Source: Candidatus Poribacteria bacterium (GTDB lineage: Bacteria > Poribacteria > WGA-4E > WGA-3G). Taken from it: a stretch of 64,000 nucleotides of DNA. Below the pieces are notes generated by a model that worked only from the letters and a program-made list of their open reading frames with translations, made no database searches and was not told the DNA's origin. Within the stretch, counting starts at the first letter, position 1, and the number at the start of each line of letters is the position of its first letter. Below, one piece after another: positions 1 through 64,000 of this stretch. The position numbers were made by a program, and so were the translations under genes. The stretch is taken from contig JAJDZB010000073.1 in the NCBI GenBank assembly GCA_022824835.1, forward strand, positions 23,933 through 87,932, written 5' to 3'.

Positions 1-126
1 GCCAAATCAACGCGGAATGCATATAAAGCATTCAACTTCCATCTGGCTGGATGCTTCTTGGGTATTTAATTCTAATGCCTCTTGTAATGAATTTTACAGT
101 ATCCATCTGATACGCAACAGATACCT

Positions 127-163
127 CTTATCCTGATAATCCTATAATCTTGAAAATCCTGAT
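127..163. repeat. AATCCT periodic tract directly 3' of a minus-strand stop codon
   Basis: CTTATCCTGATAATCCTATAATCTTGAAAATCCTGATT. Compare 51036-51065, TGCTAATCCTAATAATCCTGTAAATCCTGG, directly 3' of the 51067 stop. Confidence 0.6.
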
Positions 164-1231
164 TTAGAATTTAAGTTGTGCCACTACACCTGCATGGTCA
201 GATGGCCATAATCCAGATGCTAACCTATCCCCAGGTTTATCTCCTACGGTGTGTGTTACAATAGAAGTAGGGTTAAGGTTCCGGACAAAGATTTGATCAA
301 TCCGAACCGTAAGATCACTGATCTCATTTAAGATATTATCATCTTGACAACAGGTATTCCCCGTTCCTTCAGAATCCATCTGCCAGACATCAACATATCC
401 TGCACCGAGTAGAATGTTGTATCCTGTTCCCTCAGTTGCTCTCGTGTTGAAATCTCCTAACAAGATAATTGGTAAGGTTTCATTGGATAGTAAATCCACA
501 AGTTCCTGAGTCTGTGATACCCTAACTGGCTCTATAAATGCTTCTAAGTGTGTATTGAGAATATGGTATGTAGTCCCCGCTATTGTTGCGTCAACAGCAG
601 CATATCCTCTTTTGATTTCAAGACTGAGTTTATCAATGTTTAATTTACTGTCATAATTCGCAGTAACCTGTCGGGTAATTTCAACATCGCTACGAGCAAG
701 TATGACATCATAGTCTGTCAATCTTATATCATCAAGACCTATATCAGTTACCAATGGCATTTCAATGTCTAAATTTTCGACCTGTGCTGCGACTTTGTAG
801 TCTAAACCTTCAGCTTGAAGCGCATCCATCAGGAGTTGGAGATAATCCAAAACTACCTCTTCTGCGAGTATTGGCTTATCTGCCAGAAAGTCACCTGGAC
901 TTTGACGCCGGATTAGAGAGATCTCTTGCAAACCTATGACATGTGGATTGTGTTCTTTTACGGACTTTGCAATCCCGATAGCACGGCTTGGGAAATCGGA
1001 TGCCATTACGTTGGCATACATCTTTGCAACTTCAGTAGGAACTTGTAAGAGTTCTTGCACATTCAGTAGGGGTTCAGCACTGCTACCAACATAGACATTG
1101 TAGGTCATTACAGTGAGGGGTTGATCCTCTGGTTGTTTGGGCGGTGTTATTACGGTATCAGTAATTCTTTCACAACCTGACACAGTAATGAGTAATACGA
1201 GAATCAATAGAGCAATTTTTAGTTTTAACAA
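164..1231 (-). CDS. Endonuclease/exonuclease/phosphatase (EEP) family lipoprotein
   Basis: Lipobox LLITVSGC near the N-terminus. EEP-like motifs (VMTYNV, GLQEI, LLGDFN, C-terminal PSDHAGVVAQL). TTG start preceded by GGAGGA. Confidence 0.8.
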   Translation of the reverse strand: MLKLKIALLILVLLITVSGCERITDTVITPPKQPEDQPLTVMTYNVYVGSSAEPLLNVQELLQVPTEVAKMYANVMASDFPSRAIGIAKSVKEHNPHVIGLQEISLIRRQSPGDFLADKPILAEEVVLDYLQLLMDALQAEGLDYKVAAQVENLDIEMPLVTDIGLDDIRLTDYDVILARSDVEITRQVTANYDSKLNIDKLSLEIKRGYAAVDATIAGTTYHILNTHLEAFIEPVRVSQTQELVDLLSNETLPIILLGDFNTRATEGTGYNILLGAGYVDVWQMDSEGTGNTCCQDDNILNEISDLTVRIDQIFVRNLNPTSIVTHTVGDKPGDRLASGLWPSDHAGVVAQLKF

Positions 1232-1309
1232 ATTGTATCCTCCAAAATAGGGTGATGATTAGGTGAGAATAGATAGACCGAAATCTCTATATATAGAAAT
1301 AGAAACTTC

Positions 1310-2635
1310 TTAGCATTTTCCGTAGATGAAATTGTTATCATAAGATGTTAATTCTACCTGTAGAATGTGATTTATTGCCGTATCTGGCACATCAACGAGC
1401 ACTCTTAGGTAATTATCTGTATATCCAGAAAGTGGGTTTCTGCCATGTTTTATATTTGATGGCTCTCTGCTTTCTTCTATGAGGACTTTCTTCTTTTTTC
1501 CGATCATTTTCTTCTTGAACGTTTTGCTTAGTTTTTCCCCTAATGCGATCATTGCCCGACTTCTTTGTGCGGAAATGTGAGGGGGTACTTGGTTTGGATA
1601 AGTTGCCGCCGGGGTTCCCTTGCGAGGAGAATAACGAAAGACATGAAGCTGATTGAATCCGATTGCTTCAACGAATTTCAAAGATTCTTTAAAGTCGTCA
1701 TCCGTTTCACCCGGAAACCCAACCATAATATCTGTCGTGATACCGATATCTTCTGTGAAACGATCACGGAGTGTTTCTACGAGCGTAGCAAACTGTGCCG
1801 TCGTGTAACGTCTTCGCATTTTACGTAGGACATTATCTGCCCCTGATTGTATCGGTAAGTGGAAATGTGGCATGCACTTTGGTAGAACCGACATTCTTTC
1901 TGATAGAATATCTGGAAAATACATCGGTTCTATAGAACTAAACCGAATCCGTTCAATACCATCAATGTTGTGTATCTGTTCTAATATATCAGCGATATCC
2001 TTGTCTCTACCTGTATCTTGACCGTAAGCACCCAGATGTACACCTGTAATGACGATCTCTTTGATACCGCTATTTGCGATGCGATGTGCTTCATCAACAA
2101 TATCTGGTAGAGGTCGGCTTGTCATTCTTCCTCGAACATAGGGTATGATACAGTATGTGCAGAATGCACTACATCCGTCTTGAACTTTGATGAGTGCGCG
2201 TGTGCGTTTGCCTGCATCGCTTACGCCGCTGCTAAAACGTGCATGTTCACGAATGGCGTCGTGCTGGAGAGGTTTAATCTGTAGCGGTGTTTCGTCCGCC
2301 AGTTTATCAAGATAGGTCTGAAATTCTGCTTTTTCTCTGTTGCCAAATACGAATTTTACGCCTGGAATCTGTTCTATTGCTTTACGATCACTTTCAGCAT
2401 AACAACCTGTAACCAAGACATCTGCATCAGGGTTCTGTTTAATTGCACGACGGACCACTTGTCTTGCTTTTTGATCAGCTGTGTTTGTAACTGTGCACGT
2501 GTTTACGAGATATAGGTCTGCAGGTTGTGCTTCATCAACGATCTCAAATCCGTTATGGATTAGAACTTCCCGCATCGACTGTGAATCGTATTGATTAACT
2601 TTACATCCCATTGTGATAAGTTTTGCTGTTTTCAT
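1310..2635 (-). CDS. mtaB: tRNA threonylcarbamoyladenosine methylthiotransferase MtaB (radical SAM, MiaB-like)
   Basis: N-terminal LITMGCKVNQYDS, LYLVNTCTVTNTADQKARQ, radical SAM CSAFCTYCIIP. Start trimmed to the ATG at 2635 (MKTAKLITMGCK), which removes the overlap with rsmE. rsmE-mtaB synteny as in Bacillus yqeU-yqeV. Confidence 0.9.
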   Translation of the reverse strand: MKTAKLITMGCKVNQYDSQSMREVLIHNGFEIVDEAQPADLYLVNTCTVTNTADQKARQVVRRAIKQNPDADVLVTGCYAESDRKAIEQIPGVKFVFGNREKAEFQTYLDKLADETPLQIKPLQHDAIREHARFSSGVSDAGKRTRALIKVQDGCSAFCTYCIIPYVRGRMTSRPLPDIVDEAHRIANSGIKEIVITGVHLGAYGQDTGRDKDIADILEQIHNIDGIERIRFSSIEPMYFPDILSERMSVLPKCMPHFHLPIQSGADNVLRKMRRRYTTAQFATLVETLRDRFTEDIGITTDIMVGFPGETDDDFKESLKFVEAIGFNQLHVFRYSPRKGTPAATYPNQVPPHISAQRSRAMIALGEKLSKTFKKKMIGKKKKVLIEESREPSNIKHGRNPLSGYTDNYLRVLVDVPDTAINHILQVELTSYDNNFIYGKC

Positions 2636-2649
2636 GATTTTGTGTTTAA

Positions 2650-3381
2650 TTAGAGTTGGTATTGATATGCTACGATGGCAATAACTGCAATTGCAGCGGT
2701 TTCTGTTCTTAACGTGTTTGATCCGATTGTTACAGGGATACATCCTTTATTTACAGCATCATTTACTTCATTCTCTGTAAAACCGCCTTCAGGACCAACG
2801 AAAAGTGCTAAAGATTCTGGGTTTGCATTAGATTTTAACACATTACTGATATGATGTTTCTTCTCCTTTTCCCATAGAATTAGAGATAATGTTTCAGTAG
2901 CAATTGTGCTGATACAAGCATCAAAATCTCTAACGTGTTGTAGTTCAGGCAACCAGAGTCTTTTACACTGTTTTGTCGCTGAAATAACGATACGGTTCCA
3001 TCGTTTAAACCGATTCTCACTCGGTTTTTGCAAGGTTCTTTCTGTGATGACAGGAACAATCTGTGATACGCCGAGTTCAGTTGTTTTTTGAAGGATCAAC
3101 TCCATTTTATCGTTTTTTGGTATTCCTTGAAAGAGCATGAGGGTTGGTGTCTTTTGTTCGCTAGTCCTCATTGCTGATGTTTGTTCTGTTATCTGTGCTG
3201 TAGTTGATTCTACACTAATTCTGTCAACTTTTGCACTATAAACGCCACCTTTCCCATCAATAATTTGGATGACATCGTTTTTTTTCAAACGTAGGACATT
3301 TCTGATATGGTGATGTTCAAGGTCGCTTATTTCTACTGTATCTGCGTTAGGTTCTATTGAAGGAACATAAAACGTGTGCAT
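2650..3381 (-). CDS. rsmE: 16S rRNA (uracil1498-N3)-methyltransferase RsmE
   Basis: MHTFYVP...HHIRNVLRLKKND..IIDGKGG N-terminal PUA-like motif and LFVGPEGGFTENEV SPOUT motif. ATG at 3381; an alternative TTG lies at 3384. Confidence 0.9.
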   Translation of the reverse strand: MHTFYVPSIEPNADTVEISDLEHHHIRNVLRLKKNDVIQIIDGKGGVYSAKVDRISVESTTAQITEQTSAMRTSEQKTPTLMLFQGIPKNDKMELILQKTTELGVSQIVPVITERTLQKPSENRFKRWNRIVISATKQCKRLWLPELQHVRDFDACISTIATETLSLILWEKEKKHHISNVLKSNANPESLALFVGPEGGFTENEVNDAVNKGCIPVTIGSNTLRTETAAIAVIAIVAYQYQL

Positions 3382-3415
3382 CAATTTGAATGTGACAATT
3401 ACGTAGACTTATGAA

Positions 3416-4081
3416 CTATGCATTTCGTAAGTTTTCAATAACGGTTTCTGGTTGTTGACTTTTGAATATTGCTGTCCCTGCTACAAGTATTGTTACGCCG
3501 AGACGTACTGCTGCAGGTGCGGTTTCAATTGTAACGCCGCCATCAACAGAAATATCTAACTGGTATTTGTGTTGATGCCTGAGATAATGTTTTTCCTCAG
3601 ATAATGTTTCGATTTTCGCCAGCGTATTTTCTATGAACTTCTGTCCCCCTAAACCTGGTTCAACACTCATGGGTAATACAAGGTCAATATCTGATAGGTA
3701 TGGTATCACTGTATCTGTTGGTGTATTGGGTGAAAATGCTATTCCTGCCTTTATGTTGTGTGCTTTAATAGCTGAAATTACAGCGTAAGGTTCATCATAA
3801 CTTTCAATATGAAATGTAATCATATCCGCACCTGCTTCGACTAAGGGGTCAATATACCTGAGTGGGTGCGCAACCATAATATGCACATCAAAAGGAAGAT
3901 CGGTTTTATCTCGGACAGCAGCGATCATTAATGGACTAATACCGAAGTTTGGGACGAATTCACTATCCATTATATCAAAATGGAGTAGGTCTGCTCCAGC
4001 ATTAACAACGCGTTGTACTTCGTCTCCGATGCGACTGAAGTCTGCTGCTAATAAAGAGGGTGCGATTTTCGGTTTGGGCAT
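3416..4081 (-). CDS. rpe: Ribulose-phosphate 3-epimerase
   Basis: IAPSLLAADFSRIGDEV, GADLLHFDIMDSEFVPN, HIMV, SVEPGLGGQKF. ATG at 4081; the ORF-track TTG start is at 4090. Confidence 0.9.
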   Translation of the reverse strand: MPKPKIAPSLLAADFSRIGDEVQRVVNAGADLLHFDIMDSEFVPNFGISPLMIAAVRDKTDLPFDVHIMVAHPLRYIDPLVEAGADMITFHIESYDEPYAVISAIKAHNIKAGIAFSPNTPTDTVIPYLSDIDLVLPMSVEPGLGGQKFIENTLAKIETLSEEKHYLRHQHKYQLDISVDGGVTIETAPAAVRLGVTILVAGTAIFKSQQPETVIENLRNA

Positions 4082-4127
4082 TTTTTCCAATGTTTTGATA
4101 ACGCTTTTGTTTGCTATATCTTGTTGA

Positions 4128-4250
4128 TAATGTGAGTTTGATAAATCAGATTTTCATATTCGGTGCGGTTAGGAAACCGCACCTACCGGGTCTATGCAAG
4201 TGTTGTTTTGGGCAAATGAAGTCCATATACTTATTATCAAACTCACGTTA
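4128..4250. mobile_element. MITE-like element, copy 1 (17-nt terminal inverted repeats TAA[T/C]GTGAGTTTGATAA, internal REP hairpin)
   Basis: The left end TAATGTGAGTTTGATAA and right end TTATCAAACTCACGTTA are reverse complements. The internal sequence is nearly collinear with the copy at 37164-37290. Identical TTGA on both flanks. Confidence 0.7.
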
Positions 4251-5213
4251 TTGATAATGACGTTCATACACTTTTTTTCCATTTTCGAATACAATTACAA
4301 GTACCCGACCGAACACTTTCACTCTGCGTTTCTCCAGATCAATTGAAGTGCCAGGAGCATAAGAACCTTTTACGATTTCCCGTTCACCGTAGTCATCAAC
4401 AATGACAATTCTAATTTCAAGAGATTTTTCGCCTTCATCAGTAACGTTGTGTTTGTGTTTCAACCATCTACCGCTGTTTCCTGAATCTTGACGTTTACCG
4501 CTAACTTTTAGTCTTATGAAGTCTCCACTTTGGACGAGTCTTGGATGTGAAATGATTCTATCCTGTTTGATTGTAGGGTGTGGACTTTTTACGATTTCAA
4601 CATTCAGTCCGTAAGCTTTGAGTAATGGATATACCTTAGTGACAGGTTGGTCTTGAAAATCATCTAATTGTATATATTGTGGTTTTCTTCCGAGGCTTAC
4701 CAGCAGATTGACAGGGGTGTGACGGCTCTTTTGACTTCCTTCAGTTGGACTTTGCGCGATGACGGTATCAGGTAAATAGTTTGACGAGTGTACTCTTGCG
4801 ATTGTGTCTGTTCGGAAACCAGCAGCATCAAGCGTTTCTCGTGCTGTGTCCCATGCTTTTCCAATGACAGACGGTACAACAATTAGGTCCTCTCCGATAC
4901 TTACTGTTAGTTTTACATTCTGGTGTATTTTGATGCTGGAATTTGCGGGTGGGTCCTGTTCAATGACGTTCCCTTGCGGTTCAGTGCTGCTTTTTTGTTC
5001 GACTATATCACTTGCTTTAAGACCTGCGTTTTTGAGTGTTGAGACTGCATTATAAAAAGATTTGCCTACAAGGTTGGGAACTAATAGTTCTGGTGCCTTT
5101 ACCCATTGTGGAATAATAACTAATAGGACCAAAGCTCCTATAATTCCGATTACGATTGAACAGTAGATGGCAACCTTGATCATGCCCCATAATGCTTGGT
5201 TTAGTTTGTTCAT
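4248..5213 (-). CDS. Membrane-anchored PASTA-domain protein without a kinase or transpeptidase domain
   Basis: One N-terminal TM helix, then three PASTA-like repeats (VPNLVGKSFYNAVSTLKNAGL.., VPSVIGKAWDTARETLDAAGF.., LDDFQDQPVTKVYPLLKAYGL..) and an unassigned C-terminal domain. Confidence 0.8.
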   Translation of the reverse strand: MNKLNQALWGMIKVAIYCSIVIGIIGALVLLVIIPQWVKAPELLVPNLVGKSFYNAVSTLKNAGLKASDIVEQKSSTEPQGNVIEQDPPANSSIKIHQNVKLTVSIGEDLIVVPSVIGKAWDTARETLDAAGFRTDTIARVHSSNYLPDTVIAQSPTEGSQKSRHTPVNLLVSLGRKPQYIQLDDFQDQPVTKVYPLLKAYGLNVEIVKSPHPTIKQDRIISHPRLVQSGDFIRLKVSGKRQDSGNSGRWLKHKHNVTDEGEKSLEIRIVIVDDYGEREIVKGSYAPGTSIDLEKRRVKVFGRVLVIVFENGKKVYERHYQ

Positions 5214-5280
5214 GGTATCTCTGAATCCATTGATTGTAGCACAATTTAACAGATTACGCTACAAAAGTTGCAATTTGGGT

Positions 5281-5350
5281 ACGGCACTCGGAGAGTGCCT
5301 ACTACTATCATAAGAGACGGCACTCGGAGAGTGCCTACTACTATTAAGAG
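5281..5350. repeat. Tandem hairpin repeat (GGCACTCGGAGAGTGCC-TACTACTAT), two units
   Basis: ACGGCACTCGGAGAGTGCCTACTACTAT occurs twice in tandem between fmt and the PASTA gene. 7-bp stem GGCACTC/GAGTGCC. Confidence 0.85.
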
Positions 5351-5372
5351 CTTATGAAATCCCAAAATTGAA

Positions 5373-6347
5373 TCACTTGCTTAGGAAACAATCACCTATT
5401 TTTATCTGATAGCCGTTTACGAAATCCTTAGCATTCATAATTCTTTTTGTTGCTGGTTGTACTTGGATTATCTGAAGTACACCATCACCCGTTATGACAA
5501 ACATTTCGCTATTTGCGTTTATTATAATAGTTCCTGGTTGTCCAGACACTGATGCGTTGTTACTTATCTTATCGCTTTCATGTGGTAGAGATTCAGTGAT
5601 TTTGAGTCTTATATCATTACGAAAATAGGTATATGCCCCGGGCCAACCGGCTGTGCCTCTAATTAGGTTAAAGATGGTGATAGCATCTTCGTGCCAATTA
5701 ATGTGTCCAATATCTTTTGTTAGACGTGGTGCATACGTTGCTTTAACGCGTCCTTCTATCAAAATCTGTGGTTCTGCTTTAGGTGGTTTGCCTTTAGGTA
5801 ATTCACTTAGTGTTTCTATGAGCAGTTTTGCACCAATGTTAGCTAAAGCATCGTGTAATGTTTCAGCGGTATCATCTGAGTTGATGGGTATGCGTTCCTT
5901 ACAGATTATATCACCCGTGTCTTCACCTGCATCCAATAGCATGAGCGAGATACCGGTTTCTTTTTCTCCATTGATGAGTGCCCACTGAATAGGGGCTGCC
6001 CCTCTGTATTTTGGTAGAAGGGACGGATGCAAGTTTATGACGCCGCACGGTGGAATGTCTAATACCGATTGCGGTAAAAGTTGTCCAAACGCTGCAACAA
6101 CGATCACATCTAAAATTAACTCGTTTAGTATTTTTACAAATGCTGGATCTCTAACTTTTTCTGGTTGATATATCTTTAAGTTGTTTGCTGATGCAATTTT
6201 CTTTATTGGAGATGGACTTAATCTTTTACCTCTTCCACTGGGGCGATCAGGTTGTGTCACGACGCCGATGATATCGTAATTGTGAGTCACAAGTTGTTCC
6301 AATGCTGGAATGGCAAATTCACTTGTACCCATAAAGAGAATACGCAT
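5373..6347 (-). CDS. fmt: Methionyl-tRNA formyltransferase
   Basis: MRILFMGTSEFA, VVTQPDRPSGRGK, INLHPSLLPKYRGAAPIQWA. Confidence 0.95.
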   Translation of the reverse strand: MRILFMGTSEFAIPALEQLVTHNYDIIGVVTQPDRPSGRGKRLSPSPIKKIASANNLKIYQPEKVRDPAFVKILNELILDVIVVAAFGQLLPQSVLDIPPCGVINLHPSLLPKYRGAAPIQWALINGEKETGISLMLLDAGEDTGDIICKERIPINSDDTAETLHDALANIGAKLLIETLSELPKGKPPKAEPQILIEGRVKATYAPRLTKDIGHINWHEDAITIFNLIRGTAGWPGAYTYFRNDIRLKITESLPHESDKISNNASVSGQPGTIIINANSEMFVITGDGVLQIIQVQPATKRIMNAKDFVNGYQIKIGDCFLSK

Positions 6348-6395
6348 ATATTATTTTACCCGTGTGCCAATTTGTGTAACTACACAGCAGAACTA

Positions 6396-7010
6396 TTAGA
6401 ACCGAATTTGTAATAATGGTATAACAAGACCTTCTGACGGACCTGTTCCTCCAATATTCAATTGATGGTTTTGCTGCATAAGATAAGGTTGTCCGATAAA
6501 TGTTGAGCCGATAAAATTTGAGGTATTATTCATCATTACATGTTGTGCGTTACTCGGTATGATCGCCAGAGGTCCTTCCGTTGGACTTCCTTCTTCAGTT
6601 GGCGGTGTCGGTTGTTTCCATTCAGGTATACTTGGTTCTGATGTATCTACATTTCGTGTATGCCACCAATCCCATATTCCGATAAAAAGCGATAATGATA
6701 CTGCACTTATTCCCATAGCTCTATAGTTTTTCTGTGTCAACACGGGTGCGATTTTATTGTCTTGTATCATCCTAACTGCCCGAACACCTAAATAGCTGTG
6801 AATTGCAGTGAATGGTAGTGAACTCAGGGTTATTATTTCAAATCGTCGTAAAGCACTTTCGTGATAATGCTCTTCCTGCTCATCGTGTGAATGTTCGGAT
6901 GGAGGTGAACTTGGTTGTTGTGCTTCAGCATGTGGAACGAACAAAATAATGGTTGATAGTACCATTACAACGAAATAACGCGCAAGTAGAGTTGAGTTAA
7001 TATTAAACAT
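6396..7010 (-). CDS. Hypothetical secreted/membrane protein
   Basis: Signal-like N-terminus, His/Glu-rich stretch, one internal hydrophobic helix, C-terminal aromatic residue (..LLQIRF). No recognisable family. Confidence 0.45.
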   Translation of the reverse strand: MFNINSTLLARYFVVMVLSTIILFVPHAEAQQPSSPPSEHSHDEQEEHYHESALRRFEIITLSSLPFTAIHSYLGVRAVRMIQDNKIAPVLTQKNYRAMGISAVSLSLFIGIWDWWHTRNVDTSEPSIPEWKQPTPPTEEGSPTEGPLAIIPSNAQHVMMNNTSNFIGSTFIGQPYLMQQNHQLNIGGTGPSEGLVIPLLQIRF

Positions 7011-7033
7011 TGAATTTTTCCCTTAAATTAAGC

Positions 7034-7522
7034 TTATGTTTTGTTTTGCACTTTAAAAAGAAATACAATAAGCATGCCAGCACCGATACATACAGAGACG
7101 TCTGCGACGTTAAAAGTAGGCCAAAACAGTCTTTTACTTTCAATACCAAACTGCAAGAAATCCACAACTTCCCCTAAGAATATACGGTCAATGAAGTTTC
7201 CAATTGCACCGCCTAATAGAAAACCGAGTGCATATTGCATCCATCTACTGTTCTGGAATCTGAACGAATACCAGAAGATGAAGATTAGAGCTGCGACTGT
7301 GATGAGAATTAGAAATGTTCTCTGATCAGAGAGGATACCGAAAGCAGCACCAGGATTCCTATCGTGTCGTATATTGAAAAATCCGGGTATAACTGCAAAT
7401 CCATCTCCTCGATTGATGTTTTCCCGAATAATCCATTTAGAAACTACGTCAAGTAATAGCATCGGTATTGAAATGATGACTAAAGGTAGCATCTTTTTTG
7501 CATACTGAGACAGAGAAATCAC
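7034..7522 (-). CDS. lspA: Lipoprotein signal peptidase (signal peptidase II)
   Basis: DVVSKWII, NPGAAFGIL, FNVADVSVCIGAGMLI. GTG start at 7522; an alternative ATG at 7492 gives MLPLVII. Confidence 0.85.
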   Translation of the reverse strand: MISLSQYAKKMLPLVIISIPMLLLDVVSKWIIRENINRGDGFAVIPGFFNIRHDRNPGAAFGILSDQRTFLILITVAALIFIFWYSFRFQNSRWMQYALGFLLGGAIGNFIDRIFLGEVVDFLQFGIESKRLFWPTFNVADVSVCIGAGMLIVFLFKVQNKT

Positions 7523-7538
7523 TTTAAAAAATACCTAC

Positions 7539-10124
7539 TTATTTGTGTTTGGTCTGATGCGTTTTCTTCAAGGATTCCCATCTGCTTTTCGTGTCTCCTT
7601 GAGTGTTTATGTGTGAAAAATCAAACAACCTATTTTTGAATATACTACTCGTTGAATGTGTCTCTCCATGTATCTCTTCGGCTAAGAAAGGTTGTATTGG
7701 CGCAAGTCTCTGTAGAATAGCAGTTAACATACTTGATACAGTGATATATTTAGAGTCTACATTTTCATCAGTTATCTCGGTTTTAGATAGGTCAATATAA
7801 AAGAGGAGCTCAGATTGGCAAAAATCAAAGAGTAATTGCCATATCTTTGCGTAATCACTTACTTCGTAGTATGCTTCGATCTGTTGAATGTGTTCTCTGG
7901 TTACTGAGATTGCAAGCTTATCCTGTTCAAGTAAGATACTGGTTCTGTCGTCTTCATTTTCATCAGCGAGTGTTCTATGCTTATCTGATCCTGTTCTTTT
8001 TTTCAAATCTTTTAGGAAATTAGCAGCTTGATACAATGCATCTTTAAGTTGTCCATATTTGTTGTAATACTCTTTAATTAACGCTTCTAATTGTTGTTTT
8101 CCATTTCCTTTAATCGGCACTTCATGAATATCAGGTAGTATTGAGACATGTCGTATTACATCTGCTGGATATTCTTGTATGTGTTCTTCAAGCACCTCAG
8201 TTTCCCAAACATGTTCCGCAATATGATGTAACATAATATGCTTGAAGGGTTGGCTTTCTTTAGAGGGACGACTTAATTGCATTGCAGCAGAGAGGATACT
8301 CAATTCTCCTAACCATTTTAGAAATGTTGTTTTTGGTAAGAATATAACATTTCTTGAAGAATCAAGTATCGGTGTTTTAAAGTCAGAACTGTCAAGTGTT
8401 TGAAGTAGGTTTGAGAAATCGCTTTCAATATATGTTGATTCTTTTCTAAAGTCTTTTGAATGACAGTTGACACAGACTGTATCTGTAGGCAATAATTCTT
8501 CTACACTTAATCTGAACCAGTGTTCAGAGCCGCGACGAATTGAACTACGGACTGCTCTAAGGATCTTCTTATCTGTAATTAGATCGTTGCAGTTATCGCA
8601 TCGGAGTACAGGAAGCGGTACTCCCCATTGGCGTTGTGAGGATATGGGCATATCATTGATATTACGTATCTCATTTTGAATAGGGGTTTGTATGTCTTCA
8701 GGATAATGATCCCAATAATCTTGTGAAGTTGAGACTTCCCGAAGAACATTAGGTGACGGATTTGAGAAGAACCAATGGCGATAGGGCCGTGAGACTGATG
8801 TATTGTTGCAATGTTGACAGTGAAGCTGCTGTTTTTTTTCGTTTCTGGCATTAATCAAACATTCCCGTGTTTCTAACTCATCGCTGATAAATTGAATTGC
8901 ATTGAACAAATTTAAACCACATAGTATATCTGTTTCCTCTGTGAACCTGCCAGTTTCATCAAAGATTGGAATTATGGAAGAGGATGAAACAAATTGTTCG
9001 TTTATGAAATTTCCGATCTCTGGCATAGTTTTACATATAGTATAACTTAGCGAATGGTGTGCTGGATTCAACGGGATGATGCCTGATAACATTTCATTTT
9101 TTTCAGATTTCTCTTCAAGAGAAGCATTGACCGCCTCAGGTATAATGACGAATCTTAGGTCTGTTAAAGAAAAAAGCGGGTGTGTTAGACTGCAATCTCT
9201 TAGTTTTGAAGGATTTAATTTTGCGATGGGTTCAGGGAGTTCTGTGCGTTTCGAGTTAGGATGTGCGAATTTTTTTAGTTGTGGTTCAGAGAAAATGATG
9301 TACTGTTTTTCATACTTTGTCAACCAGAAAGGGACTTTTTCATAGATACCGATTGCTATCGTACCCGCGATTTTCCATAATTGCGATATGGGTAGATGCA
9401 CAGCAAAATAGACATCAGTGCCGAACTCCTCAAAACCGCTACTGAATGGAAACTTCACATAAGTAAATGCAATACTTTTCGTTAAGGGGATTGCTGTTTT
9501 TCCTGTTTCTAATGGTGAAAAACAGTTTGGACACCAATGGCTTAAACGTAGTTCGTCCTTCAGGTATTTTGAGTCTCGTAGTCTATCAAAGAAACTAAAT
9601 AGTTTCGTTTCGTGACGTGAGTCCATCGTTCTGTCAGAAGATGACCAATCAGCAAAGATGCCGAGATTTTTGAGTTTTTGCTGCTGCTTTTTGAGACGTT
9701 TCCCGTAAATCTGTCTACACTGCCTTCTAAAATTGATGATGTTGGCAGCTGATGAGATGTTCTCTTTGATGATGTGTGCTTCCACGCTAAATGGAAATGT
9801 TTCCCAAAGAGGCGTATAAGCCACTGTGTGTCCCCGCATCATTTCAGTCTTTAAGAATATGTCCTGATATATTTTCCGTCTGAGCGTATCAACGTTTAAG
9901 GTATCAACAGGTGTCGGCATTTCTCGTATGACATAAGTTGTTCTCTCAGAAGTTTTCTCATTAAAAGCGTAAACGTTCTGCGTTTTCCACAGTTTGAGTA
10001 TTTTCGATGCGATTGAACTCTCTTGTTTGTCTTGAAGTGATTCTACTGTGGATGTTGCTTTTTTAGGACTGTCTTTGGTTCTTTTTGAAGATGTCTTCTT
10101 TGCTTTACTCTTTACCTTATTCAT
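7539..10124 (-). CDS. Isoleucyl-tRNA synthetase-like protein lacking the HIGH and KMSKS motifs (putative pseudo-synthetase)
   Basis: Collinear with IleRS by eye: HWCPNCFSPLE vs HWCxxCxSALAEAE; CQHC..RPYRHWF vs CWRCxTPIxxRATPQWF; SSQRQWGVPLP vs SRQRxWGVPxP; anticodon-domain helix YEVSDYAKIWQLLFDFCQSELLFYIDLSK. The HIGH position reads TLNVDT, and no KMSKS-like loop is present. Sits directly upstream of lspA. Confidence 0.75.
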   Translation of the reverse strand: MNKVKSKAKKTSSKRTKDSPKKATSTVESLQDKQESSIASKILKLWKTQNVYAFNEKTSERTTYVIREMPTPVDTLNVDTLRRKIYQDIFLKTEMMRGHTVAYTPLWETFPFSVEAHIIKENISSAANIINFRRQCRQIYGKRLKKQQQKLKNLGIFADWSSSDRTMDSRHETKLFSFFDRLRDSKYLKDELRLSHWCPNCFSPLETGKTAIPLTKSIAFTYVKFPFSSGFEEFGTDVYFAVHLPISQLWKIAGTIAIGIYEKVPFWLTKYEKQYIIFSEPQLKKFAHPNSKRTELPEPIAKLNPSKLRDCSLTHPLFSLTDLRFVIIPEAVNASLEEKSEKNEMLSGIIPLNPAHHSLSYTICKTMPEIGNFINEQFVSSSSIIPIFDETGRFTEETDILCGLNLFNAIQFISDELETRECLINARNEKKQQLHCQHCNNTSVSRPYRHWFFSNPSPNVLREVSTSQDYWDHYPEDIQTPIQNEIRNINDMPISSQRQWGVPLPVLRCDNCNDLITDKKILRAVRSSIRRGSEHWFRLSVEELLPTDTVCVNCHSKDFRKESTYIESDFSNLLQTLDSSDFKTPILDSSRNVIFLPKTTFLKWLGELSILSAAMQLSRPSKESQPFKHIMLHHIAEHVWETEVLEEHIQEYPADVIRHVSILPDIHEVPIKGNGKQQLEALIKEYYNKYGQLKDALYQAANFLKDLKKRTGSDKHRTLADENEDDRTSILLEQDKLAISVTREHIQQIEAYYEVSDYAKIWQLLFDFCQSELLFYIDLSKTEITDENVDSKYITVSSMLTAILQRLAPIQPFLAEEIHGETHSTSSIFKNRLFDFSHINTQGDTKSRWESLKKTHQTKHK

Positions 10125-10202
10125 ATAGCACTATCTATTGGATTATTGAAATGAACGGGTTTTATTCAAGATAATTTGTAAGAACGGCATAATACATAAT
10201 GT

Positions 10203-10469
10203 TCACACGATCAGTAATCTATTTAATACTATCAGGAGAAAGATTAATACCATTGGTGAAAAATCGATTCCAAGATTCCCAGTTAAAGGTCTGATTATAT
10301 TTCTAATAGGTTGTAGTAGCGGATCAACCAATTGACTGGTTATCGTATAGATTTTATGGATGGTTGAATTCCTTGTGGCAAACACTATCCAAGATAGAAA
10401 CACATTTGCAATTACAATAAAAACATAAATTTCAATCACCCAACTAAGAAAAGTCGCAATTATAGGCAT
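10203..10469 (-). CDS. yggT: YggT family membrane protein
   Basis: 88 aa with two TM segments, NVFLSWI..LVDPLLQPIRNIIRP..IDFSPMV pattern. Adjacent to proC and yggS. Confidence 0.75.
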   Translation of the reverse strand: MPIIATFLSWVIEIYVFIVIANVFLSWIVFATRNSTIHKIYTITSQLVDPLLQPIRNIIRPLTGNLGIDFSPMVLIFLLIVLNRLLIV

Positions 10470-10487
10470 TATGGTTTCATACCTTTC

Positions 10488-11306
10488 TCATTCATCGGAA
10501 TCGAGTTGTTTTGCTCGTTCTGTTGCAGCGATTATTGCTCTTGCAAGTGTTGCGCGTAAACCACCGTTTTCGAGTTCATGAAGACCTGCGGCGGTTGTGC
10601 CTCCAGGTGTTGTCACGCGATTTTTCAAAATTGCTGGATGTTCCAGCGATTCTGAAAGCATTGTCGCTGCACCTAATACTGTATGGATTGCCAACGTCTG
10701 TGCCTCCTGGCGAGGTAAGCCGACATGCACACCTGCATCTGCTAACGCCTCTATGAAAAGCGCAACATAAGCCGGTCCGCTACCACTGAGACCTGTGACA
10801 GCATTTAGATGCCGTTCCTCCATGACTAACGTAGTACCACAACTCCTAAATAACTCCTGAGCAATGTTGATATGTTCCGTATTTGCAGCAGAACCTGCAG
10901 TTAAAACTGAGATCGCTTCTCCAACAGATGCTGCGATATTTGGCATGACACGCACAATAGGAGGTACATTCACACAATACGATTCTAATGTCTTAGTCGT
11001 TACACCCGCAGCAATACTAACAATCCATTGTGTAGGTGTAAGACTCTTGGCGACTTGTGGGAGGATTCTTGGAACAGCTACAGGCGGAACTGCACAAAGG
11101 ACTACTTCTGTGTTATCTAAGAGTTCTTCTATATTGGATGCAGCGTTAACTTTTAGATCATCACAGAGTTGCTTTACCAGGGCAGTGTCTATATCAGTAA
11201 TCCATATCTGTTGAGGTGTTAAGGTAGAATCTACGATACTGTTAACGATGATTCCACCCATTTTCCCAACGCCAATTACTCCTAATTTTAGGTTGTCTAA
11301 CACCAT
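10488..11306 (-). CDS. proC: Pyrroline-5-carboxylate reductase
   Basis: LGVIGVGKMGG Rossmann motif, VRVMPNIAASVGE, VTTPGGTTAAGL. Confidence 0.9.
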   Translation of the reverse strand: MVLDNLKLGVIGVGKMGGIIVNSIVDSTLTPQQIWITDIDTALVKQLCDDLKVNAASNIEELLDNTEVVLCAVPPVAVPRILPQVAKSLTPTQWIVSIAAGVTTKTLESYCVNVPPIVRVMPNIAASVGEAISVLTAGSAANTEHINIAQELFRSCGTTLVMEERHLNAVTGLSGSGPAYVALFIEALADAGVHVGLPRQEAQTLAIHTVLGAATMLSESLEHPAILKNRVTTPGGTTAAGLHELENGGLRATLARAIIAATERAKQLDSDE

Positions 11307-11401
11307 CTATCTCCTATAAAACTTGGGCCTATAAAACTTGGGCTGCCAAACCTTAATCCACAGTGCTCAGTATTATACAGTTTGGTCATTTTTTATTTTA
11401 T

Positions 11402-12121
11402 TTATGCAAAAATTGCGCGACCTATCCTAACAAGGTTTGCCCCTTCTTCGATTGCAACTTCAAAATCACCTGTCATACCCATAGATAGGTAACGCATATC
11501 TACATTGGGAGAATCTTCAATTTTTAGATTGTCAGCAAGATTTCTTAATGCTTCAAAAGCGGGTCGGTTTTCCTCTGGATCTGTAGTGAATTTACCCATA
11601 GTCATTAACCCACACACCCGCACATTGGCGTAATTGATAGATTTTTCAATTATATTTGGCACTTCCTTAGAATCTAATCCGTATTTACTTTTTTCTCCAG
11701 TTGTATTTACTTGTAGTAAAATATCTGTCACGTTTTCCTGTTCTATGGAACGTTTGGAAATCTCTTCTACTAACCGCAAACTATCGACCGAATGAATCAA
11801 TGAAAACATGCTCAGAGCGGGTTTTACTTTGTTTCTTTGTAGATGTCCAATTAGATGCCACGCAAAGGTTCTATTAGATTCAGGTGCATTCAATAGATTC
11901 CAAGGTAGAGAATTGACAGGTTCAAATTTCTGCTGTGCTTCCTGAATACGATTTTCGGCTATGATAGTCGCGCCTGCATTAAGTACAGTCTCTATATCTG
12001 TTACTGATACCCCTTTGGTTACAACGACAAGTTGAATTGATTCGGGTGAACGTCCGCTTTTTTGTGCAGCTTCTGCTATCCGTTGCTTTACATGTGCAAA
12101 GTTTTCGGCAATCCGATTCAA
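11402..12121 (-). CDS. yggS: YggS family pyridoxal-phosphate homeostasis protein
   Basis: LVVVTKGVS, WHLIGHLQRNKVK, LSMGMTGDFEVAIEEGANLVRIGRAIF. TTG start. Confidence 0.85.
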   Translation of the reverse strand: MNRIAENFAHVKQRIAEAAQKSGRSPESIQLVVVTKGVSVTDIETVLNAGATIIAENRIQEAQQKFEPVNSLPWNLLNAPESNRTFAWHLIGHLQRNKVKPALSMFSLIHSVDSLRLVEEISKRSIEQENVTDILLQVNTTGEKSKYGLDSKEVPNIIEKSINYANVRVCGLMTMGKFTTDPEENRPAFEALRNLADNLKIEDSPNVDMRYLSMGMTGDFEVAIEEGANLVRIGRAIFA

Positions 12122-12453
12122 CTGTCCTGTTCCTCCTTTGTGAGATTGTGAACGGTGTTGTTTGCCTCATCTGTTTTTTCAGATTTACGGAATATGCTCA
12201 AGAACCGATCGGGCATATTGTCCCAATTAAACATCATGCCAATAACAGCAATCAGAATGCCGAAACTGATAGTTCCGATTCCGATGACCACAAAATGTGT
12301 AGCTTCAGTGTATACTTGTGTTACTCTGACAGCTGTCGGTGTTTCCTTAGATAATTCCTCTTTATATTTACTTGGATGGACGTACCCCCGCACAATAAAT
12401 ATTAGACCGATTATACTTATCAGGATAGACGCAACTGCAAAAATGGAACGCAT
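12118..12453 (-). CDS. Hypothetical small membrane protein
   Basis: Two hydrophobic helices. 4-nt overlap with the yggS start suggests translational coupling. No family recognised. Confidence 0.45.
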   Translation of the reverse strand: MRSIFAVASILISIIGLIFIVRGYVHPSKYKEELSKETPTAVRVTQVYTEATHFVVIGIGTISFGILIAVIGMMFNWDNMPDRFLSIFRKSEKTDEANNTVHNLTKEEQDS

Positions 12454-12587
12454 TTTAAAACCCTACAGCAACTGTAAAATGTGTTCAGAGATAGAGCAGA
12501 TGTCAATCTCTTATATGATACCATTTATTGATTGGTATTGCAAATTTGATTACGGTAAAGGTGTGTAAGTATTTTGTTACTTTTTTA

Positions 12588-12695
12588 TAAGAGACGGCAC
12601 TCGGCGATTGCCTACTACTATTAAGAGACGGCACTCGGAGCGTGCCTACTACTATTAAGAGACGGCACTCGGAGCGTGCCTACTACTATTAAGAG
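12588..12695. repeat. Tandem hairpin repeat, three 34-bp units of the same family
   Basis: TAAGAGACGGCACTCGG(A/C)G(C/A)(G/T)TGCCTACTACTAT with a 34-bp period (units start at 12588, 12622, 12656). No unique spacers. Confidence 0.9.
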
Positions 12696-12703
12696 CAGTG
12701 GCA

Positions 12704-14161
12704 TTAATTCCATCTTTCTACGACTACCTTTTTCTGTGTAAAGAAATCGACAGCATCCCAACTCTGTCCGTGCAGGTCGCCAAAGAAGCTGTCCTTCCAC
12801 CCACTGAATGGGAAGAACGCCATCGGTGCTGCAACGCCTATGTTGATACCGATGTTTCCGATGTGTGCTTCGTAGCGAAATTTGCGTGCTGATCTACCAT
12901 TATTTGTAAAAAGGCATGCCATGTTCCCATAGTTACCGCTGTTGATGAGCGAAATTGCTGCATCAATGTTGTCTACATGTATGAGACCTAAGACGGGCCC
13001 GAATATCTCAGTTTTGGCGATTTCTCCTTGTGGTTCAAGCTCGCTGAGCACAGTAGGCCGTATAAAGTTCCCGTTGTCACCATCTTGTATTTCAGGAAAA
13101 CGTCCATCGACTAACACGCGTGCCCCTGCATCAATTCCATTCTGTATCAACCCTTCGATTCGTTTTCTGCTTTCGGGCGTAATAACGGGTCCCATCTGTA
13201 CATTTTCATCTAAACCATTGCCTACTATTCTATCTGTTGCGATATCACTGATTGCTCTTGGAAACCAGTTTCGCGCGCCGCCTACCGCTATTGCCAGTGA
13301 GGCAGCGAGGCACCGCTGACCTGCACAACCGAAAGCACTATCCGCGGTTGCATTTACAGTAAACTGCGGATCAGCATCTGGTAAGATGATCAATGGATTC
13401 TTGGCACCACCTTGGCACTGAACCCGTTTTCCGTGTGCTGCGGCTTTTGCATAGACCGCTTTTGCTGTTGGTGTTGATCCGACGAAGCTGATGGCTTGTA
13501 TGTCTGGATGTTCTAATATAGTATTTACGGTTTCTTGTCCGCCATTCACCAGATTGACGACACCTTGGGGAAGTCCAGTCTGCTCAAGGAGTCGGAATAT
13601 CTTTTGCATCGTCAATGGGACCTTTTCTGACGGTTTGACAATGTAGGTATTGCCGCAAGCGATAGCATAGGGAAGAAACCAGAAGGTGATCATACCGGGA
13701 AAATTGAAAGGTGCGATAACAGCGCAAACGCCAATCGGTTGCCGGATCATGAACTCATCAATTCCGGTAGCGATGTCCTCCAAGTTTGTTCCTTGCATGA
13801 GTGTCGGAATTCCACATGCGACCTCAACGTTTTCAATTGCGCGTCGCATTTCACCTTTTGCTTCACTCAGCGTTTTTCCGCACTCCAAAGTGATGGTTTT
13901 GGCGATATCATCAATGTTCTCCTCAAGTAGATTCTTGAGTTTAAATAGGTATTGTATCCGTTCGAGAGGTGGTGTGCGTCGCCACTCTTCAAATGCCGTT
14001 GTTGCTGCGGAAGCTGCCGCATTTACCTCTTCGGATGGAGATAACGGCACTCTTGAAAGCACTTCACCTGTTGCAGGATTGGTAACATCAAGGAGATTTG
14101 AGGTTACAGATTCTTGCCACACATTGTCAATATAGTTTAGAATAGTGGATTGATTAATCAT
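12704..14161 (-). CDS. mmsA: CoA-acylating methylmalonate-semialdehyde dehydrogenase (aldehyde dehydrogenase family)
   Basis: [44 protein letters not shown], catalytic GQRCLA. Confidence 0.8.
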
Positions 14162-15597
14162 TACTGGTTTCGCTTTGTAAATAGTTCAAGTACTTTAAGC
14201 TGCTCTATAGCAGCGACAATTTGAGGGTCATGCATGATTTCATCTTTAATATTTTCAGTTTCTAAAGCGATGGCATACTTAATACCGATATCACTAAGGA
14301 TAATCTGTTCGTCCGTGAGTGAATCTGACAGGCGGCTGTAAGCGCGCAAGAGTCTTGCAGCTTGTCGGTCATCTCTTGATGCATGTTCAGCGTCAAATAA
14401 TTTTTGTAATACGTCGTCGCCATGCTCTTCAACAAATGTTTTTAGTTTATCGTGGTTACGCAATTTCAACTGCATCTGACGTTCTGAACGACTGAAGTAT
14501 GCGGTCTCAACATCAGGTATGATGCCAATTTTGTCAATATCAACACCTTTTGGTGTATAGTAATGTGCGACAGTCAATTTAATTGCAGCCTTAGAATCAC
14601 TGAGTGAAAAGACTTTCTGTACGGAAGCTTTACCGAAGGTCTTACTTCCCATCACTAAACCTCTGCTATGGTCTTTTATTGCCCCTGCAACGATTTCTGA
14701 TGCACTTGCACTACCGCCATCAACTAAAACGATTAAGGGGAGTTTTTCTCTCGCTTCTCCCTTTGCCTGGAAGTCTTCACGGTCTTCAAGTCCTTGGCTG
14801 TAAACAACAAGCTGCCCGGGTTCCAAGAAATCGCTTGCAATCTCAACAGCAGAACCGAGCAGGCCCCCCGGATTCAATCGTAGATCGAGGATAATACCTC
14901 GGATACCGTGCTGCGTGAATTCCGCAAATGCGTTATCTACATCATTTGCTGTTGTCTGCAGGAATTGATTGATTTTGATATATCCTATATTATCACCGAT
15001 AATCTCTGTTTCTACGCTTGGGATACGTATGACTTCACGGACGATAGTAACCTCTATTGGACGACTCACTTTAGGTCGTATGATCGTGATTGTTACAGAG
15101 GTACCGGGTTCTCCTCGTAACAGGTCAACCGCTTCGTCTAATGTCATGACAGCGGTTGATTCTCCATCGATCTGGCTGATGATATCTCCGTTTTGCACTC
15201 CTGAGAGTGCTGCAGGATTTCCCTTGAAAGGTGTTATCACTGTGATCATATCTTTTTGCATACCGACTGTCATGCCAAGTCCACCGTAGTTGCCTTGGTT
15301 CTGGGTTCGGAATGAGAGATGATCGGGTATGAATTGGCTATAAGGGTCGAGCGTACGGAGCATACCCTTTATCGCTCCTTCCATCAACTCCTCATCATCA
15401 GGATTGTCATAGTGTTCCTGTTTCACATAAGCTAATATTTCAGCAAAAAGTGCAATGTTTTTTAATAGTGTTTCATCACCCGATGTTTCAACACCCTCTT
15501 CTTCCTGTGCGAAAAGCCAAGAAATTGGAACTAAAACAGAAAAGAGGATAACTACAGGAATAACTAAAGGCAGGATAGACATTTTGTACTTGTTCAT
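14161..15597 (-). CDS. ctp: S41 family carboxyl-terminal processing peptidase
   Basis: Signal/TM, PDZ region ([26 protein letters not shown]), [38 protein letters not shown]. Confidence 0.85.
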
Positions 15598-15699
15598 TTT
15601 ATTTTATACTCCATTTTTTTTGTCTTCATATTTCAATTTACTTGTTCTTATCAGGACTTACGCAAAATGCCCAAATTTCACCATTTTTCACAGGATTCG

Positions 15700-15752
15700 G
15701 CAGAATACGCGTTTGGTATTCTGCATTAGTTAGAAACAGCACCTACCGGGGG
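15700..15752. repeat. Hairpin GCAGAATACGCGTTTGGTATTCTGC followed by a degenerate REP core
   Basis: A related hairpin GCAGAATGCGCGTTTGGCATTCCGC occurs at 24511-24535. Confidence 0.7.
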
Positions 15753-15768
15753 AGTGCGTAAGTTCTGC

Positions 15769-16257
15769 TTATGACTTTGATATTACTTTGCGTATCCAAC
15801 GGTTTAATGTAATATACACACTGACGACGACGGCTATTGCAACAAATACGAGATCGAACCATTCCATTCTGTCAATCATGTGTTCCCATTTTGTGTTTCC
15901 AGAATAAACTGTTTTGGCAGAAGGCATGGCTTGTTCAAGTGTCAGCGTTGGGTTCTTTTCAATCATTTGATGAGCGATCTGTGTAACTGCATTCAATTGA
16001 ACGTCAAGATATTTCCCAACTAAAATGCCGAGAATTGAGAAAAACGCGGCACCTATAGCTAAAAGGATCCAATTTTTCTGATTGTCTGTATCAAGGGACT
16101 GACTTCCTGTAAATACAATACCGATACCGCACAGTGCGCCGATAGCCACTGCCACAAACCCGGCATTACTACCAGTCCATTTAATATAATTCGCCCATAG
16201 TACACCTCCTATAATTGCGCCGATGAGTCCACCTAAGGGAGCCGTTATTGCCTTCAT
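15769..16257 (-). CDS. Hypothetical integral membrane protein
   Basis: Four predicted hydrophobic helices. Overlaps the gatA stop by 4 nt. Confidence 0.45.
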
Positions 16258-17735
16258 ATTTTATCCTCTGTTTCTGCTATTATCGGTCTCTTTAAATGGT
16301 GGTCTGTATTCTGTTGATATGTATATGCTGTCCGTAAAAGAGTTTCTTCGTCGAATGGTGGCGTAAGTAGCTGCAAGCCTACAGGTAAACCGCTTTTTAC
16401 GTAACCGCATGGGACAGAAATCCCTGGTAATCCTGCATGACTCGCTGGTGTCGTCATGACATCACAAAGGTACATCTGAAGTGGATCTGCAGTCCGCTCA
16501 CCGATTTTGAATGCGGGTGTTGGTGAAGTTGGTGTAGCGATGACATCCACTTTCTCAAAAGCCGCATCAAAGTCAGATTTTATCAGTGTTCGTACCTTTT
16601 GCGCTTTACGATAGTATGCGTCTTGGTAGCCTGCACTGAGTGCAAAAGTTCCGAGCATGATCCGTCTTTTAACTTCCTGTCCAAAACCTTCTGTTCGGGT
16701 TTTTTTATACATATCTATCAAGTCTACAGGTTCTTCAGTCCGGTATCCGTAGCGTACGCCATCATACCTTGCCAGGTTTGCGCTTGCTTCTGCGGGTGCA
16801 ATAATATAGTATGTTGCGATTGCAAAGTCGGTATGTGGAAGTGAGATTTCCTCTAAGGATGCCCCCAATTGCTCTAACTTTTGGATAGCTGAATGAACTA
16901 GTTCTGCTACCTCAGCATCTAAACCTTCAGCGAAATACTCTTTCGGTACACCGATTCGTAATCCTTGAACATCGTTAATAAGGCTCTCTGTGAAATCTGG
17001 CACGGGAACATCAACAGATGTAGAGTCTAACGGGTCCTTACCACAGATGGCATTGAGTACTAACGCGCAATCTGTTACGTCTTTTGTAAAGGGACCTATC
17101 TGGTCAAGTGATGAAGCGAAGGCGATGAGTCCGTAACGTGAAATGCGTCCATAAGTCGGTTTCATACCGACGACCCCACACAGTGCAGCGGGTTGGCGAA
17201 TGGAACCACCAGTATCTGAACCTAAAGAGCAGATGGCTGAGTCCGCAGCTACAACAGCAGCTGAACCGCCACTTGACCCTCCTGGTATTGTTTCTAAATC
17301 CCAGGGATTGTGTGTTATCTGATAAGCAGAATTCTCGGTAGATGACCCCATTGCGAATTCGTCCATGTTCGTTTTACCTATCATGACTGCGTTCTGTTTT
17401 TGTAGTTTTGCCATGACAGTTGCATTGTAAGGCGGTTTAAAGTTACTGAGTATTTTTGATGCACACGTCGTCCGGACATCTTTGGTGCATATCACATCTT
17501 TTATTGCTATCGGTATGCCGGCAAGTGGTGGCATCTCATTTCCATTCTGAAATCCAACGTCTGCATTACTCGCTTGTTCTAAAGCTAACGCCTTTGTTAA
17601 TGTCAAGTAACCCTTCACACTCGGTTCAACCTCATCTATACGTGCATATATTGATTCAGTCAATTCGACAGCAGTGATTTCACGTTCCTTGAGTTTTTCG
17701 TGTAGTTCGTGTACTGTTAATTGATTTAGGGACAT
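16254..17735 (-). CDS. gatA: Asp-tRNA(Asn)/Glu-tRNA(Gln) amidotransferase subunit A
   Basis: Amidase signature [26 protein letters not shown]. Follows gatC. Confidence 0.95.
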
Positions 17736-17746
17736 TCAACAACTCC

Positions 17747-18043
17747 TTACGTCACATCAATTACTCTCGGGACGGCAAAATATCCTTCGGCTGTTTCAGG
17801 TGCGTTTTCAAGGACTGCATCAATAGGTAACGACTTTTTTACGACATCAGGTTTTGTAATATTTTGAAGCGGATGTATATGTGATGTAGGTGGGACATCT
17901 TCCGTATCCAATTCATTCAATTTTCCAATATAATCTAAGATTCTGCCGAGTTGTTCGGTGAAATGTTGTGTCTCTTCTGCATCAAATTCAAGCCTCGCTA
18001 AGTTTGCGACGTGGCTTACATCTTTAGGGGTGATGGTTGCCAT
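17747..18043 (-). CDS. gatC: Asp-tRNA(Asn)/Glu-tRNA(Gln) amidotransferase subunit C
   Basis: 98 aa, VSHVANLARLEF..EE, LNELDTEDVPPTSH. Confidence 0.9.
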   Translation of the reverse strand: MATITPKDVSHVANLARLEFDAEETQHFTEQLGRILDYIGKLNELDTEDVPPTSHIHPLQNITKPDVVKKSLPIDAVLENAPETAEGYFAVPRVIDVT

Positions 18044-18092
18044 ATCAATAAAACCTTCCTATACTTTTATACTTTTTGCCTGACAGCGTTAT

Positions 18093-20252
18093 TTATACCG
18101 CATGCAAAGGTGCTAATTCAACATCAAATTGTTTTGAGCCCGCTCTATCAAATCTAACGACTACATAGGTATTTTGACCGTATTCTTTGAGTTTAACTAC
18201 CTTTCCCCTGCCAAAACTGGGGTGGAATACAATTTGATCAACAGTGTATAAGTTTTCTTCTTCTTCAATATATCTAATTTCTTGTTGTGAAAACGCTGAG
18301 TTGTAACGGTCAACGTGTTTGATAAGATGTTGCGGTATTTCTTCAATGAAACGTGAAGGGGTTCTATAGTCTGTTCCTCCCCAACTTCTACGTGAATCTG
18401 CATGGACAAGATAAAGTTGTTCCATTGCTCGTGTAATGCCAACATAACATAGTCTGCGTTCTTCCTCTAAACCCGCTTCCACATTCTCATCGATAGACCG
18501 TTTATGTGGCAAATATCCTTCCTCCATACCGACGATAAAAACAAATGGAAATTCTAACCCTTTTGCACTATGTAATGTCATCAAGGTTACCACATTAGTT
18601 TCATCGGTGTTATCGTCATCTTCCATCGTATCAATATCAGCGATAAGAGCGACATTTTCCAGATAATCGGCAAGTGTTGGTTCTTCAGCAATCATTTCAT
18701 ATTCACAGATTGCGTTCATCAGTTCATCAATATTCTCAACTCTATTTTGTGCTTCTATGGTGCGCTGTTCTTTGAAGTTATCGCGATACCCGGTTGTATT
18801 TAGGATATGTTCAAGCACTTCTGCAGGTAAGTCATCTGCCTCGTACGGGTCGAACAATTTTGCGAATTTGCGTATTTTTTCTTTTATGCCGGCGTTTATT
18901 TTTGGAATTTCGTCAACGCGGTCTATCGCCTCAATGAGGGGTATTTCTTCGTTATCAGCAAAGGTCATCAGCCTTTCAAGTGATGTTGCCCCGATACCGC
19001 GTGTTGGAACATTGATTATCCGTCTGAGACTAATTGAGTCAAAAGGATTACACATGACGCGGAGATATGCCAGTAGGTCTTTAATCTCCATGCGGTCATA
19101 GAAACCGAGTCCGCCGACGATCTGATAAGGTATGTTTGCTGTGCGCAATGCTTCTTCAAAAACTCTTGATTGTGCATTTGTCCGATAAAAGATAGCGAAA
19201 TCTCTATAATCAACCCCTTCCGCATTCCAATCCTCAATTTTTGTTCCGACAAAACCGGCTTCATCGTTCTCATCCATAGCTTCATAGCAGGTAATAAGTT
19301 CACCTTCTTCATTTTTTGTCCAGAGTTTTTTGGCTTTCCTTGCTTTGTTGTTCTGAACGACGCTCCATGCTGCATTTAATATATTCTGCGTTGATCGGTA
19401 ATTCTGTTCCAGTCGTAATACATGTGTGTTGGGATAATGGTTCTCGAAATTGAGTATGTTGTGTATGTTTGCGCCTCGGAAACCGTATATGGATTGGTCA
19501 TCATCACCGACGACACAGACATTCTTTCTTTCCCCTGCCAGTAGACGCACTAACTCATATTGGGTTTGATTTGTGTCTTGATATTCATCAACAAGCACAT
19601 GTAGGAGTTTCTGATTGTAGTATTTTAGTACTTCGGGAAATTTTTTGAATAACGTTACAGTAAAGTTGAGCAGATCATCAAAATCTAATGCGTTGTTCTT
19701 ACGAAGTGTTTCCTGATATAGAGGGTAGACCTTTGCTACGATCTTTTCATAGTATCCATCGGCGTTATTCTCATAGTTTATTGGAGAAATGTTGTTATTT
19801 TTTGCCTTGCTGATCAGATCATGAATGGTTCGTGGGTTATACTGTTTGTCATCTAATCCAGCAGATCTGATTATATCCTTAACGACTGTAACTTGTTCAC
19901 TTTTATCGTAGATGGTAAAATTTTTAGTAAAACCGTCGAGTTTTTCGATATCTCTGCGTAAGATACGTGCACACGTCGAGTGGAAAGTAGAGACCCATAA
20001 GTTTTTACCGATCCCTTCTTCAACGAGTACATCTAATCTTTCTTTCATTTCGTTTGCAGCCTTATTGGTAAAGGTAACAGCAAGTATTCGGAATGGAGAG
20101 ATGCGGTGGTGTTTTATTAGATATGCCACTCGGTGTGTGATAACGCGCGTTTTTCCGCTCCCCGCACCGGAAAGTATCAGAAGGGGACCATCAGTGTGCA
20201 GCACAGCTTCACGTTGCACATTATTTAAGGAACTCAAGAGTTTATCGGACAA
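18093..20252 (-). CDS. pcrA: ATP-dependent DNA helicase PcrA/UvrD (SF1)
   Basis: LNNVQREAV, Walker A SGAGSGKTRV, VDEYQDTN, QNYRST, VTLMTLHSAKGLEFP, LCYVGITRA. TTG start. Confidence 0.9.
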   Translation of the reverse strand: MSDKLLSSLNNVQREAVLHTDGPLLILSGAGSGKTRVITHRVAYLIKHHRISPFRILAVTFTNKAANEMKERLDVLVEEGIGKNLWVSTFHSTCARILRRDIEKLDGFTKNFTIYDKSEQVTVVKDIIRSAGLDDKQYNPRTIHDLISKAKNNNISPINYENNADGYYEKIVAKVYPLYQETLRKNNALDFDDLLNFTVTLFKKFPEVLKYYNQKLLHVLVDEYQDTNQTQYELVRLLAGERKNVCVVGDDDQSIYGFRGANIHNILNFENHYPNTHVLRLEQNYRSTQNILNAAWSVVQNNKARKAKKLWTKNEEGELITCYEAMDENDEAGFVGTKIEDWNAEGVDYRDFAIFYRTNAQSRVFEEALRTANIPYQIVGGLGFYDRMEIKDLLAYLRVMCNPFDSISLRRIINVPTRGIGATSLERLMTFADNEEIPLIEAIDRVDEIPKINAGIKEKIRKFAKLFDPYEADDLPAEVLEHILNTTGYRDNFKEQRTIEAQNRVENIDELMNAICEYEMIAEEPTLADYLENVALIADIDTMEDDDNTDETNVVTLMTLHSAKGLEFPFVFIVGMEEGYLPHKRSIDENVEAGLEEERRLCYVGITRAMEQLYLVHADSRRSWGGTDYRTPSRFIEEIPQHLIKHVDRYNSAFSQQEIRYIEEEENLYTVDQIVFHPSFGRGKVVKLKEYGQNTYVVVRFDRAGSKQFDVELAPLHAV

Positions 20253-20485
20253 AAAACGCCTCCGCGAAATGGGATAGGTAGCAACCTATAAAAGTATACG
20301 CAATTTGGATTTTCTTTGCAAGTGAATTTGTTTGATATTCTCAAAAGTTGTTGAGATTCTTTTGGGTTTAGTTTGTGAAAATGCGACATGATTTCTTTTA
20401 GCATCTGTCTTTAATATCGCCAATCTTGATCGTAATCGCTAACACATTGAAACTATTCGAACGCTGTTACTCGCTATGAGTTCAT

Positions 20486-20524
20486 ACAAAAAACAGGTAG
20501 ATACCCTAAAAGTTTATCTACCTG
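20486..20524 (-). terminator. Rho-independent terminator after PD40 paralog 1
   Basis: Stem CAGGTAGATA/TATCTACCTG (10 bp) followed on the minus strand by a T6 run, 46 nt past the stop. Confidence 0.7.
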
Positions 20525-20569
20525 TCTAAACGTTGACTTCGTTTTCTGAATATTGATTTCGTTAAGGTG

Positions 20570-21670
20570 TCATTTTTTTAACTTTCCCCACTGGGTCTTT
20601 TTTTTCCCAGCAGGCGTAACCGACAGCACATCATCGCTAATCCAGTCTACCGTCTCGTAATTTAATGCATCATGTGTGAGTTGTGTGAGTTCGTCTGTCT
20701 CAAGATCATATTTGTAAATATGAAAATTCTGTATTGGTGTTCCAACGGGACGTATTACGTCGAGTAAGACGGGGCGGGCGGTAAAAATGACCGATTTACC
20801 ATCTTCACCCATCCAGTCTAAACTACCACCATTCAAGTTGGGGGGTATATTCAACTCTTTGATGGTGCTGCCATTTTTGTCGCAAATAATATAGCGATAT
20901 GCCTTATGGATAAGGTGGATAAATGTCACATCCTCCTGTTTCTCCAATTCCCAAGTATATTCGTGTTGTATATAAACAACCCTTTGGCTATCGGGCGACC
21001 ATTTGGGATACGATCTATCAATAACCAATACTCCAGTGCCGCCTATTTGCTGAGGCATAGGGATAAACGGTCTAATCTGTGTGCCATTAGGCTTCATCAC
21101 CCAAATAGTCGTTCCCTGTCCACCTATATCTTTTGATGTAGCATACACAATATACCTGCCATCCGGAGACCAATCCTTTGCATTCATACTGACATCATTG
21201 GCTATCGTTGTAACCTGTCCACTTTTAAAGTTGTATTGTCTGACACTACCGTGAGGAGCACTTCCGTGTGCATGCGGCTTTTGGTAAAAGTGATTAAAAA
21301 CAAAAGACCTGCCATCAGATGAAAAAGCACCTCCTCCCTCATATTCACGTTTCTCTCCCCTATCTGTTTTTTTCGTGATCTGTTGTTGATTTGTGCCATC
21401 CGTATCCATGATAAAAAAGGCATACCCGTAAGACTGCGGGCGAACGCCTTCTTCCCTCACCTGCTTCCGAAACAGGATTTTTTTACCGTCCGGGAACCAT
21501 CTGGCATATCCCGCTCTGTCCCCTTCAGTCAACAATGTGATGTTACTGCCATCATCATCCATCACATAGATACCGGACTGTCCATCGGGACTCGCGTCAA
21601 AAAGGATTTTAGCATTCGCTATCACTCCGAAGCATAGCAGCATGACCAGACTGGTTGTTAATAAACGCAT
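20570..21670 (-). CDS. Secreted PD40/TolB-like beta-propeller protein, paralog 1, with basic C-terminal tag
   Basis: Signal peptide. Repeated WxPDG / SPDG blade motifs (WFPDGKKILF, FSSDGRSFVF, WSPDGRYIVY, WSPDSQRVVY). C-terminus DWISDDVLSVTPAGKKKTQWGKLKK. Confidence 0.7.
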   Translation of the reverse strand: MRLLTTSLVMLLCFGVIANAKILFDASPDGQSGIYVMDDDGSNITLLTEGDRAGYARWFPDGKKILFRKQVREEGVRPQSYGYAFFIMDTDGTNQQQITKKTDRGEKREYEGGGAFSSDGRSFVFNHFYQKPHAHGSAPHGSVRQYNFKSGQVTTIANDVSMNAKDWSPDGRYIVYATSKDIGGQGTTIWVMKPNGTQIRPFIPMPQQIGGTGVLVIDRSYPKWSPDSQRVVYIQHEYTWELEKQEDVTFIHLIHKAYRYIICDKNGSTIKELNIPPNLNGGSLDWMGEDGKSVIFTARPVLLDVIRPVGTPIQNFHIYKYDLETDELTQLTHDALNYETVDWISDDVLSVTPAGKKKTQWGKLKK

Positions 21671-21694
21671 CGTTTTTCTCCCTAAATGTAATGT

Positions 21695-21720
21695 AATGGA
21701 GGGGAACGATCCCCTCCATT
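21695..21720 (-). promoter_or_regulatory. 10-bp-stem hairpin in the 5' leader of PD40 paralog 1
   Basis: AATGGAGGGG-AACGAT-CCCCTCCATT, 24 nt before the ATG. No T-run follows. Confidence 0.5.
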
Positions 21721-21760
21721 TCTTACTCCTTTGAAGTAGTATAATCGCCTTATTTATAGT

Positions 21761-21866
21761 TAAAGGATATTAGCTAAATGTATTTAATTAATATATGCGT
21801 TTCATCTAAAATTCTTTAGCTTTTTTTACATAGAGATCCACGATGTGGTACTATCCGACTTTCGGA
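21761..21866. repeat. Exact 106-bp direct repeat, copy A (upstream of PD40 paralog 1)
   Basis: TAAAGGATATTAGCTAAATG...CCGACTTTCGGA is identical base for base to 25275-25380. Confidence 0.95.
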
Positions 21867-22381
21867 GGGCAGTCAGTGATACCCTGCCCAACAGATCTTT
21901 CTTCAATCGTTCATTCATCTTCCTGAATTTCAAACACAACAGTATCCCTCTTCTTTTCATAAAAGATCATTTTTATATCAATGGTTTGAAGTATATGATG
22001 GAAACATTAAAAATACTTCCGCAAAAACCTGAAGATATTGTTATTGAACAAATTATTGGACACCTAAGTTCTATTGGTGCTATTCATAACACACAAGCTA
22101 ATCTAAATCCAGGATAATTGGCGAAGGTATTGTTATTTGAAAAAAATACCATATTGACGATAGTAATATATAGAATAAATTTGAGGGTATTAACTAAATA
22201 ATGATGCTTTGTTGCATTTCTCCGATATTTAAGATGTCGTAGACATTTCCATTTACTCTGAATTTTGCAAATAAGGCAATCGTCAGATTCGAGTTAACAA
22301 ACAGGATCGTAAATCTATAGGAATAACTCTTTTTGAATACTCTTTACTTGCACAGAAAACCGAAATCAGTCCACGGAGTTT

Positions 22382-23455
22382 TCAATTGTCACGGGACCTT
22401 GATATCCTTACAATCTTTTTTATCGTTCCCCACCGGGTCTTTTTTTTTCCAGCAGGTGTAACAGAAAGTACATCATCACTTATCCAATCTAAACCAGTAA
22501 CCCGTCCAGAAGGACTTGCCAACTGTGTGACATTTCTACTTTTTATATCATACTTATAGATATTGGAAGGTTGTCCACTATCACGAAACCGAACTTTTAG
22601 TTCCACCTCAAATGCATTGAAAACGACAGATTCACCGTTATCCATCCAATCAAGACCGTATGCATGTAAGTTTTTTGGTATCTGCAACTTCCGGGTTGTC
22701 TCGTCCTGTCTATTGTAAATAAAATAGTAATACCCTTGAGGAATATAAAATATCACGCCCTTCTCGTCTTTCCCGAGTGTTTGGAAAGTCTGTTTATACA
22801 GTATCTGTTTACTATCGGGATGCCATCTTGGTGAAAAGTAACTAATGAGCTGACCGTTGTCAGGAGGTCTTGGCAATAGTTCACGCGGATGGCCACCATC
22901 CGATTTCATAATCATGATAGTATTACCACTTACACCCGCAGTTTGAGATGTCGTAAATACGATGTGGTGACCATCAGGAGACCATTTTGGGAAGTCTGCA
23001 AGTGAATCGTAAATCTTTTTGATTTTTCCACTTTTTAGATTCATCATGCAGACACTTTTTTTCTTGTTCCTATTGTTAATTACTTCATATCGACTAAAGA
23101 TGACAGATTCACTGTCTGGTGAAAACGCTGGATAGCTATCTCTTCCAAAAGGTTTTACGGGTGGTGTAAGTTGCCGGATATTCGTACCGTCTGCTGCCAT
23201 TATAAATAGATGCCTTTGTTGAGAATCACGACCTGGTGCTGCACGTCTCGAAAACACTATCTGTTTACCGTTGGGCGACCAGCAAGGGTCGGTTGGACTG
23301 AACAGATCTGTTAGCAACATCTCATTACTACCATCGTCATCCATAACATATATACTATAAATGCCATCGCGTTTAGAACTATAAATTATCTTAGCGTCAA
23401 GCAGTTTTGCAAACAGCAGTAGAATTACGCAGAAGGTGTAAAAGTATAAACGCAC
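22382..23455 (-). CDS. Secreted PD40/TolB-like beta-propeller protein, paralog 2, with basic C-terminal tag
   Basis: Signal peptide. WSPNGKQIVF, FSPDSESVIF, WSPDGHHIVF, WHPDSKQILY. C-terminal DWISDDVLSVTPAGKKKTRWGTIKK plus 10 extra residues. GTG start with GGAG upstream. Confidence 0.7.
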   Translation of the reverse strand: MRLYFYTFCVILLLFAKLLDAKIIYSSKRDGIYSIYVMDDDGSNEMLLTDLFSPTDPCWSPNGKQIVFSRRAAPGRDSQQRHLFIMAADGTNIRQLTPPVKPFGRDSYPAFSPDSESVIFSRYEVINNRNKKKSVCMMNLKSGKIKKIYDSLADFPKWSPDGHHIVFTTSQTAGVSGNTIMIMKSDGGHPRELLPRPPDNGQLISYFSPRWHPDSKQILYKQTFQTLGKDEKGVIFYIPQGYYYFIYNRQDETTRKLQIPKNLHAYGLDWMDNGESVVFNAFEVELKVRFRDSGQPSNIYKYDIKSRNVTQLASPSGRVTGLDWISDDVLSVTPAGKKKTRWGTIKKIVRISRSRDN

Positions 23456-23471
23456 TGTATTTCTCCTTTAG

Positions 23472-23501
23472 ATAAGGAAGGAGACGATGCCCCTTCCTTA
23501 T
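23472..23501 (-). promoter_or_regulatory. 10-bp-stem hairpin in the 5' leader of PD40 paralog 2
   Basis: ATAAGGAAGG-AGACGATGCC-CCTTCCTTAT, 16 nt before the GTG start. The ACGAT loop element is shared with 21695-21720. Confidence 0.5.
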
Positions 23502-23522
23502 GGATAAATGTTATTGGGTATT

Positions 23523-24314
23523 CTACTTCCATTCAAAATCATGATCAGTCATAATATCCCAATTGTCTTTCTTAAAATCACCGCCAACGTTTCCTTTAAC
23601 ATAGTGTCGAATATATACATCAGAGTTGTAACTACCCAGATCTCCGCCGCTAATATCTATCTGCATAGATTCCTCATAACTCTCATTATAAGGACCGTAG
23701 GTACCGCCGTTTGCGGTTATTCCCTGCGTCGGTGGATTAGATTCTTTCGTATCTGTAAAACCATTTGGACCGGTGACTGTATGTCTGAATCTGGAGGTGC
23801 TAGTCCACTCAAATTCAGTATCGTTCTGAGCATAAACGGATGCCTCAAATGTTATATAAGGATGTTCATAGGAGTGGCGACTGAGTTCCGTCTCTCCATA
23901 AACACCGGTGTCTGATCCATACCCACTATTTACATCAGGTTTATACACTTTAAAAGTCTTTGTGACGACAATGTCGTCGCCTACAGACTGCATAACATTT
24001 AATTTAAGTGTATGTTCTGTCCCTTGTAGACTGCCGCCAAAATTACTCTCATCATACCAGAGAAAGTCATAGGTTCGCTTACCGTCACCATAAGCTCTAT
24101 CTATCCAGGTATCATCCAGGTAATAGTCTATGCCATGATACGGTTCACTCGTTTGCACATCAACCATCATTATAAAATAATCGTTCGAACTTAAAGAAGA
24201 ATAAACATATAATGACTCAATCTCAATATCGGCATTACTTGTGTTGATAAACCCAAGCAGAATTATAGTGCAGAACAGGATTATTGATATTAATCCTTTG
24301 CTAAATCTTAACAT
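23523..24314 (-). CDS. Hypothetical secreted protein
   Basis: Signal peptide/TM at the N-terminus, Tyr/Asp/Gly-rich mature part, no family recognised. Lies between the sigma gene and PD40 paralog 2. Confidence 0.5.
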   Translation of the reverse strand: MLRFSKGLISIILFCTIILLGFINTSNADIEIESLYVYSSLSSNDYFIMMVDVQTSEPYHGIDYYLDDTWIDRAYGDGKRTYDFLWYDESNFGGSLQGTEHTLKLNVMQSVGDDIVVTKTFKVYKPDVNSGYGSDTGVYGETELSRHSYEHPYITFEASVYAQNDTEFEWTSTSRFRHTVTGPNGFTDTKESNPPTQGITANGGTYGPYNESYEESMQIDISGGDLGSYNSDVYIRHYVKGNVGGDFKKDNWDIMTDHDFEWK

Positions 24315-24419
24315 TTTCTTACTCCTTTTCAGAATAAAAAAGGTACATTATTTCAATACCTTCGTTAAAAATCTACAGTTCTTCATACTACGTTGGAAAT
24401 CACCCTTATACTTTTAAAC

Positions 24420-24452
24420 ATGCGTTTCATCAGAAAAAGTTTAGCTTTTTTT
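24420..24452 (-). promoter_or_regulatory. Third copy of the 33-bp core ATGCGTTTCATC-N8-TTTAGCTTTTTTT shared with the 106-bp repeats
   Basis: The same two blocks with the same 8-nt spacing occur at 21795-21827 and 25309-25341. Here they lie about 106 nt upstream of the secreted hypothetical gene start at 24314. Confidence 0.55.
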
Positions 24453-24581
24453 CGCAAATTCTTTAGTAAGTGAGAAAACATAATAAAAAGTACATTCAAA
24501 AACGGGTTTTGCAGAATGCGCGTTTGGCATTCCGCAGGAAGGCGAAACAACGCTTCTGTAAAAATACAAACATTCGTTAGA

Positions 24582-25242
24582 TTATTGTTCAGTATCACGA
24601 TACGGATTACCTCTTACTCTTTCAAGTGCGGCTAAGTATGCTTTGCCAAGTTTCTCCAGTGCAGATTTGGTGAGCTGACTCACCCGTCCTTTTGACACTT
24701 CCAAGATTTCGGCTATCTCTGCTCCATTAAACTCTTGGAAAAACTTCATTTCAATCACGGCGCGTTCCTTTTGTGTCAGTCTATTCATTAATTTCGGCAA
24801 GTGCTTTCTTAAGGTTTCAATTTCTATCTGGTGTGTCACGGTTTCTGCTACATCCTCTATTGCACCCGCTTGTGCGGTTAAGTTATCAACCAACGGATTA
24901 TGTTTACAGTTAGCGTCATCATCCATATCTTCTTGATGCGTAAAAGGACTCTGAAGCAATACTTTTTTACGTTCTGACCAGAGCCGAGTGCAGACACGCG
25001 CCTTAATGAAACGTAGTATAACTCGCGCCACTGGGGTGATCTGGGTCATACTTCGGTGTTTCTTCCAACACTGTCAAAAATGCAAGTTGACGCAAATCCT
25101 CTTTAAAACTTCTCAACTGTGCATTGTTGCCTACGGCACAATCGGCACAGTGGTGTATTGACGATTCTGCAGAAAGCGGATTTTGTGGAACAACATAGAA
25201 TGGACATTTGCCTCTGTTATGCGGACCTCTTTGTTCTGTCAT
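24582..25242 (-). pseudogene. Group-3 (FliA/WhiG-like) sigma-70 family factor, reading frame split by a single-nucleotide frameshift near 25003-25010
   Basis: ORF 25003..25242 ends ..LRQLAFLTVLEETPKYDPDHPSGASYTTFH* (region 2.1/2.2-like). ORF 24582..25049 continues in another frame with IKARVCTRLW (region 2.3-like) and the region 4 HTH LTQKERAVIEMKFF..EIAEILEVSKGRVSQLTKSALEKL. The two frames overlap at ACG TTT CAT TAA GGC. Confidence 0.6.
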
Positions 25243-25274
25243 CGGTTTTACCTCCTAACAATAAAGTGAACCGA

Positions 25275-25380
25275 TAAAGGATATTAGCTAAATGTATTTA
25301 ATTAATATATGCGTTTCATCTAAAATTCTTTAGCTTTTTTTACATAGAGATCCACGATGTGGTACTATCCGACTTTCGGA
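25275..25380. repeat. Exact 106-bp direct repeat, copy B (upstream of the sigma gene)
   Basis: Identical to 21761-21866, offset 3514 bp. Confidence 0.95.
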
Positions 25381-25903
25381 ATGCTACAAAGTCATGAACT
25401 CTTTCCACAACACTTAGAAACGATCCAGACAGGAACACATATCCTGGCAACAACAGCTGTCGCTATCTGTCTTCTTCGCGGCGTGCCGGTGCTAATGGAG
25501 GTATAACATACATCCAAACCGCATGCACATACAACACACCAACCGCAAAACACCATTCAAGCATTGAAGAGACGTAGACTCTCTTTTTTAGGGATCTCTT
25601 TGTTTAACGAATGGGTGTTGCTAAAACTTTACACACCTATAGGTGTCATTTTAGTGAAAAACGTTAGTGGGTTTGATACACCTTTCGCCCCTCTGGGGCT
25701 TGCTGTTGGTTGGATCACTGTGGACTATACACCTTTCGCCTCTCTGAGGCTTTGGAAAATCACAAATCAGCACCCGCTGAATGCCATACGCGCATTCATA
25801 GCGTTGATTTCGGTGCGGAAGGTATGGGGTAAAATCGAATTTATATAGCCTGTCAACAAGAGGGAATATCCTTAAATTGACGCCTATGGTGGTTGTATAA
25901 AGA

Positions 25904-26090
25904 AGCACAATCAAGGATGAATGTGCTACAGCACAATCAGGATGTATGTTGTGTGGAGAGGGGTAATGGAGGATGAATGTTGTAGAAAGAGGCACAATCT
26001 AACAGAATGTGCTACAGTTCAAATACTGGGGCACAATCAAGGATGAATGTGCTACAGTTCAAATACTGGGCACAATCTAACAGAATGTCT
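25904..26090. repeat. Array of GCACAATC-N-AATGTGCTACA(GTTCAAATACTGG) units
   Basis: Five units, two of them about 40 bp and almost identical (25991-26030 and 26031-26070). Confidence 0.85.
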
Positions 26091-26230
26091 ATTATTGTGG
26101 CGAAGGTATTGTCTTGCAGACAATATATAAACAGTGATATAATTTTCAAATCTCTTACAATCGTCCAAGACTATTTAAGGTCGGCAGTGAAGTAAAAACT
26201 GTGGCATCGTATCAGGATCGGAGTAGCATA

Positions 26231-27028
26231 ATGGAACAGATATTGACAATCGCTGGGTCGGACTCTGGAGGAGGGGCTGGAATTCAGGCGGATATCAAGG
26301 CGATCTCTGCAAATGGTGGGTTCGCGATGTCGGTCATTACATCGGTTACGGCACAAAACACTGTGGCTGTTACCGATGCTTATGATCTGCCGATACCTTT
26401 AATTGAAGCCCAGTTAGATGCTGTCTTTTCAGACTTTGACGTTGCAGGTGTAAAGACAGGTATGCTCTCATCGTCTTCAATTGTGGAAACGGTTGCGCGT
26501 AAACTGAAGACGTATAACCCAGAAGTGATTGTTGTTGATCCCGTGATGATTTCAAAGAGCAAGTTCCCGTTGTTGAAAGCGGAAGCCATTGATAGTCTGA
26601 AAAAATCCATTATTCCATTGGCAACACTACTAACGCCTAATATTTACGAGGCAGAACTGTTGGCAGATAAAGAGATACAGACAATTGATGATGCTAAGTC
26701 TGCAGCAAAAACAATATCGGAATTAGGGTGTGAGGCAGTTCTTGTTAAAGGTGGACATCTTGGCATTGAGAACGCGATAGATGTTCTATTCTGGAAAGGT
26801 GAATGGACATATTTTGAAGCGGAAAGGATTGAGACAAAAAATACACACGGGACAGGCTGTACTTATGCCTCAGCAATAGCAACACATCTTGCAGGTGGTA
26901 AGAGTTTAGATGAAGCGATTGATGCATCAAAAAGATATATAACGGATGCAATTAAACATGCGATAGATATAGGAAATGGCAATGGTCCGACTCACCATTT
27001 CTATTTTTTGAAACCGCCGATAGTATGA
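26231..27028 (+). CDS. thiD: Hydroxymethylpyrimidine/phosphomethylpyrimidine kinase
   Basis: ILTIAGSDSGGGAGIQADIK, VKTGML, VVDPVM, LLTPNIYEA, VKGGHL, THGTGCTYASAIA. ATG at 26231 preferred over the GTG at 26201. Confidence 0.9.
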   Translation: MEQILTIAGSDSGGGAGIQADIKAISANGGFAMSVITSVTAQNTVAVTDAYDLPIPLIEAQLDAVFSDFDVAGVKTGMLSSSSIVETVARKLKTYNPEVIVVDPVMISKSKFPLLKAEAIDSLKKSIIPLATLLTPNIYEAELLADKEIQTIDDAKSAAKTISELGCEAVLVKGGHLGIENAIDVLFWKGEWTYFEAERIETKNTHGTGCTYASAIATHLAGGKSLDEAIDASKRYITDAIKHAIDIGNGNGPTHHFYFLKPPIV

Positions 27029-27052
27029 TACATGTTCTAATGTCTATTATGA

Positions 27053-27448
27053 TTATAGTTTTTCAAGTGGTTGTCGTCCATCATATCCGCTATCAATTTC
27101 GTGCCAATAACCTATCTCCTTTTCACCATATCGCCAACATAGATATACTTCTCTTCCATCGCGCATGTGTGGAAAGTCGATTAAAGGGGGTTCAAGTCCT
27201 TTGATAAGACATCCCCGTTCCTCTATACGATCAATTATTCTTCTTATTTCCACTCCAACTTGTAGATGCGAAAAGGCGTTTTTGTCACCGCCATTAGAAG
27301 GTATAGCCTCAAAGAATGCGTCAAGTTCTGCGCGAAGGTTTTCCAACCCATCTTTTAGTTGGAGCAAGGCTCTCACGTGTCCTGTCAATTCGGGGATATA
27401 TTCATTTGCTTCTTCTACGGTGAAGTACTTTTTTTCCTGCATTGTCAT
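27053..27448 (-). CDS. DUF2203 family protein
   Basis: 131 aa, KYFTVEEANEYIPEL.., GCLIKGLEPPLIDFP...REVYLCWRYGE..IGYWHE, recalled from memory as the DUF2203 pattern. Confidence 0.6.
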   Translation of the reverse strand: MTMQEKKYFTVEEANEYIPELTGHVRALLQLKDGLENLRAELDAFFEAIPSNGGDKNAFSHLQVGVEIRRIIDRIEERGCLIKGLEPPLIDFPHMRDGREVYLCWRYGEKEIGYWHEIDSGYDGRQPLEKL

Positions 27449-27506
27449 CTCCTCACTGTTTTACATTAAAAATATATGAATTGGGAATTGTTGTCAAGCA
27501 TCAAAT

Positions 27507-27631
27507 TGGAAATGGAAGGGTGGAAGAGGGCAGGATGGGAAGGGTGGAAGGATGGAAGGGTGGAAGATTGGAAGATGGACGAGTGGAAGATTGGAAGGTT
27601 GGAAGAGTGGAAGATGGAAGGTTGGAAGAAG
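27507..27631 (+). repeat. Purine-rich TGGAAG(N2) tract, locus A
   Basis: TGGAAGAT/TGGAAGGT/TGGAAGAG units with a roughly 8-nt period. About 17 GGA triplets by my count. Lies upstream of murJ. Confidence 0.9.
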
Positions 27632-27665
27632 TTTTGATGTCTTATAATCTGTCTCTTATATCATA

Positions 27666-29312
27666 ATGGAAGAAAATGACCAGATTACCTCCACGGAACA
27701 GAACCAGAATGTTGCTCGTGCTGCGGCGATTGTTAGTTTAGCAGTGATGGGTTCACGTTTGCTTGGTCTTGCGCGTGAAATGGCGATCTTTTACTATTTT
27801 AAGACGAAACTTGCCGCGCCAGCCTTTCATCTTGCTTTTCGTATCCCTAATTTCCTGCGTGATATGTTCGGTGAGGGTATTCTAAGCAAAGCGTTTATCA
27901 CAACCTTCATCGCTACTGAAACAGAGGAGGGGGAGGCAGCCGCTTGGGACCTCGCAAATCGTATTTTTAATCTGGTCGTTATTGTTCTGACCGGCATTGT
28001 TATTTTGGGTATCGTGTTTTCCCCCGCTATAGTTGATGTTTTAGCACGTGAAGACTTTGATGAGGTATTAGATTCGGGAAAACACTATGGGTTTGATACT
28101 AAAGTTGAGTTGACGATCTATCTAACGCAATTAATGTTCCCTTACCTTCTGTTTGTATCCCTTGCTGCTATTGCGATGGGACTGCTTAACAGTAAAGGTA
28201 GATTTGGTATACCTGCTTGTGCTTCCTCGTTTTTCAACCTGAGTTCACTTGTTATAGGTATTAGCGGATATTATCTATTTCAACGTATAGATATGCACCC
28301 GACAACGGGGATGGCAGTTGGTGTGCTTGTTGGGGGTATACTTCAATTGCTTATACAAGTTCCGTCAATGTACCGGGTCGGATATCGGTATAGACCGCTG
28401 CTTAGTTTTACAGAACCGCGGGTTGTTGAAGTGCTAAAATTAGTTGGTCCGGCTATTTTGGGGGTTGCTGCAGTTCCGATTAATCAGCTGACAAATACGT
28501 GGTTTATCACATCTGGTGATGAATGGTTAGCTTGGATTCAAGGTGCGTATCGAATAATGCACTTTCCACTCGGTATGTTTGGTGTGGCGATATCAACGGT
28601 TGTTTTACCGCAACTTGCAAAATATGCGAATTCAGATAGTTTGCCTGAGTTTCGCGATTCGTTATCTTATGCATTACGTTTGATGCTGACAGTGATTTTA
28701 CCTGCGTCAATTGGTCTGATGATATTGGCAGAACCGATCTGTAGATTACTTTATGAACGCGGGGCATTTACGGGTACAGATACAGTTGCAACAGCAAATG
28801 TTCTGTTCGTTTATGCATTTGGTTTGTGTGGTTTTTCTGCGCTGAAGATTGTTACGGATGGTTTTTATGCTTTCAAAGATATCCGTGCACCCGTAATTGT
28901 TAGTCTATGCGGTGTTGTTCTTAATATCTGTATGAACTACATGTTTATATTTCAAGGGTTTTGGTTGAATGAACGTGCAATAGTGTTTTCAACTGTGGTA
29001 ACTGTGACACTGAACAGTTCCGTTTTGTTGTTCCTACTGAGACGTAGAATAAATAAAATAGGGTTTAATTCGGTGCTAAAGGTCGCATTGAAAGTACTAT
29101 GTGCATCTGTGGTGATGGGGGTGGTATGTTGGGTATCCAATGGGTTTATAGAGAAGGATTGGCTTGGAACAGAGGGTATAGTGTCGCGTATGCTGAATGT
29201 ATTCCTCCCGATTGGGTTGAGTGTTCTGACGCTTGCGGGGATGTATAAGGCACTAAAAGTATCGGAGTTTGATGACATATTGCACATTGTTAAACAGAGA
29301 CTGAAACATTAG
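27666..29312 (+). CDS. murJ: Lipid II flippase MurJ
   Basis: Polytopic membrane protein, N-terminal [27 protein letters not shown].. and [14 protein letters not shown] motifs typical of MurJ/MviN. Confidence 0.9.
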
Positions 29313-29344
29313 AGACTAAAATAGGCAGATTAGACGAGGAGAAG

Positions 29345-30124
29345 ATGTTAACAAAACGAATAATTCCATGTTTAGATGTCCGTGCTGGCAAGGTTACCAA
29401 AGGAATTGCTTTCAAAGGAAATGTAGATGTTGGTGATCCTGTTGAGATGGCACGGTTTTACTATGAGAGTGGTGCAGATGAGCTTGTCTTTTACGACATC
29501 ACTGCCAGTAACGAAGGTCGAGACATTATGATTGATGTTGTCTCCTCTGTTGCAGCAGAGATATTCATACCGTTTTCTGTCGGTGGAGGCTTGCGGACGC
29601 TTGAAGACATGCGTCGAGTTTTACTGGCGGGAGCAGAGAAGGTCAGCATAGATTCAGGGGCAGTACGGAATCCTCAGATAATCGCTGAAGGTGCACATGC
29701 CTTTGGAAGTCAATGTGTTGTTTTGAGTATGCAAGTAAAAAAAGTTCCAAAACATGAAAAGATACCGAGTGGATATGAAATCTTTATTGATGGTGGACGA
29801 ACACCGGTCGGTTGGGATGCGTTGGAGTGGTCGGTACGTGGTGTTGAATTAGGGGCAGGTGAAATCGTGGTAAATAGCATTGATGCTGATGGCACAAAAG
29901 CTGGATATGAATTGGGGTTAACAGGTGCGATTGCTGATCTTGTGCCGGTCCCAGTTATTGCATCTGGAGGAGCCGGGAATCCTCAGCATCTTCGTGATGT
30001 ATTTGTGGACAGTAATGCGGATGCGGCAATTGTTGCCTCAATTACACATTATGGAGAATTCACCATTGCGGGAATTAAAGACTACCTAAAGTCTCACAAC
30101 GTCAGTATACGGGATACTTGGTAA
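29345..30124 (+). CDS. hisF: Imidazole glycerol phosphate synthase cyclase subunit
   Basis: [51 protein letters not shown]. Confidence 0.95.
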
Positions 30125-30157
30125 TCCATAAAATGGAACGACATTTAAAGAAATAGG

Positions 30158-30187
30158 TTGTAAAACCAGGTAGAGATTAGGTATAAT
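30158..30187 (+). promoter_or_regulatory. Candidate sigma-70 promoter for gmhA
   Basis: TTGTAA-18 nt-TATAAT. Confidence 0.4.
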
Positions 30188-30298
30188 TTTTTAGATAAAC
30201 AGTAAAGAACAATACAAAGCCAGGTGTCGGATATAGTTGGATTTTCCCTCCAACATTACAACAAGTTACTTACTTCAGTTCTATAGACGAGTACTAAA

Positions 30299-30886
30299 AT
30301 GGATATACAATACAGCATACGGAATTCACTCATAGATGCCCAAAACACACTCAACGATTTTATTAATAACACAGACAATATAACGGTCATATCGGAGATT
30401 GCGTCTTTATTACAAGAGGTGTTTACACAGAACCGTAAAGTATTCACTTGTGGTAATGGGGGTAGTATGTGTGATGCAATGCACTTTGCTGAAGAATGTA
30501 CTGGAAGATTTCGCCATAATAGACGACCCCTTCCTGTTATTGCTCTCAGTGATGTTGCACATATCACTTGCACAGCGAATGACTATGACTTTGCGGATAT
30601 TTTTGTTCGTTCCATTTTAGCACTTGGTAACCCAGGTGATCTGTTGATTGCAATTTCTACAAGTGGAAACTCGGAGAATGTCGTCCGAGCAGCAGAGGCA
30701 GCAAGGTCACGGCAGATGTATGTTTTCGGTTTGATTGGACAAGACGGTGGTCAGCTGAGGGGGCATTGTGATAAATATATAATTGCCCCTGGGGATACTG
30801 CGGATCGCACACAAGAAATCCATATTAAGGTTTTGCATATACTCATTGAACAGGTGGAAAGACTTATGTTTCCAGAGAATTATTGA
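30299..30886 (+). CDS. gmhA: D-sedoheptulose 7-phosphate isomerase (SIS domain)
   Basis: CGNGGSMCDAMHFAEECTGRF, PVIALSD..HITCTANDYDF, ISTSGNSENV, QEIHIKVLHIL. Confidence 0.85.
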   Translation: MDIQYSIRNSLIDAQNTLNDFINNTDNITVISEIASLLQEVFTQNRKVFTCGNGGSMCDAMHFAEECTGRFRHNRRPLPVIALSDVAHITCTANDYDFADIFVRSILALGNPGDLLIAISTSGNSENVVRAAEAARSRQMYVFGLIGQDGGQLRGHCDKYIIAPGDTADRTQEIHIKVLHILIEQVERLMFPENY

Positions 30887-30963
30887 CAGGATTGTGTGAG
30901 TCTGTTAGAATCTCGTCATACCATTTATGGTAAATTTTTGAATTAATTATACAGTCTGTACCA

Positions 30964-31035
30964 GTGCGGTTGGGAAACCGCACCTACCGTGGTCCGAAAG
31001 ACATTATGTTCGGTTAGGAAACCGAACCTACCGGG
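30964..31035. repeat. Two REP-like hairpin cores (GCGGTTGGGAAACCGCACCTACCG; TTCGGTTAGGAAACCGAACCTACCGGG)
   Basis: Same core as inside the MITE copies and at 15729-15752, 53841-53958, 63749-63808 and 39853-39867 (partial). Confidence 0.85.
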
Positions 31036-31096
31036 GGTGCTGTAGCACAAAAGTGCCTCACTAATTGTATGTTTTACTATAAAAGACAATTGTAAA

Positions 31097-32803
31097 ATGC
31101 GGACAGAATTTTCAAATAGCACACGTTGTCAAAATATAAAGACACTCAAAACGGAACCGTTAGATGTATTGGTTATCGGTGGCGGTATTGTAGGTGCTGG
31201 TTTGATCCGAGACATGGCATTAAACGGTGATATCAAAGTAGGATTGATTGAGCAGGGTGATTTTGCCTGCGGTACAAGTGGTGCCAGTTCTCAATTAATT
31301 CATGGTGGGTTCCGTTATATTGCCAAACGCGATATTGCGCTTGTTAAGCAGTCTCGTAAGGAGCGAGAGACCTTAACACATATCGCGCCTAATCTTGTAA
31401 AACCTATCCCGTTAGCCATTCTTCGCTATAAAGGTGACCCGTATCCGCTTGCAGGTATCCGTCTTGCAGCACAATACTATAATCATCTATCAAAATCGGA
31501 TGCATCCGAGAAAGCAAAGTTACATATTGATACTGATAAAATTCAGTCTAAAGTTGGTCCTATTTCAACTGATGGCTTAAAAGGTTGCGTTGTGCTATGG
31601 GATAGCATTGTTGACGATGCCAGATTGACTCTTGCAACGATAAAAGATGCACATTTACATGGCGGTGTAATTGCAAATTACGTAGCGTTTGTTGAGTATG
31701 TTTCTATCCCAAATCCGCCAGAGACTATGTATCGTGTCTTAGCAAAAGATTGTATAACGGATGAGTGTTTTGAGATTTGTGCCAGGAAGATAGTTTCAAC
31801 AACTGGGCCGTGGACAGACATGTTGTGGCAGAAAGACCCAAGCTATAATGGTAAACTACGATTGGAGAAAAAGAACGCTAAAGGAATTCATCTGTTATTG
31901 CCGCGTTGTACTAAAGTTGACCCTACTGATAATTATGGGATTGTTGCCTTAACACAATCTGAAAAGCAGCAAAATGCAAAGCAACGCGCAATCTTTGTTC
32001 TACCAGGCGATGATAATACATCTATAGTTGGAACAACAGAAACAACGCCTGAAGGTGATCCGAAGGATGTTCGTCCATCCGCTGATGAAGTCGCATATTT
32101 GCTTGCTGAGGCAAAAAGACTTTTCCCAAGTATGTCATTAAATCAGAATTCAATTATCGGTACTTATGCCGGTATACGTCCCCTGATTGCTAATAATCAG
32201 ACAAAACTGATAGGTGATAGCAAGAATTTTGTTTCAAGAGAACATTTGATAACTGAAAGTCCAAGTGGTATTCTGTATGTATATGGTGGAAAACTCACTA
32301 CACACCGGCTTATAGCGGAAGAGACAGTAGATTATATTGCAGATTTTTTGAGTGTGCCTCGTACTTGTAAGACTGCACACTGTCCATTACCGAGTGCGAA
32401 TTCAGATGTAATCGTTCCTGATGCTCCCAACCGAGTGGACAACAGACGTAGGCAATCTATAGCGGTAGATCGAGAACGGCTTATTCAGAGATACGGCTAC
32501 ATCGGTTATCTAAGTATTCAGGAATTAGTTAACCGTGATGCTAGTCTGGCAGAACGTATGACAGACGATCATCCTTTTTTGAAAGCGGAAATCCTCTATG
32601 CTTTCACTGGAGAAATGGCAATAACGCTTGATGACGTGTTGTGGAGAAGGACACGTATTGGATGGACTCAAGGACAAGGTTTAGATAGTGCAGAGCAGAT
32701 AGTAGACTTTATCAGTAAGAACAACAATTGGAGTGATACGAGGAAACTTGAGGAAATAGAGAGATATAAACAGCACATTGAATGGTTGAATCAACATTTA
32801 TAG
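31097..32803 (+). CDS. glpD: FAD-dependent glycerol-3-phosphate dehydrogenase
   Basis: DVLVIGGGIVGAG dinucleotide fold, SSQLIHGGFRY, GGKLTTHRLIAEE, C-terminal helical domain. Confidence 0.8.
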   Translation: MRTEFSNSTRCQNIKTLKTEPLDVLVIGGGIVGAGLIRDMALNGDIKVGLIEQGDFACGTSGASSQLIHGGFRYIAKRDIALVKQSRKERETLTHIAPNLVKPIPLAILRYKGDPYPLAGIRLAAQYYNHLSKSDASEKAKLHIDTDKIQSKVGPISTDGLKGCVVLWDSIVDDARLTLATIKDAHLHGGVIANYVAFVEYVSIPNPPETMYRVLAKDCITDECFEICARKIVSTTGPWTDMLWQKDPSYNGKLRLEKKNAKGIHLLLPRCTKVDPTDNYGIVALTQSEKQQNAKQRAIFVLPGDDNTSIVGTTETTPEGDPKDVRPSADEVAYLLAEAKRLFPSMSLNQNSIIGTYAGIRPLIANNQTKLIGDSKNFVSREHLITESPSGILYVYGGKLTTHRLIAEETVDYIADFLSVPRTCKTAHCPLPSANSDVIVPDAPNRVDNRRRQSIAVDRERLIQRYGYIGYLSIQELVNRDASLAERMTDDHPFLKAEILYAFTGEMAITLDDVLWRRTRIGWTQGQGLDSAEQIVDFISKNNNWSDTRKLEEIERYKQHIEWLNQHL

Positions 32804-32819
32804 TTAACACAGTAGAAGC

Positions 32820-33839
32820 ATGAATTGGTTCCGTTTCGGTAATCCGGATTTTCTGACTTACATTTTATTCGGGTTGCCTATTTTTTTAATTCTGTTACGA
32901 TTCGGTTGGCAAAGAAAACAGAAAGCCATATTGCTTTACCAAAGCAGTATCCGTGCTGCTGACATAAAACGACAGAAGGCGCAAATCGTATTGTTGATCT
33001 TGATATGCCTTGTTCTATTTCTTTCACTTACATTTCCACAGTGGGGGAAAAAACCTGAAACTGTCGCTGAAAAACTGGATGTGATGTTGGCACTGGACAC
33101 CTCTACGAGTATGCTTGCTACGGATGGTGATTCTGTGCGTAGGCTTACGCATGCAAAAGAGGTGATTTTTGAACTGCTGGATCAATTACACGGTGACCGT
33201 GTCGGACTCCTCTATTTCGCTGAAGCAGGCGTTGTCGTATGTCCACTGACAGACGATGTTAGCACTATCAAAGAGTTTTTGGCTGCGTTGACACCCGATT
33301 CACTGGTTCATCGTGGGACTCGTATAGGCAATGCAATAGAGGTTGCAAAGGAACGCTTCATTCGTGAAGGTAACGATTCTGTTCCTACCATGACAAATTC
33401 AAGTGGACATAAGGTTCTTATTCTATTTACCGATGGTGAGGACCACGGTGAGGATGTATCTGATTCAGTGGCAGCAGCGAAGATGGAGGGAATATCTATC
33501 TTCTGTATCGGTTTTGGTGATTCTGGCAAGTCTGTACCTATTCCGCTGCCTGATGAAAGCATGGGATACAAACGGGATACAAGAGGTCAACTGGTTTTAA
33601 CGACATTAAATGAAGAGGGGTTGTTTGAATTAGCGAAGTCTGGTAATGGGAACTACTATCACGCAGATATAGGTATTTCTCAGTTGATCTCAGATTTATC
33701 AAGGATTGAGAAGCAGAGATATAAGATTACTTCAGATGGTGAATTGCAAGATAGATTTCAATGGTTTATCTTCATTGCAATAGTGCTATTAGTGGGAGAA
33801 TTACTTATGCAGCATTGGAGAATGCGTGCTGATAATTGA
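32820..33839 (+). CDS. Membrane-anchored von Willebrand factor A protein (BatA-like)
   Basis: Two N-terminal TM helices, MIDAS LDTSTSM, ILFTDGEDH, C-terminal TM helix. Confidence 0.7.
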   Translation: MNWFRFGNPDFLTYILFGLPIFLILLRFGWQRKQKAILLYQSSIRAADIKRQKAQIVLLILICLVLFLSLTFPQWGKKPETVAEKLDVMLALDTSTSMLATDGDSVRRLTHAKEVIFELLDQLHGDRVGLLYFAEAGVVVCPLTDDVSTIKEFLAALTPDSLVHRGTRIGNAIEVAKERFIREGNDSVPTMTNSSGHKVLILFTDGEDHGEDVSDSVAAAKMEGISIFCIGFGDSGKSVPIPLPDESMGYKRDTRGQLVLTTLNEEGLFELAKSGNGNYYHADIGISQLISDLSRIEKQRYKITSDGELQDRFQWFIFIAIVLLVGELLMQHWRMRADN

Positions 33840-33867
33840 TATTTTCAGAGAACGCGTAATGTACTGC

Positions 33868-34878
33868 TTATGATTTTTTGTACATCAAACCAGAAGGACG
33901 GAAACGCATTAATAGAACTAAGATTATTCCAAAGATGAGCATACGGGATCCGGCGATTTCAGGATGATTTTTTAGAGCCACACGTAGTATTTCACCTAAC
34001 GAACCAAGAACGGCAGCACCTAACATTGCCCCCCTGATGCTTCCCATGCCACCCAAGACGACCATGCAGAGTATGAAGATGGATTCCCAGAACTCAAAAA
34101 ATGGTGCGCTGAAACTGACTTGAAATTGTGCTAAGAATGCCCCGCCAATGCCACCTATTGCAGCACTTACTGCAAAAGCCAAGGACTTATAACGACCAAC
34201 ATTTATCCCCATGCTTTCTGCAGCTTGCTCATCTTCTCGAATTGCAACCCATGCCCTACCAACTCTTGAGTCTTGTAGCCTATAGGTAACGAAAATGACT
34301 AAAGCCAATAGAATTAATATGTGGTAGTAGTCGTGCCAGTTTTGGGAGAAAGAAATAGATGTGAATGGTATTGTCGGTGTTGGAATACCACGCAATTGAC
34401 CGTTAGGAACGCCACCTGTCAACCACGTCTCATTTCTAACGATACGGAAGAATAGCTCAGCAAAACCGAAAGTAACGATGGCGAAGTAGTCCCCGGTGAG
34501 GCGTAAGGTAGGGATTCCTCGTAATAGACCCCATGCAGTTGCATGCACCACTGCCAATGGTAACGCAATCCAGTAATGAACACCATGAAGTGACATAAGT
34601 ATGCCTGCCGTATACCCGCCGATGAGATAAAAAGCAACATATCCCAGATCAAGCAGACCCGTAAAACCGCAAACAATGTTGAGTCCAATAGCAAGCAGCA
34701 TATAGAGACATGCGCGGACGACAATCCGCAGAATATAATCAGCACCGAGCCAACCGAAACTGATCCTGTATTGATCTATTAATAGACTACTAATTTCATC
34801 AATGCCGAACAGGAACCAGGGTAGTGAACAGATGGCAACACAGAGAATGATGTTCCTTGGGGTAAGTTTATCCTTCAT
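33868..34878 (-). CDS. livM: Branched-chain amino acid ABC transporter permease (LivM type)
   Basis: Polytopic. GLLDLGYVAFYLIGGY, LRLTGDYFAIVTFGFAE, MGSIRGAMLGA. Confidence 0.85.
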   Translation of the reverse strand: MKDKLTPRNIILCVAICSLPWFLFGIDEISSLLIDQYRISFGWLGADYILRIVVRACLYMLLAIGLNIVCGFTGLLDLGYVAFYLIGGYTAGILMSLHGVHYWIALPLAVVHATAWGLLRGIPTLRLTGDYFAIVTFGFAELFFRIVRNETWLTGGVPNGQLRGIPTPTIPFTSISFSQNWHDYYHILILLALVIFVTYRLQDSRVGRAWVAIREDEQAAESMGINVGRYKSLAFAVSAAIGGIGGAFLAQFQVSFSAPFFEFWESIFILCMVVLGGMGSIRGAMLGAAVLGSLGEILRVALKNHPEIAGSRMLIFGIILVLLMRFRPSGLMYKKS

Positions 34879-34904
34879 AATTATCCTTTTTATTGGATTT
34901 TTAC

Positions 34905-35825
34905 CTATGCACGTTTGCTTGTTGCTTTTCCAAATAGACCTGTTGGACGAATCAATATTACGAGTATCATGATGATGTACGCAAATGCGATCCTATAACC
35001 TGAGTGAAGATCAGCACCAAATGCCTCTGCAATACCTATGAGTAACCCTCCGACTATTGCCCCTGTGACGCTGCCGATACCCCCCAGCACTGCTGCTGCG
35101 AACGCTGCAACCCCTTTATAGTACCCCATTTGAGGATTAACATTCTCACTCAGTCCAACCATCACGCCGGCAACTGCCCCTAATGCAGAGCCGATTGCAA
35201 AAGTTGCTAAAATCACTCTATTTGCATTAATACCCATAAGATTGGCTGCGGTGGCATTCTGTGCACATGCTCGCATAGCCTTTCCTATTCTTGTATAGTA
35301 TATCAAAAAGTTGAGAATGATCATCAGCACTACAGCAATCAGCAGAATAAAAACATCCCGATAAGGCAGTGTACCGCCCCCTGGTAGAGGAATTGCGTTA
35401 ATCACCTCACCGGTCATGCTTATTCCACTGACAAAGAATGATGGGAGATCATCTGATGGATAGGTTTTAGGGGTTGCAGACCAGATTATCCGTGCAAGGT
35501 TCTGAAGTGTAATCGAAATTCCAATTGCAGTTATCAATGCAGACAAACGGGGGGCAGTACGAAGGGGACGATAGGCTACATAATCAATCAACATGCCTAA
35601 CAGTGCACATAGCAACATGGCTAACGGCAATGCAAACCAAAACGGAATGTGAAATACGGTGATAAGGATCAGTCCGAAGTAGGCACCGAACATGTAGATT
35701 TCGCCGTGTGCGAAGTTTATAAGTTGGATGATGCCGTAAACCATGGTGTAACCAACGGCTATAAGCGCGTAGATGCCACCCTGAACCAAACCGTTGATTA
35801 ATTGTTCAAATAACTGTGCCCACAT
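34905..35825 (-). CDS. livH: Branched-chain amino acid ABC transporter permease (LivH type)
   Basis: LINGLVQGGIYALIAVGYTMVYG..INFAHGE, GGIGSVTGAIVGG. Confidence 0.85.
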   Translation of the reverse strand: MWAQLFEQLINGLVQGGIYALIAVGYTMVYGIIQLINFAHGEIYMFGAYFGLILITVFHIPFWFALPLAMLLCALLGMLIDYVAYRPLRTAPRLSALITAIGISITLQNLARIIWSATPKTYPSDDLPSFFVSGISMTGEVINAIPLPGGGTLPYRDVFILLIAVVLMIILNFLIYYTRIGKAMRACAQNATAANLMGINANRVILATFAIGSALGAVAGVMVGLSENVNPQMGYYKGVAAFAAAVLGGIGSVTGAIVGGLLIGIAEAFGADLHSGYRIAFAYIIMILVILIRPTGLFGKATSKRA

Positions 35826-35902
35826 ATACTTGACTTTCTATGTATCGGAAATAGAGATTTAGATAAGGGTCAATTCAAAAAACGTGTCATTCTATAGTTC
35901 GT

Positions 35903-37132
35903 TTATTTTAGTTCAAGAAGTTGTTTCTCTGCGGGGACAAACTTCCCATCCTTAACAACTTTAACGTAAGCGGGTTTATTGACTGTGTCACCATTGTGAT
36001 CAAAGTATGTGAGTCCCGTTACACCCATATATCCTTCTTCAGGTGTATCAATGACTGCCAGATGTTCGCGAATAGCACTACGGTTTTCAGCGAGTTCTGC
36101 TTCAGGGTTGTAAGTTTTTTCCAATGCTTCAGCAACCATTCCGATAGCATCGTAAGTTAATGCTGCCCAGGTATCTGGCAAAACATTGTGAAGTTTTTCA
36201 AAATTGGTAGCCATTTCTTGTGCTTTTGGGTCGTCTTCTCCAAAGAGGAAAGGAGTCGTAATATATGTGCCTTCAGCAGCGAGTGAACCTGCCGTTGACA
36301 AAAATACTGCATTGTCAATCCCATCAGCACCGAAGAACTGTGAAGTAACACCTGCTTCCCGACCTTGTTTGACAATTAAACCGGCTTCTGTATAGAGACC
36401 TGAGATGAAAATTGCATCCGGTTTCTTTGCCTTTATACTGGTGAGTTGTGCTTTGAAGTTTGTTGTATCTCTCTCGTAAGACTCTGATGCCACGAGCGTG
36501 AGACCAGTTTTTTCTACTTCATTGACAAATGCGTTTCGGAGTCCGCGTCCATAGTCATCGTTATCAAAGAAGACTGCGACGGTTTCAAGCTCAGTCAAGA
36601 CATTATCTATGTATTGTGCGATAAACTTTCCTTGAAAATCATCACGGTATAAGTTGCGAAATGTCCATTTGCTGCCTTCACAGACAGTTACATTTGTTGA
36701 ACCTGGTGACAACTCAACAATTCCAGCAGCATCATAGATCGGTTGACCTGCTAATGTACATGCGCTGTTAAAATGACCAACAACCGCTAATATTTCTCTG
36801 TCGTTGGCAATTCCTTCAGCAACAAGGCTTGCTTCAGCATCCTTACCAGCATCATCTCTAAAAAGGACTTTTAACATTCTACCGTTTATGCCTCCCGCTT
36901 CGTTAATCTCTTTCTGTTTGAGTTCTGCGCCTTTCTTTATCATTTCTCCAAAGGCAGCAGCATTTCCTGTAAGCGGAGCAGCAACTGCTATTTTCAGATC
37001 TTGTTGTGCTTTCTGTGTATCATCTGCTTCCTGCGTATCATCTGTAGCATTATCTGTTGTTTTATCGGAAGGTTGACAACCAGAAAAGGCAATTAATCCT
37101 ATTATCAACAGTCCTACACACCACATTCTCAT
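35903..37132 (-). CDS. Leu/Ile/Val-type ABC transporter substrate-binding lipoprotein
   Basis: Lipobox AFSGC, IAVAAPLTGNAAAFGE, INGRMLKV..DDAG, type I periplasmic binding fold pattern. ATG at 37132 (TTG at 37135 in the track). Confidence 0.8.
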   Translation of the reverse strand: MRMWCVGLLIIGLIAFSGCQPSDKTTDNATDDTQEADDTQKAQQDLKIAVAAPLTGNAAAFGEMIKKGAELKQKEINEAGGINGRMLKVLFRDDAGKDAEASLVAEGIANDREILAVVGHFNSACTLAGQPIYDAAGIVELSPGSTNVTVCEGSKWTFRNLYRDDFQGKFIAQYIDNVLTELETVAVFFDNDDYGRGLRNAFVNEVEKTGLTLVASESYERDTTNFKAQLTSIKAKKPDAIFISGLYTEAGLIVKQGREAGVTSQFFGADGIDNAVFLSTAGSLAAEGTYITTPFLFGEDDPKAQEMATNFEKLHNVLPDTWAALTYDAIGMVAEALEKTYNPEAELAENRSAIREHLAVIDTPEEGYMGVTGLTYFDHNGDTVNKPAYVKVVKDGKFVPAEKQLLELK

Positions 37133-37163
37133 CAATCTACTCTCCCTTCAATAAGTTGGTAAT

Positions 37164-37290
37164 CTAACGTGATTTTGATAAATCAAATGTTCGTATTAGG
37201 TGCGGTTAGGAAACCGCACCTACCGGGCCTATGTGAGTAATATTTTGGCCAAAATGAAGTCCATATACGTATCTTATCAAACTCACGTTA
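37164..37290. mobile_element. MITE-like element, copy 2
   Basis: TAACGTGATTTTGATAA ... TTATCAAACTCACGTTA. Internal GGTGCGGTTAGGAAACCGCACCTACCGGG and AATGAAGTCCATATAC are shared with copy 1. ATC on both flanks. Confidence 0.7.
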
Positions 37291-37317
37291 ATCTAAGTTA
37301 TACTGATGCAAAGTTAA

Positions 37318-38076
37318 TCAATTCTCTGCGATCACTTGTTTAAAATCGAAATTAAATTTTAGTTTTTCATGTTTTTCTTCAGAATGAATTATACTGATTT
37401 CGGGTACGATAATTCTCATATCAACAGTGTCACGATCTAATCTATCAAAAACAATGAGGCCAGTTCGTTTCGCACCCTTAAACAGCTTACCACTCTCAAA
37501 TAGACTTTCAGCTGCGAATTCTTGTCCTGCTTCCAATGCCGCAATATCCAGGTATGAACGGTAATAAGGATAATATGGATGGTAATGTGGAATAGTTCGG
37601 GATTGTTGAATATTCTGATCTGTTTTCGTTACACTACCGTATAGGTCTTCAAAGTAATCGAAAGGTAGATTTGCGTATTGTGCACCGTTTCGATCTATGA
37701 GCTGCGCCGATTCTTCAACGACAACCCTCGGGGTAGTCAAATTGTGAACAGTCATAAGAAAGACAGTATAGATAGGTTCAACGTTCCCGTTATTCTCTAC
37801 GACGAGATAAGGATTGATATGCGGGTCTTCCGTCAGGGAATACATTTCTATTTCATCTAACGGTTCTAATGTTACTGCTACCCCGTTCTTTTGCATTGTA
37901 ACAGCACCCGTCTGTGGATCAATCTTTGTGTCAGTTTGTCCTTCAACCGGTTCAATAAAAACATCAATCTCAGGATTGGGTGCTATGGCACAACCTGTTA
38001 ACAGCGTTCCTATTAGGATATACATGACAAAGGATTGCTTAGAGGAAGTTATTTTGTGCAGTATTTGTCGTGTCAT
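37318..38076 (-). CDS. Hypothetical lipoprotein
   Basis: Lipobox LLTGCAI. No recognisable family. Confidence 0.45.
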   Translation of the reverse strand: MTRQILHKITSSKQSFVMYILIGTLLTGCAIAPNPEIDVFIEPVEGQTDTKIDPQTGAVTMQKNGVAVTLEPLDEIEMYSLTEDPHINPYLVVENNGNVEPIYTVFLMTVHNLTTPRVVVEESAQLIDRNGAQYANLPFDYFEDLYGSVTKTDQNIQQSRTIPHYHPYYPYYRSYLDIAALEAGQEFAAESLFESGKLFKGAKRTGLIVFDRLDRDTVDMRIIVPEISIIHSEEKHEKLKFNFDFKQVIAEN

Positions 38077-38183
38077 GACTTCTATTCTCCAATTGTCCCA
38101 ATTGTTATTCTATGACTTTTCTATCTATATTTTACACAAAGGTTTTTTTATTGTCAAGGATTTTATTACGAAAAACGGACTTA

Positions 38184-38212
38184 TTGACATTTTAACAGAG
38201 AGATTGTATAAT
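38184..38212 (+). promoter_or_regulatory. Consensus sigma-70 promoter upstream of the AAA/PD-(D/E)XK gene
   Basis: TTGACA-17 nt-TATAAT, perfect hexamers, 39 nt before the ATG at 38251. Confidence 0.6.
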
Positions 38213-38250
38213 ATTACTATCCATGTCCTGCCAATTACTGGAGTTGATTT

Positions 38251-39849
38251 ATGAAATCTTTTGGAACATTTGGACCTGTATTTCCGGATAAGAATTATGT
38301 TGTTTCTCGCCATGATGAACGCATAGATTTCATTCATCGGGTGAAGCAAGGCAGATATATTGTGCTGTTTGCACCTCGACAGACTGGTAAAACGACCTTC
38401 TTTAGAAATGCTATTGCTGCACTCCAAAAAGAGAATACGGATTATCTGCCTATACAACTTAATTTTGAAGGATATGCAGATATAGAAACAGACACATTTT
38501 ATCACTCACTCGGCAAAGAACTATGTAAACAAATTAAGCATATCATTCAGAAACGTATAGATATGCCGATTAATGAAATAACTGAATTGTTAAATAGTGT
38601 TAACATTACTAACCAAGTTTCTATGAGAGAGTTTCTTGAGGAACTTGGAGAAATAACAGAGAACTTTCATTTTGTTATAGTAATTGACGAATTTGATGGA
38701 ATTCCTCCTGATGCGCTTCGCGGGTTTCTACATTCATTACGTCATATTTACCTATCGCACTTAGAACATAGATGTCCGTATAGCGTAGGTATAGTTGGTG
38801 TCAAAAATATCACACAACTGAATTATGATCGTTCTATATCACCCTTCAATATCCAAGATGAGTTTAAACTATCAAACTTTACACTTGAACAGGTTCAAGA
38901 ACTTTTTGCCCAATATACTGATGAAGTTGGACAAGAAATTGACACGAGTGTCATTGAAGCAATACATAAACATACTGCTGGACAACCCTTTCTGGTCAAT
39001 AGATTTGGACAAATTCTTACTGAGGAGATTAACATACCGAATTCTGAGATCGTTCAGATGAATCATTTTAATGTAGCTTACAAGCAACTACTTAAGGAAA
39101 GCAATACAAACATATCACATCTTGCAGGAAATTTACGGAAAAATCCGCGTCTTGAAAGATTCTTGATGAGGATCGCATTAAATGGTGAAAACCGACGATT
39201 CAACCTTGACAATGAGATCATTAGTGAACTCGCAACTTATGGAATAATCACTGAAGATGGAAATGGATTGTGTGCAGTTCACAATTCTATCTATCTCCAA
39301 CGTGTGATACAATTGTTTCAACCCTTAATCAATGGACTTGAAGATCAATACTTCAGTAAAGATGGCCCCCAAGATTTTAGAGAATTTGTCACTGCTGGAG
39401 GACATCTGCAAATGGATACTTTAATTGATAACTTTAGTAACTTCATATCCCGAGCAGGCTATAGAATCCTCCAAGTACCAGAAACCCCTCAAGAATTCGT
39501 TGGTCAATATCTCTTATTTGGATATCTTGATGAATATGTTAACCTTATGGGGGCAACTATGTTTCTTGAGGTGCCAACAGGTAGAGGTAGAGCAGATCTC
39601 ATTATTGTACACAAACGTAGGAAGTATATCATTGAAACCAAAATATGGAGAAGTGAAAAATCGTATCAATCAGGAAAGAAACAACTTGCAGCTTATATGA
39701 AGAATGAGAATGCAAAAGAAGGCTATTACATAGTGTTTGATTATACAGAAAAGCCAAGCTCTAAAGTAGAGACAGATACTGTTGATGGTGTAGTGATTCA
39801 CTGCTATGTCATACCTGTGTTACAAGAAAGACCATCTCAAAGGTTATAA
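38251..39849 (+). CDS. AAA-ATPase-like protein fused to a C-terminal PD-(D/E)XK nuclease-like domain
   Basis: Walker A APRQTGKTT, Walker B FVIVIDEFD, C-terminal GRGRADLII..KYIIETKIW (D..E-x-K). This architecture matches the AAA-ATPase_like plus PDDEXK_9 proteins I recall. Confidence 0.65.
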   Translation: MKSFGTFGPVFPDKNYVVSRHDERIDFIHRVKQGRYIVLFAPRQTGKTTFFRNAIAALQKENTDYLPIQLNFEGYADIETDTFYHSLGKELCKQIKHIIQKRIDMPINEITELLNSVNITNQVSMREFLEELGEITENFHFVIVIDEFDGIPPDALRGFLHSLRHIYLSHLEHRCPYSVGIVGVKNITQLNYDRSISPFNIQDEFKLSNFTLEQVQELFAQYTDEVGQEIDTSVIEAIHKHTAGQPFLVNRFGQILTEEINIPNSEIVQMNHFNVAYKQLLKESNTNISHLAGNLRKNPRLERFLMRIALNGENRRFNLDNEIISELATYGIITEDGNGLCAVHNSIYLQRVIQLFQPLINGLEDQYFSKDGPQDFREFVTAGGHLQMDTLIDNFSNFISRAGYRILQVPETPQEFVGQYLLFGYLDEYVNLMGATMFLEVPTGRGRADLIIVHKRRKYIIETKIWRSEKSYQSGKKQLAAYMKNENAKEGYYIVFDYTEKPSSKVETDTVDGVVIHCYVIPVLQERPSQRL

Positions 39850-39985
39850 CGTCTACCGGCCTGGGAACATCCTCAAAATTCGCACATAAGTAACCAAAAA
39901 CCTTACACACCTCACCAACAAAACACTTTACTTTGTTAACACTTTAATATACAATTGATTCAAAAACTTGGAGAAACGTAAATAT

Positions 39986-41401
39986 ATGCAACTTTATGAA
40001 GCTGTCAGTCCTTTAGATTTTAGATACTATGGCGGCGATGAAACTTTTATGAAACGTCTGCTACCCTACGTCTCTGAAGCAGGATATGTAACCTGTCAAG
40101 CGAAGGTAGAGGCAGCATTAGTTCGGACGCTTGCGAAATATGGTGTCTGTACAACCGAAATCGCAGATGAAGTCGAACAAGCAGTGGAACACGTAACAGC
40201 AGAAGAGGTCTACGAAGAACAGAGACGTATCAGACACAACATCCGTTCACTCGTAAATGTAATTCGTAACAAGATTAGTCCTGAAGCACGTCCCTACGTC
40301 CACCTGTTCGCCACGTCAGCAGACATTTTGGATACGGCTACAGCAATAAGATTCAAAACACTGATTGCGGATGTAATTGTTCCGGATATGATTGCATTAG
40401 AAAAGCAATTGATCGTATTAGCACGAGAACATGCGGATACACCCCAAATAGGAAGAACACACGGACAACATGCAGAACCGATTACATTCGGTTACGCGTT
40501 GTCACTCTATGTCAGTAGACTTGGGACCCGGATTGAAAAAGTACACGAAGCAGGACAAAACTTACGCGGACAATTTTCGGGTGCGGTTGGCGCATTCAAC
40601 GGATTGGCATTGATACATGACAATCCTGAAAAAATGGAGGCTGATTTTCTTGAATTGCTCAACCTGAAACCGTCAGATACGCATACGTCAACACAGTGTG
40701 TAGAACCAGAGTTCATTTCAGATTTAGCATATCAAATCACAGCTGCCTATACAATACTTGCAAACTTCGCAGATGATATGCGACATCTCTATCGCACTGA
40801 AATTGCAGAGGTCGGAAGGAAATATAACCCACAACTTGTTGGCTCGTCCACGATGCCGCACAAGGTTAATCCAGAAGCTTATGAGAACATAAAGAGTCTA
40901 TGGAAAGCTTTTGTGCCACGCATGCAGACGGTATTCCTGGATAGCATTTTAGAACATCAACGCGACTTAACGAATTCGGCATCCAGTCGCTTTCTCACGG
41001 AGTTGGTTACGGCATTCGACTATGCTATCTACAGACTTCGCAAGGCATTAGATGAGATGGATGTTAAGTCGAAAAATATGATGCATAACCTCGAAATGAG
41101 TGCAGAGGATACAATCGCTGAACCTATCTATCTCTTGATGGCGTATTACGGATTTCCAGATGCTTACGATCATACACGTAAACTGATTGCACAAGTTCAT
41201 CAAACAGGCAAGAGCCTGTCAACACTACTCTGGGAGGATGAGACATTTCAACCGTTCCTTGATAAGTTAACGGAACCGCAACGCGAAGCATTACGTTCAC
41301 CAACGAACTATATCGGTGCTTCGGTGAAGAGAACGCATGCAACATGTGATGAATGGGAAAAACGGATAGACAATTTGATGGATGGTCTTAAGCCTACATA
41401 G
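39986..41401 (+). CDS. purB: Adenylosuccinate lyase
   Basis: SPLDFRY, fumarate-lyase signature GSSTMPHKVNP, TSADILDTA. ATG at 39986 preferred; the track TTG start is at 39968. Confidence 0.85.
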   Translation: MQLYEAVSPLDFRYYGGDETFMKRLLPYVSEAGYVTCQAKVEAALVRTLAKYGVCTTEIADEVEQAVEHVTAEEVYEEQRRIRHNIRSLVNVIRNKISPEARPYVHLFATSADILDTATAIRFKTLIADVIVPDMIALEKQLIVLAREHADTPQIGRTHGQHAEPITFGYALSLYVSRLGTRIEKVHEAGQNLRGQFSGAVGAFNGLALIHDNPEKMEADFLELLNLKPSDTHTSTQCVEPEFISDLAYQITAAYTILANFADDMRHLYRTEIAEVGRKYNPQLVGSSTMPHKVNPEAYENIKSLWKAFVPRMQTVFLDSILEHQRDLTNSASSRFLTELVTAFDYAIYRLRKALDEMDVKSKNMMHNLEMSAEDTIAEPIYLLMAYYGFPDAYDHTRKLIAQVHQTGKSLSTLLWEDETFQPFLDKLTEPQREALRSPTNYIGASVKRTHATCDEWEKRIDNLMDGLKPT

Positions 41402-41407
41402 GTGAAT

Positions 41408-41516
41408 AGGGGTTGGTTGGAAGGTTGGAAGATTGGAAGATGGAAGGTTGGAAGATGGGAGATGGAAGATTGGAAGGGTGGAAGATAAGATGGAAGGATG
41501 AAAGGGTGAAAGGTTA
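41408..41516 (+). repeat. Purine-rich TGGAAG(N2) tract, locus B
   Basis: Same unit family, about 11 GGA triplets. Fills the purB to next-gene intercistronic gap. Confidence 0.9.
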
Positions 41517-41527
41517 GGTCAATAGTC

Positions 41528-43096
41528 ATGTTTGATATTGTTTACTTAGGACGAAGATGTGTCGGTTTTATCAGAAGATATCCCCGTACCTGGACTGTCA
41601 TCGGGTTATTGATCACGTTTGGTATCGGTATCTGGGTTGGTCGTGTTGTCAAATTTGAGAGAGTACCTGAATATGTGCAATCTTACACAGATCCGGTGAA
41701 AACGGATGAAACTAAACAGGTTTTTCCGGGTGTCGTCCATCGACAGATATTAGATGATGGTGTTTTGACGAACATCCTATCTGTTTCACCAGATGCAGTT
41801 GACATCCGTCCCTATAGCGCGATGGGTGCTGCAATTGGTACAGAAGATCTGCTATCAATTGCACGTCGAAACAGAGCACCTATTGCAATCAATGGCGGTT
41901 TCTATGAGATGTCCGGTACGTTTAGGGGAGAATCGGTTGGAGCACTTAAGATTAACGGTGAATGGATTAGTGAACCAGAGCAGGGACGCGGTGTTGTCGC
42001 TTTCAAAACCGTTGATGGAAAAATAGAAACTTCTATAGATAGAATCGCACTTCAGCACAGGATCTTGTTACCCAACGACACGCCAATAGAAATTGATGGG
42101 ATTAATCGTGGTAGGCAGCGAAACGAATTGCTGTTATACCGTCCAAACTTCCATTTTGTGACCCTAACAATGCCTGAAGGGGTTGAAGTTATCGTCCGAG
42201 ATAACATCGTTACTGACATTCGTGATGGACAAGGAAGTACCCCTATTCCGAAGGATGGATATATCCTATCAGCAACTGGACGAAAGCGAGGGGTACTATT
42301 AGAACACATACACATCGGTGATGCAGTTAGGATTCAAGAAAAGGTTATACCTGAAAAGGTTGGAGAGAGTAAGTTTTGGGAAGATTTTACGCATATTATC
42401 GGTGGAGGACCTTTACTGTTAAGAAATGGTGTTGTGTCAACGAGAGATGCTTATGAACGTGAAGGATTTGATAGTGCATTTCACAGTTTTTGGCATCCGA
42501 GAACCGCTATCGGTAAAAAAGCGGATGGAACACTCTTTTTTGTAACAATTTCTGCTGCTAAACCCGGTGTCCGACGCGGTGTTATGCTTCACAAACTTGC
42601 AAGGCTTTTTGTTGAATGGGGTGCAACAGACGCTGTCAACTTGGATGGCGGATTATCCACGATGATGGTTATTCGGAATGAGGTTGTCAGTTACAAGCTA
42701 ACACGACCTGACAAATCAGAGGTTGAGGAAAAGCAGAAAATGTCTGCAAAAGAGAAACAGACAGCGGAAAACAGGAAAGCGGATGAACAGCGTAAACAAA
42801 CAGACAAGATTGGGGAAGATGCTACACCTGACGACAAGACAGTGAAAGATGCTACATCTGACGACAAGACAGCAGAAAAGAAAACACCTGAGCTAGTTAA
42901 CATAATAAAGAAAACTAAAGTTGATGCTGCTGACGAAAAACCCGCAGAAAAAGCATCTACTCAGAGAAGTGCAAGAACAGGTCGTGGAAACCGACGTGTC
43001 AGACCTATGCCAAGGTTCCAAGGTCGCGCAATTTCAGATGCTATTCTAATTTTCCCAAAAAGTTCTGCTAAAAAACGTACTGGAAACGCAAAATAA
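41528..43096 (+). CDS. Phosphodiester glycosidase (NAGPA/DUF2233-like) family protein with a Lys/Asp/Glu-rich tail
   Basis: N-terminal TM helix, INGGFY, IIGGGPLLLRNG, AIGKKADGTLFFVTI, NLDGGLSTMMV. Low-complexity tail from about residue 395. Confidence 0.6.
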   Translation: MFDIVYLGRRCVGFIRRYPRTWTVIGLLITFGIGIWVGRVVKFERVPEYVQSYTDPVKTDETKQVFPGVVHRQILDDGVLTNILSVSPDAVDIRPYSAMGAAIGTEDLLSIARRNRAPIAINGGFYEMSGTFRGESVGALKINGEWISEPEQGRGVVAFKTVDGKIETSIDRIALQHRILLPNDTPIEIDGINRGRQRNELLLYRPNFHFVTLTMPEGVEVIVRDNIVTDIRDGQGSTPIPKDGYILSATGRKRGVLLEHIHIGDAVRIQEKVIPEKVGESKFWEDFTHIIGGGPLLLRNGVVSTRDAYEREGFDSAFHSFWHPRTAIGKKADGTLFFVTISAAKPGVRRGVMLHKLARLFVEWGATDAVNLDGGLSTMMVIRNEVVSYKLTRPDKSEVEEKQKMSAKEKQTAENRKADEQRKQTDKIGEDATPDDKTVKDATSDDKTAEKKTPELVNIIKKTKVDAADEKPAEKASTQRSARTGRGNRRVRPMPRFQGRAISDAILIFPKSSAKKRTGNAK

Positions 43097-43165
43097 GGAT
43101 GTGCCAAGAAGATCGCGTCAATAACAACATTTAGTTTTATTTTTCTGGAATTTTAAGGTTTTTTA

Positions 43166-43174
43166 TGGTAAAAT
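43166..43174 (+). promoter_or_regulatory. Candidate extended -10 element (TGGTAAAAT) ahead of the SBP-OmpA/VWA/DUF4159 operon
   Basis: TGnTAAAAT with a weak -35 (TGGAAT) 17 nt upstream. Confidence 0.35.
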
Positions 43175-43225
43175 GCACATAAGACGATAAAAATAATGCA
43201 GAGAATCTCAAAAAAGGATAATCAC

Positions 43226-45151
43226 ATGAAAAGAAATATAGGTTTACTTTCTACCTGGACATCTGCTATCCCATTTAATTGGACAATGCATAAGAAACTG
43301 CCACTTATGTTTACAATAAGCGTATCTTGCTTCGTGCTTCTGTGTCTTGTGTTTTCTGTAGATGCACAACAACGTTTTGCAGATGAAGTTGGGCAAGTTA
43401 CGATTCGTGATGTTACCTCTACATCTCCCTTTGTCATTCCATATATTACGTGGGGCGGCGAATCGGCTCTATTCCACGCGAATGGTGGATTGACAACGCA
43501 GACAGGTACAATCATGGCAAAACAGGGATTGAACCTAAAATTAGTTCCGGGAGATAACTTCCAGCAACAAGTTCGGGACTATCTTGGCGGCAAAACACCG
43601 ATTTTACGGGGAACGTTTAGAATGATCGCACAAGCAAGTGAAGTGATAGGACGCGATCCACGCACAAAACCCGTTATATTTGGACAACTTACATGGTCTG
43701 CTGGGGACCATTTCGTGGGAAGAGCGAATATACGAAAAATTTCTGACCTCAGCGGTAAAAAGATCGCTATTCAGAAAGGTGGACCTCATGTCGGTATGCT
43801 TTACGATATGTTAAAAACCGCACGGCTTTCCAAAACAAATGTGCAAATAGTTTGGGTTGACGAATTGACAGGCGCAAAAGGTCCAGCAGAAAAGTTCAGA
43901 AGTGACAGCTCTATTGCAGGATGTTTCGTCATTACACCTGATATGATCGGATTGACAGGAGGACCAGAAAATACCGGAACGGGGGCGGAAGGAACAGTCA
44001 AAGGGGCACACGTTGTCGTTAGTACTGCAACACTCTCACGTTCTATTGCTGATGTGTACGCATGCCGTAAGGATTTCTATGACCTCTATAAACCGTTGAT
44101 TGAGAAATTCTTTGCGGGTTATCTGAAAGGTGCTGAGGAGGTTGTCGCACTTAAAAAGACATATCAGAGAAGTGGCTCAACGGAATATACAAGACTGCTC
44201 TCCATGATGCAGAATATCTACGGCAAAGATGTGCTGCCAACGCTTGAGGAGGATGCACACGGTCTAATAGCGGATTGCACTTTCGTGGGACAACCCGGTA
44301 ATGTTGCGTTCTTCAACGATCCCAAGAATACCATCACAGGTTTTGAAGGGTTCAATAAGGCGGGTTTGGATATGGCGGTTAATTGGGGATTTGCAAGTCA
44401 ACGTCACGCACTTCTGCCATCTGATTTAAACTTCAACTCCGCTGCGTTTAAGAGTATCCTTGCTACAACTGTTGCTGCACCGACACAGTTAAAACAGACC
44501 CGTTTTAAGAAGGAGGCTGTCCGTGCAGAGATTGAATCATTTAATGAGGACGCTGCCCTTGACGAAAAAACGCTCATCTCCTTTACTATTCAATTTGATG
44601 CGAATGTAGAAACATTTAGTGGGACGCAATACCGCGAAGAATTTGATAGAGTGCTTGAACTCGCTGCGAAGTATGGAAACGCGGCAATTGCGATAAAAGG
44701 ACACAGCGATCCTACGAGAACGCTGCGTGTGTTAGTTAATGTCGGCATTAACAAAGGTGTGTTGAAACGTACAGGTACAACGGGCAACTATAAATACTTT
44801 ATGCAAGGTAAACCGCTTAGTCTTGAAAACACTGCGGAATTAATTCGCCTTATAGAACAAAAAACGTTTGACGATGGAACCGATGTTGACAGTCCTTATC
44901 AAGTGATGCGTGCAGCACTCAAACTTTCTGAACAGCGCGGTGAAGCGGTGAAACAGGCAATCATTGATTATGCGCGTAGTAAGAATGCACGAATTGATAC
45001 GGACCAGATTGTTCCTGTAGGTTTAGGCATTAAAGAACCTATTATCCCTAAACCTTCAAGTCTTGAAGAAGCATCGGTAAACCGGCGTGTAGAATTTGCG
45101 CTGATTAAAGTCTCTGCTGAAGCAGTTGCTGCATCCGACTTTGACTTTTGA
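43226..45151 (+). CDS. Secreted fusion protein: periplasmic substrate-binding-like (NMT1/SsuA-like) N-terminal region plus an OmpA-like peptidoglycan-binding C-terminal domain
   Basis: Signal-like LMFTISVSCFVLLCLVFSVDA. C-terminus IAIKGHSDPT...SEQRGEAVKQAI...NRRVEFALIKV is OmpA_C-like. Start uncertain (43196, 43226 with AAGGA upstream, or 43286). Confidence 0.55.
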   Translation: MKRNIGLLSTWTSAIPFNWTMHKKLPLMFTISVSCFVLLCLVFSVDAQQRFADEVGQVTIRDVTSTSPFVIPYITWGGESALFHANGGLTTQTGTIMAKQGLNLKLVPGDNFQQQVRDYLGGKTPILRGTFRMIAQASEVIGRDPRTKPVIFGQLTWSAGDHFVGRANIRKISDLSGKKIAIQKGGPHVGMLYDMLKTARLSKTNVQIVWVDELTGAKGPAEKFRSDSSIAGCFVITPDMIGLTGGPENTGTGAEGTVKGAHVVVSTATLSRSIADVYACRKDFYDLYKPLIEKFFAGYLKGAEEVVALKKTYQRSGSTEYTRLLSMMQNIYGKDVLPTLEEDAHGLIADCTFVGQPGNVAFFNDPKNTITGFEGFNKAGLDMAVNWGFASQRHALLPSDLNFNSAAFKSILATTVAAPTQLKQTRFKKEAVRAEIESFNEDAALDEKTLISFTIQFDANVETFSGTQYREEFDRVLELAAKYGNAAIAIKGHSDPTRTLRVLVNVGINKGVLKRTGTTGNYKYFMQGKPLSLENTAELIRLIEQKTFDDGTDVDSPYQVMRAALKLSEQRGEAVKQAIIDYARSKNARIDTDQIVPVGLGIKEPIIPKPSSLEEASVNRRVEFALIKVSAEAVAASDFDF

Positions 45152-45173
45152 GTCCTTAAGATAGGAGGGGCTT

Positions 45174-46100
45174 GTGAAACTTTCAATCGTGTCTTATGTT
45201 TTATTCCTAATTACGCTACTCATCATAAACATGTGTATAGCAGACGGGGGTGTTCATACGGATAATATTGTCGTAATCCTTGATGCGTCCGGTTCTATGA
45301 AGAACAAATTCCGAGGGGACGAGACTAAGTCTAAGATGGACGCTGCAAAGGAGGCACTCCAAGAGGTGTTGGCAAAAATTCCTGATGGAACCAATATAGG
45401 TGTGCTCGTATTTAGTGGACGTAATGTGCCAAATGAATGGGTGTATCCACTGGGACCAAAAGACACGAATAGGTTGATCGAAGCTATCAATCGTCCCGAA
45501 CCAGAAGGAGGTACACCGCTTGGGAGATATATCCGTATCGGTGCAAACCGCCTACTTGAACAACGTGAGAAACAGTATAACTACGGGAACTATCGCTTGT
45601 TGATTGTAACGGATGGGGAAGCACAAGATGCTGAAAAAGTCGCACAATACACACCCGAGGTTTTGAATAGGCAGCTTCGGGTTGACGTCATCGGGGTTGA
45701 TATGAAAACGGATCACCAGTTAGCACAGGAGGCGGATAGTTATCGGAGAGCGGATAATCCAGGAGAACTCGTTGCTGCTGTCACACAGATACTCGCTGAA
45801 ACCGGTGGAACTGCTACTGATATCGGTGGTGAAGAAGCATTTGACGATATTGCACCCCTCACACCTGAAATCGCGTTAGACCTTATTCAACGGATTACAA
45901 CACCTGCAAGTAATGCAGCGATAGCGGTTGAAACAACTTCTACAGTACCGAAACAAACGAATACACCGACACAACCGCAGCAACCAACGCAACAACCTTT
46001 ACAAGGGAGTGACAGAGGCGGAAACACACCGTGGATACTTATCGGACTTGTTGTCTTAGTTGCAGGTTATATTATTTTTAGACGCATGGGAAGACATTAG
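45174..46100 (+). CDS. VWA-domain protein with a Pro/Gln/Thr-rich linker and C-terminal TM anchor
   Basis: GTG start 5 nt after AGGAGGGG. MIDAS LDASGSM, GGTPLG, LIVTDGEAQD. C-terminal WILIGLVVLVAGYIIF. Confidence 0.7.
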   Translation: MKLSIVSYVLFLITLLIINMCIADGGVHTDNIVVILDASGSMKNKFRGDETKSKMDAAKEALQEVLAKIPDGTNIGVLVFSGRNVPNEWVYPLGPKDTNRLIEAINRPEPEGGTPLGRYIRIGANRLLEQREKQYNYGNYRLLIVTDGEAQDAEKVAQYTPEVLNRQLRVDVIGVDMKTDHQLAQEADSYRRADNPGELVAAVTQILAETGGTATDIGGEEAFDDIAPLTPEIALDLIQRITTPASNAAIAVETTSTVPKQTNTPTQPQQPTQQPLQGSDRGGNTPWILIGLVVLVAGYIIFRRMGRH

Positions 46101-46101
46101 C

Positions 46102-47709
46102 ATGGAAGCAAAAACAAAAAGTAGAGTCATTATGGTAGCGAGTTGGCTGATTATTATCGGGGTGATCGGTCTTGCCTATAAGTTTCTCGTTGAACCACGG
46201 CTTAGTGGTAGACGTGATAAACTCGTTCAAGATACGAGCACGCGTAATTATGACCACGAAATAAAAATCGCCCACGACTCTTTTCCAGGATATGCTATTT
46301 TACGTTCTGACGCTGTCAAGAACCTACTTGATCGTCAAGCCATTAAACTTACGTTTATTGATGACAAAGCGGACTATGTCAAGAGAGTACGTGATCTCAA
46401 AAGTGGTAAAGTGCAGATGGCGGTTTTTACAATAGATGCATATCTTAAAGCGGGTAATGTTGTTGGTGATTATCCCGGTTCAATTGTTCTGGTCATAGAC
46501 GAATCTAAAGGTGCTGATGCCATGGTAGCACATAAACGTGGTGTTGCGGCTATACCAAATTTGAGCAATCCGGCGGCTAAGATAATACTCACACCGGACT
46601 CACCGAGTGAAACACTTGCACGTATTATGATTAACACGATGAGTCTGCCGAGTCTACCAGCAAATTGGAAATCGGATGCCAATGGGGCAGAAGATGTATA
46701 CAATAAACTAAAATCTGCCGATCCAGACGACCCGTACGCCTATGTTCTTTGGGAACCTTATGTAACAAAAGCACTTGCAATTGATGGCGTCCAATTGCTG
46801 TTGGATAGTTCAAAAATAAAAGGATATATCGTTGATGTCTTAGTGGTTCAACGGGAATTTCTAAACTCTCAACGCGAACTTGTTACCCCTGTTGTGCAAG
46901 CCTATCTCCGGGCAAACTACGATTACACAAACCAACCGGATGGATTGCTGTCATTAATTCAGGAAGATGCAAAGCAGTATGGTGACACATTAAATCAGAA
47001 TGAAGCGAGTAAACTTGTAAAAGGTATTGAATGGCGTAACACCGTTGAGAATTATGCTCATTTCGGTATTATCACGGGTTCAGCGGCGAAAGAAGCGGAG
47101 AAACTTGACACGATGATACAGAAAATAATGCAAGTTCTTGTCAAAACCAAATCCCTGCCATCCGATCCGTTAGCTGGGAATTATGGACAGTTATACTATG
47201 AAGGAATTTTACGTGCATTAAATACAGACGAGTTCCATCCCGGTGTGCTCAGTAGTAGCGCCACTGAGGGTTTAGAAGGTATCCTTGTAGATACTTCAAG
47301 TGTGATAGAGGAGAAAGTGCGTGAAGATAAAGCACTCAATCCACTCTCGGATACGAACTGGAATAATCTTGCGCCTGTTGCAGCGATGAAGATTGAGCCG
47401 ATTCAATTCGGCAGGGGGAATGCTCGTATTCTTCCCGGTAGTAAACGTGCTCTCACCGACATTGCATCCAAGCTCAAGTCGTTCCCTCAATACTATCTTC
47501 GAGTCGTTGGACACACACGTGCGGAAGGGGACGCTACAGCGAATAAGGTTCTGGCAACACAACGCGCAGAAGCCGCAGCGAAGGCACTCAGGGAACTGGG
47601 TATTGCAAATCATAGAATACGCGCTATTGCTGGCACTCGGAATGCATTTAAGAAGCATGGCGGCGAAGCGCAAAGCGTGACTTTTGAATTGTTAGGTCAG
47701 GCGTATTAG
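46102..47709 (+). CDS. Membrane-anchored SBP-like (SsuA/TauA-like) plus OmpA-like fusion protein
   Basis: ATG at 46102, one nt after the upstream stop. N-terminal TM helix. WEPYVTKAL..DVLVVQREFL resembles NMT1/TauA-type binding proteins. C-terminal LRVVGHTRAEGD..NKVLATQRAEAAAKAL is OmpA/MotB-like. Confidence 0.55.
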   Translation: MEAKTKSRVIMVASWLIIIGVIGLAYKFLVEPRLSGRRDKLVQDTSTRNYDHEIKIAHDSFPGYAILRSDAVKNLLDRQAIKLTFIDDKADYVKRVRDLKSGKVQMAVFTIDAYLKAGNVVGDYPGSIVLVIDESKGADAMVAHKRGVAAIPNLSNPAAKIILTPDSPSETLARIMINTMSLPSLPANWKSDANGAEDVYNKLKSADPDDPYAYVLWEPYVTKALAIDGVQLLLDSSKIKGYIVDVLVVQREFLNSQRELVTPVVQAYLRANYDYTNQPDGLLSLIQEDAKQYGDTLNQNEASKLVKGIEWRNTVENYAHFGIITGSAAKEAEKLDTMIQKIMQVLVKTKSLPSDPLAGNYGQLYYEGILRALNTDEFHPGVLSSSATEGLEGILVDTSSVIEEKVREDKALNPLSDTNWNNLAPVAAMKIEPIQFGRGNARILPGSKRALTDIASKLKSFPQYYLRVVGHTRAEGDATANKVLATQRAEAAAKALRELGIANHRIRAIAGTRNAFKKHGGEAQSVTFELLGQAY

Positions 47710-47760
47710 ACTCAGGTAAATGTTTGTGCAGACTATACCATTATATAGGAGGACAGAAGC

Positions 47761-48657
47761 ATGTCAATTAATAGAAACAGAAAACAGAGAAAAATATCCA
47801 ATCGTCCTTTATCACGTCGTGCATTTATAAAAGGTTCTGTAGGACTTGCCACAGCTGCTACGGCTGGCGGTGGTTTAATTCGGTCAGCGAGCGCACAACG
47901 ATCCAGTTTTGGTGAGCATATACCGTATGATTCAACAAAAGATTATCATTGGGACTATAATCCACGCAACGGCAGACGTGAAATAATTGAACACCACCAT
48001 CCTGGCATGGAACCAACAGGTGAAAAATTTACTTTCGTCCGACTCAAATATCCCGGCGGAGATTGGTATACCAATCTTGTCAGAACCTACTTCTGGCAGT
48101 CAGACTTAAAGTTTACGCAACTGCTTGATGCCAATACCGCAATAAATGTTGATCTGCGACAACATCCACAATATGTTGAAATTGACGATCCTTGGTTGTT
48201 TTCTTATCCATTCCTCTTCATGACTGGACACGGTAAGGTTAGGGGTGGTATGCGAATTACGGATCAACAGATCAGAAAGTTAAGAGAGTACTTTGATCGC
48301 GGTGGATTCATGCACGTTGAAGATTGCGATATCCGTGAATATGACTTCCGTCCGCAGATTGTGCAATTGATGAAACGGATCTTCCCAGATAAGAAATTCG
48401 AACGTCTGGATTTGACGCACCCAATTTACCACACACTTTACCCACATAATGAATATATGGGTGGGGACAAACTGTGGCCAACTTATGCTTATGACGAAGT
48501 TATCTTGGATAAGGATGACAAAGTCATGGTCTACTTCTGTCCAAACGATCTCAACTGTGCATGGGAAGGAAGAATATGTGAGCCCGGTGGTGAAGAGCAA
48601 CGTATTTGGGCATTTGAACAAGGGATGAATGTTGTCGCTTATGCCTTAACGAGATGA
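47761..48657 (+). CDS. Tat-signal protein with a DUF4159-like domain
   Basis: Twin-arginine motif SRRAFIKGS followed by a hydrophobic stretch. FVRLKYPGGDWYTN..YPFLFMTGHG..LREYFDRGGFMHVEDC matches my memory of DUF4159. Confidence 0.5.
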   Translation: MSINRNRKQRKISNRPLSRRAFIKGSVGLATAATAGGGLIRSASAQRSSFGEHIPYDSTKDYHWDYNPRNGRREIIEHHHPGMEPTGEKFTFVRLKYPGGDWYTNLVRTYFWQSDLKFTQLLDANTAINVDLRQHPQYVEIDDPWLFSYPFLFMTGHGKVRGGMRITDQQIRKLREYFDRGGFMHVEDCDIREYDFRPQIVQLMKRIFPDKKFERLDLTHPIYHTLYPHNEYMGGDKLWPTYAYDEVILDKDDKVMVYFCPNDLNCAWEGRICEPGGEEQRIWAFEQGMNVVAYALTR

Positions 48658-48663
48658 GGATTT

Positions 48664-48741
48664 AGGGAGTGGAAGATTGGAAGAGGGGAAGATTGGAAGA
48701 AGGGAAGAAGGGAAGAGTGGGAGAGTGGAAAAGTGGAAGAT
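48664..48741 (+). repeat. Purine-rich (T)GGAAG tract, locus C
   Basis: Same family, about 10 GGA triplets. Lies immediately 3' of the DUF4159-like gene. Confidence 0.85.
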
Positions 48742-48771
48742 TCCATCTATCCAGCAATTCTTGATATGAAT

Positions 48772-50046
48772 CTACAGCCCTACCGATCCGTTTGTGTAAT
48801 TCTTTGGCACATTCGCCAAAACCCTATCACGGAAACGCTGATATGCAAGACTTGCACCTGCAATGTTTCCTGATGCAGGACCAATTTGAAGTTGGGCAAC
48901 TGTCCCTGAACCGAACAGATTCTTGACCGGTAGGAATTCTAAGTTCGTATCAAGAATTGGTAAACCACACACAAGCGGAATTGAGTGTTGTTCGATTAAC
49001 GCTTGAAGAAATCCGTAACCCCGTACGTCGAATCTATATCCAGTTGCAAGTATTATTTGAGACACATTCGTAATAACATCACGGGTCGTTTCAACTATTA
49101 GGTGTTTATCCATGTTTATATTGCGGATAAGCGTTTGGGGTAAGATTCTGATGTTTTCACTATTCTCAAGCGATTCCATTACATCTGGTGTTATGCTACC
49201 CTCACCTCTGTTCTCCTGAATAATCTGGTATCGTCGCTGGAAATCTGATTCTCCCGCAAATTCTGTTAGTGCTTTTGGTCCTAACCAGATTGGCGGGAAG
49301 TCAAACTGTTCCGTTTTCAACTGCTTTCTTGCGACCAAAACGACATTGTGTCCACGTTCACTCAAACTCCGGGCAAGTGTTCCGGCAGTTAACCCACCCC
49401 CTACGATTACGATCTTACCGGTTTTTTCCAACCCCTGATATGTATTCACAGAGAACTGGGATGAATGTAGTATCCGATTAGGGTAACGACGTTGCCAATC
49501 TCTATACGCTTCAGGTACATAAGCGCAATCCTCTGAGCCGATAGCAAGTATAACGCAACTACTACGAAAACCTTCGCCCCCGTAATGTTTTTTGTCAGAG
49601 ATTATCCTGAACGGGAACCTTCCTGTTCCTTTGTCCCACCGTAGTTTTGACACATTGAATTGGTGATATATTGGATAAGCTTGTATCTCCTTTACAGCTT
49701 CCAGACAATAATCCCAAAATATCTCAGTAGAGGGTTGGTTGTATGGGGGTGCTAACGCATCAGTACGGTCATGCTGCTGTGCATAGTCAACTATCCCTAA
49801 GGAATCAGGTGTGATATGGTGTACTGCGGGGGAACGGAGAAATGTCATGCCTTGACGTTCGGTTTTGTTTCTCCATTCAGTGAGGGGTTGCGGATGTTTG
49901 TCTAAGATGACAATGTGTCTGGCTACCTGCGGCATGTCGCGCATCAGTCGCAATGCGATAGAGATACCGTGAATACCCCCGCCGATGATTGTAATTGGAA
50001 TATTGCGATGTGCAAGAGATTTCATGACTTCTATCGTATCACTCAA
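48772..50046 (-). CDS. FAD/NAD(P)-binding oxidoreductase (two dinucleotide folds; K_oxygenase-like)
   Basis: ITIIGGGIHGIS and IVIVGGGLTAGTLA GxGxxG motifs, ATGY motif near the C-terminus. Specific function not assignable. Confidence 0.55.
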   Translation of the reverse strand: MSDTIEVMKSLAHRNIPITIIGGGIHGISIALRLMRDMPQVARHIVILDKHPQPLTEWRNKTERQGMTFLRSPAVHHITPDSLGIVDYAQQHDRTDALAPPYNQPSTEIFWDYCLEAVKEIQAYPIYHQFNVSKLRWDKGTGRFPFRIISDKKHYGGEGFRSSCVILAIGSEDCAYVPEAYRDWQRRYPNRILHSSQFSVNTYQGLEKTGKIVIVGGGLTAGTLARSLSERGHNVVLVARKQLKTEQFDFPPIWLGPKALTEFAGESDFQRRYQIIQENRGEGSITPDVMESLENSENIRILPQTLIRNINMDKHLIVETTRDVITNVSQIILATGYRFDVRGYGFLQALIEQHSIPLVCGLPILDTNLEFLPVKNLFGSGTVAQLQIGPASGNIAGASLAYQRFRDRVLANVPKNYTNGSVGL

Positions 50047-50873
50047 TCGGTGAAGGGACCGGGAAGATGGAGCCGTGTTAGTTCGAAAGTCTGCGTCTGA
50101 AAAGTGTCAGTAGCACGGTAACGGCTGAATCTATACTTAACCACACCCACGGATGGCGCAACCCAATAGACTGCGGGTGGACTGATCAACCTTATCGTTG
50201 AATCCTCACTCTCACTGTATACGACCTCTTCGTAGACAACGAATGTATTGAAACTTCCTGCGGGTACGGTAATCTCGAAATCTTTCTCAGCAACAAAACG
50301 TGTGGCAGAGACTGGGATACCGATGTCCTTTTCAAAAACAACCCACTGTTTGCCAACCTCTAATGGAAAATCCCATAACTTGCGAGCCGGAAAATGTTTC
50401 TGATGAAACAACGGGTTGTCAAGTGGGAGAATAACATCAAACGCTGATTCTGTCAACGCTTGCGGTGTTTTTGTGAAATAGGTAGCCAAAATAGGAAACG
50501 GAAATCCATCAAAAAACTCCGTGTCTAACCTGAAGTAATATGCATTGGCAGACAGATGATCAATTGATTCAAAAGGAAATTCATCGGGGGGAGTGGGTGT
50601 CAATTCACTAATCGTCATCTGCCTGTGGGTTGTTCCGCTAATATCGCGTGTGCCTCCTATACGTAGTGTAACCTCTTGCTCAGTATCAACATTTATATAG
50701 GTCCATGACGAACCGGTATCTGTTGGGAAATCAATGGCTTGGAGTGTTCCTGTTGTGATCGGTGGCGGTATTTTCGTTTCACCGTGCGGTTCAATCAGAC
50801 CTTCTTCACCACAACTTACGAAAAGTAGTATTAAAACGAAAGTTAAGAAAGATGATTTTGCTTTTATAAACAT
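50043..50873 (-). CDS. Hypothetical lipoprotein
   Basis: Lipobox LFVSCGE. 4-nt overlap with the downstream oxidoreductase start. Confidence 0.45.
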   Translation of the reverse strand: MFIKAKSSFLTFVLILLFVSCGEEGLIEPHGETKIPPPITTGTLQAIDFPTDTGSSWTYINVDTEQEVTLRIGGTRDISGTTHRQMTISELTPTPPDEFPFESIDHLSANAYYFRLDTEFFDGFPFPILATYFTKTPQALTESAFDVILPLDNPLFHQKHFPARKLWDFPLEVGKQWVVFEKDIGIPVSATRFVAEKDFEITVPAGSFNTFVVYEEVVYSESEDSTIRLISPPAVYWVAPSVGVVKYRFSRYRATDTFQTQTFELTRLHLPGPFTD

Positions 50874-50925
50874 ATTGTTCCTACGGATTCTATTAATTTA
50901 TCTCTCATTATTGACTGTTAGAAAT

Positions 50926-51018
50926 GGACACAAACTGGAAAGTTTGTGCTACATAGGTGCACAATCTAACAGAATGTGCTACACGGGACACAAACTGGAA
51001 AGTTTGTGCTACAATCTG
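50926..51018. repeat. Related ..TGTGCTACA array (GGACACAAACTGGAAAGTTTGTGCTACA x2 flanking GCACAATCTAACAGAATGTGCTACA)
   Basis: CACAATCTAACAGAATGTGCTACA is shared exactly with 25993-26016. It also occurs at 26070-26087 up to CAGAATGT and diverges after that. 8-bp stem CACAAACT/AGTTTGTG. Confidence 0.85.
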
Positions 51019-51035
51019 GGAATCTTGTTTCATTC

Positions 51036-51065
51036 TGCTAATCCTAATAATCCTGTAAATCCTGG
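51036..51065. repeat. AATCCT periodic tract (9-nt period, three units)
   Basis: CTAATCCT AATAATCCT GTAAATCCT. Confidence 0.65.
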
Positions 51066-51066
51066 T

Positions 51067-53685
51067 TCATTTTACAATAGAGAATTTACCTGCGCTTCGG
51101 TATCCGTTTCCATCGCTTGCCATGTAGAAGTATAGTCCGGTACAGACCTTTTCACCATTTTGATTGGTACAATCCCAATTCGACGCATTCTCTATTACCT
51201 TAATTAAGTTACCCGTTACATCATAGATTTCAACTTTTAGACCTTTTGGGTAAAATGAAAGGTGTTGGTTCCCAAGAGTTGGACGAATTGGATTTGGTGC
51301 AACTACTACTTTGCGGTTCGTACTGTTCTGTAGATAACTGAAAGATTGTCCTTGCCAGATTCTGTTACCGGTTTTACCTGATAGGTTCTTTCCAGAAATC
51401 TTATATAAGTAAATCCCGGTAGCAGGGAATCCGTTTGTCTGTAGAGTCCCACGCCATTTTGTAGGAGACACCTGGAATAAGGTGATGTTATAGGTATCCC
51501 TATTTGGTGCTTCTACTGATAACATCGGCGCACTTTGAAGTGCATGCGTGCTTGTCACCTCAACATGCCACTCGCCTGTGCCGTGTTGTTGTGTATTGAT
51601 GAAAAACGATGGTGCTTGGTTTGCTGATTCTATGGCCGGTGAAAAGCTATCTGGAGCGATACTCGGTGTTCCCATAATTCCTATAGCGTCCGCCGGCACA
51701 ACTGCATAGTAATAGTGTACCATGTCTTCAGGGTCAACGTCCTGGAAAACTGTTCTATCTTCAAACTGCCCCTGTTGTGGGATTTGCGTCAATGAGACGC
51801 GTCCGACAACAGTGATGTCGTCTTCAGCAATGCCATCTCCGTTGCGATCAACGGCTGCGAGCACTTCAGCATCGGATTGGAAGGTTTGCGGTTCATCTGT
51901 TTCACTATTTAAGACGTATCGTTTTCTGACGATAGCGACTTCCTGAATACCCGTTGGGTCATCAACAGTCCAATTGAGCAAAGCACCAGAAGTGCCTTGT
52001 GATACTTGGACGTTTGCGAGTTGTCCTTTCGGTGGTGCGCCAGCAACAAAACTGATAGAACCACCAGTAGTACCACCCGGAACTACCACCTGTTCAACAT
52101 CAGCGTGCATATTGATAAGAATAAGTGTAATTTCTTTAATCACGCCACCGAAATCATTGAATGTGATTTGTGCTTCCTGAGACTTATGATATGTGAAGGC
52201 TTCTCTGATTTCAATTTTATTGTTCTGTTTCTTTACAATGAATTTTGCAGCCCACCCACGTAATCCTGTGCCATTGAGTCTGTTAAGTTCGCTCTGGATA
52301 TTGTTTCTGTCTTCAATTGTCAGAGCACTCATATCATAAGGCGCAAGGTCAGCACCATCAATTTTGATTGCGAATTCTGGCATGACGCCTTGTGGTCGGA
52401 ATACGATATAACGACACGAAAAGTGTTCTGGCATCGCCTCAGAATCGAAGTGCGTACCAATCGGATATTGACTGTGAACATCGTTTGGGTGGATTGCGAC
52501 AGTAGGGAACCTTTCAGCGTTTCTATACCCTTGTATATCAACAGTCGTATTCGCGCGTGTATACGTAAAATAATTCCATACAGTAAAAGTCTTGAAAGCT
52601 TCTGCGAGGGTTGTACCGTTGTCTATAAAGACATCATAAAAGTTACCGAATTCGCGATAACTGCCATCTGTCGTATTGGTATAAAACTGGCGTATGATGT
52701 CATAGCCGAATCGTTCTGCCATATAGAGCGACCAGATGACTGACCCGTATTCATGGTCACCGATTCTACTCTCAAGGGAAATATCGGGTATATTAAACCA
52801 TCGGCGTAGTTGATGGATGTAATAGTTATAAGCGTTAGTCTCGGTCGGTTCATCGGGATCAGGGAGTGTGTCTCCATCGTCAACGACACCGCCATCATAA
52901 GTCATCACCTCAATCCACGTAGCAGATGATTCCATGAACCAGGTTGGCATATAGGCGTTATATGCAAACTGTATCCCGTGCAGGAATTCATGTGCGCATG
53001 TGGTTTCAAGATATCGTATCCCCTCTGCTTTTCCGACATAATCGTAGATACGTGAGTTGATCATGAAATAGGGAGCGATTGTCAACGCAGTGGATAGTAC
53101 CCGTCCTTCAAACCAGTCTGCTGTTGTGATACCGAGTGCTGGGAAGGTAAACAGGTATACATCCATTTTATGGTCGCCGCCGTTCTGTGCTGCCCAAAAA
53201 TCCATGTAAGGTTTCTTGAACCCCATGAGATCAATTTGAACGTGATAGGCGCGTTCCATCGCATCAGCACAGAGATCGATATAATCAGGGACTCCGTTAC
53301 GGGGATGAAAGTCTTCAAGCGGCGGTGCGTGGGGTCCTCTGCGTGTATAGTGGAGTTTGAAATGCGGTGTGTTAAAGTGTTCTGTAAGGACAATATCACC
53401 GAAGAAACTTCCCGGAAGTCCTGGACGGAGGAAAACCGGTTTTAATTCTTGCCGTAGTGTTGATGGGATGTTTTGCCAGTTTTTCGCGACCGTTACAAAA
53501 CTATCCGTAGCACATTCCATGACGTCGCCAGGTGAATATCTCGGTTTGAGATTAGTGAACTTTCGTACATTTTGAATGGCACTTTGAAGGTCTGCATCTG
53601 GAGGGAGTGCATAACTGATACACGAAATAGTTACTGTAAATAGGAGGACAGCAGTAAAATATGTATTTTTGGCGATTTTTTTCAT
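51067..53685 (-). CDS. Secreted HEXXH metalloprotease-like protein with a T9SS/FlgD-Ig-like C-terminal domain
   Basis: Signal peptide. TCAHEFLHGIQFAY..WFMESSATWIE (HEXXH plus a downstream Glu). C-terminal LKVEIYDVTGNLIKVI...GLYFYMA..GKFSIVK beta-sandwich sorting-domain pattern. Confidence 0.65.
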   Translation of the reverse strand: MKKIAKNTYFTAVLLFTVTISCISYALPPDADLQSAIQNVRKFTNLKPRYSPGDVMECATDSFVTVAKNWQNIPSTLRQELKPVFLRPGLPGSFFGDIVLTEHFNTPHFKLHYTRRGPHAPPLEDFHPRNGVPDYIDLCADAMERAYHVQIDLMGFKKPYMDFWAAQNGGDHKMDVYLFTFPALGITTADWFEGRVLSTALTIAPYFMINSRIYDYVGKAEGIRYLETTCAHEFLHGIQFAYNAYMPTWFMESSATWIEVMTYDGGVVDDGDTLPDPDEPTETNAYNYYIHQLRRWFNIPDISLESRIGDHEYGSVIWSLYMAERFGYDIIRQFYTNTTDGSYREFGNFYDVFIDNGTTLAEAFKTFTVWNYFTYTRANTTVDIQGYRNAERFPTVAIHPNDVHSQYPIGTHFDSEAMPEHFSCRYIVFRPQGVMPEFAIKIDGADLAPYDMSALTIEDRNNIQSELNRLNGTGLRGWAAKFIVKKQNNKIEIREAFTYHKSQEAQITFNDFGGVIKEITLILINMHADVEQVVVPGGTTGGSISFVAGAPPKGQLANVQVSQGTSGALLNWTVDDPTGIQEVAIVRKRYVLNSETDEPQTFQSDAEVLAAVDRNGDGIAEDDITVVGRVSLTQIPQQGQFEDRTVFQDVDPEDMVHYYYAVVPADAIGIMGTPSIAPDSFSPAIESANQAPSFFINTQQHGTGEWHVEVTSTHALQSAPMLSVEAPNRDTYNITLFQVSPTKWRGTLQTNGFPATGIYLYKISGKNLSGKTGNRIWQGQSFSYLQNSTNRKVVVAPNPIRPTLGNQHLSFYPKGLKVEIYDVTGNLIKVIENASNWDCTNQNGEKVCTGLYFYMASDGNGYRSAGKFSIVK

Positions 53686-53696
53686 TAAAAGGGTCT

Positions 53697-53982
53697 TATG
53701 TGTGAATTTGATGCCTAAGGTTTTGTTGTTAATATCTTCTGTAACGCCTCTTCTATTGTATCACAAAATGTCAGGATATGCAATGTATTATAACATTAGA
53801 GTGTGTAAAGTTTTGGTTGCGATAAGCGTCAATTTAGTGATTTCCCAGGCCGGTAGGTTCGGTTTCCTAACCGAACCGGATCCTTAGCGAAAACCTTTAT
53901 GAACGCAATTGACACAAAGCCGGTTCGGTTAGGAAACCGAACCTACCGGCCTGGGAAAATCTGATTTATCAAACTCACGTTA
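53697..53982. mobile_element. Possible larger or composite member of the same MITE family
   Basis: The right end GATTTATCAAACTCACGTTA matches the other copies. The left end TGTGTGAATTTGATG is only similar. The interior carries a perfect 37-nt inverted repeat of the REP core (53841-53877 / 53922-53958). Confidence 0.4.
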
Positions 53983-54015
53983 GAATAAAGAGTTTCTATG
54001 CATCACAACGTTGGA

Positions 54016-56544
54016 TTATTTCCGCAATAACATTTTCCGGGTTGCAGTAAAATCTCCAGTGGATAACGTGCAAAAATACAAACCGCTTGCAACAGGTTCG
54101 CCAGAATCGTTGCGTCCATCCCAATATGCTGCACGATCCTTGTTGTAATAAGTGCCAGCAGGTTGATTGCCTAATTCTATCGTCCTTATTTTGTGACCGT
54201 TCATATCATATATTGATACGGTTACATCAGTAGTAGACTCTAACTGATAAGGTATCCACGTTTCTGGATTAAAGGGGTTCGGATAGTTTTCAAGCAAACG
54301 TGTTTGGGTTGGGTTCAACACTTTGACAAACTGTTGCAGGATCGCAATTCCTTTTCTTACAGTAACATCCCTATTCGGTAATTGTTCTGCTTTCTTAATC
54401 CAACGGTTTACTGTTTCTGCATCAAGTTGTGCAATCTGATGTGGGTGTAAGGGGGCAGCATCAGAATTAGTATCTAACGCATTGACAACTAACAGCAGGT
54501 CAATAACGTTTACTTCTCCGTCTCTATTGACATCTGGGTTAGGAAATACATCGCCGATGATAGTTTTTCCAAAGTTCACAGCAACAAGCACAAGATCACT
54601 TATATCCACTATGCCATCCCCGTTTATATCAGTGCGATTCTCAACTGATGTGGATGCACCCGCTTTTAGCAAGAAATCATGCAGTGTGATATTGCCATAG
54701 ACGTCAATAATCAGTAAAGTTATAGGATTGTATGGAAAACGTGTCAAAGAAGTAATATCAAAATGTACGGTGCTGCTTATTGCCTCTATTTTCTGACAAC
54801 TCTGTAGTTTAGTACCTGTAGCAGGATCATTGCCGGTAGTTTGAACATGAAGCTGAACTTGATGTATCCCATCCAGATCAGTGATCTGAAATAGAATCGT
54901 ATGGTTTTCTGCATTTGATGGGTACACCTCAGAAGTTAACATTTGAACAGTTGTGGGTTCGTTAAATGCGGTTTGTTCTATATTGAAGAACCGATTTACG
55001 TTAAACCATTCTGTTGCACACATTGAGAACCTGTCAGCGTCAGCACCGTAGGACATGATGTATTTCTCGTCTCTGAAATCATGTGTTAAACCGAATGCGT
55101 GTCCAAGTTCATGTGCGACGACATATTTACCGACATCACCATCAAAGCACTTACCTGAAGCGGGAATAAGAGCATATCCACCGCGTGAGAATACCTGGTG
55201 TTGATTTCCGATCCATAGTGTTCCACCTATACCACAGGCGCTGTTCCTTTCAATTGCTTCAGCACCAGTTTCTACGAAGATAAGATTAATGTGTTTATTT
55301 TCTTCAAATTGGGTTGATAGCTCATTTGTAATCTTCTTGCTTGTATCGGCATAATAGTATGCGTCATTAAACCTTCCGCGAGTTTGATGAACGAGAACGG
55401 ATCCGTTTTCACCTGATTCGAAAGTAAATGTTTTGCGTGCAAATCCGTTTGCTTCCATCTGATCAGCATAGAAAGTTTGCACGTCTTTTAGCAGATGATC
55501 CAGCTTTGTTCTTATATCGGGTTGAGGGGAACGGTCGTTTGGGACGAAGTAGATAATTCTCACCAATTCTTCTATAGACGTCTGATATGCAGTGACATCC
55601 CAGAGCCGAAGTGTTCCATCATCACCACCACTGATTAATGATGTGTTGTCCGGTGAAAATGATGCGGAATTTACCCATCCTTTGTGTCCCAAGAATGTCG
55701 CGATATTAGCACCATCTGTGATGTTCCATAGGTTGATTGCTTCGTAATCTGTCGTTGCAAGTGTCATACCGTCTGTTGAGAAATTGAGGTCTGTCACTGT
55801 TGCTTTGGTAGGCAATGTGCCGATATGTTCCCAATTGGATAGTTTCCACAATTTCACACCACTGTTATATCCAGCACTTGCCAATATTTGATTATCTGGA
55901 GAAAACTGCAAGGCGGAAATCAGATCAGTATCTGCCTGAAATTCTGCTACTTCCAGGCGGTTTCGAACATTTATGATTCTCACTTTACCACGGACATCTC
56001 CCATCGCAAGAGTTCTCCCATCATGAGAGAAGGCTAATGCGATTACCCATTCGTCATGTCTGAAGGTTATCAATTCTCTGTATGTATGTATATCCCATAG
56101 TTTTACATGATACCCTGCTGTAGCAAACATCTGTCCGTTTGGAGAGAATGAAATTTCCTTTATCTGCGATTGTGCGAAATCTGTCGTATGTCTGAGAGTT
56201 ACAATTTGGCTCTGTTTCTCAATATCCCACAATTTGATCGTATAGTCATCGCTGCCACTGACAAGTTTTTTGCCATCAGGAGAAAATGCGATTGCGTTGA
56301 TAGTTTTAGTGTGATTTCCAAGTATGGTAACTGTATCTTCCTCAAGGTCCCATAGCTTTATTGCATGTCCTCCACCTGCGCTTGCTATTAACTTAGAATT
56401 TACGGGTGAATATGCAACGGCTTGTACAACCCCGCCGTGCGTAATGGATGTGTGGTCTTGCGCAGCAGTGATATAGGGAGCAGATGTCAAAATGAAGAGA
56501 ATGAGAAAACACTGTATTCTTTGCATGCCTGTATTCTTTAACAT
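54016..56544 (-). CDS. Mosaic secreted protein: WD40 beta-propeller, metzincin protease, dockerin-like repeats and a T9SS type A C-terminal sorting domain
   Basis: Seven WD-like blades (IKLWD, VKLWD, VKLWK, LRLWD). VAHELGHAFGLTHDF..YIMSY (HExxHxxGxxHD plus Met-turn). DINGDGIVDISDLVLV and DVNRDGEVNVIDLLLV. C-terminal NYPNPFNPETWIPYQL..VSIYDMNG..GLYFCTL. Confidence 0.75.
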   Translation of the reverse strand: MLKNTGMQRIQCFLILFILTSAPYITAAQDHTSITHGGVVQAVAYSPVNSKLIASAGGGHAIKLWDLEEDTVTILGNHTKTINAIAFSPDGKKLVSGSDDYTIKLWDIEKQSQIVTLRHTTDFAQSQIKEISFSPNGQMFATAGYHVKLWDIHTYRELITFRHDEWVIALAFSHDGRTLAMGDVRGKVRIINVRNRLEVAEFQADTDLISALQFSPDNQILASAGYNSGVKLWKLSNWEHIGTLPTKATVTDLNFSTDGMTLATTDYEAINLWNITDGANIATFLGHKGWVNSASFSPDNTSLISGGDDGTLRLWDVTAYQTSIEELVRIIYFVPNDRSPQPDIRTKLDHLLKDVQTFYADQMEANGFARKTFTFESGENGSVLVHQTRGRFNDAYYYADTSKKITNELSTQFEENKHINLIFVETGAEAIERNSACGIGGTLWIGNQHQVFSRGGYALIPASGKCFDGDVGKYVVAHELGHAFGLTHDFRDEKYIMSYGADADRFSMCATEWFNVNRFFNIEQTAFNEPTTVQMLTSEVYPSNAENHTILFQITDLDGIHQVQLHVQTTGNDPATGTKLQSCQKIEAISSTVHFDITSLTRFPYNPITLLIIDVYGNITLHDFLLKAGASTSVENRTDINGDGIVDISDLVLVAVNFGKTIIGDVFPNPDVNRDGEVNVIDLLLVVNALDTNSDAAPLHPHQIAQLDAETVNRWIKKAEQLPNRDVTVRKGIAILQQFVKVLNPTQTRLLENYPNPFNPETWIPYQLESTTDVTVSIYDMNGHKIRTIELGNQPAGTYYNKDRAAYWDGRNDSGEPVASGLYFCTLSTGDFTATRKMLLRK

Positions 56545-56547
56545 GAT

Positions 56548-57624
56548 TCAGGTGATTTTGTAATGCCGCTTATCTTCAGCCTTTATAATATCATCACCGA
56601 TGGATATATTGCGTTTTTCTGCACATGCCAGCAGTTGTTTGTAGATTGTATCCGGAATTTCTATGCCATTCTTGAGTCGTTCATCCCGGTTGCGTGCTTC
56701 AAAATCGCCAGGTGATAGTACTTCATTAAAACCTTGTGCTGGCGGTGTAGATTTGATGACACCTAAGAAGGCTCGAACCCCCTTCTGGTATTCGTTGATG
56801 GGTGTGAATGCGTTGATATCTATCGTCTGCATGTAAATACCCCCCATGTCGCCGGTTTCAAGGTTGGCTGTCCCTGCTAAACCCCCCAGTAAACATGTGA
56901 ACATTGCGAGAGCGTATCCTTTATGTCTGCCGAATGTTAAGAGAGTTCCACCATCATAAAAGTCTGCCGGTTTAACGCTCGGTACACCGTTTTTATCTAA
57001 TATACATCCTTCTGGTAAATCAGCATTTTTACTTCTTGCGACCTGTATTTTTCCTTCCGCGATGACACTTGTGGCATAGTCAACGATGAAGGGTGCCGCA
57101 TCACCTGTGGGAACACCGATCGCGATAGGGTTTGTGCTGAATGTGCCTTGTGATCCACCATAGGGAACCATTGGACCTGCTCCTTTTCCACCTGTACCGA
57201 CTGTGATGAGTCCGATACATCCTGATGCTGCTGCGAGTTCCGCATATTCTCCTAAACGTCCGATATGACCGGTGTTGAAAATACTCACACAACACATGCC
57301 TGACTGTTTTGATTTTTCTATGGACTTTCGCATTGTCCAACGGGAAACATAATGTCCGAAGCACTGATTGCCATTGACTTTTAATGTGTTATCCGTTTCA
57401 GCAGCTACCTCTGGTTCCGCTGTTGGTTTAATGCCTCCCGACTCAATTGCTCTTAGGTATGCGGGTATTCTTAGAACGCCGTGGGAGTCATGTCCTGTTA
57501 GATGTGCCTTGACTAATATTTCGGCGACATCATCGGCAATATGGTCTGATGTTCCTGCTGCGACAAAGAGAGTGCGAGCAATTGCATGAAGGTGTGGGGC
57601 ATGAAATAGATGTGTTTTTGTCAT
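56548..57624 (-). CDS. Ldh_2 family (malate/L-lactate/sulfolactate-type) oxidoreductase
   Basis: GHDSHGVLRIPAY, NTGHIGRLGEYA, ATSVIAEGKI. ATG at 57624 preferred over the track start at 57663. Confidence 0.75.
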   Translation of the reverse strand: MTKTHLFHAPHLHAIARTLFVAAGTSDHIADDVAEILVKAHLTGHDSHGVLRIPAYLRAIESGGIKPTAEPEVAAETDNTLKVNGNQCFGHYVSRWTMRKSIEKSKQSGMCCVSIFNTGHIGRLGEYAELAAASGCIGLITVGTGGKGAGPMVPYGGSQGTFSTNPIAIGVPTGDAAPFIVDYATSVIAEGKIQVARSKNADLPEGCILDKNGVPSVKPADFYDGGTLLTFGRHKGYALAMFTCLLGGLAGTANLETGDMGGIYMQTIDINAFTPINEYQKGVRAFLGVIKSTPPAQGFNEVLSPGDFEARNRDERLKNGIEIPDTIYKQLLACAEKRNISIGDDIIKAEDKRHYKIT

Positions 57625-57737
57625 ACGTTCTATCCTTTGTATAAGAGAAATGAATGATAGCATATCAGTTATTTTAACTTAAACTACGCATTTTCTCAAG
57701 AGAAAGTGGAATTGGTTCTCGTGAGTCATAAATTAAC

Positions 57738-57766
57738 TTGACATCTATGCAAAAATCTGGAATACT
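57738..57766 (+). promoter_or_regulatory. Candidate sigma-70 promoter for the Gfo/Idh/MocA gene
   Basis: TTGACA-17 nt-AATACT in the divergent intergenic region. Confidence 0.4.
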
Positions 57767-57808
57767 TACGCTTAACATTAAATAAATATATATCGAATTG
57801 GAGATTTT

Positions 57809-58867
57809 ATGGAACCTGTAAAAATAGGTGTTATTGGTTGCGGTGTCATCGGAAGTAGACATCTCAGTATCGCATCTGACTCTGAGAGCGTTGAACTGGT
57901 TGCAGCGGCTGACTTAGTGGAATCCTACAGAGAACGCGCTGCAGAACGTTTCAATCCACCGAATGTATATAGCAACGATGTAGACCTGTTGGACGATCCA
58001 GAAGTAGAAGCAGTCGTATTAGCATTTCCCACACAATACAGAACTGAAGTAGCATTACGTGCCTTTGAACGCGGCAAACATGTCCTCTTAGAAAAACCGA
58101 TTGCTATGAACGTTGATGAAGTGAAGCAACTGATAGATGCACGAGGGGATTTAGTTTCTGGATGCTGTTCGTCACGCAATCGCTTTAACAAAGCTGCCCG
58201 ATTGGTAACGGAACTTATTACATCGGGTGGGTTAGGAGAATTACGGACTGTGCATTGTCGCGCTTTAAGAGGATGTGGAAAACAACCCGATTCACCAAGG
58301 CCTGCATGGCGACTGACAAAAGCACTCAATGGTGGCGGAATCTTGGTAAACTGGGGATGTTATGATATTGATTATCTACTCGGCATCACCGGATGGCAAC
58401 TCAAACCTAAAACTGTGTTTGCACAGACATGGACTGTTCCACCCGTATTTGAGTCACATATTGCGCCAGGTTCTGATGCAGAGACACACTATACTGCACA
58501 TGTTCGTTGTGAAGACGGCACCGTGATTAATCTTGAACGCGGTGAATTTTTGGCATCTCACTCACATTCAGATTGGGAGATAATCGGATCAGAAGGTGCG
58601 CTGAAATTAAGAATGGGAGACGGTAATCCGAATAATATTGTGCATAGCCAAACAACGACAGTTGACGGTGTCAACTCAAATCCACTTGAAGATGGTGAAG
58701 ATACTGAAGGTCCACACTACAATGATCCACTAATAGATTTTGCTGCGGCGATACGCGGAAACAGACAACCCATTACAGGTTTGGAGCAAGCACTTGTCGT
58801 TCAGCAGATTACAGATGCAATCTATGCTTCAGCAGATAGTGGATCAGCAGTTGATATAGCAGATTGA
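57809..58867 (+). CDS. Gfo/Idh/MocA family oxidoreductase
   Basis: VKIGVIGCGVIG Rossmann N-terminus, HVLLEKPIA motif. Confidence 0.85.
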   Translation: MEPVKIGVIGCGVIGSRHLSIASDSESVELVAAADLVESYRERAAERFNPPNVYSNDVDLLDDPEVEAVVLAFPTQYRTEVALRAFERGKHVLLEKPIAMNVDEVKQLIDARGDLVSGCCSSRNRFNKAARLVTELITSGGLGELRTVHCRALRGCGKQPDSPRPAWRLTKALNGGGILVNWGCYDIDYLLGITGWQLKPKTVFAQTWTVPPVFESHIAPGSDAETHYTAHVRCEDGTVINLERGEFLASHSHSDWEIIGSEGALKLRMGDGNPNNIVHSQTTTVDGVNSNPLEDGEDTEGPHYNDPLIDFAAAIRGNRQPITGLEQALVVQQITDAIYASADSGSAVDIAD

Positions 58868-58888
58868 ATTATAGTGATTAAAAAAAAC

Positions 58889-58917
58889 TTGACAATAAAA
58901 CTGCAATCGTTTAAAAT
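58889..58917 (+). promoter_or_regulatory. Near-consensus sigma-70 promoter P1 upstream of the 59170 gene
   Basis: TTGACA-17 nt-TAAAAT. Confidence 0.55.
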
Positions 58918-58942
58918 ACATATTATCCCTGATTTTTTTTCA

Positions 58943-58971
58943 TTGCATTTTGTATTGAAAAGTGCTATAAT
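58943..58971 (+). promoter_or_regulatory. Near-consensus extended -10 promoter P2 upstream of the 59170 gene
   Basis: TTGCAT-17 nt (ending TGC)-TATAAT, i.e. TGnTATAAT. Confidence 0.55.
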
Positions 58972-59169
58972 TTGATTTAAGACTTATGTTACCTTTGACG
59001 GTTTCATTATTATTTATTGATAACAAACAGAATTTCGGCACAGCTAGCAAGCCGGAATAAGATAAATTAGTATGTGTTGCTCAATTTGAATGTTTTGAGA
59101 GGCGCGCGTCTTATGCATAAACTCAAATATGAGCATACTGTAACTAAGGAATAAGGAGATTTCATAGCT

Positions 59170-59889
59170 ATGAAGAAATTAGCAATTTTATTCACAATTG
59201 CTTGTTTAACCATTGCACCAACCGCATTCGCTCAAGATTGGCAGCCGGCAGGTGATCAATGGATTGAAAGATGGTGGGCACTCGATTTAGTCACGAATAC
59301 TGGCGGGTTCAACAACTCTGCCGCTCAAGACTATCTTGACGCCGGCACCAGTGGCGATTATAATAATTATTCAGTATCCACACGGTACGGTGCTGGACTG
59401 ACTGGAAAAGGGGCAGTTTACTTGCCAGATAACGGCGGTACGCTCGTCTGGTCTGTCGTTGATCTTGACACAGAGGCGGGAAATAACATGTCCCTGGCTT
59501 TCGGTCCTAATCCTTTGGACGAATTTACTTGGCACGGTATCCTGCTTATCTTGTCTCCAGATGAACGCACAACCACAATGTATCCATCACATGATGATTA
59601 TGCAGAAATATGGTTGAACGGAAGTAAGGTGTATGACAATCCTGCCTGGACAGGTGGTGTTAGAAACGTAACGCGGCCAACAGAGGTAGACCTAATCCAA
59701 GGTGAAAACTTCCTCCACTATAAGTGCGGCGAAGGCGGTGGTGGTGATTATATTAATTTGCGTTTTGATGAAGCTGATACCGACCTGCAGATCGCACCAA
59801 CACTGGATGGACAATTCTTGAATGTGCTTACACCAGTTGAACCCCGCAATAAAGTTACTACAACTTGGGCAGATATTAAACGAAAATAA
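59170..59889 (+). CDS. Secreted hypothetical beta-sandwich-like protein with a basic C-terminal tag
   Basis: Signal peptide ending AFAQD. AEIWLNGSKVYDN..GENFLHYKCGEGGGGDYINLRF resembles PA14/lectin-like folds (weak). C-terminus LTPVEPRNKVTTTWADIKRK. Confidence 0.5.
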   Translation: MKKLAILFTIACLTIAPTAFAQDWQPAGDQWIERWWALDLVTNTGGFNNSAAQDYLDAGTSGDYNNYSVSTRYGAGLTGKGAVYLPDNGGTLVWSVVDLDTEAGNNMSLAFGPNPLDEFTWHGILLILSPDERTTTMYPSHDDYAEIWLNGSKVYDNPAWTGGVRNVTRPTEVDLIQGENFLHYKCGEGGGGDYINLRFDEADTDLQIAPTLDGQFLNVLTPVEPRNKVTTTWADIKRK

Positions 59890-59911
59890 TGTCCCTGCTG
59901 ACCCTACAAAC

Positions 59912-59946
59912 AAAAAACCCGTTTCCTGAGTGGATACGGGTTTTTT
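59912..59946. terminator. Bidirectional rho-independent terminator between convergent genes
   Basis: AAAAAACCCGT-loop-ACGGGTTTTTT. A-run and T-run flank the stem, so it can serve both strands. Confidence 0.75.
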
Positions 59947-59968
59947 GTTTTGTCAAGTTTGCAGAACA

Positions 59969-61651
59969 CTATTCAGGTTCTGTTATTATCAGCATTTGAT
60001 TAACATCAGTATTTTCTAACTTTTGAACGATGCCGTTTTGCCATAGTACCTCAATTCTATCAACTTTTTCTGCTTTGTCTAAACCGAATAACAATCGTAT
60101 ATCACTTCCTGAAGCATAACTTGATCCGCTTTTCACTTCTGCAATCTGTGTAACTTCGTCCGATACGATTTTGACCTTTGTCCCGATCCCGTCCCGGTTG
60201 GTCCGTGTGCCTACGAGTTTTACACTCAGCCAGTTCTTCTTGTTTCCACCCTCATTTTTCAGTAAGACTGCCCGCTGATTGGAATTTAGGATAACAATAT
60301 CAATATCCCCATCGTTATCATAGTCGGCGGAAGCAGCAGCTCTACCAACAAGTTCTTTGGAGAAATACGCTCCCGATGTCTGTGATACTTCAAAATATGA
60401 ACCATTACCATCGTTATGAAAAAGTTGATCGCGTTGCGGATATGTTTCGTGTTGAAGTGTCAATGTTTCGATTATATCTTGTGGGTGTCCGTTTGTGCAG
60501 AAAATATCAAGGTTGCCATCATTGTCGTAATCTAAGAAAAGCGGACTGAAACCGACATAAGGTAACGTAGGTTGCAGTAATCCACTCTCCGCAGATGCCT
60601 CTGTAAACAGAAAACCCGTTTCACCCAATTTCTGTGATTTATAGAGTGTTGCTTTTTCTGAATTTGCGATGATGATGTCAAACAATCCATCACCGTTATA
60701 GTCTCCGTAGTCTACACCCATAGACCCTTCAGCAACACCGTTTTCATCATAACCGACGCCAAGGAATAGACTTACATCTGTAAATGTTCCATCTCCGTTG
60801 TTATGATACAGAAAGTTTCGATTTGTATCGTTAGCGACATAGATATCGGGATATAGATCGTTATTGTAGTCAAATGCAACAGCAGCCATTCCTCGACCTT
60901 CTATCTGCCCCTCTATTTTACTGGCAAGTCCAGCTATTTCAGCAACATCTGTAAAAGTGCCGTCTCCGTTATTCCTATAAAGCACATCCACTGTTCCTTC
61001 ATAACTCCGTGGAGGACCGTAACCTATAATTCCTTTGAATCTCGTTACTGGCATGGAGATATTGTATAGGAGGTAGTTGACAACAAAGATGTCTAAGTCA
61101 CCGTCCAAATCAAAATCCAGAAAAATGGAGCCGATACTCCAAAGTGAATTGTTGATCCCAGCAGTATCCGTAATATCTGTGAATGTTCCATCGCCGTTAT
61201 TTTGATATAGACTATCTCGTTCAAAGTTGCATACATATAGATCCGCATCCCCGTCGTTATCAATGTCCCCAGCGGATGCGGCCATACCGTATCCGATATC
61301 TCCAACTCCCGTTGCCTCAGTGACATCTATAAAGTGCCCGTTTCCTTGATTGCGATAAAGCACGTTTGAACCGTTCTCACTTTTAATTTTATCTGAGATT
61401 CCCTCAATAGGCACAGGTCCGCTGTTAACGAAATATAGGTCAATGTTTCCATCTGCATCGTAATCAAAAAAGACTACGCCGGATCCCATTGTCTCAATAA
61501 CGTGTTTATACTCTGTCTTACCGTTGTTATGTTTAAAGTCTATCCCTGCTTCTTCCGTAACATCTACAAAAACAGGTAACGTATCCGCTGATGTAAACAT
61601 GACTACAAATATAAACAGAAATGAAAAAAGAAGATACGTGAACTTTAGCAT
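59969..61651 (-). CDS. FG-GAP/VCBS repeat protein with an ASPIC/UnbV C-terminal domain (CRTAC1 family)
   Basis: Repeated D.D.DGD.D calcium-binding FG-GAP motifs (DYDADGNIDLY, DIDNDGDADLY, DFDLDGDLDIF..). C-terminal NRDGIGTKVKI..GSSYASGSD..FGL. Confidence 0.8.
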   Translation of the reverse strand: MLKFTYLLFSFLFIFVVMFTSADTLPVFVDVTEEAGIDFKHNNGKTEYKHVIETMGSGVVFFDYDADGNIDLYFVNSGPVPIEGISDKIKSENGSNVLYRNQGNGHFIDVTEATGVGDIGYGMAASAGDIDNDGDADLYVCNFERDSLYQNNGDGTFTDITDTAGINNSLWSIGSIFLDFDLDGDLDIFVVNYLLYNISMPVTRFKGIIGYGPPRSYEGTVDVLYRNNGDGTFTDVAEIAGLASKIEGQIEGRGMAAVAFDYNNDLYPDIYVANDTNRNFLYHNNGDGTFTDVSLFLGVGYDENGVAEGSMGVDYGDYNGDGLFDIIIANSEKATLYKSQKLGETGFLFTEASAESGLLQPTLPYVGFSPLFLDYDNDGNLDIFCTNGHPQDIIETLTLQHETYPQRDQLFHNDGNGSYFEVSQTSGAYFSKELVGRAAASADYDNDGDIDIVILNSNQRAVLLKNEGGNKKNWLSVKLVGTRTNRDGIGTKVKIVSDEVTQIAEVKSGSSYASGSDIRLLFGLDKAEKVDRIEVLWQNGIVQKLENTDVNQMLIITEPE

Positions 61652-61675
61652 ATATGGTATTTGTTAGGTAGGACT

Positions 61676-62494
61676 CTATTTATTATTTGGTTCGGCAGTT
61701 TTTGCTATACGGAAACCTACGAAGGAAGTTTTTAAGGTTGGATAAAGATAAAAGCGGAATGTTGTGGTGCAGCGAGCAAGTTTGTCAATCCAAGACCCGC
61801 CTCTAACGACACGCCAACTACCCACGTCGGGTCCCTCTGGATTCTGTTTCGGTGTGTGATAATAGTAGACGTCACTATACCAATCTGCGGTCCATTCCCA
61901 CACATTACCTGCCATATCCATTATCCCGAAAAAGCTTTTTCCTTTCGGATAACTTCCAATAGGTGCAATCCGGTTTTCGTAACCATCATTTCCGTCGGCA
62001 GTATTTGCGAACAGTTCGAAAGCGTTTCCCCATGGAAATGTCCTATCTGTGTAACCCCTTGCAGCTTTTTCCCATTCAGCTTCAGTCGGAAGTCGCATCC
62101 CTTTCCATTCGGCATAAGCTTTAGCATCATGCCAAGAGACGCCAACGACAGGATGATTCGGGTATTTTTTTGCCCGCTCGGGCCATTGACCTATATGAGG
62201 GTGATGCGAAAAGTCTTCAGGTGTGTGTAGTGTTGCCTTGGCTTTATTATTTTGCAGACTCATCCAAAACTCATGGTATTCTGCGTTCGTAACTTCATAC
62301 TTGCCTATATAATATGCCGTTAAGTAGACCTTATGCGAAGGTTTTTCATCATCTGCCCGCCTGTCGCTACCCATTGTAAATGTGCCAGCAGGAATTAGAA
62401 TCATCTGATTTTCTGTCTTCTGAGCAAACACATTACAAAGGATTGCGTTTGAGAGGATAAATAGAATAGTAGAGAAAAGTAGTCTTATTTTCAT
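61676..62494 (-). CDS. Formylglycine-generating enzyme (SUMF1/FGE-sulfatase domain) family protein
   Basis: MILIPAGTFTMGSD, HPVVGVSWHDAKAYAEW, RLPTEAEWEKAARG, GNVWEWTADWY, RVVRGGSW. Confidence 0.85.
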   Translation of the reverse strand: MKIRLLFSTILFILSNAILCNVFAQKTENQMILIPAGTFTMGSDRRADDEKPSHKVYLTAYYIGKYEVTNAEYHEFWMSLQNNKAKATLHTPEDFSHHPHIGQWPERAKKYPNHPVVGVSWHDAKAYAEWKGMRLPTEAEWEKAARGYTDRTFPWGNAFELFANTADGNDGYENRIAPIGSYPKGKSFFGIMDMAGNVWEWTADWYSDVYYYHTPKQNPEGPDVGSWRVVRGGSWIDKLARCTTTFRFYLYPTLKTSFVGFRIAKTAEPNNK

Positions 62495-63696
62495 TGGGTT
62501 CTGTTTTTCTGTTTTGATAGGTAAAACTCGTAAGCTTGATAATGTTCTTGAGCGAGTTTTCTATTGCCAATACTCTGATACAGTTTAGAGATATTCAGAT
62601 GATAATAGGGTTGTTCACTGTCCAGGGTTATCGCTTGTTGATAGGCTGGAATTGCTTTTTGGATCATGCCCAAGCGTGCGTAGGTACTGCCGAGTGTATT
62701 ATAGAATATTGATTGTTTTGGTGAAAGTAGAATTGCCTTACCGACAGATTCCAGCGCGTGTCTGGAATAATTCAGATTGAGAAATGCTTGACTGAGGCCG
62801 TGATGGAATCCGGCAATAGTGTCGGGAGAGGCATTTTGAGAATTACTTAACGCAATGCATTTTTGTAATGCGGGGATTGCCTCATTGTAGATTTTCTGTT
62901 GCATCAGTATTTTGGCTAAACCTGTCCACCCTTCAAGGTTATTAGGTTCAATCCTTGTCTGACGCGTAAACCGTTCATATTCAACGTTCAGTCTCTGTAA
63001 CTGTTGATACAGTAGCATCTCGCTTCTACTTTTTTCTCGTTCTCCTGTGTGCATATATGCGGTGCCGAGACCGTAATGCGGTTCTGCAAAGTTGGAAGGA
63101 CCATATTTGATTGCATTTTTAAAGTTAGTAATCGCTTCAGCGTATGACTTAATTTTGAGGTAGGCATTCCCGAGTTCGTTATAATTCCCTGGAGAGTTTG
63201 GTTTTAGTTCAAGAGCTTTCGTTAGGATTTTTACAGCATCCGGATATTGCCGAAGCTTGATATACACTTTACCCAATAATTCATGACCTCGTGCATGATG
63301 AGGTGAAAGTGTTATGACCTGTTTCAACTGTGCTGCGGCATCTGACCATTGATCGAGTTTGAAATAAACCAACCCTAATGAATAAAGCACTTCAATACTA
63401 TCTGATTTCAGTTCCAGAGCACGTTTGTAGACATTTACCGCTTTCTTCCAATATTCATCTTGTGTATACGACATACCTAAATAATGTAATATCTCATATT
63501 GATCAGGTTCAATAGCGAGTGCTGCCTCAAAAGAATCTATTGCCTGTTCGTTATTGCCTTGAAATAGGGACTTAAACGCCTGCTCCACATGCTGCACATA
63601 CAAGTCGTGTGTATCTGCTTCTGCATTTAGACCGAAAATTAGTGCAAAGTACAAAAAAATTAATGTAAATAATAATAAATTACGCATACATTTCAC
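62491..63696 (-). CDS. Tetratricopeptide repeat protein
   Basis: Signal/TM N-terminus followed by about ten TPR-like 34-residue units (A..AL.L.P....Y.LG..Y). 4-nt overlap with the FGE gene. Confidence 0.8.
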   Translation of the reverse strand: MKCMRNLLLFTLIFLYFALIFGLNAEADTHDLYVQHVEQAFKSLFQGNNEQAIDSFEAALAIEPDQYEILHYLGMSYTQDEYWKKAVNVYKRALELKSDSIEVLYSLGLVYFKLDQWSDAAAQLKQVITLSPHHARGHELLGKVYIKLRQYPDAVKILTKALELKPNSPGNYNELGNAYLKIKSYAEAITNFKNAIKYGPSNFAEPHYGLGTAYMHTGEREKSRSEMLLYQQLQRLNVEYERFTRQTRIEPNNLEGWTGLAKILMQQKIYNEAIPALQKCIALSNSQNASPDTIAGFHHGLSQAFLNLNYSRHALESVGKAILLSPKQSIFYNTLGSTYARLGMIQKAIPAYQQAITLDSEQPYYHLNISKLYQSIGNRKLAQEHYQAYEFYLSKQKNRTQ

Positions 63697-63748
63697 CTCT
63701 TCTGCAAGACTTATACTGAAATCTAAAATTACTCTTACATCCCTGGCA

Positions 63749-63808
63749 GGTTCGGTTAGGAAACCGAACCTACCGGCCTGGGAAAATCACTAAACCGAAC
63801 CTACCGGG
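63749..63808. repeat. REP-like core GGTTCGGTTAGGAAACCGAACCTACCGGCCTGGGAAAA plus a partial second copy
   Basis: Identical over the 38 nt 63749-63786 to 53922-53959 (the right arm plus one further base). Confidence 0.85.
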
Positions 63809-63823
63809 AGTGTTCACATATTT

Positions 63824-64000
63824 TTAGATTCTACTATTTATCATTTGGGACATCGCCTTTGGTGCTGACAGGAGGACATCTCCGGCTATAAGACCGTGCA
63901 TTCCTGTCTTATCTGCTGCGATGTCGCCTGCTAATCCATGTATGTAAACACCGAGTATCGCAGCTATATCAACGGGTAGGTTTTGTGCTATCAGTCCAGC
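63824..64000 (-). CDS. NAD(P)H-hydrate dehydratase (YjeF C-terminal domain), 3' fragment truncated by the window edge
   Basis: My own translation of the minus strand gives AGLIAQNLPVDIAAILGVYIHGLAGDIAADKTGMHGLIAGDVLLSAPKAMSQMINSRI*, matching the conserved C-terminus of carbohydrate-kinase-type Nnr proteins. Not in the ORF track because it is under 60 aa. Confidence 0.6.
   Translation of the reverse strand, partial: AGLIAQNLPVDIAAILGVYIHGLAGDIAADKTGMHGLIAGDVLLSAPKAMSQMINSRI

What the first reader, a model, noticed from the sequence alone, without database searches (positions are those of the whole stretch)
7539..10124. Intact IleRS homolog with both class I catalytic motifs erased, sitting in the ancestral ileS slot
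**Homology.** The 861-aa ORF is collinear with bacterial IleRS.
- It keeps the CP-domain zinc knuckles WCPNC and CQHC, plus two further CxxC pairs (CDNC, CVNC).
- It keeps SSQRQWGVPLP (compare SRQRxWGVP).
- It keeps the anticodon-domain helix ..YEVSDYAKIWQLLFDFCQSELLFYIDLSK.

**What is lost.**
- Where IleRS has P-x-x-N-G-x-x-HIGH it reads PTPVDTLNVDTLRRK.
- GWDCHGLP has become LWETFPFS.
- The region before EYPADVIRHVSIL (compare KLGADILRLW) has no KMSKS-like loop.
- The CP1 editing Thr-rich peptide is not recognisable.
- GTGxVHxAPxHGxxD has decayed to GIIPLNPAHHSLS.

**Context.** A Lys/Ser-rich N-terminal extension (KVKSKAKKTSSKRTKDSPKK) has been added. The gene order yggS-proC-yggT-[this]-lspA is the conserved ileS-lspA neighbourhood, as in the Bacillus ylm-divIVA-ileS-lspA region.

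**Interpretation.** An uninterrupted 2.6 kb ORF that keeps its structural zinc sites but loses catalysis looks like neofunctionalisation into a tRNA-binding or regulatory pseudo-synthetase, not decay. This may have followed displacement by a second ileS elsewhere. I know of no described IleRS pseudoenzyme of this kind.
Basis: partly seen in the sequence, partly recalled or inferred. Interest (0 to 1): 0.85.

Follow-up and report, generated by a model that had tools for sequence, protein, structure and literature searches.

The report
Conserved dead IleRS in Poribacteria
Sponge-associated Poribacteria all keep, in the usual chromosomal position of the isoleucine-tRNA synthetase gene, an intact copy that has lost every residue needed to charge or proofread tRNA, so this essential enzyme has apparently been recycled for an unknown non-catalytic job.

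Summary
Window 7539-10124 (-) encodes an intact 861-aa type-1 IleRS homolog. HIGH, GWDxHGLP, WFDSG, GxDQ, KMSKS, the editing Thr-rich peptide and the editing Asp are all replaced.

- The C-terminal anticodon-reading Zn domain is absent.
- The YRKIRNT stem-contact motif is absent.
- There is a new basic, disordered N-terminal tail.

The gene is not a one-off and is not decaying:
- At least 287 species-level genomes carry it, and the best 80 hits are all Poribacteria.
- It is a single ORF in 79 of 81 loci.
- dN/dS is 0.17, within the range of neighbouring housekeeping genes.
- The replacement residues are themselves invariant.

It always sits in the classical yggS-proC-yggT/divIVA-[ileS]-lspA slot. 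Deeper-branching relatives in the same slot show less-derived stages.

I conclude it is the ancestral ileS, converted in place into a selected pseudoenzyme. Its function is unknown. My best guess is RNA or protein binding rather than canonical tRNA-Ile recognition.

Its existence is therefore inferred.

I found no published description of such a protein.

The parts
7539..10124 (-). Whole gene: 861-aa degenerate type-1 IleRS homolog ('pseudo-IleRS')
   Evidence: Intact ORF. Pfam PF00133 and PF08264. TIGR00392 at 180.8 bits, far below the 621.4 cutoff. hhalign against canonical IleRS gives E = 4e-77. AF2 and Foldseek match IleRS structures.
10020..10124 (-). New basic, disordered N-terminal tail (residues 1-35, MNKVKSKAKKTSSKRTKDSPKK...)
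   Evidence: pLDDT is about 30. Net charge is +7 over the first 40 residues, which is also the family median. The tail is absent from deep-branching degenerate forms and from canonical IleRS. dN/dS is 0.66, so composition is conserved rather than sequence.
9873..9917 (-). Former HIGH region (PTPVDTLNVDTLRRK); HIGH now reads NVDT
   Evidence: Alignment to 8c9e. In the family columns, H1 has become T/S/N, G has become D/N and H4 has become T.
9780..9812 (-). Former GWDxHGLP motif (PLWETFPFSVE); W107, E108, T109, P111 and E115 are invariant in the family
   Evidence: The alpha-amino-binding Asp is Glu in 118 of 118 core members.
8970..9521 (-). CP1 (editing-derived) domain. The Thr-rich peptide now reads PISQLWKIAGTI (9357-9392), and GTGxVH..HGxxD now reads LSGIIPLNPAHHSLSY (9042-9089)
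   Evidence: All four editing Thr residues are replaced, and the editing Asp is Ser in 118 of 118 members. The domain is modelled with pLDDT 75-93. dN/dS is 0.14.
9522..9536 (-). Zn site 1, first knuckle (WCPNC); its partner HCQHC lies at 8808-8822
   Evidence: C198, C201, C436 and C439 are invariant in 61 aligned members. They align with canonical C187/C190 and C401/C404.
8463..8603 (-). Zn site 2 insertion (RCDNC...VCVNC), the most conserved stretch of the family
   Evidence: C509, C512, C551 and C554 are invariant. In the CP-core/Zn module, 41% of columns are at least 90% conserved. dN/dS is 0.12.
8610..8642 (-). Retained class Ia core motif SSQRQWGVPLP (canonical ISRQRxWGVPIP)
8175..8243 (-). 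Former KMSKS region (KHIMLHHIAEHVWETEVLEEHIQ); the hairpin is deleted and the sequence varies within the family
   Evidence: The column for the second Ser of KMSKS is a gap in 118 of 118 members.
7623..7934 (-). Helical anticodon-binding domain, retained but the least constrained module. The protein ends 27 residues later, with no C-terminal junction or Zn-finger domain
   Evidence: PF08264 at 5.2e-12. dN/dS is 0.30. Only 13% of columns are conserved. The C-terminal tail has 42-66 residues and no CxxC, against about 160 residues with two CxxC pairs in canonical IleRS.
7034..7522 (-). lspA (signal peptidase II), 16 nt downstream. This is the hallmark neighbour of ileS
   Evidence: PF01252 at 8.9e-42. 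Adjacent to the pseudo-IleRS gene in 78 of 81 loci. Canonical ileS-lspA pairs are seen in L086, L097 and L098.
10203..12121 (-). Upstream genes yggS (11402-12121), proC (10488-11306) and yggT (10203-10469)
   Evidence: Pfam hits. Conserved in 79-80 of 81 loci.
5373..7010 (-). Downstream conserved genes: a hypothetical membrane protein (6396-7010) and fmt (5373-6347)
   Evidence: Conserved in 77 of 81 loci. An unannotated gene of 150-190 aa also follows lspA in the deep-branching loci. It has no Pfam or PADLOC hit.

Best explanation
This gene is the in-place descendant of the ancestral type-1 ileS gene of the Poribacteria lineage.

**What it has lost.**
- The ATP site: HIGH, GxDQ and the KMSKS loop.
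- Most of the isoleucine site.
- The hydrolytic editing site.
- The tRNA stem-contact motif.
- The C-terminal anticodon-reading zinc domain.

It therefore cannot make or proofread Ile-tRNA.

**What it has kept.** It keeps the IleRS body: the Rossmann core, CP1, the CP core with two zinc sites, and the helical domain. This body has been held under purifying selection across the whole phylum, and the replacement residues in the former pockets are now invariant. It is therefore a pseudoenzyme with a selected, non-aminoacylating function.

**Most likely function.** I think it most likely acts as a binding or scaffold protein. It could bind RNA in a non-canonical way through the newly acquired basic, disordered N-terminal tail and the conserved basic Zn2 insertion. 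Alternatively, it could bind a protein partner.

**Shown.**
- Homology to IleRS.
- Loss of the motifs and of the C-terminal domain.
- Purifying selection.
- Phylum-wide distribution.
- Positional orthology with ileS.
- A stepwise series of less-derived forms in related lineages.

**Inferred.**
- Lack of catalysis, which is deduced from sequence only.
- A functional IleRS encoded elsewhere in these genomes.
- The binding or scaffold role.
For: **Homology and fold.**

**Losses.**
- Every catalytic and editing column is replaced in all 118 core members.
- The KMSKS hairpin is deleted, YRKIRNT is replaced and the C-terminal domain is absent.

**Selection.**
- The gene is a single ORF in 79 of 81 loci.
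- Median dN/dS is 0.17 over 138 genome pairs, against 0.11-0.24 for nine neighbouring genes.
- More than 100 columns are invariant across 61 members that are only 40-90% identical, including all 8 Zn cysteines and the new WET.P, PLNPAHH and LWEIAGT motifs.
- Constraint is strongest in the former catalytic, CP1 and CP-core parts.

**Distribution.** At least 287 GTDB species genomes carry a relative. The best 80 are all Poribacteria, including many closed chromosomes with one copy each.

**Slot.**
- The order ylmD-yggS-proC-yggT-[x]-lspA-hyp-fmt-PASTA-rpe-rsmE is conserved.
- Deep-branching degenerate relatives sit in divIVA-[x]-lspA-(lgt)-(def)-fmt.
- Canonical ileS occupies the same place next to lspA in other bacteria.

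**Series.**
- P0135 and P0126 keep the C-terminal Zn finger.
- The P0131 clade keeps the domain but not the cysteines.
- Deep-branching forms keep the alpha-amino Asp in 11 of 17 members and the editing Asp in 10 of 17.
- The core family has lost all of these and gained the basic N-tail.
Against: - No canonical ileS was found in any Poribacterial genome. The window, the +-10 kb flanks of 81 loci and three large protein searches gave none. The 'second ileS' therefore rests on the universal need for IleRS.
- No experiment or structural complex supports RNA or protein binding.
- The overall pI is near neutral (median 6.2), which is not typical of a dedicated nucleic-acid binder.
- The N-tail evolves fast (dN/dS 0.66).
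- Invariant polar residues in the former pockets (E68, E108, T109, H356, S360) could equally mark a new ligand or catalytic site rather than a passive scaffold.
- The NJ tree that groups all slot-resident degenerate forms could be affected by long-branch attraction. Synteny supports the grouping independently.
Confidence: 0.6

Rival explanations
1. The protein is a new enzyme or ligand sensor. The remodelled, invariant residues in the former synthetic and editing pockets would form a new active or ligand-binding site. It could be an aminoacyl-tRNA-dependent transferase, as cyclodipeptide synthases and SbzA are. It could also be an amino-acid sensor that regulates another protein, as HisZ does.
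For: - The replacement residues are invariant rather than merely tolerated: E108, T109, P111, E251, P351, H356 and S360.
- Part of the amino-acid subsite survives: Pro46 and Trp558 (T. thermophilus numbering) are kept, and Asp85 is Glu in 118 of 118 members.
- The former catalytic half is the most constrained part of the protein.
- There are precedents for aaRS-derived enzymes and sensors.
Against: - Trp518 and Gln554 of the Ile pocket are lost, and the position is variable.
- The gene is not in a biosynthetic cluster. It sits in a housekeeping operon.
- SbzA, the only known IleRS-derived transferase, keeps HYGH, AMSKA and the C-terminal tRNA-binding domain. All of these are absent here.
- Without the C-terminal domain and the stem-contact motif, productive binding of aa-tRNA-Ile is doubtful.
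Confidence: 0.22
2. The gene is an operon hostage. It is kept only because transcription and translation through it are needed to express lspA and the downstream genes. The protein itself would have no function.
For: - The gene ends 16 nt before lspA here, and overlaps lspA in L002.
- There is no terminator-like site between the genes on the coding strand.
- The ileS-lspA linkage is ancient.
Against: - This model predicts dN/dS near 1 with only stop codons avoided. The observed value is 0.17, with more than 100 invariant residues and 8 conserved Zn cysteines across sequences only 36-40% identical.
- In L001 an IS element separates the gene from yggT, and the gene is still intact.
Confidence: 0.03
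3. The protein is still the organism's working IleRS, using a radically non-canonical active site. Alternatively, Poribacteria have no canonical IleRS at all.
For: - I could not find any canonical ileS in Poribacterial sequence.
- JGI annotation already calls these proteins 'isoleucyl-tRNA synthetase', so a missing canonical gene could have gone unnoticed.
Against: - Every element known to bind ATP and stabilise the adenylation transition state in class I synthetases is gone, and the KMSKS loop is physically deleted.
- The anticodon-reading domain is absent.
- The protein diverges much faster than its housekeeping neighbours: 38% identity against 47-73% at the same depth. This is unlike a real IleRS.
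Confidence: 0.03
4. The gene is a decaying pseudogene that happens to be intact in this genome.
For: Loss of all catalytic motifs and a low score against the ileS model.
Against: - The gene is intact in 79 of 81 genomes spanning the phylum.
- It is present in at least 287 species.
- dN/dS is 0.17.
- The AF2 model is confident.
Confidence: 0.01

Closest known systems
LeuRS-I of Sulfolobaceae and LeuRS1/LeuRS2 of haloarchaea (class Ia synthetase duplicates with lost or very low aminoacylation)
   Same: - All are full-length class Ia synthetase homologs.
- All are kept under selection alongside (presumably) a working enzyme.
- All have a disrupted CP1 editing domain, an altered C-terminal domain and no known function (review PMC9437257).
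   Different: - LeuRS-I still makes leucyl-adenylate and binds tRNA-Leu, so its ATP and amino-acid sites are intact. Here both signature motifs and the ATP site are erased.
- Those proteins are archaeal LeuRS duplicates. This is a bacterial IleRS sitting in the original ileS locus.
HisZ (HisRS-like regulatory subunit of ATP phosphoribosyltransferase)
   Same: A bacterial synthetase paralog without adenylation activity, retained as a non-catalytic regulatory or binding protein.
   Different: - HisZ is class II and lacks the anticodon domain.
- HisZ has a known partner (HisG), a known ligand (His) and sits with his genes.
- No partner, ligand or pathway context is evident here.
[quoted passage not shown]
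   Same: A catalytically dead synthetase paralog that is conserved across a large clade and works through binding.
   Different: - SLIMP is eukaryotic and class II.
- SLIMP heterodimerises with the active SerRS and retains tRNA-Ser binding.
- IleRS is monomeric, and the tRNA-recognition elements are lost here.
SbzA (IleRS-like aminoacyl-tRNA-dependent transferase of SB-203207/8 biosynthesis)
   Same: The only described IleRS homolog with a non-translational role.
   Different: - SbzA keeps 61-HYGH-64 and 605-AMSKA-609, the editing domain, the C-terminal tRNA-binding domain and weak aminoacylation activity.
- SbzA lies in a biosynthetic gene cluster.
- None of these applies here.
IleRS1/IleRS2 (MupA, MupB) duplicate pairs
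   Same: Two IleRS-family genes in one genome, which is inferred here.
   Different: In those pairs both copies are active enzymes, one of them antibiotic-resistant. Here the resident copy is inactive. It scores only 43-59 bits against the MupA and MupB models, whose cutoffs are 1900.

Membership tests
Isoleucine--tRNA ligase (functional IleRS; NCBIfam TIGR00392 equivalog) | Whole-protein score at or above the curated cutoff of the ileS model | tested here: not met
   180.8 bits against a cutoff of 621.4.
Isoleucine--tRNA ligase (functional IleRS; NCBIfam TIGR00392 equivalog) | Class I signature HIGH (H-x-G-H/T) | tested here: not met
   The motif reads NVDT here. In the 118 core members H1 is T/S/N/K and G is D/N/S.
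Isoleucine--tRNA ligase (functional IleRS; NCBIfam TIGR00392 equivalog) | Class I signature KMSKS loop | tested here: not met
   The hairpin is deleted and the remaining residues are acidic or variable.
Isoleucine--tRNA ligase (functional IleRS; NCBIfam TIGR00392 equivalog) | Isoleucine-binding residues (T. thermophilus Pro46, Asp85, Trp518, Gln554, Trp558; identities recalled from Nureki et al. 1998) | tested here: not met
   Pro46 and Trp558 are kept and Asp85 has become an invariant Glu, but Trp518 and Gln554 are lost.
Isoleucine--tRNA ligase (functional IleRS; NCBIfam TIGR00392 equivalog) | CP1 editing site (Thr-rich peptide and GTGxVHxAPxHGxxD with the catalytic Asp) | tested here: not met
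   All four Thr residues are replaced, and the Asp is Ser in 118 of 118 members.
Isoleucine--tRNA ligase (functional IleRS; NCBIfam TIGR00392 equivalog) | C-terminal junction and Zn-finger domain that reads the anticodon (type 1) | tested here: not met
   The family ends at about canonical position 820 of 936, with no CxxC in the tail.
Isoleucine--tRNA ligase (functional IleRS; NCBIfam TIGR00392 equivalog) | Aminoacylation of tRNA-Ile in vitro | not testable with these tools
   This needs a biochemical assay.
Class Ia synthetase superfamily (homology only: tRNA-synt_1 plus Anticodon_1 fold) | Significant profile and structural similarity over the Rossmann, CP and helical domains | tested here: met
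   Pfam hits above the gathering cutoff. hhalign E = 4e-77. Foldseek E = 1e-33 to IleRS.
Synthetase-derived pseudoenzymes or paralogs (HisZ, SLIMP, LeuRS-I kind) | Synthetase homolog lacking the residues required for aminoacylation | tested here: met
   (sequence-level inference).
Synthetase-derived pseudoenzymes or paralogs (HisZ, SLIMP, LeuRS-I kind) | Maintained by purifying selection across a clade | tested here: met
   dN/dS is 0.17, the gene is intact in 79 of 81 loci and at least 287 species carry it.
Synthetase-derived pseudoenzymes or paralogs (HisZ, SLIMP, LeuRS-I kind) | Coexists with an active synthetase of the same specificity in the same genome | tested here: inconclusive
   No canonical ileS was found in the sequence I could reach. 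Whole chromosomes could not be searched.
Synthetase-derived pseudoenzymes or paralogs (HisZ, SLIMP, LeuRS-I kind) | Defined non-translational partner or activity | not testable with these tools
   Nothing is evident from the gene context.
SbzA-type IleRS-like aa-tRNA-dependent transferase | Retained HYGH and xMSKx motifs that bind the acceptor substrate in the synthetic site | tested here: not met
   The motifs are absent here. SbzA has 61-HYGH-64 and 605-AMSKA-609.
SbzA-type IleRS-like aa-tRNA-dependent transferase | Located in a natural-product biosynthetic gene cluster | tested here: not met
   The neighbours are yggS, proC, yggT, lspA, fmt, a PASTA-domain gene, rpe and rsmE.
Decaying pseudogene | Frameshifts or stops in orthologues and dN/dS near 1 | tested here: not met
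   The gene is intact in 79 of 81 loci and dN/dS is 0.17.

The most novel reading that the evidence does not exclude
The invariant replacement residues in the former synthetic and editing pockets (E68, W-E-T-x-P 107-111, L-W-E-I-A-G-T, P-L-N-P-A-H-H, S360), together with the hyper-conserved Zn2 insertion, may form a new ligand-binding or catalytic centre. Poribacteria would then have turned their ancestral IleRS into a new enzyme or sensor, acting for example on an aminoacyl-tRNA, another RNA 3' end or an amino-acid-like metabolite. A still more radical variant, which I put at about 3%, is not excluded because no canonical ileS was found. In that variant this protein, or some non-IleRS route, supplies Ile-tRNA in a whole bacterial phylum.
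Probability: 0.2. Interest if true: 0.9.

Novelty: new variant of a known kind. Interest (0 to 1): 0.74.

Why it matters
- **A rare case for IleRS.** IleRS is regarded as one of the evolutionarily most stable synthetases and rarely has paralogs (PMC5388404). The only described non-translational IleRS homolog, SbzA, is still an active-site-competent enzyme.
- **An essential gene recycled in place.** Here an entire phylum has kept a completely de-catalysed IleRS in the original ileS locus. Related lineages preserve intermediate stages. This gives a natural time series of how an essential enzyme becomes a pseudoenzyme: the ATP site goes first, then the editing and amino-acid sites, then the anticodon-reading domain, and finally a basic tail is gained.
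- **A practical annotation problem.** JGI/IMG pipelines name these proteins 'isoleucyl-tRNA synthetase'. Metabolic reconstructions and completeness estimates for Poribacteria and relatives may therefore count a dead enzyme as IleRS.
- **A testable question.** The finding asks what selectable function the IleRS body has once catalysis and tRNA-Ile recognition are removed.

Tried and rejected
**1. Search for the canonical Poribacterial ileS. Every route failed.**
- No other synthetase lies among the large ORFs of the window.
- tblastn of an E. coli IleRS sequence against 1.69 Mb of Poribacterial loci hit only the degenerate gene.
- The best canonical representatives against the family profile came from Atribacterota, Elusimicrobiota, Planctomycetota, Melainabacteria and Calescibacterota.
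- A search seeded with the Atribacterota IleRS returned only Atribacterota and Firmicutes.
- A deep-branch profile search returned unnamed canonical IleRS proteins. These proved to come from hydrothermal MAGs and from ordinary ileS-lspA loci of other bacteria.

**2. The CDP-alcohol phosphatidyltransferase lead.**
- The same-sized gene follows canonical ileS in L082 and lies at the edge of the deep-branching Poribacterial contig L089.
- I fetched the upstream DNA by exact match. It encodes inositol-1-phosphate synthase, not ileS.

**3. Co-occurrence of the degenerate P0130/P0270 and the canonical P0452 in one assembly.**
- They come from different assemblies.

**4. RNA elements.**
- There is no regulatory RNA or T-box leader: no Rfam hit in the window.
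- There are no tRNA genes in the window.

**5. Defence-system association.**
- There is no PADLOC hit.

**6. The second Zn site as a marker of the parent lineage.**
- Most type-1 IleRS representatives have it, so it does not discriminate.

**7. Retention of the isoleucine subsite as evidence for an Ile sensor.**
- Only 2 of 5 residues are kept, plus one conservative change. I treat this as weak evidence.

**8. The GC-skew minimum near 25-26 kb as a replication origin.**
- The neighbouring genes are thiD, murJ, hisF and others, with no dnaA. It is just a switch of gene strand.

Full report
**1.
- Window 7539..10124 (minus strand) is an uninterrupted 861-codon ORF.
- The protein is unquestionably an IleRS homolog:
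  - Pfam tRNA-synt_1 scores 2.3e-27 and Anticodon_1 scores 5.2e-12.
  - The best NCBIfam model is ileS (TIGR00392), at 180.8 bits against a curated cutoff of 621.4.
  - The best solved relatives are type-1 IleRS from Priestia megaterium and S. aureus.
  - A profile of 61 family members aligns to a profile of 20 canonical type-1 IleRS with probability 100%, E = 4e-77 and 22% identity over 762 columns.
  - An AlphaFold2 model (pLDDT 79, pTM 0.78) finds IleRS structures first, with Foldseek E = 1e-33 to 1e-29.

**2. What is lost.**
- Column-by-column comparison shows these changes:
  - HIGH reads NVDT.
  - GWDxHGLP reads LWETFPFS.
  - WFDSG, the GxDQ segment and the KMSKS hairpin are gone. The hairpin is physically deleted.
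  - All four threonines of the editing peptide are replaced.
  - The editing Asp is Ser.
  - The roughly 110-residue C-terminal junction and Zn-finger domain, which reads the anticodon in type-1 IleRS, is absent.
  - The YRKIRNTxRF stem-contact motif is replaced.
  - A basic, disordered N-terminal tail has been added, with net charge +7 in 40 residues and pLDDT about 30.
- Only 59 of 193 columns that are at least 90% conserved in canonical IleRS keep their residue, and these are mostly Trp, Pro, Gly and Cys.
- Of the five isoleucine-binding residues known from T. thermophilus IleRS (my recollection of Nureki et al. 1998), Pro46 and Trp558 are kept, Asp85 is an invariant Glu, and Trp518 and Gln554 are lost.

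**3. It is a phylum-wide, selected gene.**
- A protein search returned at least 120 full-length relatives at 36-100% identity. Every named one is from Candidatus Poribacteria, with one copy per Mb-scale contig.
- A scan of one genome per GTDB species found 287 genomes encoding a relative. The best 80 are all Poribacteria, many of them closed chromosomes.
- The gene is a single uninterrupted ORF in 79 of 81 retrieved loci.
- Nei-Gojobori dN/dS over 138 genome pairs has a median of 0.17. Nine neighbouring housekeeping genes range from 0.11 to 0.24.
- Sixty-one members that are only 40-90% identical to the window protein share more than 100 invariant columns. These include all eight zinc-knuckle cysteines and the residues that replaced the catalytic motifs: W-E-T-x-P, P-L-N-P-A-H-H and L-W-E-I-A-G-T.
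- Constraint is strongest in the former catalytic half. dN/dS is 0.12-0.15, and 32-41% of columns are conserved in the Rossmann-N, CP1 and CP-core/Zn modules. It is weakest in the anticodon-binding domain (0.30 and 13%) and the N-tail (0.66).
- Over deep time the protein diverges faster than its neighbours: 38% identity against 47-73%.
- Both decay and the 'operon hostage' idea are therefore rejected.

**4. It sits in the ileS slot, and intermediates exist.**
- In Poribacteria the order ylmD-yggS-proC-yggT-[x]-lspA-hyp-fmt-PASTA-rpe-rsmE is nearly invariant.
- A profile search of 1.84 billion representative proteins revealed a graded tail of other IleRS-like proteins without HIGH or KMSKS.
- In a rough NJ tree the closest of these group with the window's family.
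- Wherever I could fetch their context, they lie in the same place:
  - P0131: tatAC-...-yggS-proC-yggT-[x]-lspA.
  - P0124: ylmD-yggS-proC-yggT-[x]-lspA.
  - P0133: proC-divIVA-[x]-lspA-hyp-fmt-PASTA-rpe.
  - P0130 and P0270: divIVA-[x]-lspA-hyp-def-fmt.
  - P0135: proC-yggT-divIVA-...-[x]-lspA-lgt-...-def-fmt.
- This matches the classical ylm-divIVA-ileS-lspA arrangement as I recall it from Firmicutes. Canonical ileS lies directly upstream of lspA in three unrelated loci fetched here.
- The deep-branching forms are less derived:
  - P0135 and P0126 keep the C-terminal Zn finger.
  - The P0131 clade keeps the domain without its cysteines.
  - 11 of 17 keep the alpha-amino Asp.
  - 10 of 17 keep the editing Asp.
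  - None has the basic tail.
- The order of events therefore appears to be: the ATP site was lost first, then the editing and amino-acid sites, then the anticodon-reading domain, and the basic N-tail arose in the core Poribacteria.

**5. What it most likely does.**
- The sequence rules out adenylation, tRNA charging and hydrolytic editing as far as sequence can.
- Canonical tRNA-Ile recognition is also unlikely. The two main tRNA-body and anticodon elements are gone, and the remaining helical domain is the least constrained part.
- What selection preserves is the Rossmann, CP1 and CP-core body with two zinc sites, a highly conserved basic Zn2 insertion and a basic tail.
- I therefore favour a non-catalytic binding or scaffold role, for RNA in a new mode or for a protein partner. 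My confidence in that specific step is modest.
- The main rival is that the invariant replacement residues mark a new ligand or catalytic site.
- The gene context gives no pathway clue. There is no Rfam element, tRNA gene or defence-system signature nearby, and the operon shows no internal terminator-like site.

**6. The missing piece.**
- I could not find a canonical ileS in Poribacteria.
- It is absent from the window and from the +-10 kb flanks of 81 loci.
- Searches seeded with the best canonical relatives returned other phyla only.
- One synteny lead proved false.
- These failures reflect top-120 output limits and short flanks, not a whole-genome search. The second ileS remains an inference from the universal requirement for IleRS.
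- JGI annotation already names the degenerate proteins 'isoleucyl-tRNA synthetase'. The question is therefore not trivial and should be settled on the closed chromosomes.

**7. Comparison with what is known.**
- Synthetase-derived non-catalytic proteins are an established kind: HisZ, SLIMP, and the LeuRS-I and LeuRS2 duplicates.
- The nearest analogues are the archaeal LeuRS duplicates, but LeuRS-I still forms adenylate and binds tRNA.
- The only described IleRS-derived protein with another role, SbzA, keeps HYGH and AMSKA, the C-terminal domain and weak charging activity, and sits in a biosynthetic cluster.
- Full-text searches found nothing on a degenerate IleRS or on Poribacterial IleRS.
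- I classify this as a new variant of a known kind: an IleRS pseudoenzyme, fixed in a whole phylum, in the ancestral locus, with surviving evolutionary intermediates.

**8. Verdict.**
The pseudoenzyme status, the selection and the ancestral slot are supported. The canonical tRNA-binding reading is weakened. The displacing ileS is not demonstrated.
- Interest is high for synthetase evolution and pseudoenzyme biology, tempered by the unknown function.

Noticed in passing
P0147, P0150, P0161, P0169, P0175-P0177, P0197, P0221, P0230, P0255, P0266 (no window coordinates): There is a second, apparently separate group of IleRS-like proteins that lack HIGH and KMSKS. Most keep the Ile-pocket Trp and Gln, the editing Thr and Asp residues and the C-terminal Zn finger. 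The named members are Armatimonadota MAGs. They could be editing-only or aa-tRNA-binding IleRS derivatives.
   Followed up: partly
P0142, P0196 (no window coordinates): These two IleRS-like proteins have lost HIGH and KMSKS but are otherwise near-canonical. They nest beside the canonical P0139 in the NJ tree, and P0142 is labelled as a Firmicutes MAG. This suggests a further independent loss of the ATP site.
   Followed up: no
window 6396-7010 (-); also L087 13476-13991, L089 13292-13762, L092 13147-13608, L094 9745-10305: A hypothetical protein of 150-200 aa, with a signal-peptide-like N-terminus and hydrophobic segments, always follows lspA. This holds in the core family (77 of 81 loci) and in the deep-branching loci. 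It has no Pfam or PADLOC hit.
   Followed up: partly
L001 9014-9937: An IS1595-family transposase is inserted between yggT and the degenerate IleRS gene in one 4.17-Mb Poribacteria contig. The gene stays intact, so it does not depend on read-through from yggT.
   Followed up: no
P0011, P0015, P0124, P0133, P0135 (JGI names); P0041, P0057, P0131 (NCBI names): JGI/IMG names these dead proteins 'isoleucyl-tRNA synthetase', while NCBI PGAP uses 'class I tRNA ligase family protein' or 'hypothetical protein'. Pathway-completeness calls that rely on the JGI names would wrongly count them as IleRS.
   Followed up: no
window 54016-56544 (-) and 51067-53685 (-): The window also encodes an 842-aa multi-WD40 beta-propeller protein, with eukaryote-like repeats as reported for Poribacteria, and an 872-aa protein with a weak type IX secretion C-terminal sorting-domain match, just below the Pfam cutoff.
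   Followed up: no
window ~24500-26200: The cumulative GC-skew minimum coincides with a switch from minus-strand to plus-strand genes. The flanking genes are thiD-like, murJ, hisF and others, with no dnaA, so nothing indicates a replication origin.
   Followed up: yes
L003 (JAJEJA010000019.1), L004 (CBDBFT010000001.1), L021 (OZ242325.1): The closest public relatives of the window organism are Poribacteria MAG p16x63bins.62 (96% identity for this protein) and two Mb-scale Poribacteria assemblies (89-90%). The window versus L003 pair shows an unusually high dN/dS of 0.53 at very low divergence (dS 0.036). This may simply be noise from the few substitutions involved.
   Followed up: no

Follow-up and report, generated by a model that had tools for sequence, protein, structure and literature searches.

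A conserved promoter-like element associated with a Poribacteria-specific sigma-factor gene and its secreted neighbours

Poribacteria are uncultivated sponge symbionts, and our literature search found no description of a sigma-factor regulon or promoter from them. In a 64-kb stretch of Candidatus Poribacteria DNA (the window), a preliminary description had picked out a sigma-factor gene, a secreted hypothetical gene followed by a PD40 gene, and a further PD40 gene, each preceded by the same bipartite core element. What is this element, and which factor reads it? We examined it in the window and compared it across ~55 loci encoding homologues of the sigma factor, all from Candidatus Poribacteria. 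The gene coordinates in the preliminary description were correct and are listed with the other features in Table 1.

Table 1. Positions of the genes and sequence elements of the locus, numbered from the first nucleotide of the window
Feature	Position	Strand	Remarks
Sigma gene promoter (P-sigma)	25301..25343	-	PWM 45.8; same position kept 5' of 40/52 sigma homologues; A-tract 25335-25341; -35-like CTAAAG 25328-25333; -10-like TATATT 25304-25309
106-bp repeat, copy at the sigma gene	25275..25380	-	
Sigma-70-family gene, Poribacteria-specific family, frameshifted	24582..25242	-	Pfam Sigma70_r4 E=1e-13; r2 weak
Promoter of the hypothetical gene + PD40 paralog 2 operon (P-hyp)	24412..24454	-	PWM 32.1; CTAAAC 24439-24444; variant ATGTTTA at the -10 position ('ATGT' class)
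Secreted/signal-anchored hypothetical protein, 263 aa, tandem beta-sandwich fold	23523..24314	-	
Hairpin before PD40 paralog 2, similar to that before paralog 1	23472-23501		
PD40 (TolB-like) beta-propeller paralog 2, signal peptide	22382..23455	-	Pfam PD40 E=3e-12
Strain-specific insert between the two PD40 genes	21867..22381	.	absent from L001
106-bp repeat, copy 5' of PD40 paralog 1 (identical to that at the sigma promoter)	21761..21866	-	
PD40 paralog 1 promoter (PWM site)	21787-21829		CTAAAG 21814-21819; TATATT 21790-21795
GC-rich hairpin directly 5' of the PD40 paralog 1 ribosome-binding site	21696..21719	-	
PD40 (TolB-like) beta-propeller paralog 1, signal peptide	20570..21670	-	Pfam PD40 E=9e-12
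Rho-independent terminator closing the gene cluster	20485..20527	-	13-bp stem then UUUUUUG

Both the exact 106-bp duplication and the three core copies described earlier are real. The two 106-bp stretches are identical base for base. The core, ATGCGTTTCATC-N8-TTTAGCTTTTTTT, has exactly three matches in the 64 kb (21795-21827, 24420-24452 and 25309-25341), and the count stays at three even with up to three mismatches allowed; judged by 100 dinucleotide-preserving shuffles, none is expected by chance. A PWM built from other genomes also found only three sites in the window, scoring 45.8, 45.8 and 32.1, against a best score of 12.1 in 20 shuffles. All three are on the minus strand, which is the coding strand, and the end of the -10-like hexamer is 62 nt upstream of the start codon of the sigma gene, 101 nt upstream of that of the hypothetical gene and 120 nt upstream of that of PD40 paralog 1. 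Searches of the window for Rfam families (gathering threshold) and tRNAs returned nothing; the 106-bp repeat is not a known RNA element. A 25-nt inverted repeat that brackets the sigma cassette (24514-24538 / 25773-25797) was considered as a pair of mobile-element ends and rejected because this same hairpin-like element is also found at 15703 and each copy is palindromic.

Comparison between loci placed the core within a longer predicted promoter, with the consensus A6-RWR-CTAAAG-WWTTT-N-TGAA-cG-t-ATATAAT. The geometry is fixed: CTAAA is followed, after 19 nt, by a TATAAT-like hexamer, located at exactly this distance in 62 of the 78 A-tract+CTAAA sites that have a good hexamer. In a frequency matrix of 62 unique sites, positions that had not been used for site selection were strongly conserved (T+8/T+9 0.94, A+17 0.84, A+23 0.94, T+24 0.97, T+26 0.95), and information content was ~0 beyond -9..+32. 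The spacer is conserved among promoters within one genome. The 33-bp core would represent the upstream two-thirds of a 40-nt promoter composed of an A-tract, (G/A)CTAAA(G/C), WWTTT, a 17-nt-equivalent spacer with TGAA..cG, and a TATAAT-like -10. Of the sigma-28-like layout proposed earlier, the -35 box matches; the -10 is corrected to the hexamer 19 nt after CTAAA. This true -10 shares just one base (25309) with the core, whose conserved GATGAAACGCAT consists largely of spacer and extended -10. P-hyp matches poorly at the -10 position (TGTTTA), and its ATGT variant recurs in six other loci (L003, L005, L007, L017, L030, L035). It lies 798 nt past the sigma start, an offset equal to that of secondary promoters in L039, L040 and L044. 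A standard TTGACA-N17-TATAAT promoter was rejected as an explanation of the motif because a scan with the generic sigma-70 consensus did not single out the three sites.

We then asked how closely the motif is tied to sigma genes. In 40 of 52 sigma homologues (41-97% amino acid identity), the 300 nt preceding the gene contained a site on the gene's own strand; the other 12 had no detectable site in that interval. Within 935 kb of sequence, 86 of 87 sites fell within ~5 kb of a sigma gene (86 in the 507 kb near sigma genes vs one in the other 428 kb), a proximity that is partly circular given sigma-anchored sampling, with the far halves of the loci serving as the control. Any genome-wide site count is an extrapolation from the +/-10 kb flanks. 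Among the matches listed from an unanchored scan (1.54 Mb, retrieved without regard to any gene), PWM scores >40 were confined to three loci, and these are the only three that encode a sigma homologue. A degenerate version of the motif, searched in metagenome_contigs and viral_contigs, was too loose a pattern for AT-rich DNA, and its matches, rescored with the PWM, were used as a specificity control alone. It is very unlikely that the core is the generic dispersed repeat that had been raised as a possible objection.

The families recurring within +/-4 kb of sigma genes were PD40, STAS, LamG-like, TM263 and hyp263, with PD40 homologues flanking the sigma gene in about 19-24 loci. Besides the sigma gene itself, the promoter precedes genes for PD40 propellers, for STAS proteins and for proteins that are secreted or anchored in the membrane; the STAS-domain genes, which recur in the putative regulon of other genomes, extend the model first proposed. 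The product of the gene after sigma opens straight away with a transmembrane or signal segment, and this gene is preceded by a promoter of its own. As noted before, flagellar and anti-sigma genes are missing nearby: no flagellar or FlgM-like family recurred within +/-4 kb of sigma, no anti-sigma factor or recurrent anti-sigma-like neighbour was found, and no other DNA-binding protein recurred in the neighbourhood. Taken together, the comparative data favour the earlier proposal of an autoregulated sigma factor that may drive a local set of secreted propellers.

The sigma gene of the window is split into ORFs of 79 and 155 aa by one extra T (TT->TTT, 25009-25011). The repaired product has 219 aa and is 99% identical to an intact homologue (P0001). 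Programmed frameshifting was considered unlikely, since none of the close orthologues has the extra T and the run of Ts measures just 3 nt. The frameshift is present in two assemblies, the second being the independent Logan short-read assembly SRR16351696. The protein consists of sigma2 and sigma4, joined in the AF2 model by a linker (98-115) that is disordered and by a single long helix; no Sigma70_r3 match was detected in Pfam at E<=0.1. FliA and WhiG are the best matches of region 4, and weakly of region 2, among solved structures and in NCBIfam (top PDB sequence matches FliA, E=4.5e-11, and WhiG, 1.5e-10), and in region 4.2 the profile aligns 'vseGRVSQltksal' to FliA 'VSESRVSQLHSQ'. The score against the FliA/WhiG model TIGR02479 (68.5 bits) is below the cut-off of 189.6, with only residues 129-199 aligned, while the generic superfamily model TIGR02937 is exceeded (57.7, cut-off 42.9); Pfam Sigma70_ECF (19, cut-off 21.1) and Sigma70_r2 (16.5, cut-off 24) both remain below threshold. 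Foldseek of the model against the PDB could not discriminate between classes since groups 1, 3 and 4 all gave similar low TM-scores. The FliA/WhiG-type assignment in the preliminary description therefore applies to region 4 and not to family membership, given the sub-threshold score and the missing sigma3. The build is ECF-like with a cysteine-rich N-terminus: in the two subfamilies, C13, C32-x2-C35 and C84 either do not vary or are conserved to 90% or more.

Set beside known systems, the pair combines features of two sigma groups. With sigma-28 (FliA/WhiG, group 3) it shares the S-E-x-R-V-S-Q-L helix of region 4.2 and a -35, cTAAAG-WW-T, that is essentially the extended -35 of the sigma-28 consensus TAAAGTTT-n11-GCCGATAA (PMC2859248). 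The -35 matches as CTAAAG-WW-TTT, whereas the -10 is (c)G-t-ATATAAT, not GCCGATAA: the best -10 register gives 5/8 with n12, the spacer is ~1 nt longer, and the -13C/-12G signature (bioRxiv 10.1101/2020.01.02.893370) is not in register. Sigma3 is lacking, a cysteine-bearing N-terminal segment is present, and in place of nearby flagellar, chemotaxis, FlgM or RsiG genes the targets are secreted propellers and STAS proteins. Like ECF (group 4) factors, the protein has a two-domain sigma2-sigma4 build of ~170 core residues, a conserved motif 5' of its own gene and a small local regulon, the logic by which ECF groups are defined (PMC7826278). In contrast to them, the -35 is not of the 'AAC' type, region 4 has its nearest counterparts in group 3 sigmas and no anti-sigma factor is co-encoded; ECF classification 2.0 does not mention Poribacteria. 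Conserved cysteines inside the sigma without a visible anti-sigma factor are known from CorE2/ECF238 and OrbS (PMC7826278, PMC9023288); by analogy with those proteins, a metal or redox control may be built into the sigma. The cysteines are N-terminal here, with one in region 2.3/2.4, whereas in the known cases they occupy a C-terminal extension.

The earlier suggestion of recent duplication or gene conversion gains support from the third promoter copy (5' of PD40 paralog 1). It is missing at that position in the two closest relatives, L001 and L005, and must therefore be recent; comparison with related genomes shows this 106-bp-bearing copy to be strain-specific. Beyond the repeat, 21867-21966 is collinear with the sigma-upstream DNA of L005, with a 207-bp match at 98% to L005 9762-9968; there is also a 152-bp match at 85% to L053. 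Positions ~21987-22136 are left over from the 3' end of a plus-strand DDE_5 transposase gene, the matching L053 ORF being Pfam DDE_5 (E=6e-36). The third copy, beside this IS remnant, appears to be a leftover of a second, L005-like sigma cassette that would have lost its sigma and hypothetical genes by deletion.

The likely explanation, in our judgement, is that the core belongs to a promoter recognised by RNA polymerase carrying the adjacent Poribacteria-specific sigma factor, to which we assign the reading of the motif in preference to another factor. The FliA/WhiG-like region 4 is in keeping with a -35 box of the sigma-28 type, TAAAG(W)(W)T. From predicted start sites at these promoters, the sigma would positively autoregulate its gene and also transcribe between one and a few adjacent units, whose products would be exported or surface proteins (PD40 propellers, tandem beta-sandwich, LamG-like and membrane-anchored proteins) and STAS-domain proteins. 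In the window these promoters would be P-sigma, P-hyp (for the hypothetical gene and PD40 paralog 2) and the relic P-sigma copy before PD40 paralog 1. Because the sigma gene is frameshifted, this arrangement cannot operate in cis in this strain; the regulon may be orphaned, or a paralog would have to supply the sigma activity.

It is rather unlikely that the element is instead a housekeeping (sigma-70/RpoD) promoter, with the A-tract and CTAAAG bound by a separate activator or repressor and the sigma gene as target, not reader. The -10 consensus ATATAAT is essentially canonical and differs little from the housekeeping TATAAT, the A-tract is reminiscent of an UP element, and the spacer conservation could reflect an extra protein contact. 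Yet no factor other than the sigma is present in every case, the matches listed from the unanchored scan included, and no second DNA-binding protein recurs in its neighbourhood. Moreover, the -35 box equals that of the closest characterised relatives of its region 4, and a constant 19-nt distance to the hexamer is the behaviour of a -35 element.

The remaining alternatives concern the repeat. An assembly chimera of two strains, one contributing R-sigma-hyp-PD40-2 and the other an L005-like R-...-PD40-1, appears improbable, even though the data are metagenomic and, beyond the 106 bp, the PD40 paralog 1 copy resembles L005 more closely than does the DNA upstream of the sigma gene in the window. 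Contigs of SRR16351696 break exactly 30 nt into each 106-bp copy, which is how a true repeat should behave in a k=31 graph, and this graph shows just that both repeat exits exist in the sample. The window contig, however, spans both copies with unique sequence between them (the IS remnant and PD40 paralog 2), a chimera would not produce deletions of the sigma and hypothetical genes in the second cassette, and tandem sigma cassettes with identical promoters exist in L017. Least credible of all is the view of the core as a dispersed element, mobile or repetitive (MITE or IS end), that lies upstream of genes by coincidence, with the 106-bp identity reflecting transposition and not promoter function. 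The extra copy does adjoin a transposase remnant, and the surroundings of sigma cassettes vary, an integrase and defence island in L003 being one example, but terminal inverted repeats and target duplications are absent, orientation and distance to start codons are constant, and sites are almost absent away from sigma genes. Conservation is also kept where the sigmas are only 41-60% identical and the flanking DNA is randomised.

On the promoter reading, the locus gives a concrete sigma-promoter pair with a 40-nt consensus and a set of target families, potentially an orthogonal part for synthetic circuits. The sigma would be a natural hybrid, with sigma-28-like -35 recognition in an ECF-like two-domain protein. 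The four conserved cysteines may form an on-board metal or redox switch, and their occurrence without an anti-sigma factor hints at a new built-in control mechanism. Secreted proteins of the beta-propeller, beta-sandwich and LamG-like kinds would form a co-regulated set that may have its role on the cell surface or the host matrix. More speculatively, the sigma might represent a previously undescribed class at the group 3/4 border, with sigma-28-type region 4 and -35, no sigma3 and a built-in four-cysteine metal or redox sensor replacing the anti-sigma, whose regulon grows and shrinks by copy-paste; we regard this only as tentative. A ~100-200 bp promoter module or whole sigma cassettes would then be set before genes for secreted host-interaction proteins, and the window would show one promoter capture plus loss of the local sigma gene. 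Such strain-level rearrangements offer a view of how these regulons are rewired.

Some further observations were made on the genes of the cluster. The 263-aa hypothetical protein has no Pfam or NCBIfam match and 18 homologues, among which the single cluster with an organism name is Candidatus Poribacteria; its AF2 model (pLDDT 88) has RbmA as the closest PDB match (E=1e-7). PD40 paralogs 1 and 2 are 39% identical. The hairpins before paralogs 1 and 2 fold as RNA with energies of -26.8 kcal/mol (z = -4.7) and -18.6 kcal/mol (z = -4.4), respectively, and the GC-rich hairpin is 100% conserved in L001 and L005.

Sequence comparison confirmed the exact 106-bp repeat (21761-21866 and 25275-25380) that the preliminary description had claimed. 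The three copies of the bipartite 33-bp core that it reported, ATGCGTTTCATC-N8-TTTAGCTTTTTTT, were found at 21795, 24420 and 25309; with up to 3 mismatches allowed they were the only ones in the 64-kb window, where none is expected by chance. The underlying observation, repeat plus core upstream of the genes for a sigma factor, a hypothetical protein and PD40 paralog 1, is real, and the whole gene cluster lies on the minus strand. In the Logan assembly of run SRR16351696, contigs cover 15734-21790 and 22003-25304 and end exactly 30 nt into each 106-bp copy, as a true repeat does in a k=31 graph.

Coordinates of genes, promoter hexamers and other features of the sigma gene cluster
Feature	Position	Strand	Remark
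Sigma gene	25242->24582	minus	
263-aa hypothetical protein gene	24314->23523	minus	
PD40 paralog 2	23455->22382	minus	
PD40 paralog 1	21670->20570	minus	
Rho-independent terminator	20485-20527		after PD40 paralog 1
-10-like hexamer, sigma promoter	25304-25309		TATATT
-10-like hexamer, PD40 paralog 1 copy	21790-21795		TATATT
-10 position, hypothetical-gene promoter	24415-24420		TGTTTA
DDE_5 (IS) transposase 3'-end remnant	21987-22136 (ORF 21845-22117)	+	in strain-specific insert beside duplicated promoter

For motif analysis, upstream sequences were taken from all sigma homologues. In most of them an A-tract is followed by (G/A)CTAAA(G/C), WWTTT, TGAA..cG (conserved in part) and ATATAAT. Among 78 sites with A-tract, CTAAA and a good hexamer, the hexamer lay exactly 19 nt past CTAAA in 62, a spacing that reads as a TAAAGN-N17-TATAAT promoter geometry. 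A frequency matrix of 62 unique sites was strongly conserved at positions outside the selection criteria, with information content of about zero beyond -9..+32. Set against this layout, the 33-bp core takes in A-tract and -35 box plus the greater part of the spacer. In the window the -10-like hexamers share one base with the core (25309, 21795, 24420), the rest of each hexamer being outside it. The proposal of an autoregulated alternative sigma factor was largely right. The hypothetical-gene promoter has G at the third position of its -10 region (ATGT, not ATAT); the same variant was found at secondary promoters of other loci retrieved by sigma homology (L003, L005, L007, L017, L030, L035, L052), and a single sigma promoter, that of L034, has it too. 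Spacers are near-identical between different targets of one genome or lineage, e.g. GTTTTCTCAGCGAGRCGCATATAAT (L039, L040, L043, L044; L017; L007), and differ across lineages, which suggests repeated promoter copying or co-evolution of spacer bases with the cognate sigma paralog.

We scanned 52 loci (935 kb) with a position weight matrix (PWM) of this promoter, which gave 87 sites scoring >=22. All but one fell inside the 507 kb spanning -5 kb to +5.7 kb of a sigma start (86/87); the other 428 kb held a single site. In the window, a matrix built from other genomes gave scores above background at no sites but the three reported. A site on the same strand was present <=300 nt upstream of 40 of the 52 sigma homologues, and many loci had a second one ~650-800 nt past the sigma start, predicted to drive the next gene; the hypothetical-gene promoter of the window lies at +798. 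In several loci a further, divergent copy just upstream faces a gene on the opposite strand. As a control not anchored on sigma genes, metagenome and viral collections were searched with a loose pattern, which listed 211 loci (1.54 Mb). Among the matches listed, only three sites exceeded a PWM score of 40, and these were in the only three of the 211 loci with a sigma homologue.

The first ORF downstream of a site was sigma itself (38 sites), TM263, a membrane-anchored family of ~260 aa (10), a STAS-domain protein (7), a PD40 propeller (4 directly, with further ones within operons) or a member of the hyp263 hypothetical family (3). PD40 genes adjoin sigma in 19-24 loci, and LamG-like proteins are another recurrent neighbour. 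The neighbourhoods of the sigma loci showed no recurrent anti-sigma factor or RsbW-like kinase; the STAS proteins may play some role. We consider it probable that these sites represent a local regulon for exported proteins, which the sigma factor would transcribe while positively regulating its own gene. The main rival, a housekeeping promoter assisted by an activator that binds the CTAAAG box, appears unlikely. Alternative sigma factors with autoregulated local regulons are known, and the present system would be a new, lineage-specific variant in Poribacteria. Close sigma paralogs also adjoin a CBASS/GmrSD/integrase island (L003 2960-9400, 92% identical) and a CRISPR-Cas locus (L004 1-3100, 86% identical), which places the cassettes in variable, island-like contexts.

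One added T (ACGTTCATT -> ACGTTTCATT, 25009-25011) breaks the sigma gene of the window into two ORFs. The frameshift was also found in the independent Logan assembly (SRR16351696); the L001, L003 and L005 orthologues have intact reading frames. Despite the frameshift, the three promoters and all targets are intact in this strain: either sigma was lost very recently or its activity is supplied by a paralog.

The repaired sigma protein has 219 aa, with a strong Pfam match to Sigma70_r4, a weak one to r2 and none to r3. Its best NCBIfam model, FliA_WhiG, scored 68.5 bits, below the cut-off of 189.6, and the generic TIGR02937 was the sole model whose cut-off it passed. The search gave more than 140 homologues with about 48-99% identity; all those with an organism name were from Candidatus Poribacteria, as were 51 of the 52 genome loci retrieved; the remaining one was an Actinomycetota MAG with a marginal match of 49 residues. 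Genomes often carry 2-4 paralogs. A profile search against 1.84 billion representative proteins gave 20 clusters at E<=1e-30 and a second, remoter tier, whose one organism-named cluster was again from Poribacteria. An unusual feature is a conserved four-cysteine site (C13, C32, C35, C84), invariant or near-invariant in the family alignment and retained in the remoter tier, which may act as a sensor. The AlphaFold2 model (pLDDT 80) starts with a short stretch at the N-terminus, followed by sigma2 with three helices, a linker (98-115) that is disordered, a single long helix and the sigma4 helix-turn-helix; it has no sigma3 domain. The nearest solved structures by sequence were FliA and WhiG, in region 4 and weakly in region 2; a Foldseek comparison could not tell the sigma groups apart.

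In E. coli, the sigma-28 consensus reads TAAAGTTT-n11-GCCGATAA (PMC2859248), and its -10 specificity is set by -13C and -12G (bioRxiv 10.1101/2020.01.02.893370). The Poribacteria -35 box, cTAAAG-WW-T, essentially equals that of sigma-28, in agreement with the FliA-like recognition helix (S-E-G-R-V-S-Q-L) of the Poribacteria sigma. The -10 element, in contrast, is cG-t-ATATAAT, with 5/8 matches and a 12-nt spacer in the best register, in agreement with a divergent region 2. Together these features argue for a sigma-28-like -35 reader within an ECF-like two-domain body, and the predicted sigma-28-type -35 recognition without a sigma3 domain is also unusual. In ECF classification 2.0, from which Poribacteria are absent, groups 3 and 4 are bridged by FliA-, SigF- and SigH-like groups, and the cysteine-rich extensions known so far are C-terminal (ECF238/CorE2, ECF287/288) (PMC7826278). 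OrbS is another sigma factor with an on-board cysteine sensor (PMC9023288). A predicted viral contig, IMGVR_UViG_3300030419_006839 (L227 4958-11843; L182), carries seven regularly spaced sigma-28-like promoters of the form GCTAAAGTTTTCT..TGTCGATATTATATA (TAAAGTTT-N10-GTCGATAT); it showed no homologue of the Poribacteria sigma.

Strain L001 is near-identical, with 99% identity in sigma. It has two sites only, at the sigma and hypothetical genes, and lacks a counterpart of window 21720-22383. The PD40 paralog 1 copy matches DNA upstream of sigma in L005 (CBDBFT010000001.1), the closest reference genome, over 207 bp at 98%. This match extends ~100 bp past the 106-bp identity, an extra stretch to which the window's own sigma upstream region is ~70% similar, and the following 46 bp match the 5'-UTR of the L005 hypothetical gene. 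The transposase remnant comprises the C-terminal 44 residues and shares 73% identity with the end of an L053 ORF of 451 aa. On the simplest reading of these alignments, the insert would be a second, L005-like sigma cassette minus its sigma and hypothetical genes. Their loss would have fused the promoter to PD40 paralog 1; homogenisation of the 106 bp with the resident sigma promoter, or a recent exchange between them, would have followed. An assembly chimera of co-existing strains would be another source of the duplication; we regard it as very unlikely, however, as tandem sigma cassettes with identical promoters are known elsewhere. In L017 (9900-14300), two tandem sigma gene copies at a distance of 3.65 kb have the same promoter and the same divergent promoter, a living example of the cassette duplication that we infer for the window.

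Both PD40 proteins carry a signal peptide and are TolB-like propellers. The hypothetical protein gave a confident model of a signal-anchored tandem beta-sandwich, with RbmA, the Vibrio biofilm scaffold, as best PDB matches. PD40 and LamG-like proteins have a common C-terminal tail, (V/L)SP.GK(L/I).T.WG.IK, in the window (20570-20650, 22410-22490, ORF 59170-59889) and in many loci (e.g. L046, L047, L050, L020, L051), which may be a lineage-specific sorting or anchoring signal. Because the encoded tail is shared, both PD40 genes of the window contain a 76-bp, 86% DNA repeat at their 3' ends. The 3' end of PD40 paralog 2 (22382-22420) differs from that of its L001 orthologue (L001 7858-7965; 357 aa vs 392 aa), and the breakpoint lies just past the WG.IK tail, so the last ~35 codons were replaced by the insert.

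GC-rich hairpins of 11-12 bp lie directly 5' of both PD40 ribosome-binding sites (21696-21719, z-score -4.7; 23472-23501, z-score -4.4), neither followed by a U-tract; the former is 100% kept in L001 and L005. They may be processing/stability elements or attenuators. A palindromic hairpin, GAAT(G/A)CGCGTNTGG(C/T)ATTC, is present at three intergenic spots (15703-15721, 24514-24532, 25779-25797) and looks like a REP-like or terminator-like dispersed element; the latter two copies flank the sigma cassette, inverted relative to each other. Between the sigma promoter and thiD, a repeat-rich spacer (25650-26100), which had no Rfam match, is conserved in L001 and contains a 39-nt unit x2.5 (25991-26088) together with several direct repeats of 20-33 nt, for instance GCACAATCAAGGATGAATGTGCTACAG.

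What the first reader, a model, noticed from the sequence alone, without database searches (positions are those of the whole stretch)
20570..20650. Short conserved basic C-terminal tag on three secreted proteins, a possible undescribed sorting signal
**The tag.** Three signal-peptide proteins in this window end with the same very short motif.

| Protein (gene coordinates) | C-terminal sequence |
|---|---|
| 20570-21670 | ..LSVTPAGKKKTQWGKLKK* |
| 22382-23455 | ..LSVTPAGKKKTRWGTIKK, plus 10 further residues |
| 59170-59889 | ..LTPVEPRNKVTTTWADIKRK* |

The consensus is roughly (S/T)-x-x-P-x-x-K-x-x-T-x-W-G/A-x-I/L-K-K/R at or near the C-terminus.

**Why it stands out.**
- The third protein has an unrelated fold, so the tag is modular.
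- It differs from the roughly 80-aa T9SS/FlgD-Ig C-terminal domains on the two proteases in the same window. It has no TM helix, so it is not PEP-CTERM or LPXTG-like.
- In the two PD40 paralogs, nucleotide identity in the tag-coding segment (20580-20650 vs 22425-22495) looks clearly higher than in the gene bodies.

**Interpretation.** This could be a lineage-specific export, anchoring or processing signal.
Basis: seen in the sequence. Interest (0 to 1): 0.7.

Follow-up and report, generated by a model that had tools for sequence, protein, structure and literature searches.

The report
Phylum-wide C-terminal tag on secreted proteins
Three secreted proteins in this window end in a short, strongly conserved peptide that also ends roughly a thousand unrelated exported proteins of the uncultured sponge-associated phylum Poribacteria; it looks like an undescribed address label for the cell envelope, but its function is untested.

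Summary

- **The motif.** The three window proteins carry a roughly 17-residue C-terminal motif, [LTF]-[APS]-V-[ED]-[PA]-x-[GD]-K-L-[AT]-T-T-W-[GA]-x-[LI]-K, followed by 1-6 residues and the stop codon.
- **Distribution.** About 108 loci are titled Poribacteria. All but one chance hit lie 1-12 residues before a stop codon.
- **Carriers.** The tag sits on at least 31 unrelated families, including LamG, CBM9, CBM4_9, discoidin, PA14-like, PD40, Kelch, BNR, ankyrin and a nuclease. 93% of carriers have a signal-peptide-like N-terminus, against 29% of neighbouring ORFs.
- **Selection.** All synonymous codons are used at conserved positions, so selection acts on the peptide.
- **Structure.** AlphaFold2 places the tag outside the folded domain in two unrelated folds (pLDDT below about 50).
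- **Novelty.** No Pfam model, NCBIfam model, PDB chain or searchable paper matches it.
- **Known signals.** It has no transmembrane helix and fails the tests for PEP-CTERM, LPXTG and the T9SS C-terminal domain.

It most likely acts after Sec export as a linear sorting or docking signal read by an unidentified Poribacteria-specific partner. That function, any cleavage and the partner remain unshown.

The parts
20573..20626 (-). Tag-coding segment of PD40 protein 1: LSVTPAGKKKTQWGKLKK, followed directly by the stop codon at 20570-20572. This is the PD40-family variant of the motif (KKK-T-Q-W in place of K-L-[AT]-T-T-W).
   Evidence: translation; 81 of 120 homologues end with DWISDDVLSV[ST]PxGKKKVTWGxLK[QK]*. 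AlphaFold2 pLDDT is below 40 for residues 350-366.
20570..21670 (-). Gene for secreted PD40/TolB-like beta-propeller 1 (366 aa). It has a signal peptide, a propeller and the C-terminal tag.
   Evidence: PD40, DPPIV_N, TolB-like. AlphaFold2 mean pLDDT 88, with the propeller mostly above 90.
21608..21670 (-). Signal peptide of PD40 protein 1 (MRLLTTSLVMLLCFGVIANA|K).
   Evidence: read directly from the sequence (basic n-region, hydrophobic core, ANA cleavage motif).
22415..22468 (-). Tag-coding segment of PD40 protein 2: LSVTPAGKKKTRWGTIKK.
22385..22414 (-). A 10-residue extension after the tag of PD40 protein 2 (IVRISRSRDN). This is unusually long, since the mode elsewhere is 3 residues.
   Evidence: One search gives the distribution of residues after the tag. 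One search shows extended variants in the PD40 family.
22382..23455 (-). Gene for secreted PD40 beta-propeller 2 (357 aa, GTG start). It is a paralogue of protein 1, 41% identical.
59827..59886 (+). Tag-coding segment of protein 3: LTPVEPRNKVTTTWADIKRK, close to the canonical form of the motif. The stop codon is at 59887-59889.
   Evidence: nearly all of 108 homologues (down to 38% identity) end with PVEPxGKLTTTWADIKxx*; tail pLDDT is about 50.
59170..59889 (+). Gene for a secreted 239-aa PA14/CBM35-like beta-sandwich protein with signal peptide (MKKLAILFTIACLTIAPTAFA|Q) and C-terminal tag.
   Evidence: AlphaFold2 pLDDT 88; Foldseek hits to PA14 and CBM35 carbohydrate-binding domains, E about 1e-4.

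Best explanation
The tag is a short linear C-terminal sorting or docking signal of the phylum Poribacteria.

**Proposed mechanism.**
1. The cargo is exported to the periplasm by Sec through its N-terminal signal peptide.
2. The folded domain carries a flexible 17-residue tail, V-[ED]-[PA]-x-G-K-L-[AT]-T-T-W-[GA]-x-[LI]-K plus a few mostly basic or polar residues.
3. A common, lineage-specific protein partner binds this tail in trans. The partner could be a receptor, a transpeptidase or an outer-membrane translocon.
4. The partner retains, attaches or passes the cargo to the cell envelope or surface.

The cargo is a large repertoire of mostly non-catalytic glycan-binding and eukaryote-like repeat proteins.

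**Shown here.**
- The motif and its strict position near the C-terminus.
- Its modularity across unrelated folds.
- Its restriction to signal-peptide proteins and to Poribacteria.
- Selection at the peptide level.
- Its place outside the folded domain.

**Inferred, not shown.** That it is bound by a partner, and that the outcome is localisation.
For: **Conservation in the protein 3 family.** Nearly all of 108 homologues, down to 38% identity, keep PVEPxGKLTTTWADIKxx at the very end.

**Genome-wide pattern scan.** A DNA pattern for K-L-[TA]-T-T-W-[GA]-x-[ILMF]-K gave only 2 hits in IMG/VR, which is the chance level. About 108 loci are titled Poribacteria. All but one of the instances in those loci (the Synechococcus-titled L054) end 1-12 residues (mostly 1-6) before a stop codon.

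**Positions outside the search pattern are conserved too.** Val at W-10 is 94% conserved, [ED] at W-9 and [PA] at W-8.

**Codon usage.** All synonymous codons are used at conserved residues.

**Signal peptides.** 136 of 147 tagged ORFs have a signal-peptide-like start, against 186 of 636 untagged ORFs (p = 6e-48).

**Carrier diversity.** At least 31 carrier families. Pfam identifies Laminin_G_3, CBM9, CBM_4_9, F5/8 type C, 3-keto-disaccharide-hydrolase-like, lamin tail domain, PD40, Kelch, BNR, ankyrin with an HExxH motif, SNase and DUF3108-like.

**Size of the repertoire.**
- A tag profile hits 1,786 cluster representatives (50% identity clusters) at E <= 0.001.
- About 134 of the 144 new sequences among the 150 best hits carry the tag at the C-terminus.

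**Structure.** AlphaFold2 with deep alignments gives confident domains. The tail has low confidence and no packing in two unrelated folds, even though it is the best-conserved segment. That is the signature of a linear motif read by another molecule.

**Against a plain lipid anchor.** The tag is too polar. Mean hydrophobicity is negative and the hydrophobic moment is 0.17-0.37, below the PBP5 and MinD anchors. The PD40 variant replaces Leu at W-4 by Lys.

**Context in the literature.** Kamke et al. 2014 (PMC3909097) reported that Poribacteria carry T9SS-like C-terminal domains but no Por structural genes. The envelope-sorting routes of this phylum are therefore an acknowledged gap.
Against: - No partner gene was found. 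No untagged family is consistently adjacent to tagged genes.
- No proteomic or localisation data exist for these uncultured bacteria.
- There is no transmembrane segment. All well-characterised short C-terminal sorting signals (LPXTG, PEP-CTERM, GlyGly-CTERM) have one.
- The tag need not be at the extreme end. 31 of 120 PD40 homologues carry 10-42 further residues after it. Recognition of a free C-terminus is therefore excluded, and cleavage is uncertain.
- Some large proteins carry both a FlgD-Ig/T9SS-like C-terminal domain and the tag (L032, L064, L099). That is hard to reconcile with a simple model in which each protein carries a single sorting signal.
Confidence: 0.5

Rival explanations
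1. **Direct envelope anchor without a protein partner.** The basic, Trp-containing tail binds a membrane surface, LPS, a capsule or peptidoglycan by itself. The model is the C-terminal amphipathic helix that holds E. coli PBP5/6 on the periplasmic face of the inner membrane (established knowledge).
For: - AlphaFold2 predicts a short helix over W-A-D-I-K-R in protein 3.
- L(W-4), W and L/I(W+3) would lie on one helical face, flanked by Lys and Arg.
- A PD40 subfamily extends the tag by a conserved 23-26 residue amphipathic segment.
Against: - Mean hydrophobicity is negative and the hydrophobic moment is 0.17-0.37, well below PBP5 or MinD anchors.
- The PD40 variant replaces L(W-4) and [AT](W-3) by Lys.
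- Physical anchors tolerate sequence drift. Here V, K, T-T-W-G and K are 91-100% conserved across unrelated families, and the non-helical V-E-P-x-G part is conserved too.
Confidence: 0.13
2. **Modification or processing site rather than an address.** The motif would be a sequon for a periplasmic enzyme. Examples are O-glycosylation of the T-T(-T) run, modification of Trp or Lys, or a protease site near V-E-P-x-G. The modification or cleavage itself would be the function, for maturation, turnover or release.
For: - The invariant T-T-W and the two invariant Lys are plausible enzyme targets.
- V-E-P resembles the cleavage-region signature of PEP-CTERM (own knowledge).
- A large polytopic DUF6785/DUF6784 membrane protein lies next to tagged genes in 3 of 120 loci (L071, L077, L094).
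Against: - Nothing links DUF6785 to protein modification (one search found no papers).
- The adjacency is weak and partly due to synteny.
- A sequon would not need to sit next to the C-terminus in about 99% of cases.
Confidence: 0.12
3. **Assembly handle.** The tail inserts into a groove of another copy or of a scaffold protein, by donor-strand or helix exchange or a mini-dockerin mode. This would build a multi-lectin surface coat or complex.
For: - Cargo is dominated by small single-domain carbohydrate-binding modules, as in cellulosome-like systems.
- Tagged genes often occur in tandem arrays.
- The tail is free in monomer models.
Against: - No scaffold with repeated acceptor modules was seen.
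- The carriers have many different folds, so self-complementation is unlikely.
- This rival overlaps with the best explanation, since a scaffold would count as the partner.
Confidence: 0.1
4. **Not a peptide signal at all.** The conservation would reflect a DNA or RNA element at gene 3' ends, such as a terminator, a repeat or a mobile element, or an annotation artefact.
Against: - All four Thr, Val, Pro and Gly codons, six Leu codons and both Lys codons are used at the conserved positions over 159 instances.
- There are nine synonymous differences within the identical residues of the two window paralogues.
- The motif is always in frame with a long ORF that has a signal peptide.
Confidence: 0.01
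5. **The end of a longer, already defined domain**, for example the last strand of LamG or of a T9SS C-terminal domain.
For: Most carriers in the sample are LamG proteins (84 of 159).
Against: - The same tag follows at least 30 other families.
- Pfam Laminin_G_3 ends before the tag: it covers residues 80-234 of a 263-aa example.
- Isolated tails hit no Pfam or NCBIfam model at E <= 10.
- AlphaFold2 leaves it unpacked.
Confidence: 0.01

Closest known systems
PEP-CTERM / exosortase sorting signal (TIGR02595)
   Same: - Found at the C-terminus of Sec-exported proteins.
- Present in many paralogous copies per genome and lineage-restricted.
- Often found on LamG-type and low-complexity proteins.
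- Starts with a V/P-E-P-like signature and ends in basic residues.
   Different: - The PEP-CTERM transmembrane helix of about 20 residues between motif and basic cluster is absent. Only about 12 polar residues (G-K-L-T-T-T-W-G-x-L-K) lie there.
- No NCBIfam PEP-CTERM-type model hits.
- No exosortase gene was seen, although whole genomes were not searched.
Type IX secretion C-terminal domain (Por_Secre_tail / TIGR04183)
   Same: - A C-terminal signal on Sec-exported cargo of diverse function.
- Present in the same genomes, including two proteins in this window.
- Ends in basic residues.
   Different: - The T9SS C-terminal domain is a folded beta-sandwich of 70-100 residues. The tag is 17 residues and unstructured.
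- There is no profile similarity.
- In some proteins the tag follows such a domain instead of replacing it.
LPXTG / sortase cell-wall sorting signal, including class E LAXTG
   Same: - A short conserved C-terminal peptide on secreted proteins.
- L-A-T-T-W-G superficially recalls L-A-x-T-G.
   Different: - No hydrophobic segment or charged tail follows.
- A Trp is inserted before the Gly.
- The host is a diderm phylum.
- No NCBIfam sortase-signal model hits.
C-terminal amphipathic membrane anchor of periplasmic penicillin-binding proteins 5/6 (E. coli DacA/DacC)
   Same: A C-terminal tail of a signal-peptide-exported protein, outside the folded domain, with no transmembrane helix.
   Different: - The tag is much less hydrophobic and less amphipathic.
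- The tag is far more conserved in sequence, across unrelated families.
Cargo-loading peptides of encapsulins and dockerin-type docking modules
   Same: - A short C-terminal peptide after a flexible linker that addresses diverse cargo to one common partner.
- T-W-G-x-I-K-R loosely recalls encapsulin T-V-G-S-L-R-R (own knowledge).
   Different: - Encapsulin cargo is cytoplasmic and lacks signal peptides. Here 93% of carriers have one.
- Dockerins are folded calcium-binding modules of about 70 residues.
- No shell or cohesin-like partner was found.

Membership tests
PEP-CTERM (exosortase substrates) | Match to the PEP-CTERM family of profile models (TIGR02595 and its NCBIfam variants) | tested here: not met
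   NCBIfam scans of the three full proteins (E <= 1) and of eight canonical tails (E <= 10) gave no sorting-signal model.
PEP-CTERM (exosortase substrates) | Hydrophobic transmembrane helix of about 20 residues between the PEP motif and a terminal Arg/Lys cluster | tested here: not met
   Only 12 residues lie between V-E-P and the end of the core. Mean Eisenberg hydrophobicity is -0.07 to -0.38.
PEP-CTERM (exosortase substrates) | Co-occurrence with an exosortase (EpsH/Xrt) gene in the genome | not testable with these tools
   Only 8-kb blocks around tagged genes were available, and none of the recurrent neighbours scanned was an exosortase. Whole Poribacteria proteomes could not be searched.
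Type IX secretion C-terminal domain | Folded C-terminal beta-sandwich of 70-100 residues matching Por_Secre_tail, CHU_C or TIGR04183 | tested here: not met
   No Pfam or NCBIfam hit for the tails. The tail is 17-20 residues and unstructured in AlphaFold2 models. True T9SS-like domains in the window do hit.
Type IX secretion C-terminal domain | Presence of T9SS core genes (PorK/L/M/N, SprA, PorU/V) | not tested
   Kamke et al. 2014 (PMC3909097) reported none in Poribacteria single-cell genomes. This was not re-examined here.
LPXTG/sortase signal | LPXTG-type pentapeptide followed by a hydrophobic stretch and a positively charged tail | tested here: not met
   The logo shows K-L-[AT]-T-T-W-G-x-L-K followed by 1-6 polar or basic residues and the stop codon, with no hydrophobic stretch. 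No NCBIfam hit.
C-terminal amphipathic membrane anchor (PBP5-like) | Strongly amphipathic, net hydrophobic helix of about 18 residues | tested here: not met
   Over the whole segment the hydrophobic moment is 0.17-0.37 and <H> is below 0, against 0.43 and +0.38 for PBP5. The best 11-residue windows give 0.32-0.52, against 0.66 for PBP5. The PD40 variant has Lys at two positions on the would-be hydrophobic face.
Generic C-terminal protein-sorting signal (working class) | Fixed position at or near the C-terminus, on many unrelated cargo families within a lineage | tested here: met
   All but one of the instances in the genome loci lie 1-12 residues (mostly 1-6) before the stop. At least 31 carrier families. 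About 108 of 120 loci are titled Poribacteria.
Generic C-terminal protein-sorting signal (working class) | Restricted to proteins that cross the cytoplasmic membrane | tested here: met
   136 of 147 tagged against 186 of 636 untagged ORFs have a signal-peptide-like N-terminus (heuristic; p = 6e-48).
Generic C-terminal protein-sorting signal (working class) | A dedicated recognition or processing machinery, and an effect on localisation | not testable with these tools
   No consistent neighbour gene. No experimental data exist for these uncultured organisms.

The most novel reading that the evidence does not exclude
The tag defines a new class of bacterial protein-sorting signal. It would be a 17-residue address with no transmembrane segment, read in the periplasm by a still unknown, Poribacteria-specific machinery. 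That machinery would display or release a repertoire of perhaps a hundred or more lectin-like and eukaryote-like repeat proteins per genome at the symbiont surface. It would then be the missing export or anchoring route for the proteins thought to mediate sponge-symbiont interaction.
Probability: 0.4. Interest if true: 0.85.

Novelty: new variant of a known kind. Interest (0 to 1): 0.72.

Why it matters
**Why the phylum matters.** Poribacteria are among the most abundant sponge symbionts, and none has been cultured. Their genomes are full of secreted lectin-like and eukaryote-like repeat proteins. How these reach the cell surface or the host is an acknowledged gap (Kamke et al. 2014, PMC3909097).

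**What the tag offers.**
- A single strongly conserved tag shared by about a thousand protein clusters gives a handle on that exoproteome.
- It allows a clean bioinformatic definition of the cargo set.
- It supports phylogenetic profiling for the machinery.
- It gives a peptide for pull-downs and antibodies for localisation in sponge tissue.

**What it would add.** If the machinery proves new, the tag would be a sorting signal with no transmembrane segment, alongside LPXTG, PEP-CTERM, GlyGly-CTERM and the T9SS C-terminal domain.

**Practical uses.** The motif is a near-diagnostic marker for Poribacteria contigs. It also deserves a profile model in annotation pipelines.

Tried and rejected
1. 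**Short tag profile in the search for homologous proteins.**
   - The padded profile returned only 26 short ORF fragments, because candidate collection favours short proteins. They were useful as seeds but not for counting.
2. **Literature.**
   - Motif strings, 'Poribacteria' with 'sorting', 'C-terminal motif' or 'LamG', exosortase/T9SS terms and DUF6785 gave no description of the tag.
   - Only the Kamke 2014 remark on orphan T9SS-like domains turned up.
3. **Neighbour analysis for a dedicated enzyme or transporter.**
   - The recurrent neighbours were ASPIC/FG-GAP propellers, TPR proteins, Gfo/Idh/MocA oxidoreductases, ECF sigma factors, PhyH and DUF6785/6784.
   - All belong to multi-copy families or to syntenic orthologous regions. 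None is consistent enough to name as machinery.
4. **Taxonomy through the listing of cluster members.** No names or accessions were returned.
5. **The look-up of encoding contigs on PD40 protein 1.** It returned only a 6-kb contig with the same genes as the window.
6. **Other readings.** The DNA-element and known-domain readings were rejected, as covered under the rival explanations. The PDB sequence search found nothing.
7. **Window ORF 7539-10124.** Its end...TKSRWESLKK..., looked similar. It is a class I tRNA synthetase and does not fit the motif, so the resemblance is chance.
8. **Per-genome count.**
   - It could not be measured, because the genome scan stops at 120 rows.
   - The only unbiased sample is this window: 3 tags in 64 kb.
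   - That extrapolates to roughly 50-700 per 5-Mb genome. The range is my own Poisson estimate.
Full report
**1. The observation**

| Gene | Length | C-terminus | Tag coordinates |
|---|---|---|---|
| 20570-21670(-) | 366 aa | LSVTPAGKKKTQWGKLKK* | 20573-20626 |
| 22382-23455(-) | 357 aa | LSVTPAGKKKTRWGTIKK + IVRISRSRDN* | 22415-22468 |
| 59170-59889(+) | 239 aa | LTPVEPRNKVTTTWADIKRK* | 59827-59886 |

- All three start with Sec-type signal peptides.
- A six-frame scan for T.W[GA].[IL]K finds only these three sites. Shuffled windows give 0.12 on average.
- The first two proteins are PD40/TolB-like beta-propellers.
- The third has no Pfam family. AlphaFold2 models it confidently (mean pLDDT 88). 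Foldseek places it with PA14 and CBM35 sugar-binding beta-sandwiches.

The PD40 paralogues are 41% identical in protein and 53% in DNA overall, but 80% and 77% over the last 25 codons. Nine of the identical residues use different synonymous codons.

**2. The motif is far larger than the window**

*Protein 3 family.* Homologues of protein 3 number 108, down to 38% identity. Those with names are from Candidatus Poribacteria. Almost all end with PVEPxGKLTTTWADIKxx*.

*Pattern scan.* I scanned public collections with a degenerate DNA pattern for K-L-[TA]-T-T-W-[GA]-x-[ILMF]-K.
- IMG/VR gave 2 hits, about the chance expectation.
- About 108 of those loci are titled Poribacteria. Six are titled 'uncultured bacterium'.
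- One sits in a Planctomycetota-labelled bin, but its protein is 78% identical to a Poribacteria protein. One sits in a Pseudomonadota-labelled bin.
- One, in Synechococcus, is a chance hit inside a short ORF.
- Every true instance lies 1-12 residues (mostly 1-6, mode 3) before a stop codon.

*Logo.* The logo from 159 instances is: [LTF]-[APS]-V(94%)-[ED]-[PA]-x-[GD]-K-L-[AT]-T-T-W-[GA]-x-[LI]-K. It is followed by a few residues rich in R, Q, S and K. The upstream half, V-[ED]-[PA]-x-G, was not in the search pattern, so its conservation is independent evidence.

*Repertoire size.* A profile of the tag against 1.84 billion cluster representatives found 1,786 hits at E <= 0.001. About 134 of the 144 new sequences among the 150 best hits carry the tag at the C-terminus. 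Seven of the 144 are giant LamG-repeat proteins that match only the LamG part of the profile.

**3. Peptide, not DNA**

At the conserved positions all four codons of Thr, Val, Pro and Gly, six Leu codons and both Lys codons are used. A terminator, repeat or mobile element is excluded.

**4. Modular and specific to exported proteins**

- After removing the tag, BLAST single-linkage clustering puts the carriers into at least 31 families.
- Pfam identifies the following families:
  - Laminin_G_3 (the majority), CBM9, CBM_4_9, F5/8 type C and 3-keto-disaccharide-hydrolase-like;
  - lamin tail domain, PD40, Kelch, BNR/Asp-box and ankyrin with an HExxH motif;
  - staphylococcal-nuclease-like and DUF3108-like.
  
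  Several carrier families have no Pfam hit at all.
- Most carriers are 220-300 aa single-domain proteins.
- With one heuristic applied to all ORFs, 136 of 147 complete tagged ORFs have a signal-peptide-like start, against 186 of 636 untagged ORFs (Fisher p = 6e-48).
- The one cytoplasmic look-alike in the window, a tRNA synthetase ending ...TKSRWESLKK..., does not fit the motif.

**5. The PD40 family at the reported coordinates**

This family has 900 hits at E <= 1e-5. I examined the best 120.
- 81 end with a family-specific variant, DWISDDVLSV[ST]PxGKKKVTWGxLK[QK]*.
- The variant keeps V(W-10), P(W-8), G(W-6), K(W-5), T-W-G and [LI]-K, but has Lys-Lys in place of L-[AT].
- 31 carry further residues after the tag. 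About 25 of these share a conserved 23-26 residue extension, KFLQSRSEAFKSLSQNVLFFLRNQR.
- The 10-residue extension of the window's second paralogue belongs to this tendency.
- A free C-terminus directly after the motif is therefore not required.

**6. The tag lies outside the fold**

AlphaFold2 with 57- and 86-sequence alignments gives confident domains with mostly pLDDT above 90.
- In protein 3 the tail has pLDDT about 50, with at most a two-turn helix over WADIKR.
- In PD40-1 the tail has pLDDT below 40 and no secondary structure.
- The tail is nevertheless among the most conserved segments of each family alignment.

High conservation without intramolecular packing, in different folds, is what a short linear motif read by another molecule looks like.

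**7. Comparison with known signals**

- The full proteins and isolated canonical tails hit no NCBIfam (June 2026) or Pfam model at E <= 1 or E <= 10. No PDB chain matches.
- There is no hydrophobic segment. Mean hydrophobicity is negative, and the hydrophobic moment is 0.17-0.37, below the PBP5 and MinD amphipathic anchors.
- The tripartite signals (LPXTG, PEP-CTERM, GlyGly-CTERM and similar) therefore fail on a defining feature.
- So does the 70-100 residue T9SS C-terminal domain. That domain is present on two other proteins of this window (51067-53685 and 54016-56544). In some Poribacteria proteins it directly precedes the tag (L032, L064, L099).
- V-E-P followed by a basic end recalls PEP-CTERM, and LATTWG recalls class E sortase LAXTG. 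Both are resemblances from memory, not memberships.
- No paper in the searchable library contains the motif or describes such a tag.
- Kamke et al. 2014 noted that Poribacteria have T9SS-like C-terminal domains but no Por genes, and that the pathway "remains to be revealed".

**8. Mechanism**

The best-supported reading is a post-Sec sorting or docking signal. The flexible tail would be bound by a common, lineage-specific partner that retains, attaches or translocates a large set of glycan-binding and eukaryote-like repeat proteins at the envelope. My confidence is about 0.5.

| Status | Point |
|---|---|
| Shown | Conservation; position near the C-terminus; modularity; restriction to signal-peptide proteins; restriction to Poribacteria; peptide-level selection; place outside the fold |
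| Inferred | The existence of a partner; the localisation outcome |

Rivals:
- A direct lipid, LPS or peptidoglycan anchor. The polarity, the strict sequence conservation and the Lys-for-Leu variant weaken it.
- A modification or processing sequon.
- An assembly handle.
- A DNA element, or the end of a known domain. Both are refuted.

**9. What I could not find**

No dedicated machinery emerged. Neighbour analysis over 120 8-kb blocks plus the window shows no universal partner. The most frequent neighbour is an ASPIC/UnbV FG-GAP propeller. It is often preceded by a TPR protein and sometimes an FGE-sulfatase-like gene. It lies next to tagged genes of five different families, in about six independent contexts including window 59969-63696. 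That family is multi-copy and several of the contexts are syntenic, so this is only a lead. A DUF6785/DUF6784 polytopic membrane protein is found in three loci (L071, L077, L094), directly beside tagged genes in two of them.

**10. Verdict**

This is a real, strongly conserved, phylum-restricted and apparently undescribed C-terminal tag on the Poribacterial exoproteome. I rate it a new variant of a known kind, namely C-terminal sorting signals. It could prove categorically new if the machinery turns out to be new. Interest is 0.72.

Noticed in passing
P0286, P0289, P0299, P0306, P0312, P0316, P0332, P0340, P0361, P0363, P0364, P0378, P0385 (homologues of window 20570-21670); compare window 22385-22414: A subfamily of the PD40 proteins carries a conserved 23-26 residue amphipathic extension after the tag (...WGKLKKFLQSRSEAFKSLSQNVLFFLRNQR*). 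The tag can therefore be internal. The extension may be a second envelope-binding element or a relic of a longer signal.
   Followed up: partly
window 59969-63696 (-); loci L035, L048, L067, L068, L088, L097, L112, L117, L120: A cassette lies beside tagged genes of five different families, often co-directionally. It consists of a TPR protein, sometimes an FGE-sulfatase-like protein, and an ASPIC/UnbV FG-GAP beta-propeller, all with signal peptides. It may be functionally linked, or merely a multi-copy family with syntenic contexts.
   Followed up: partly
window 51067-53685 (-) and 54016-56544 (-); loci L006, L032, L064, L099: T9SS-like C-terminal domains (CHU_C or Por_Secre_tail; ...GLYFxTLxxGDFTATRKMLxRK*) occur on large secreted proteins, although Poribacteria were reported to lack Por genes. 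In large lamin-tail-domain proteins (968 to more than 1,391 aa), a FlgD-Ig-like C-terminal domain is followed directly by the tag, so both elements sit on one protein.
   Followed up: partly
L071 2623-4551 and 6771-8000, L077 3664-5592, L094 5764-7848: A 640-690 aa polytopic membrane protein (Pfam DUF6785 + DUF6784, E = 3e-139) occurs in 3 of the 120 loci fetched by the tag pattern (L071, L077, L094), directly beside tagged genes in two. No literature exists on these families.
   Followed up: partly
L002 300-329 (IMG/VR contig IMGVR_UViG_3300012947_000048): One of the two 'viral' pattern hits is a genuine tag at the end of an ORF (...RPKLATTWGHLKSGK*). The contig is either a Poribacteria fragment classed as viral, or a phage or prophage that carries a tagged gene.
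   Followed up: no
L101 (JACNGQ010000400.1, 'Planctomycetota bacterium NIOZ-UU13'), L059 (JAPPIL010000222.1, 'Pseudomonadota bacterium RHO2_bin_21'): Tagged genes occur on short contigs of bins labelled as other phyla. The L101 protein is 78% identical to a Poribacteria protein (L116), which suggests mis-binning. The tag could serve as a contamination marker.
   Followed up: partly
window 23523-24314 (-): A 263-aa protein with a signal peptide and no Pfam hit lies directly upstream of the two tagged PD40 genes on the same strand. It has no tag (it ends ...DHDFEWK*).
   Followed up: no
window 45174-46100 (+): A vWA-domain protein ends in a hydrophobic helix plus a basic cluster (...NTPWILIGLVVLVAGYIIFRRMGRH*). 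This is a classical C-terminal membrane anchor or tripartite-like signal, in contrast to the tag. An OmpA-domain protein is encoded next to it (46060-47709).
   Followed up: no
window 7539-10124 (-): A class I tRNA synthetase ends ...GDTKSRWESLKKTHQTKHK, which superficially resembles the tag. It does not fit the motif (no G/A after W, no K-L upstream) and the protein is cytoplasmic, so this is a chance resemblance.
   Followed up: yes
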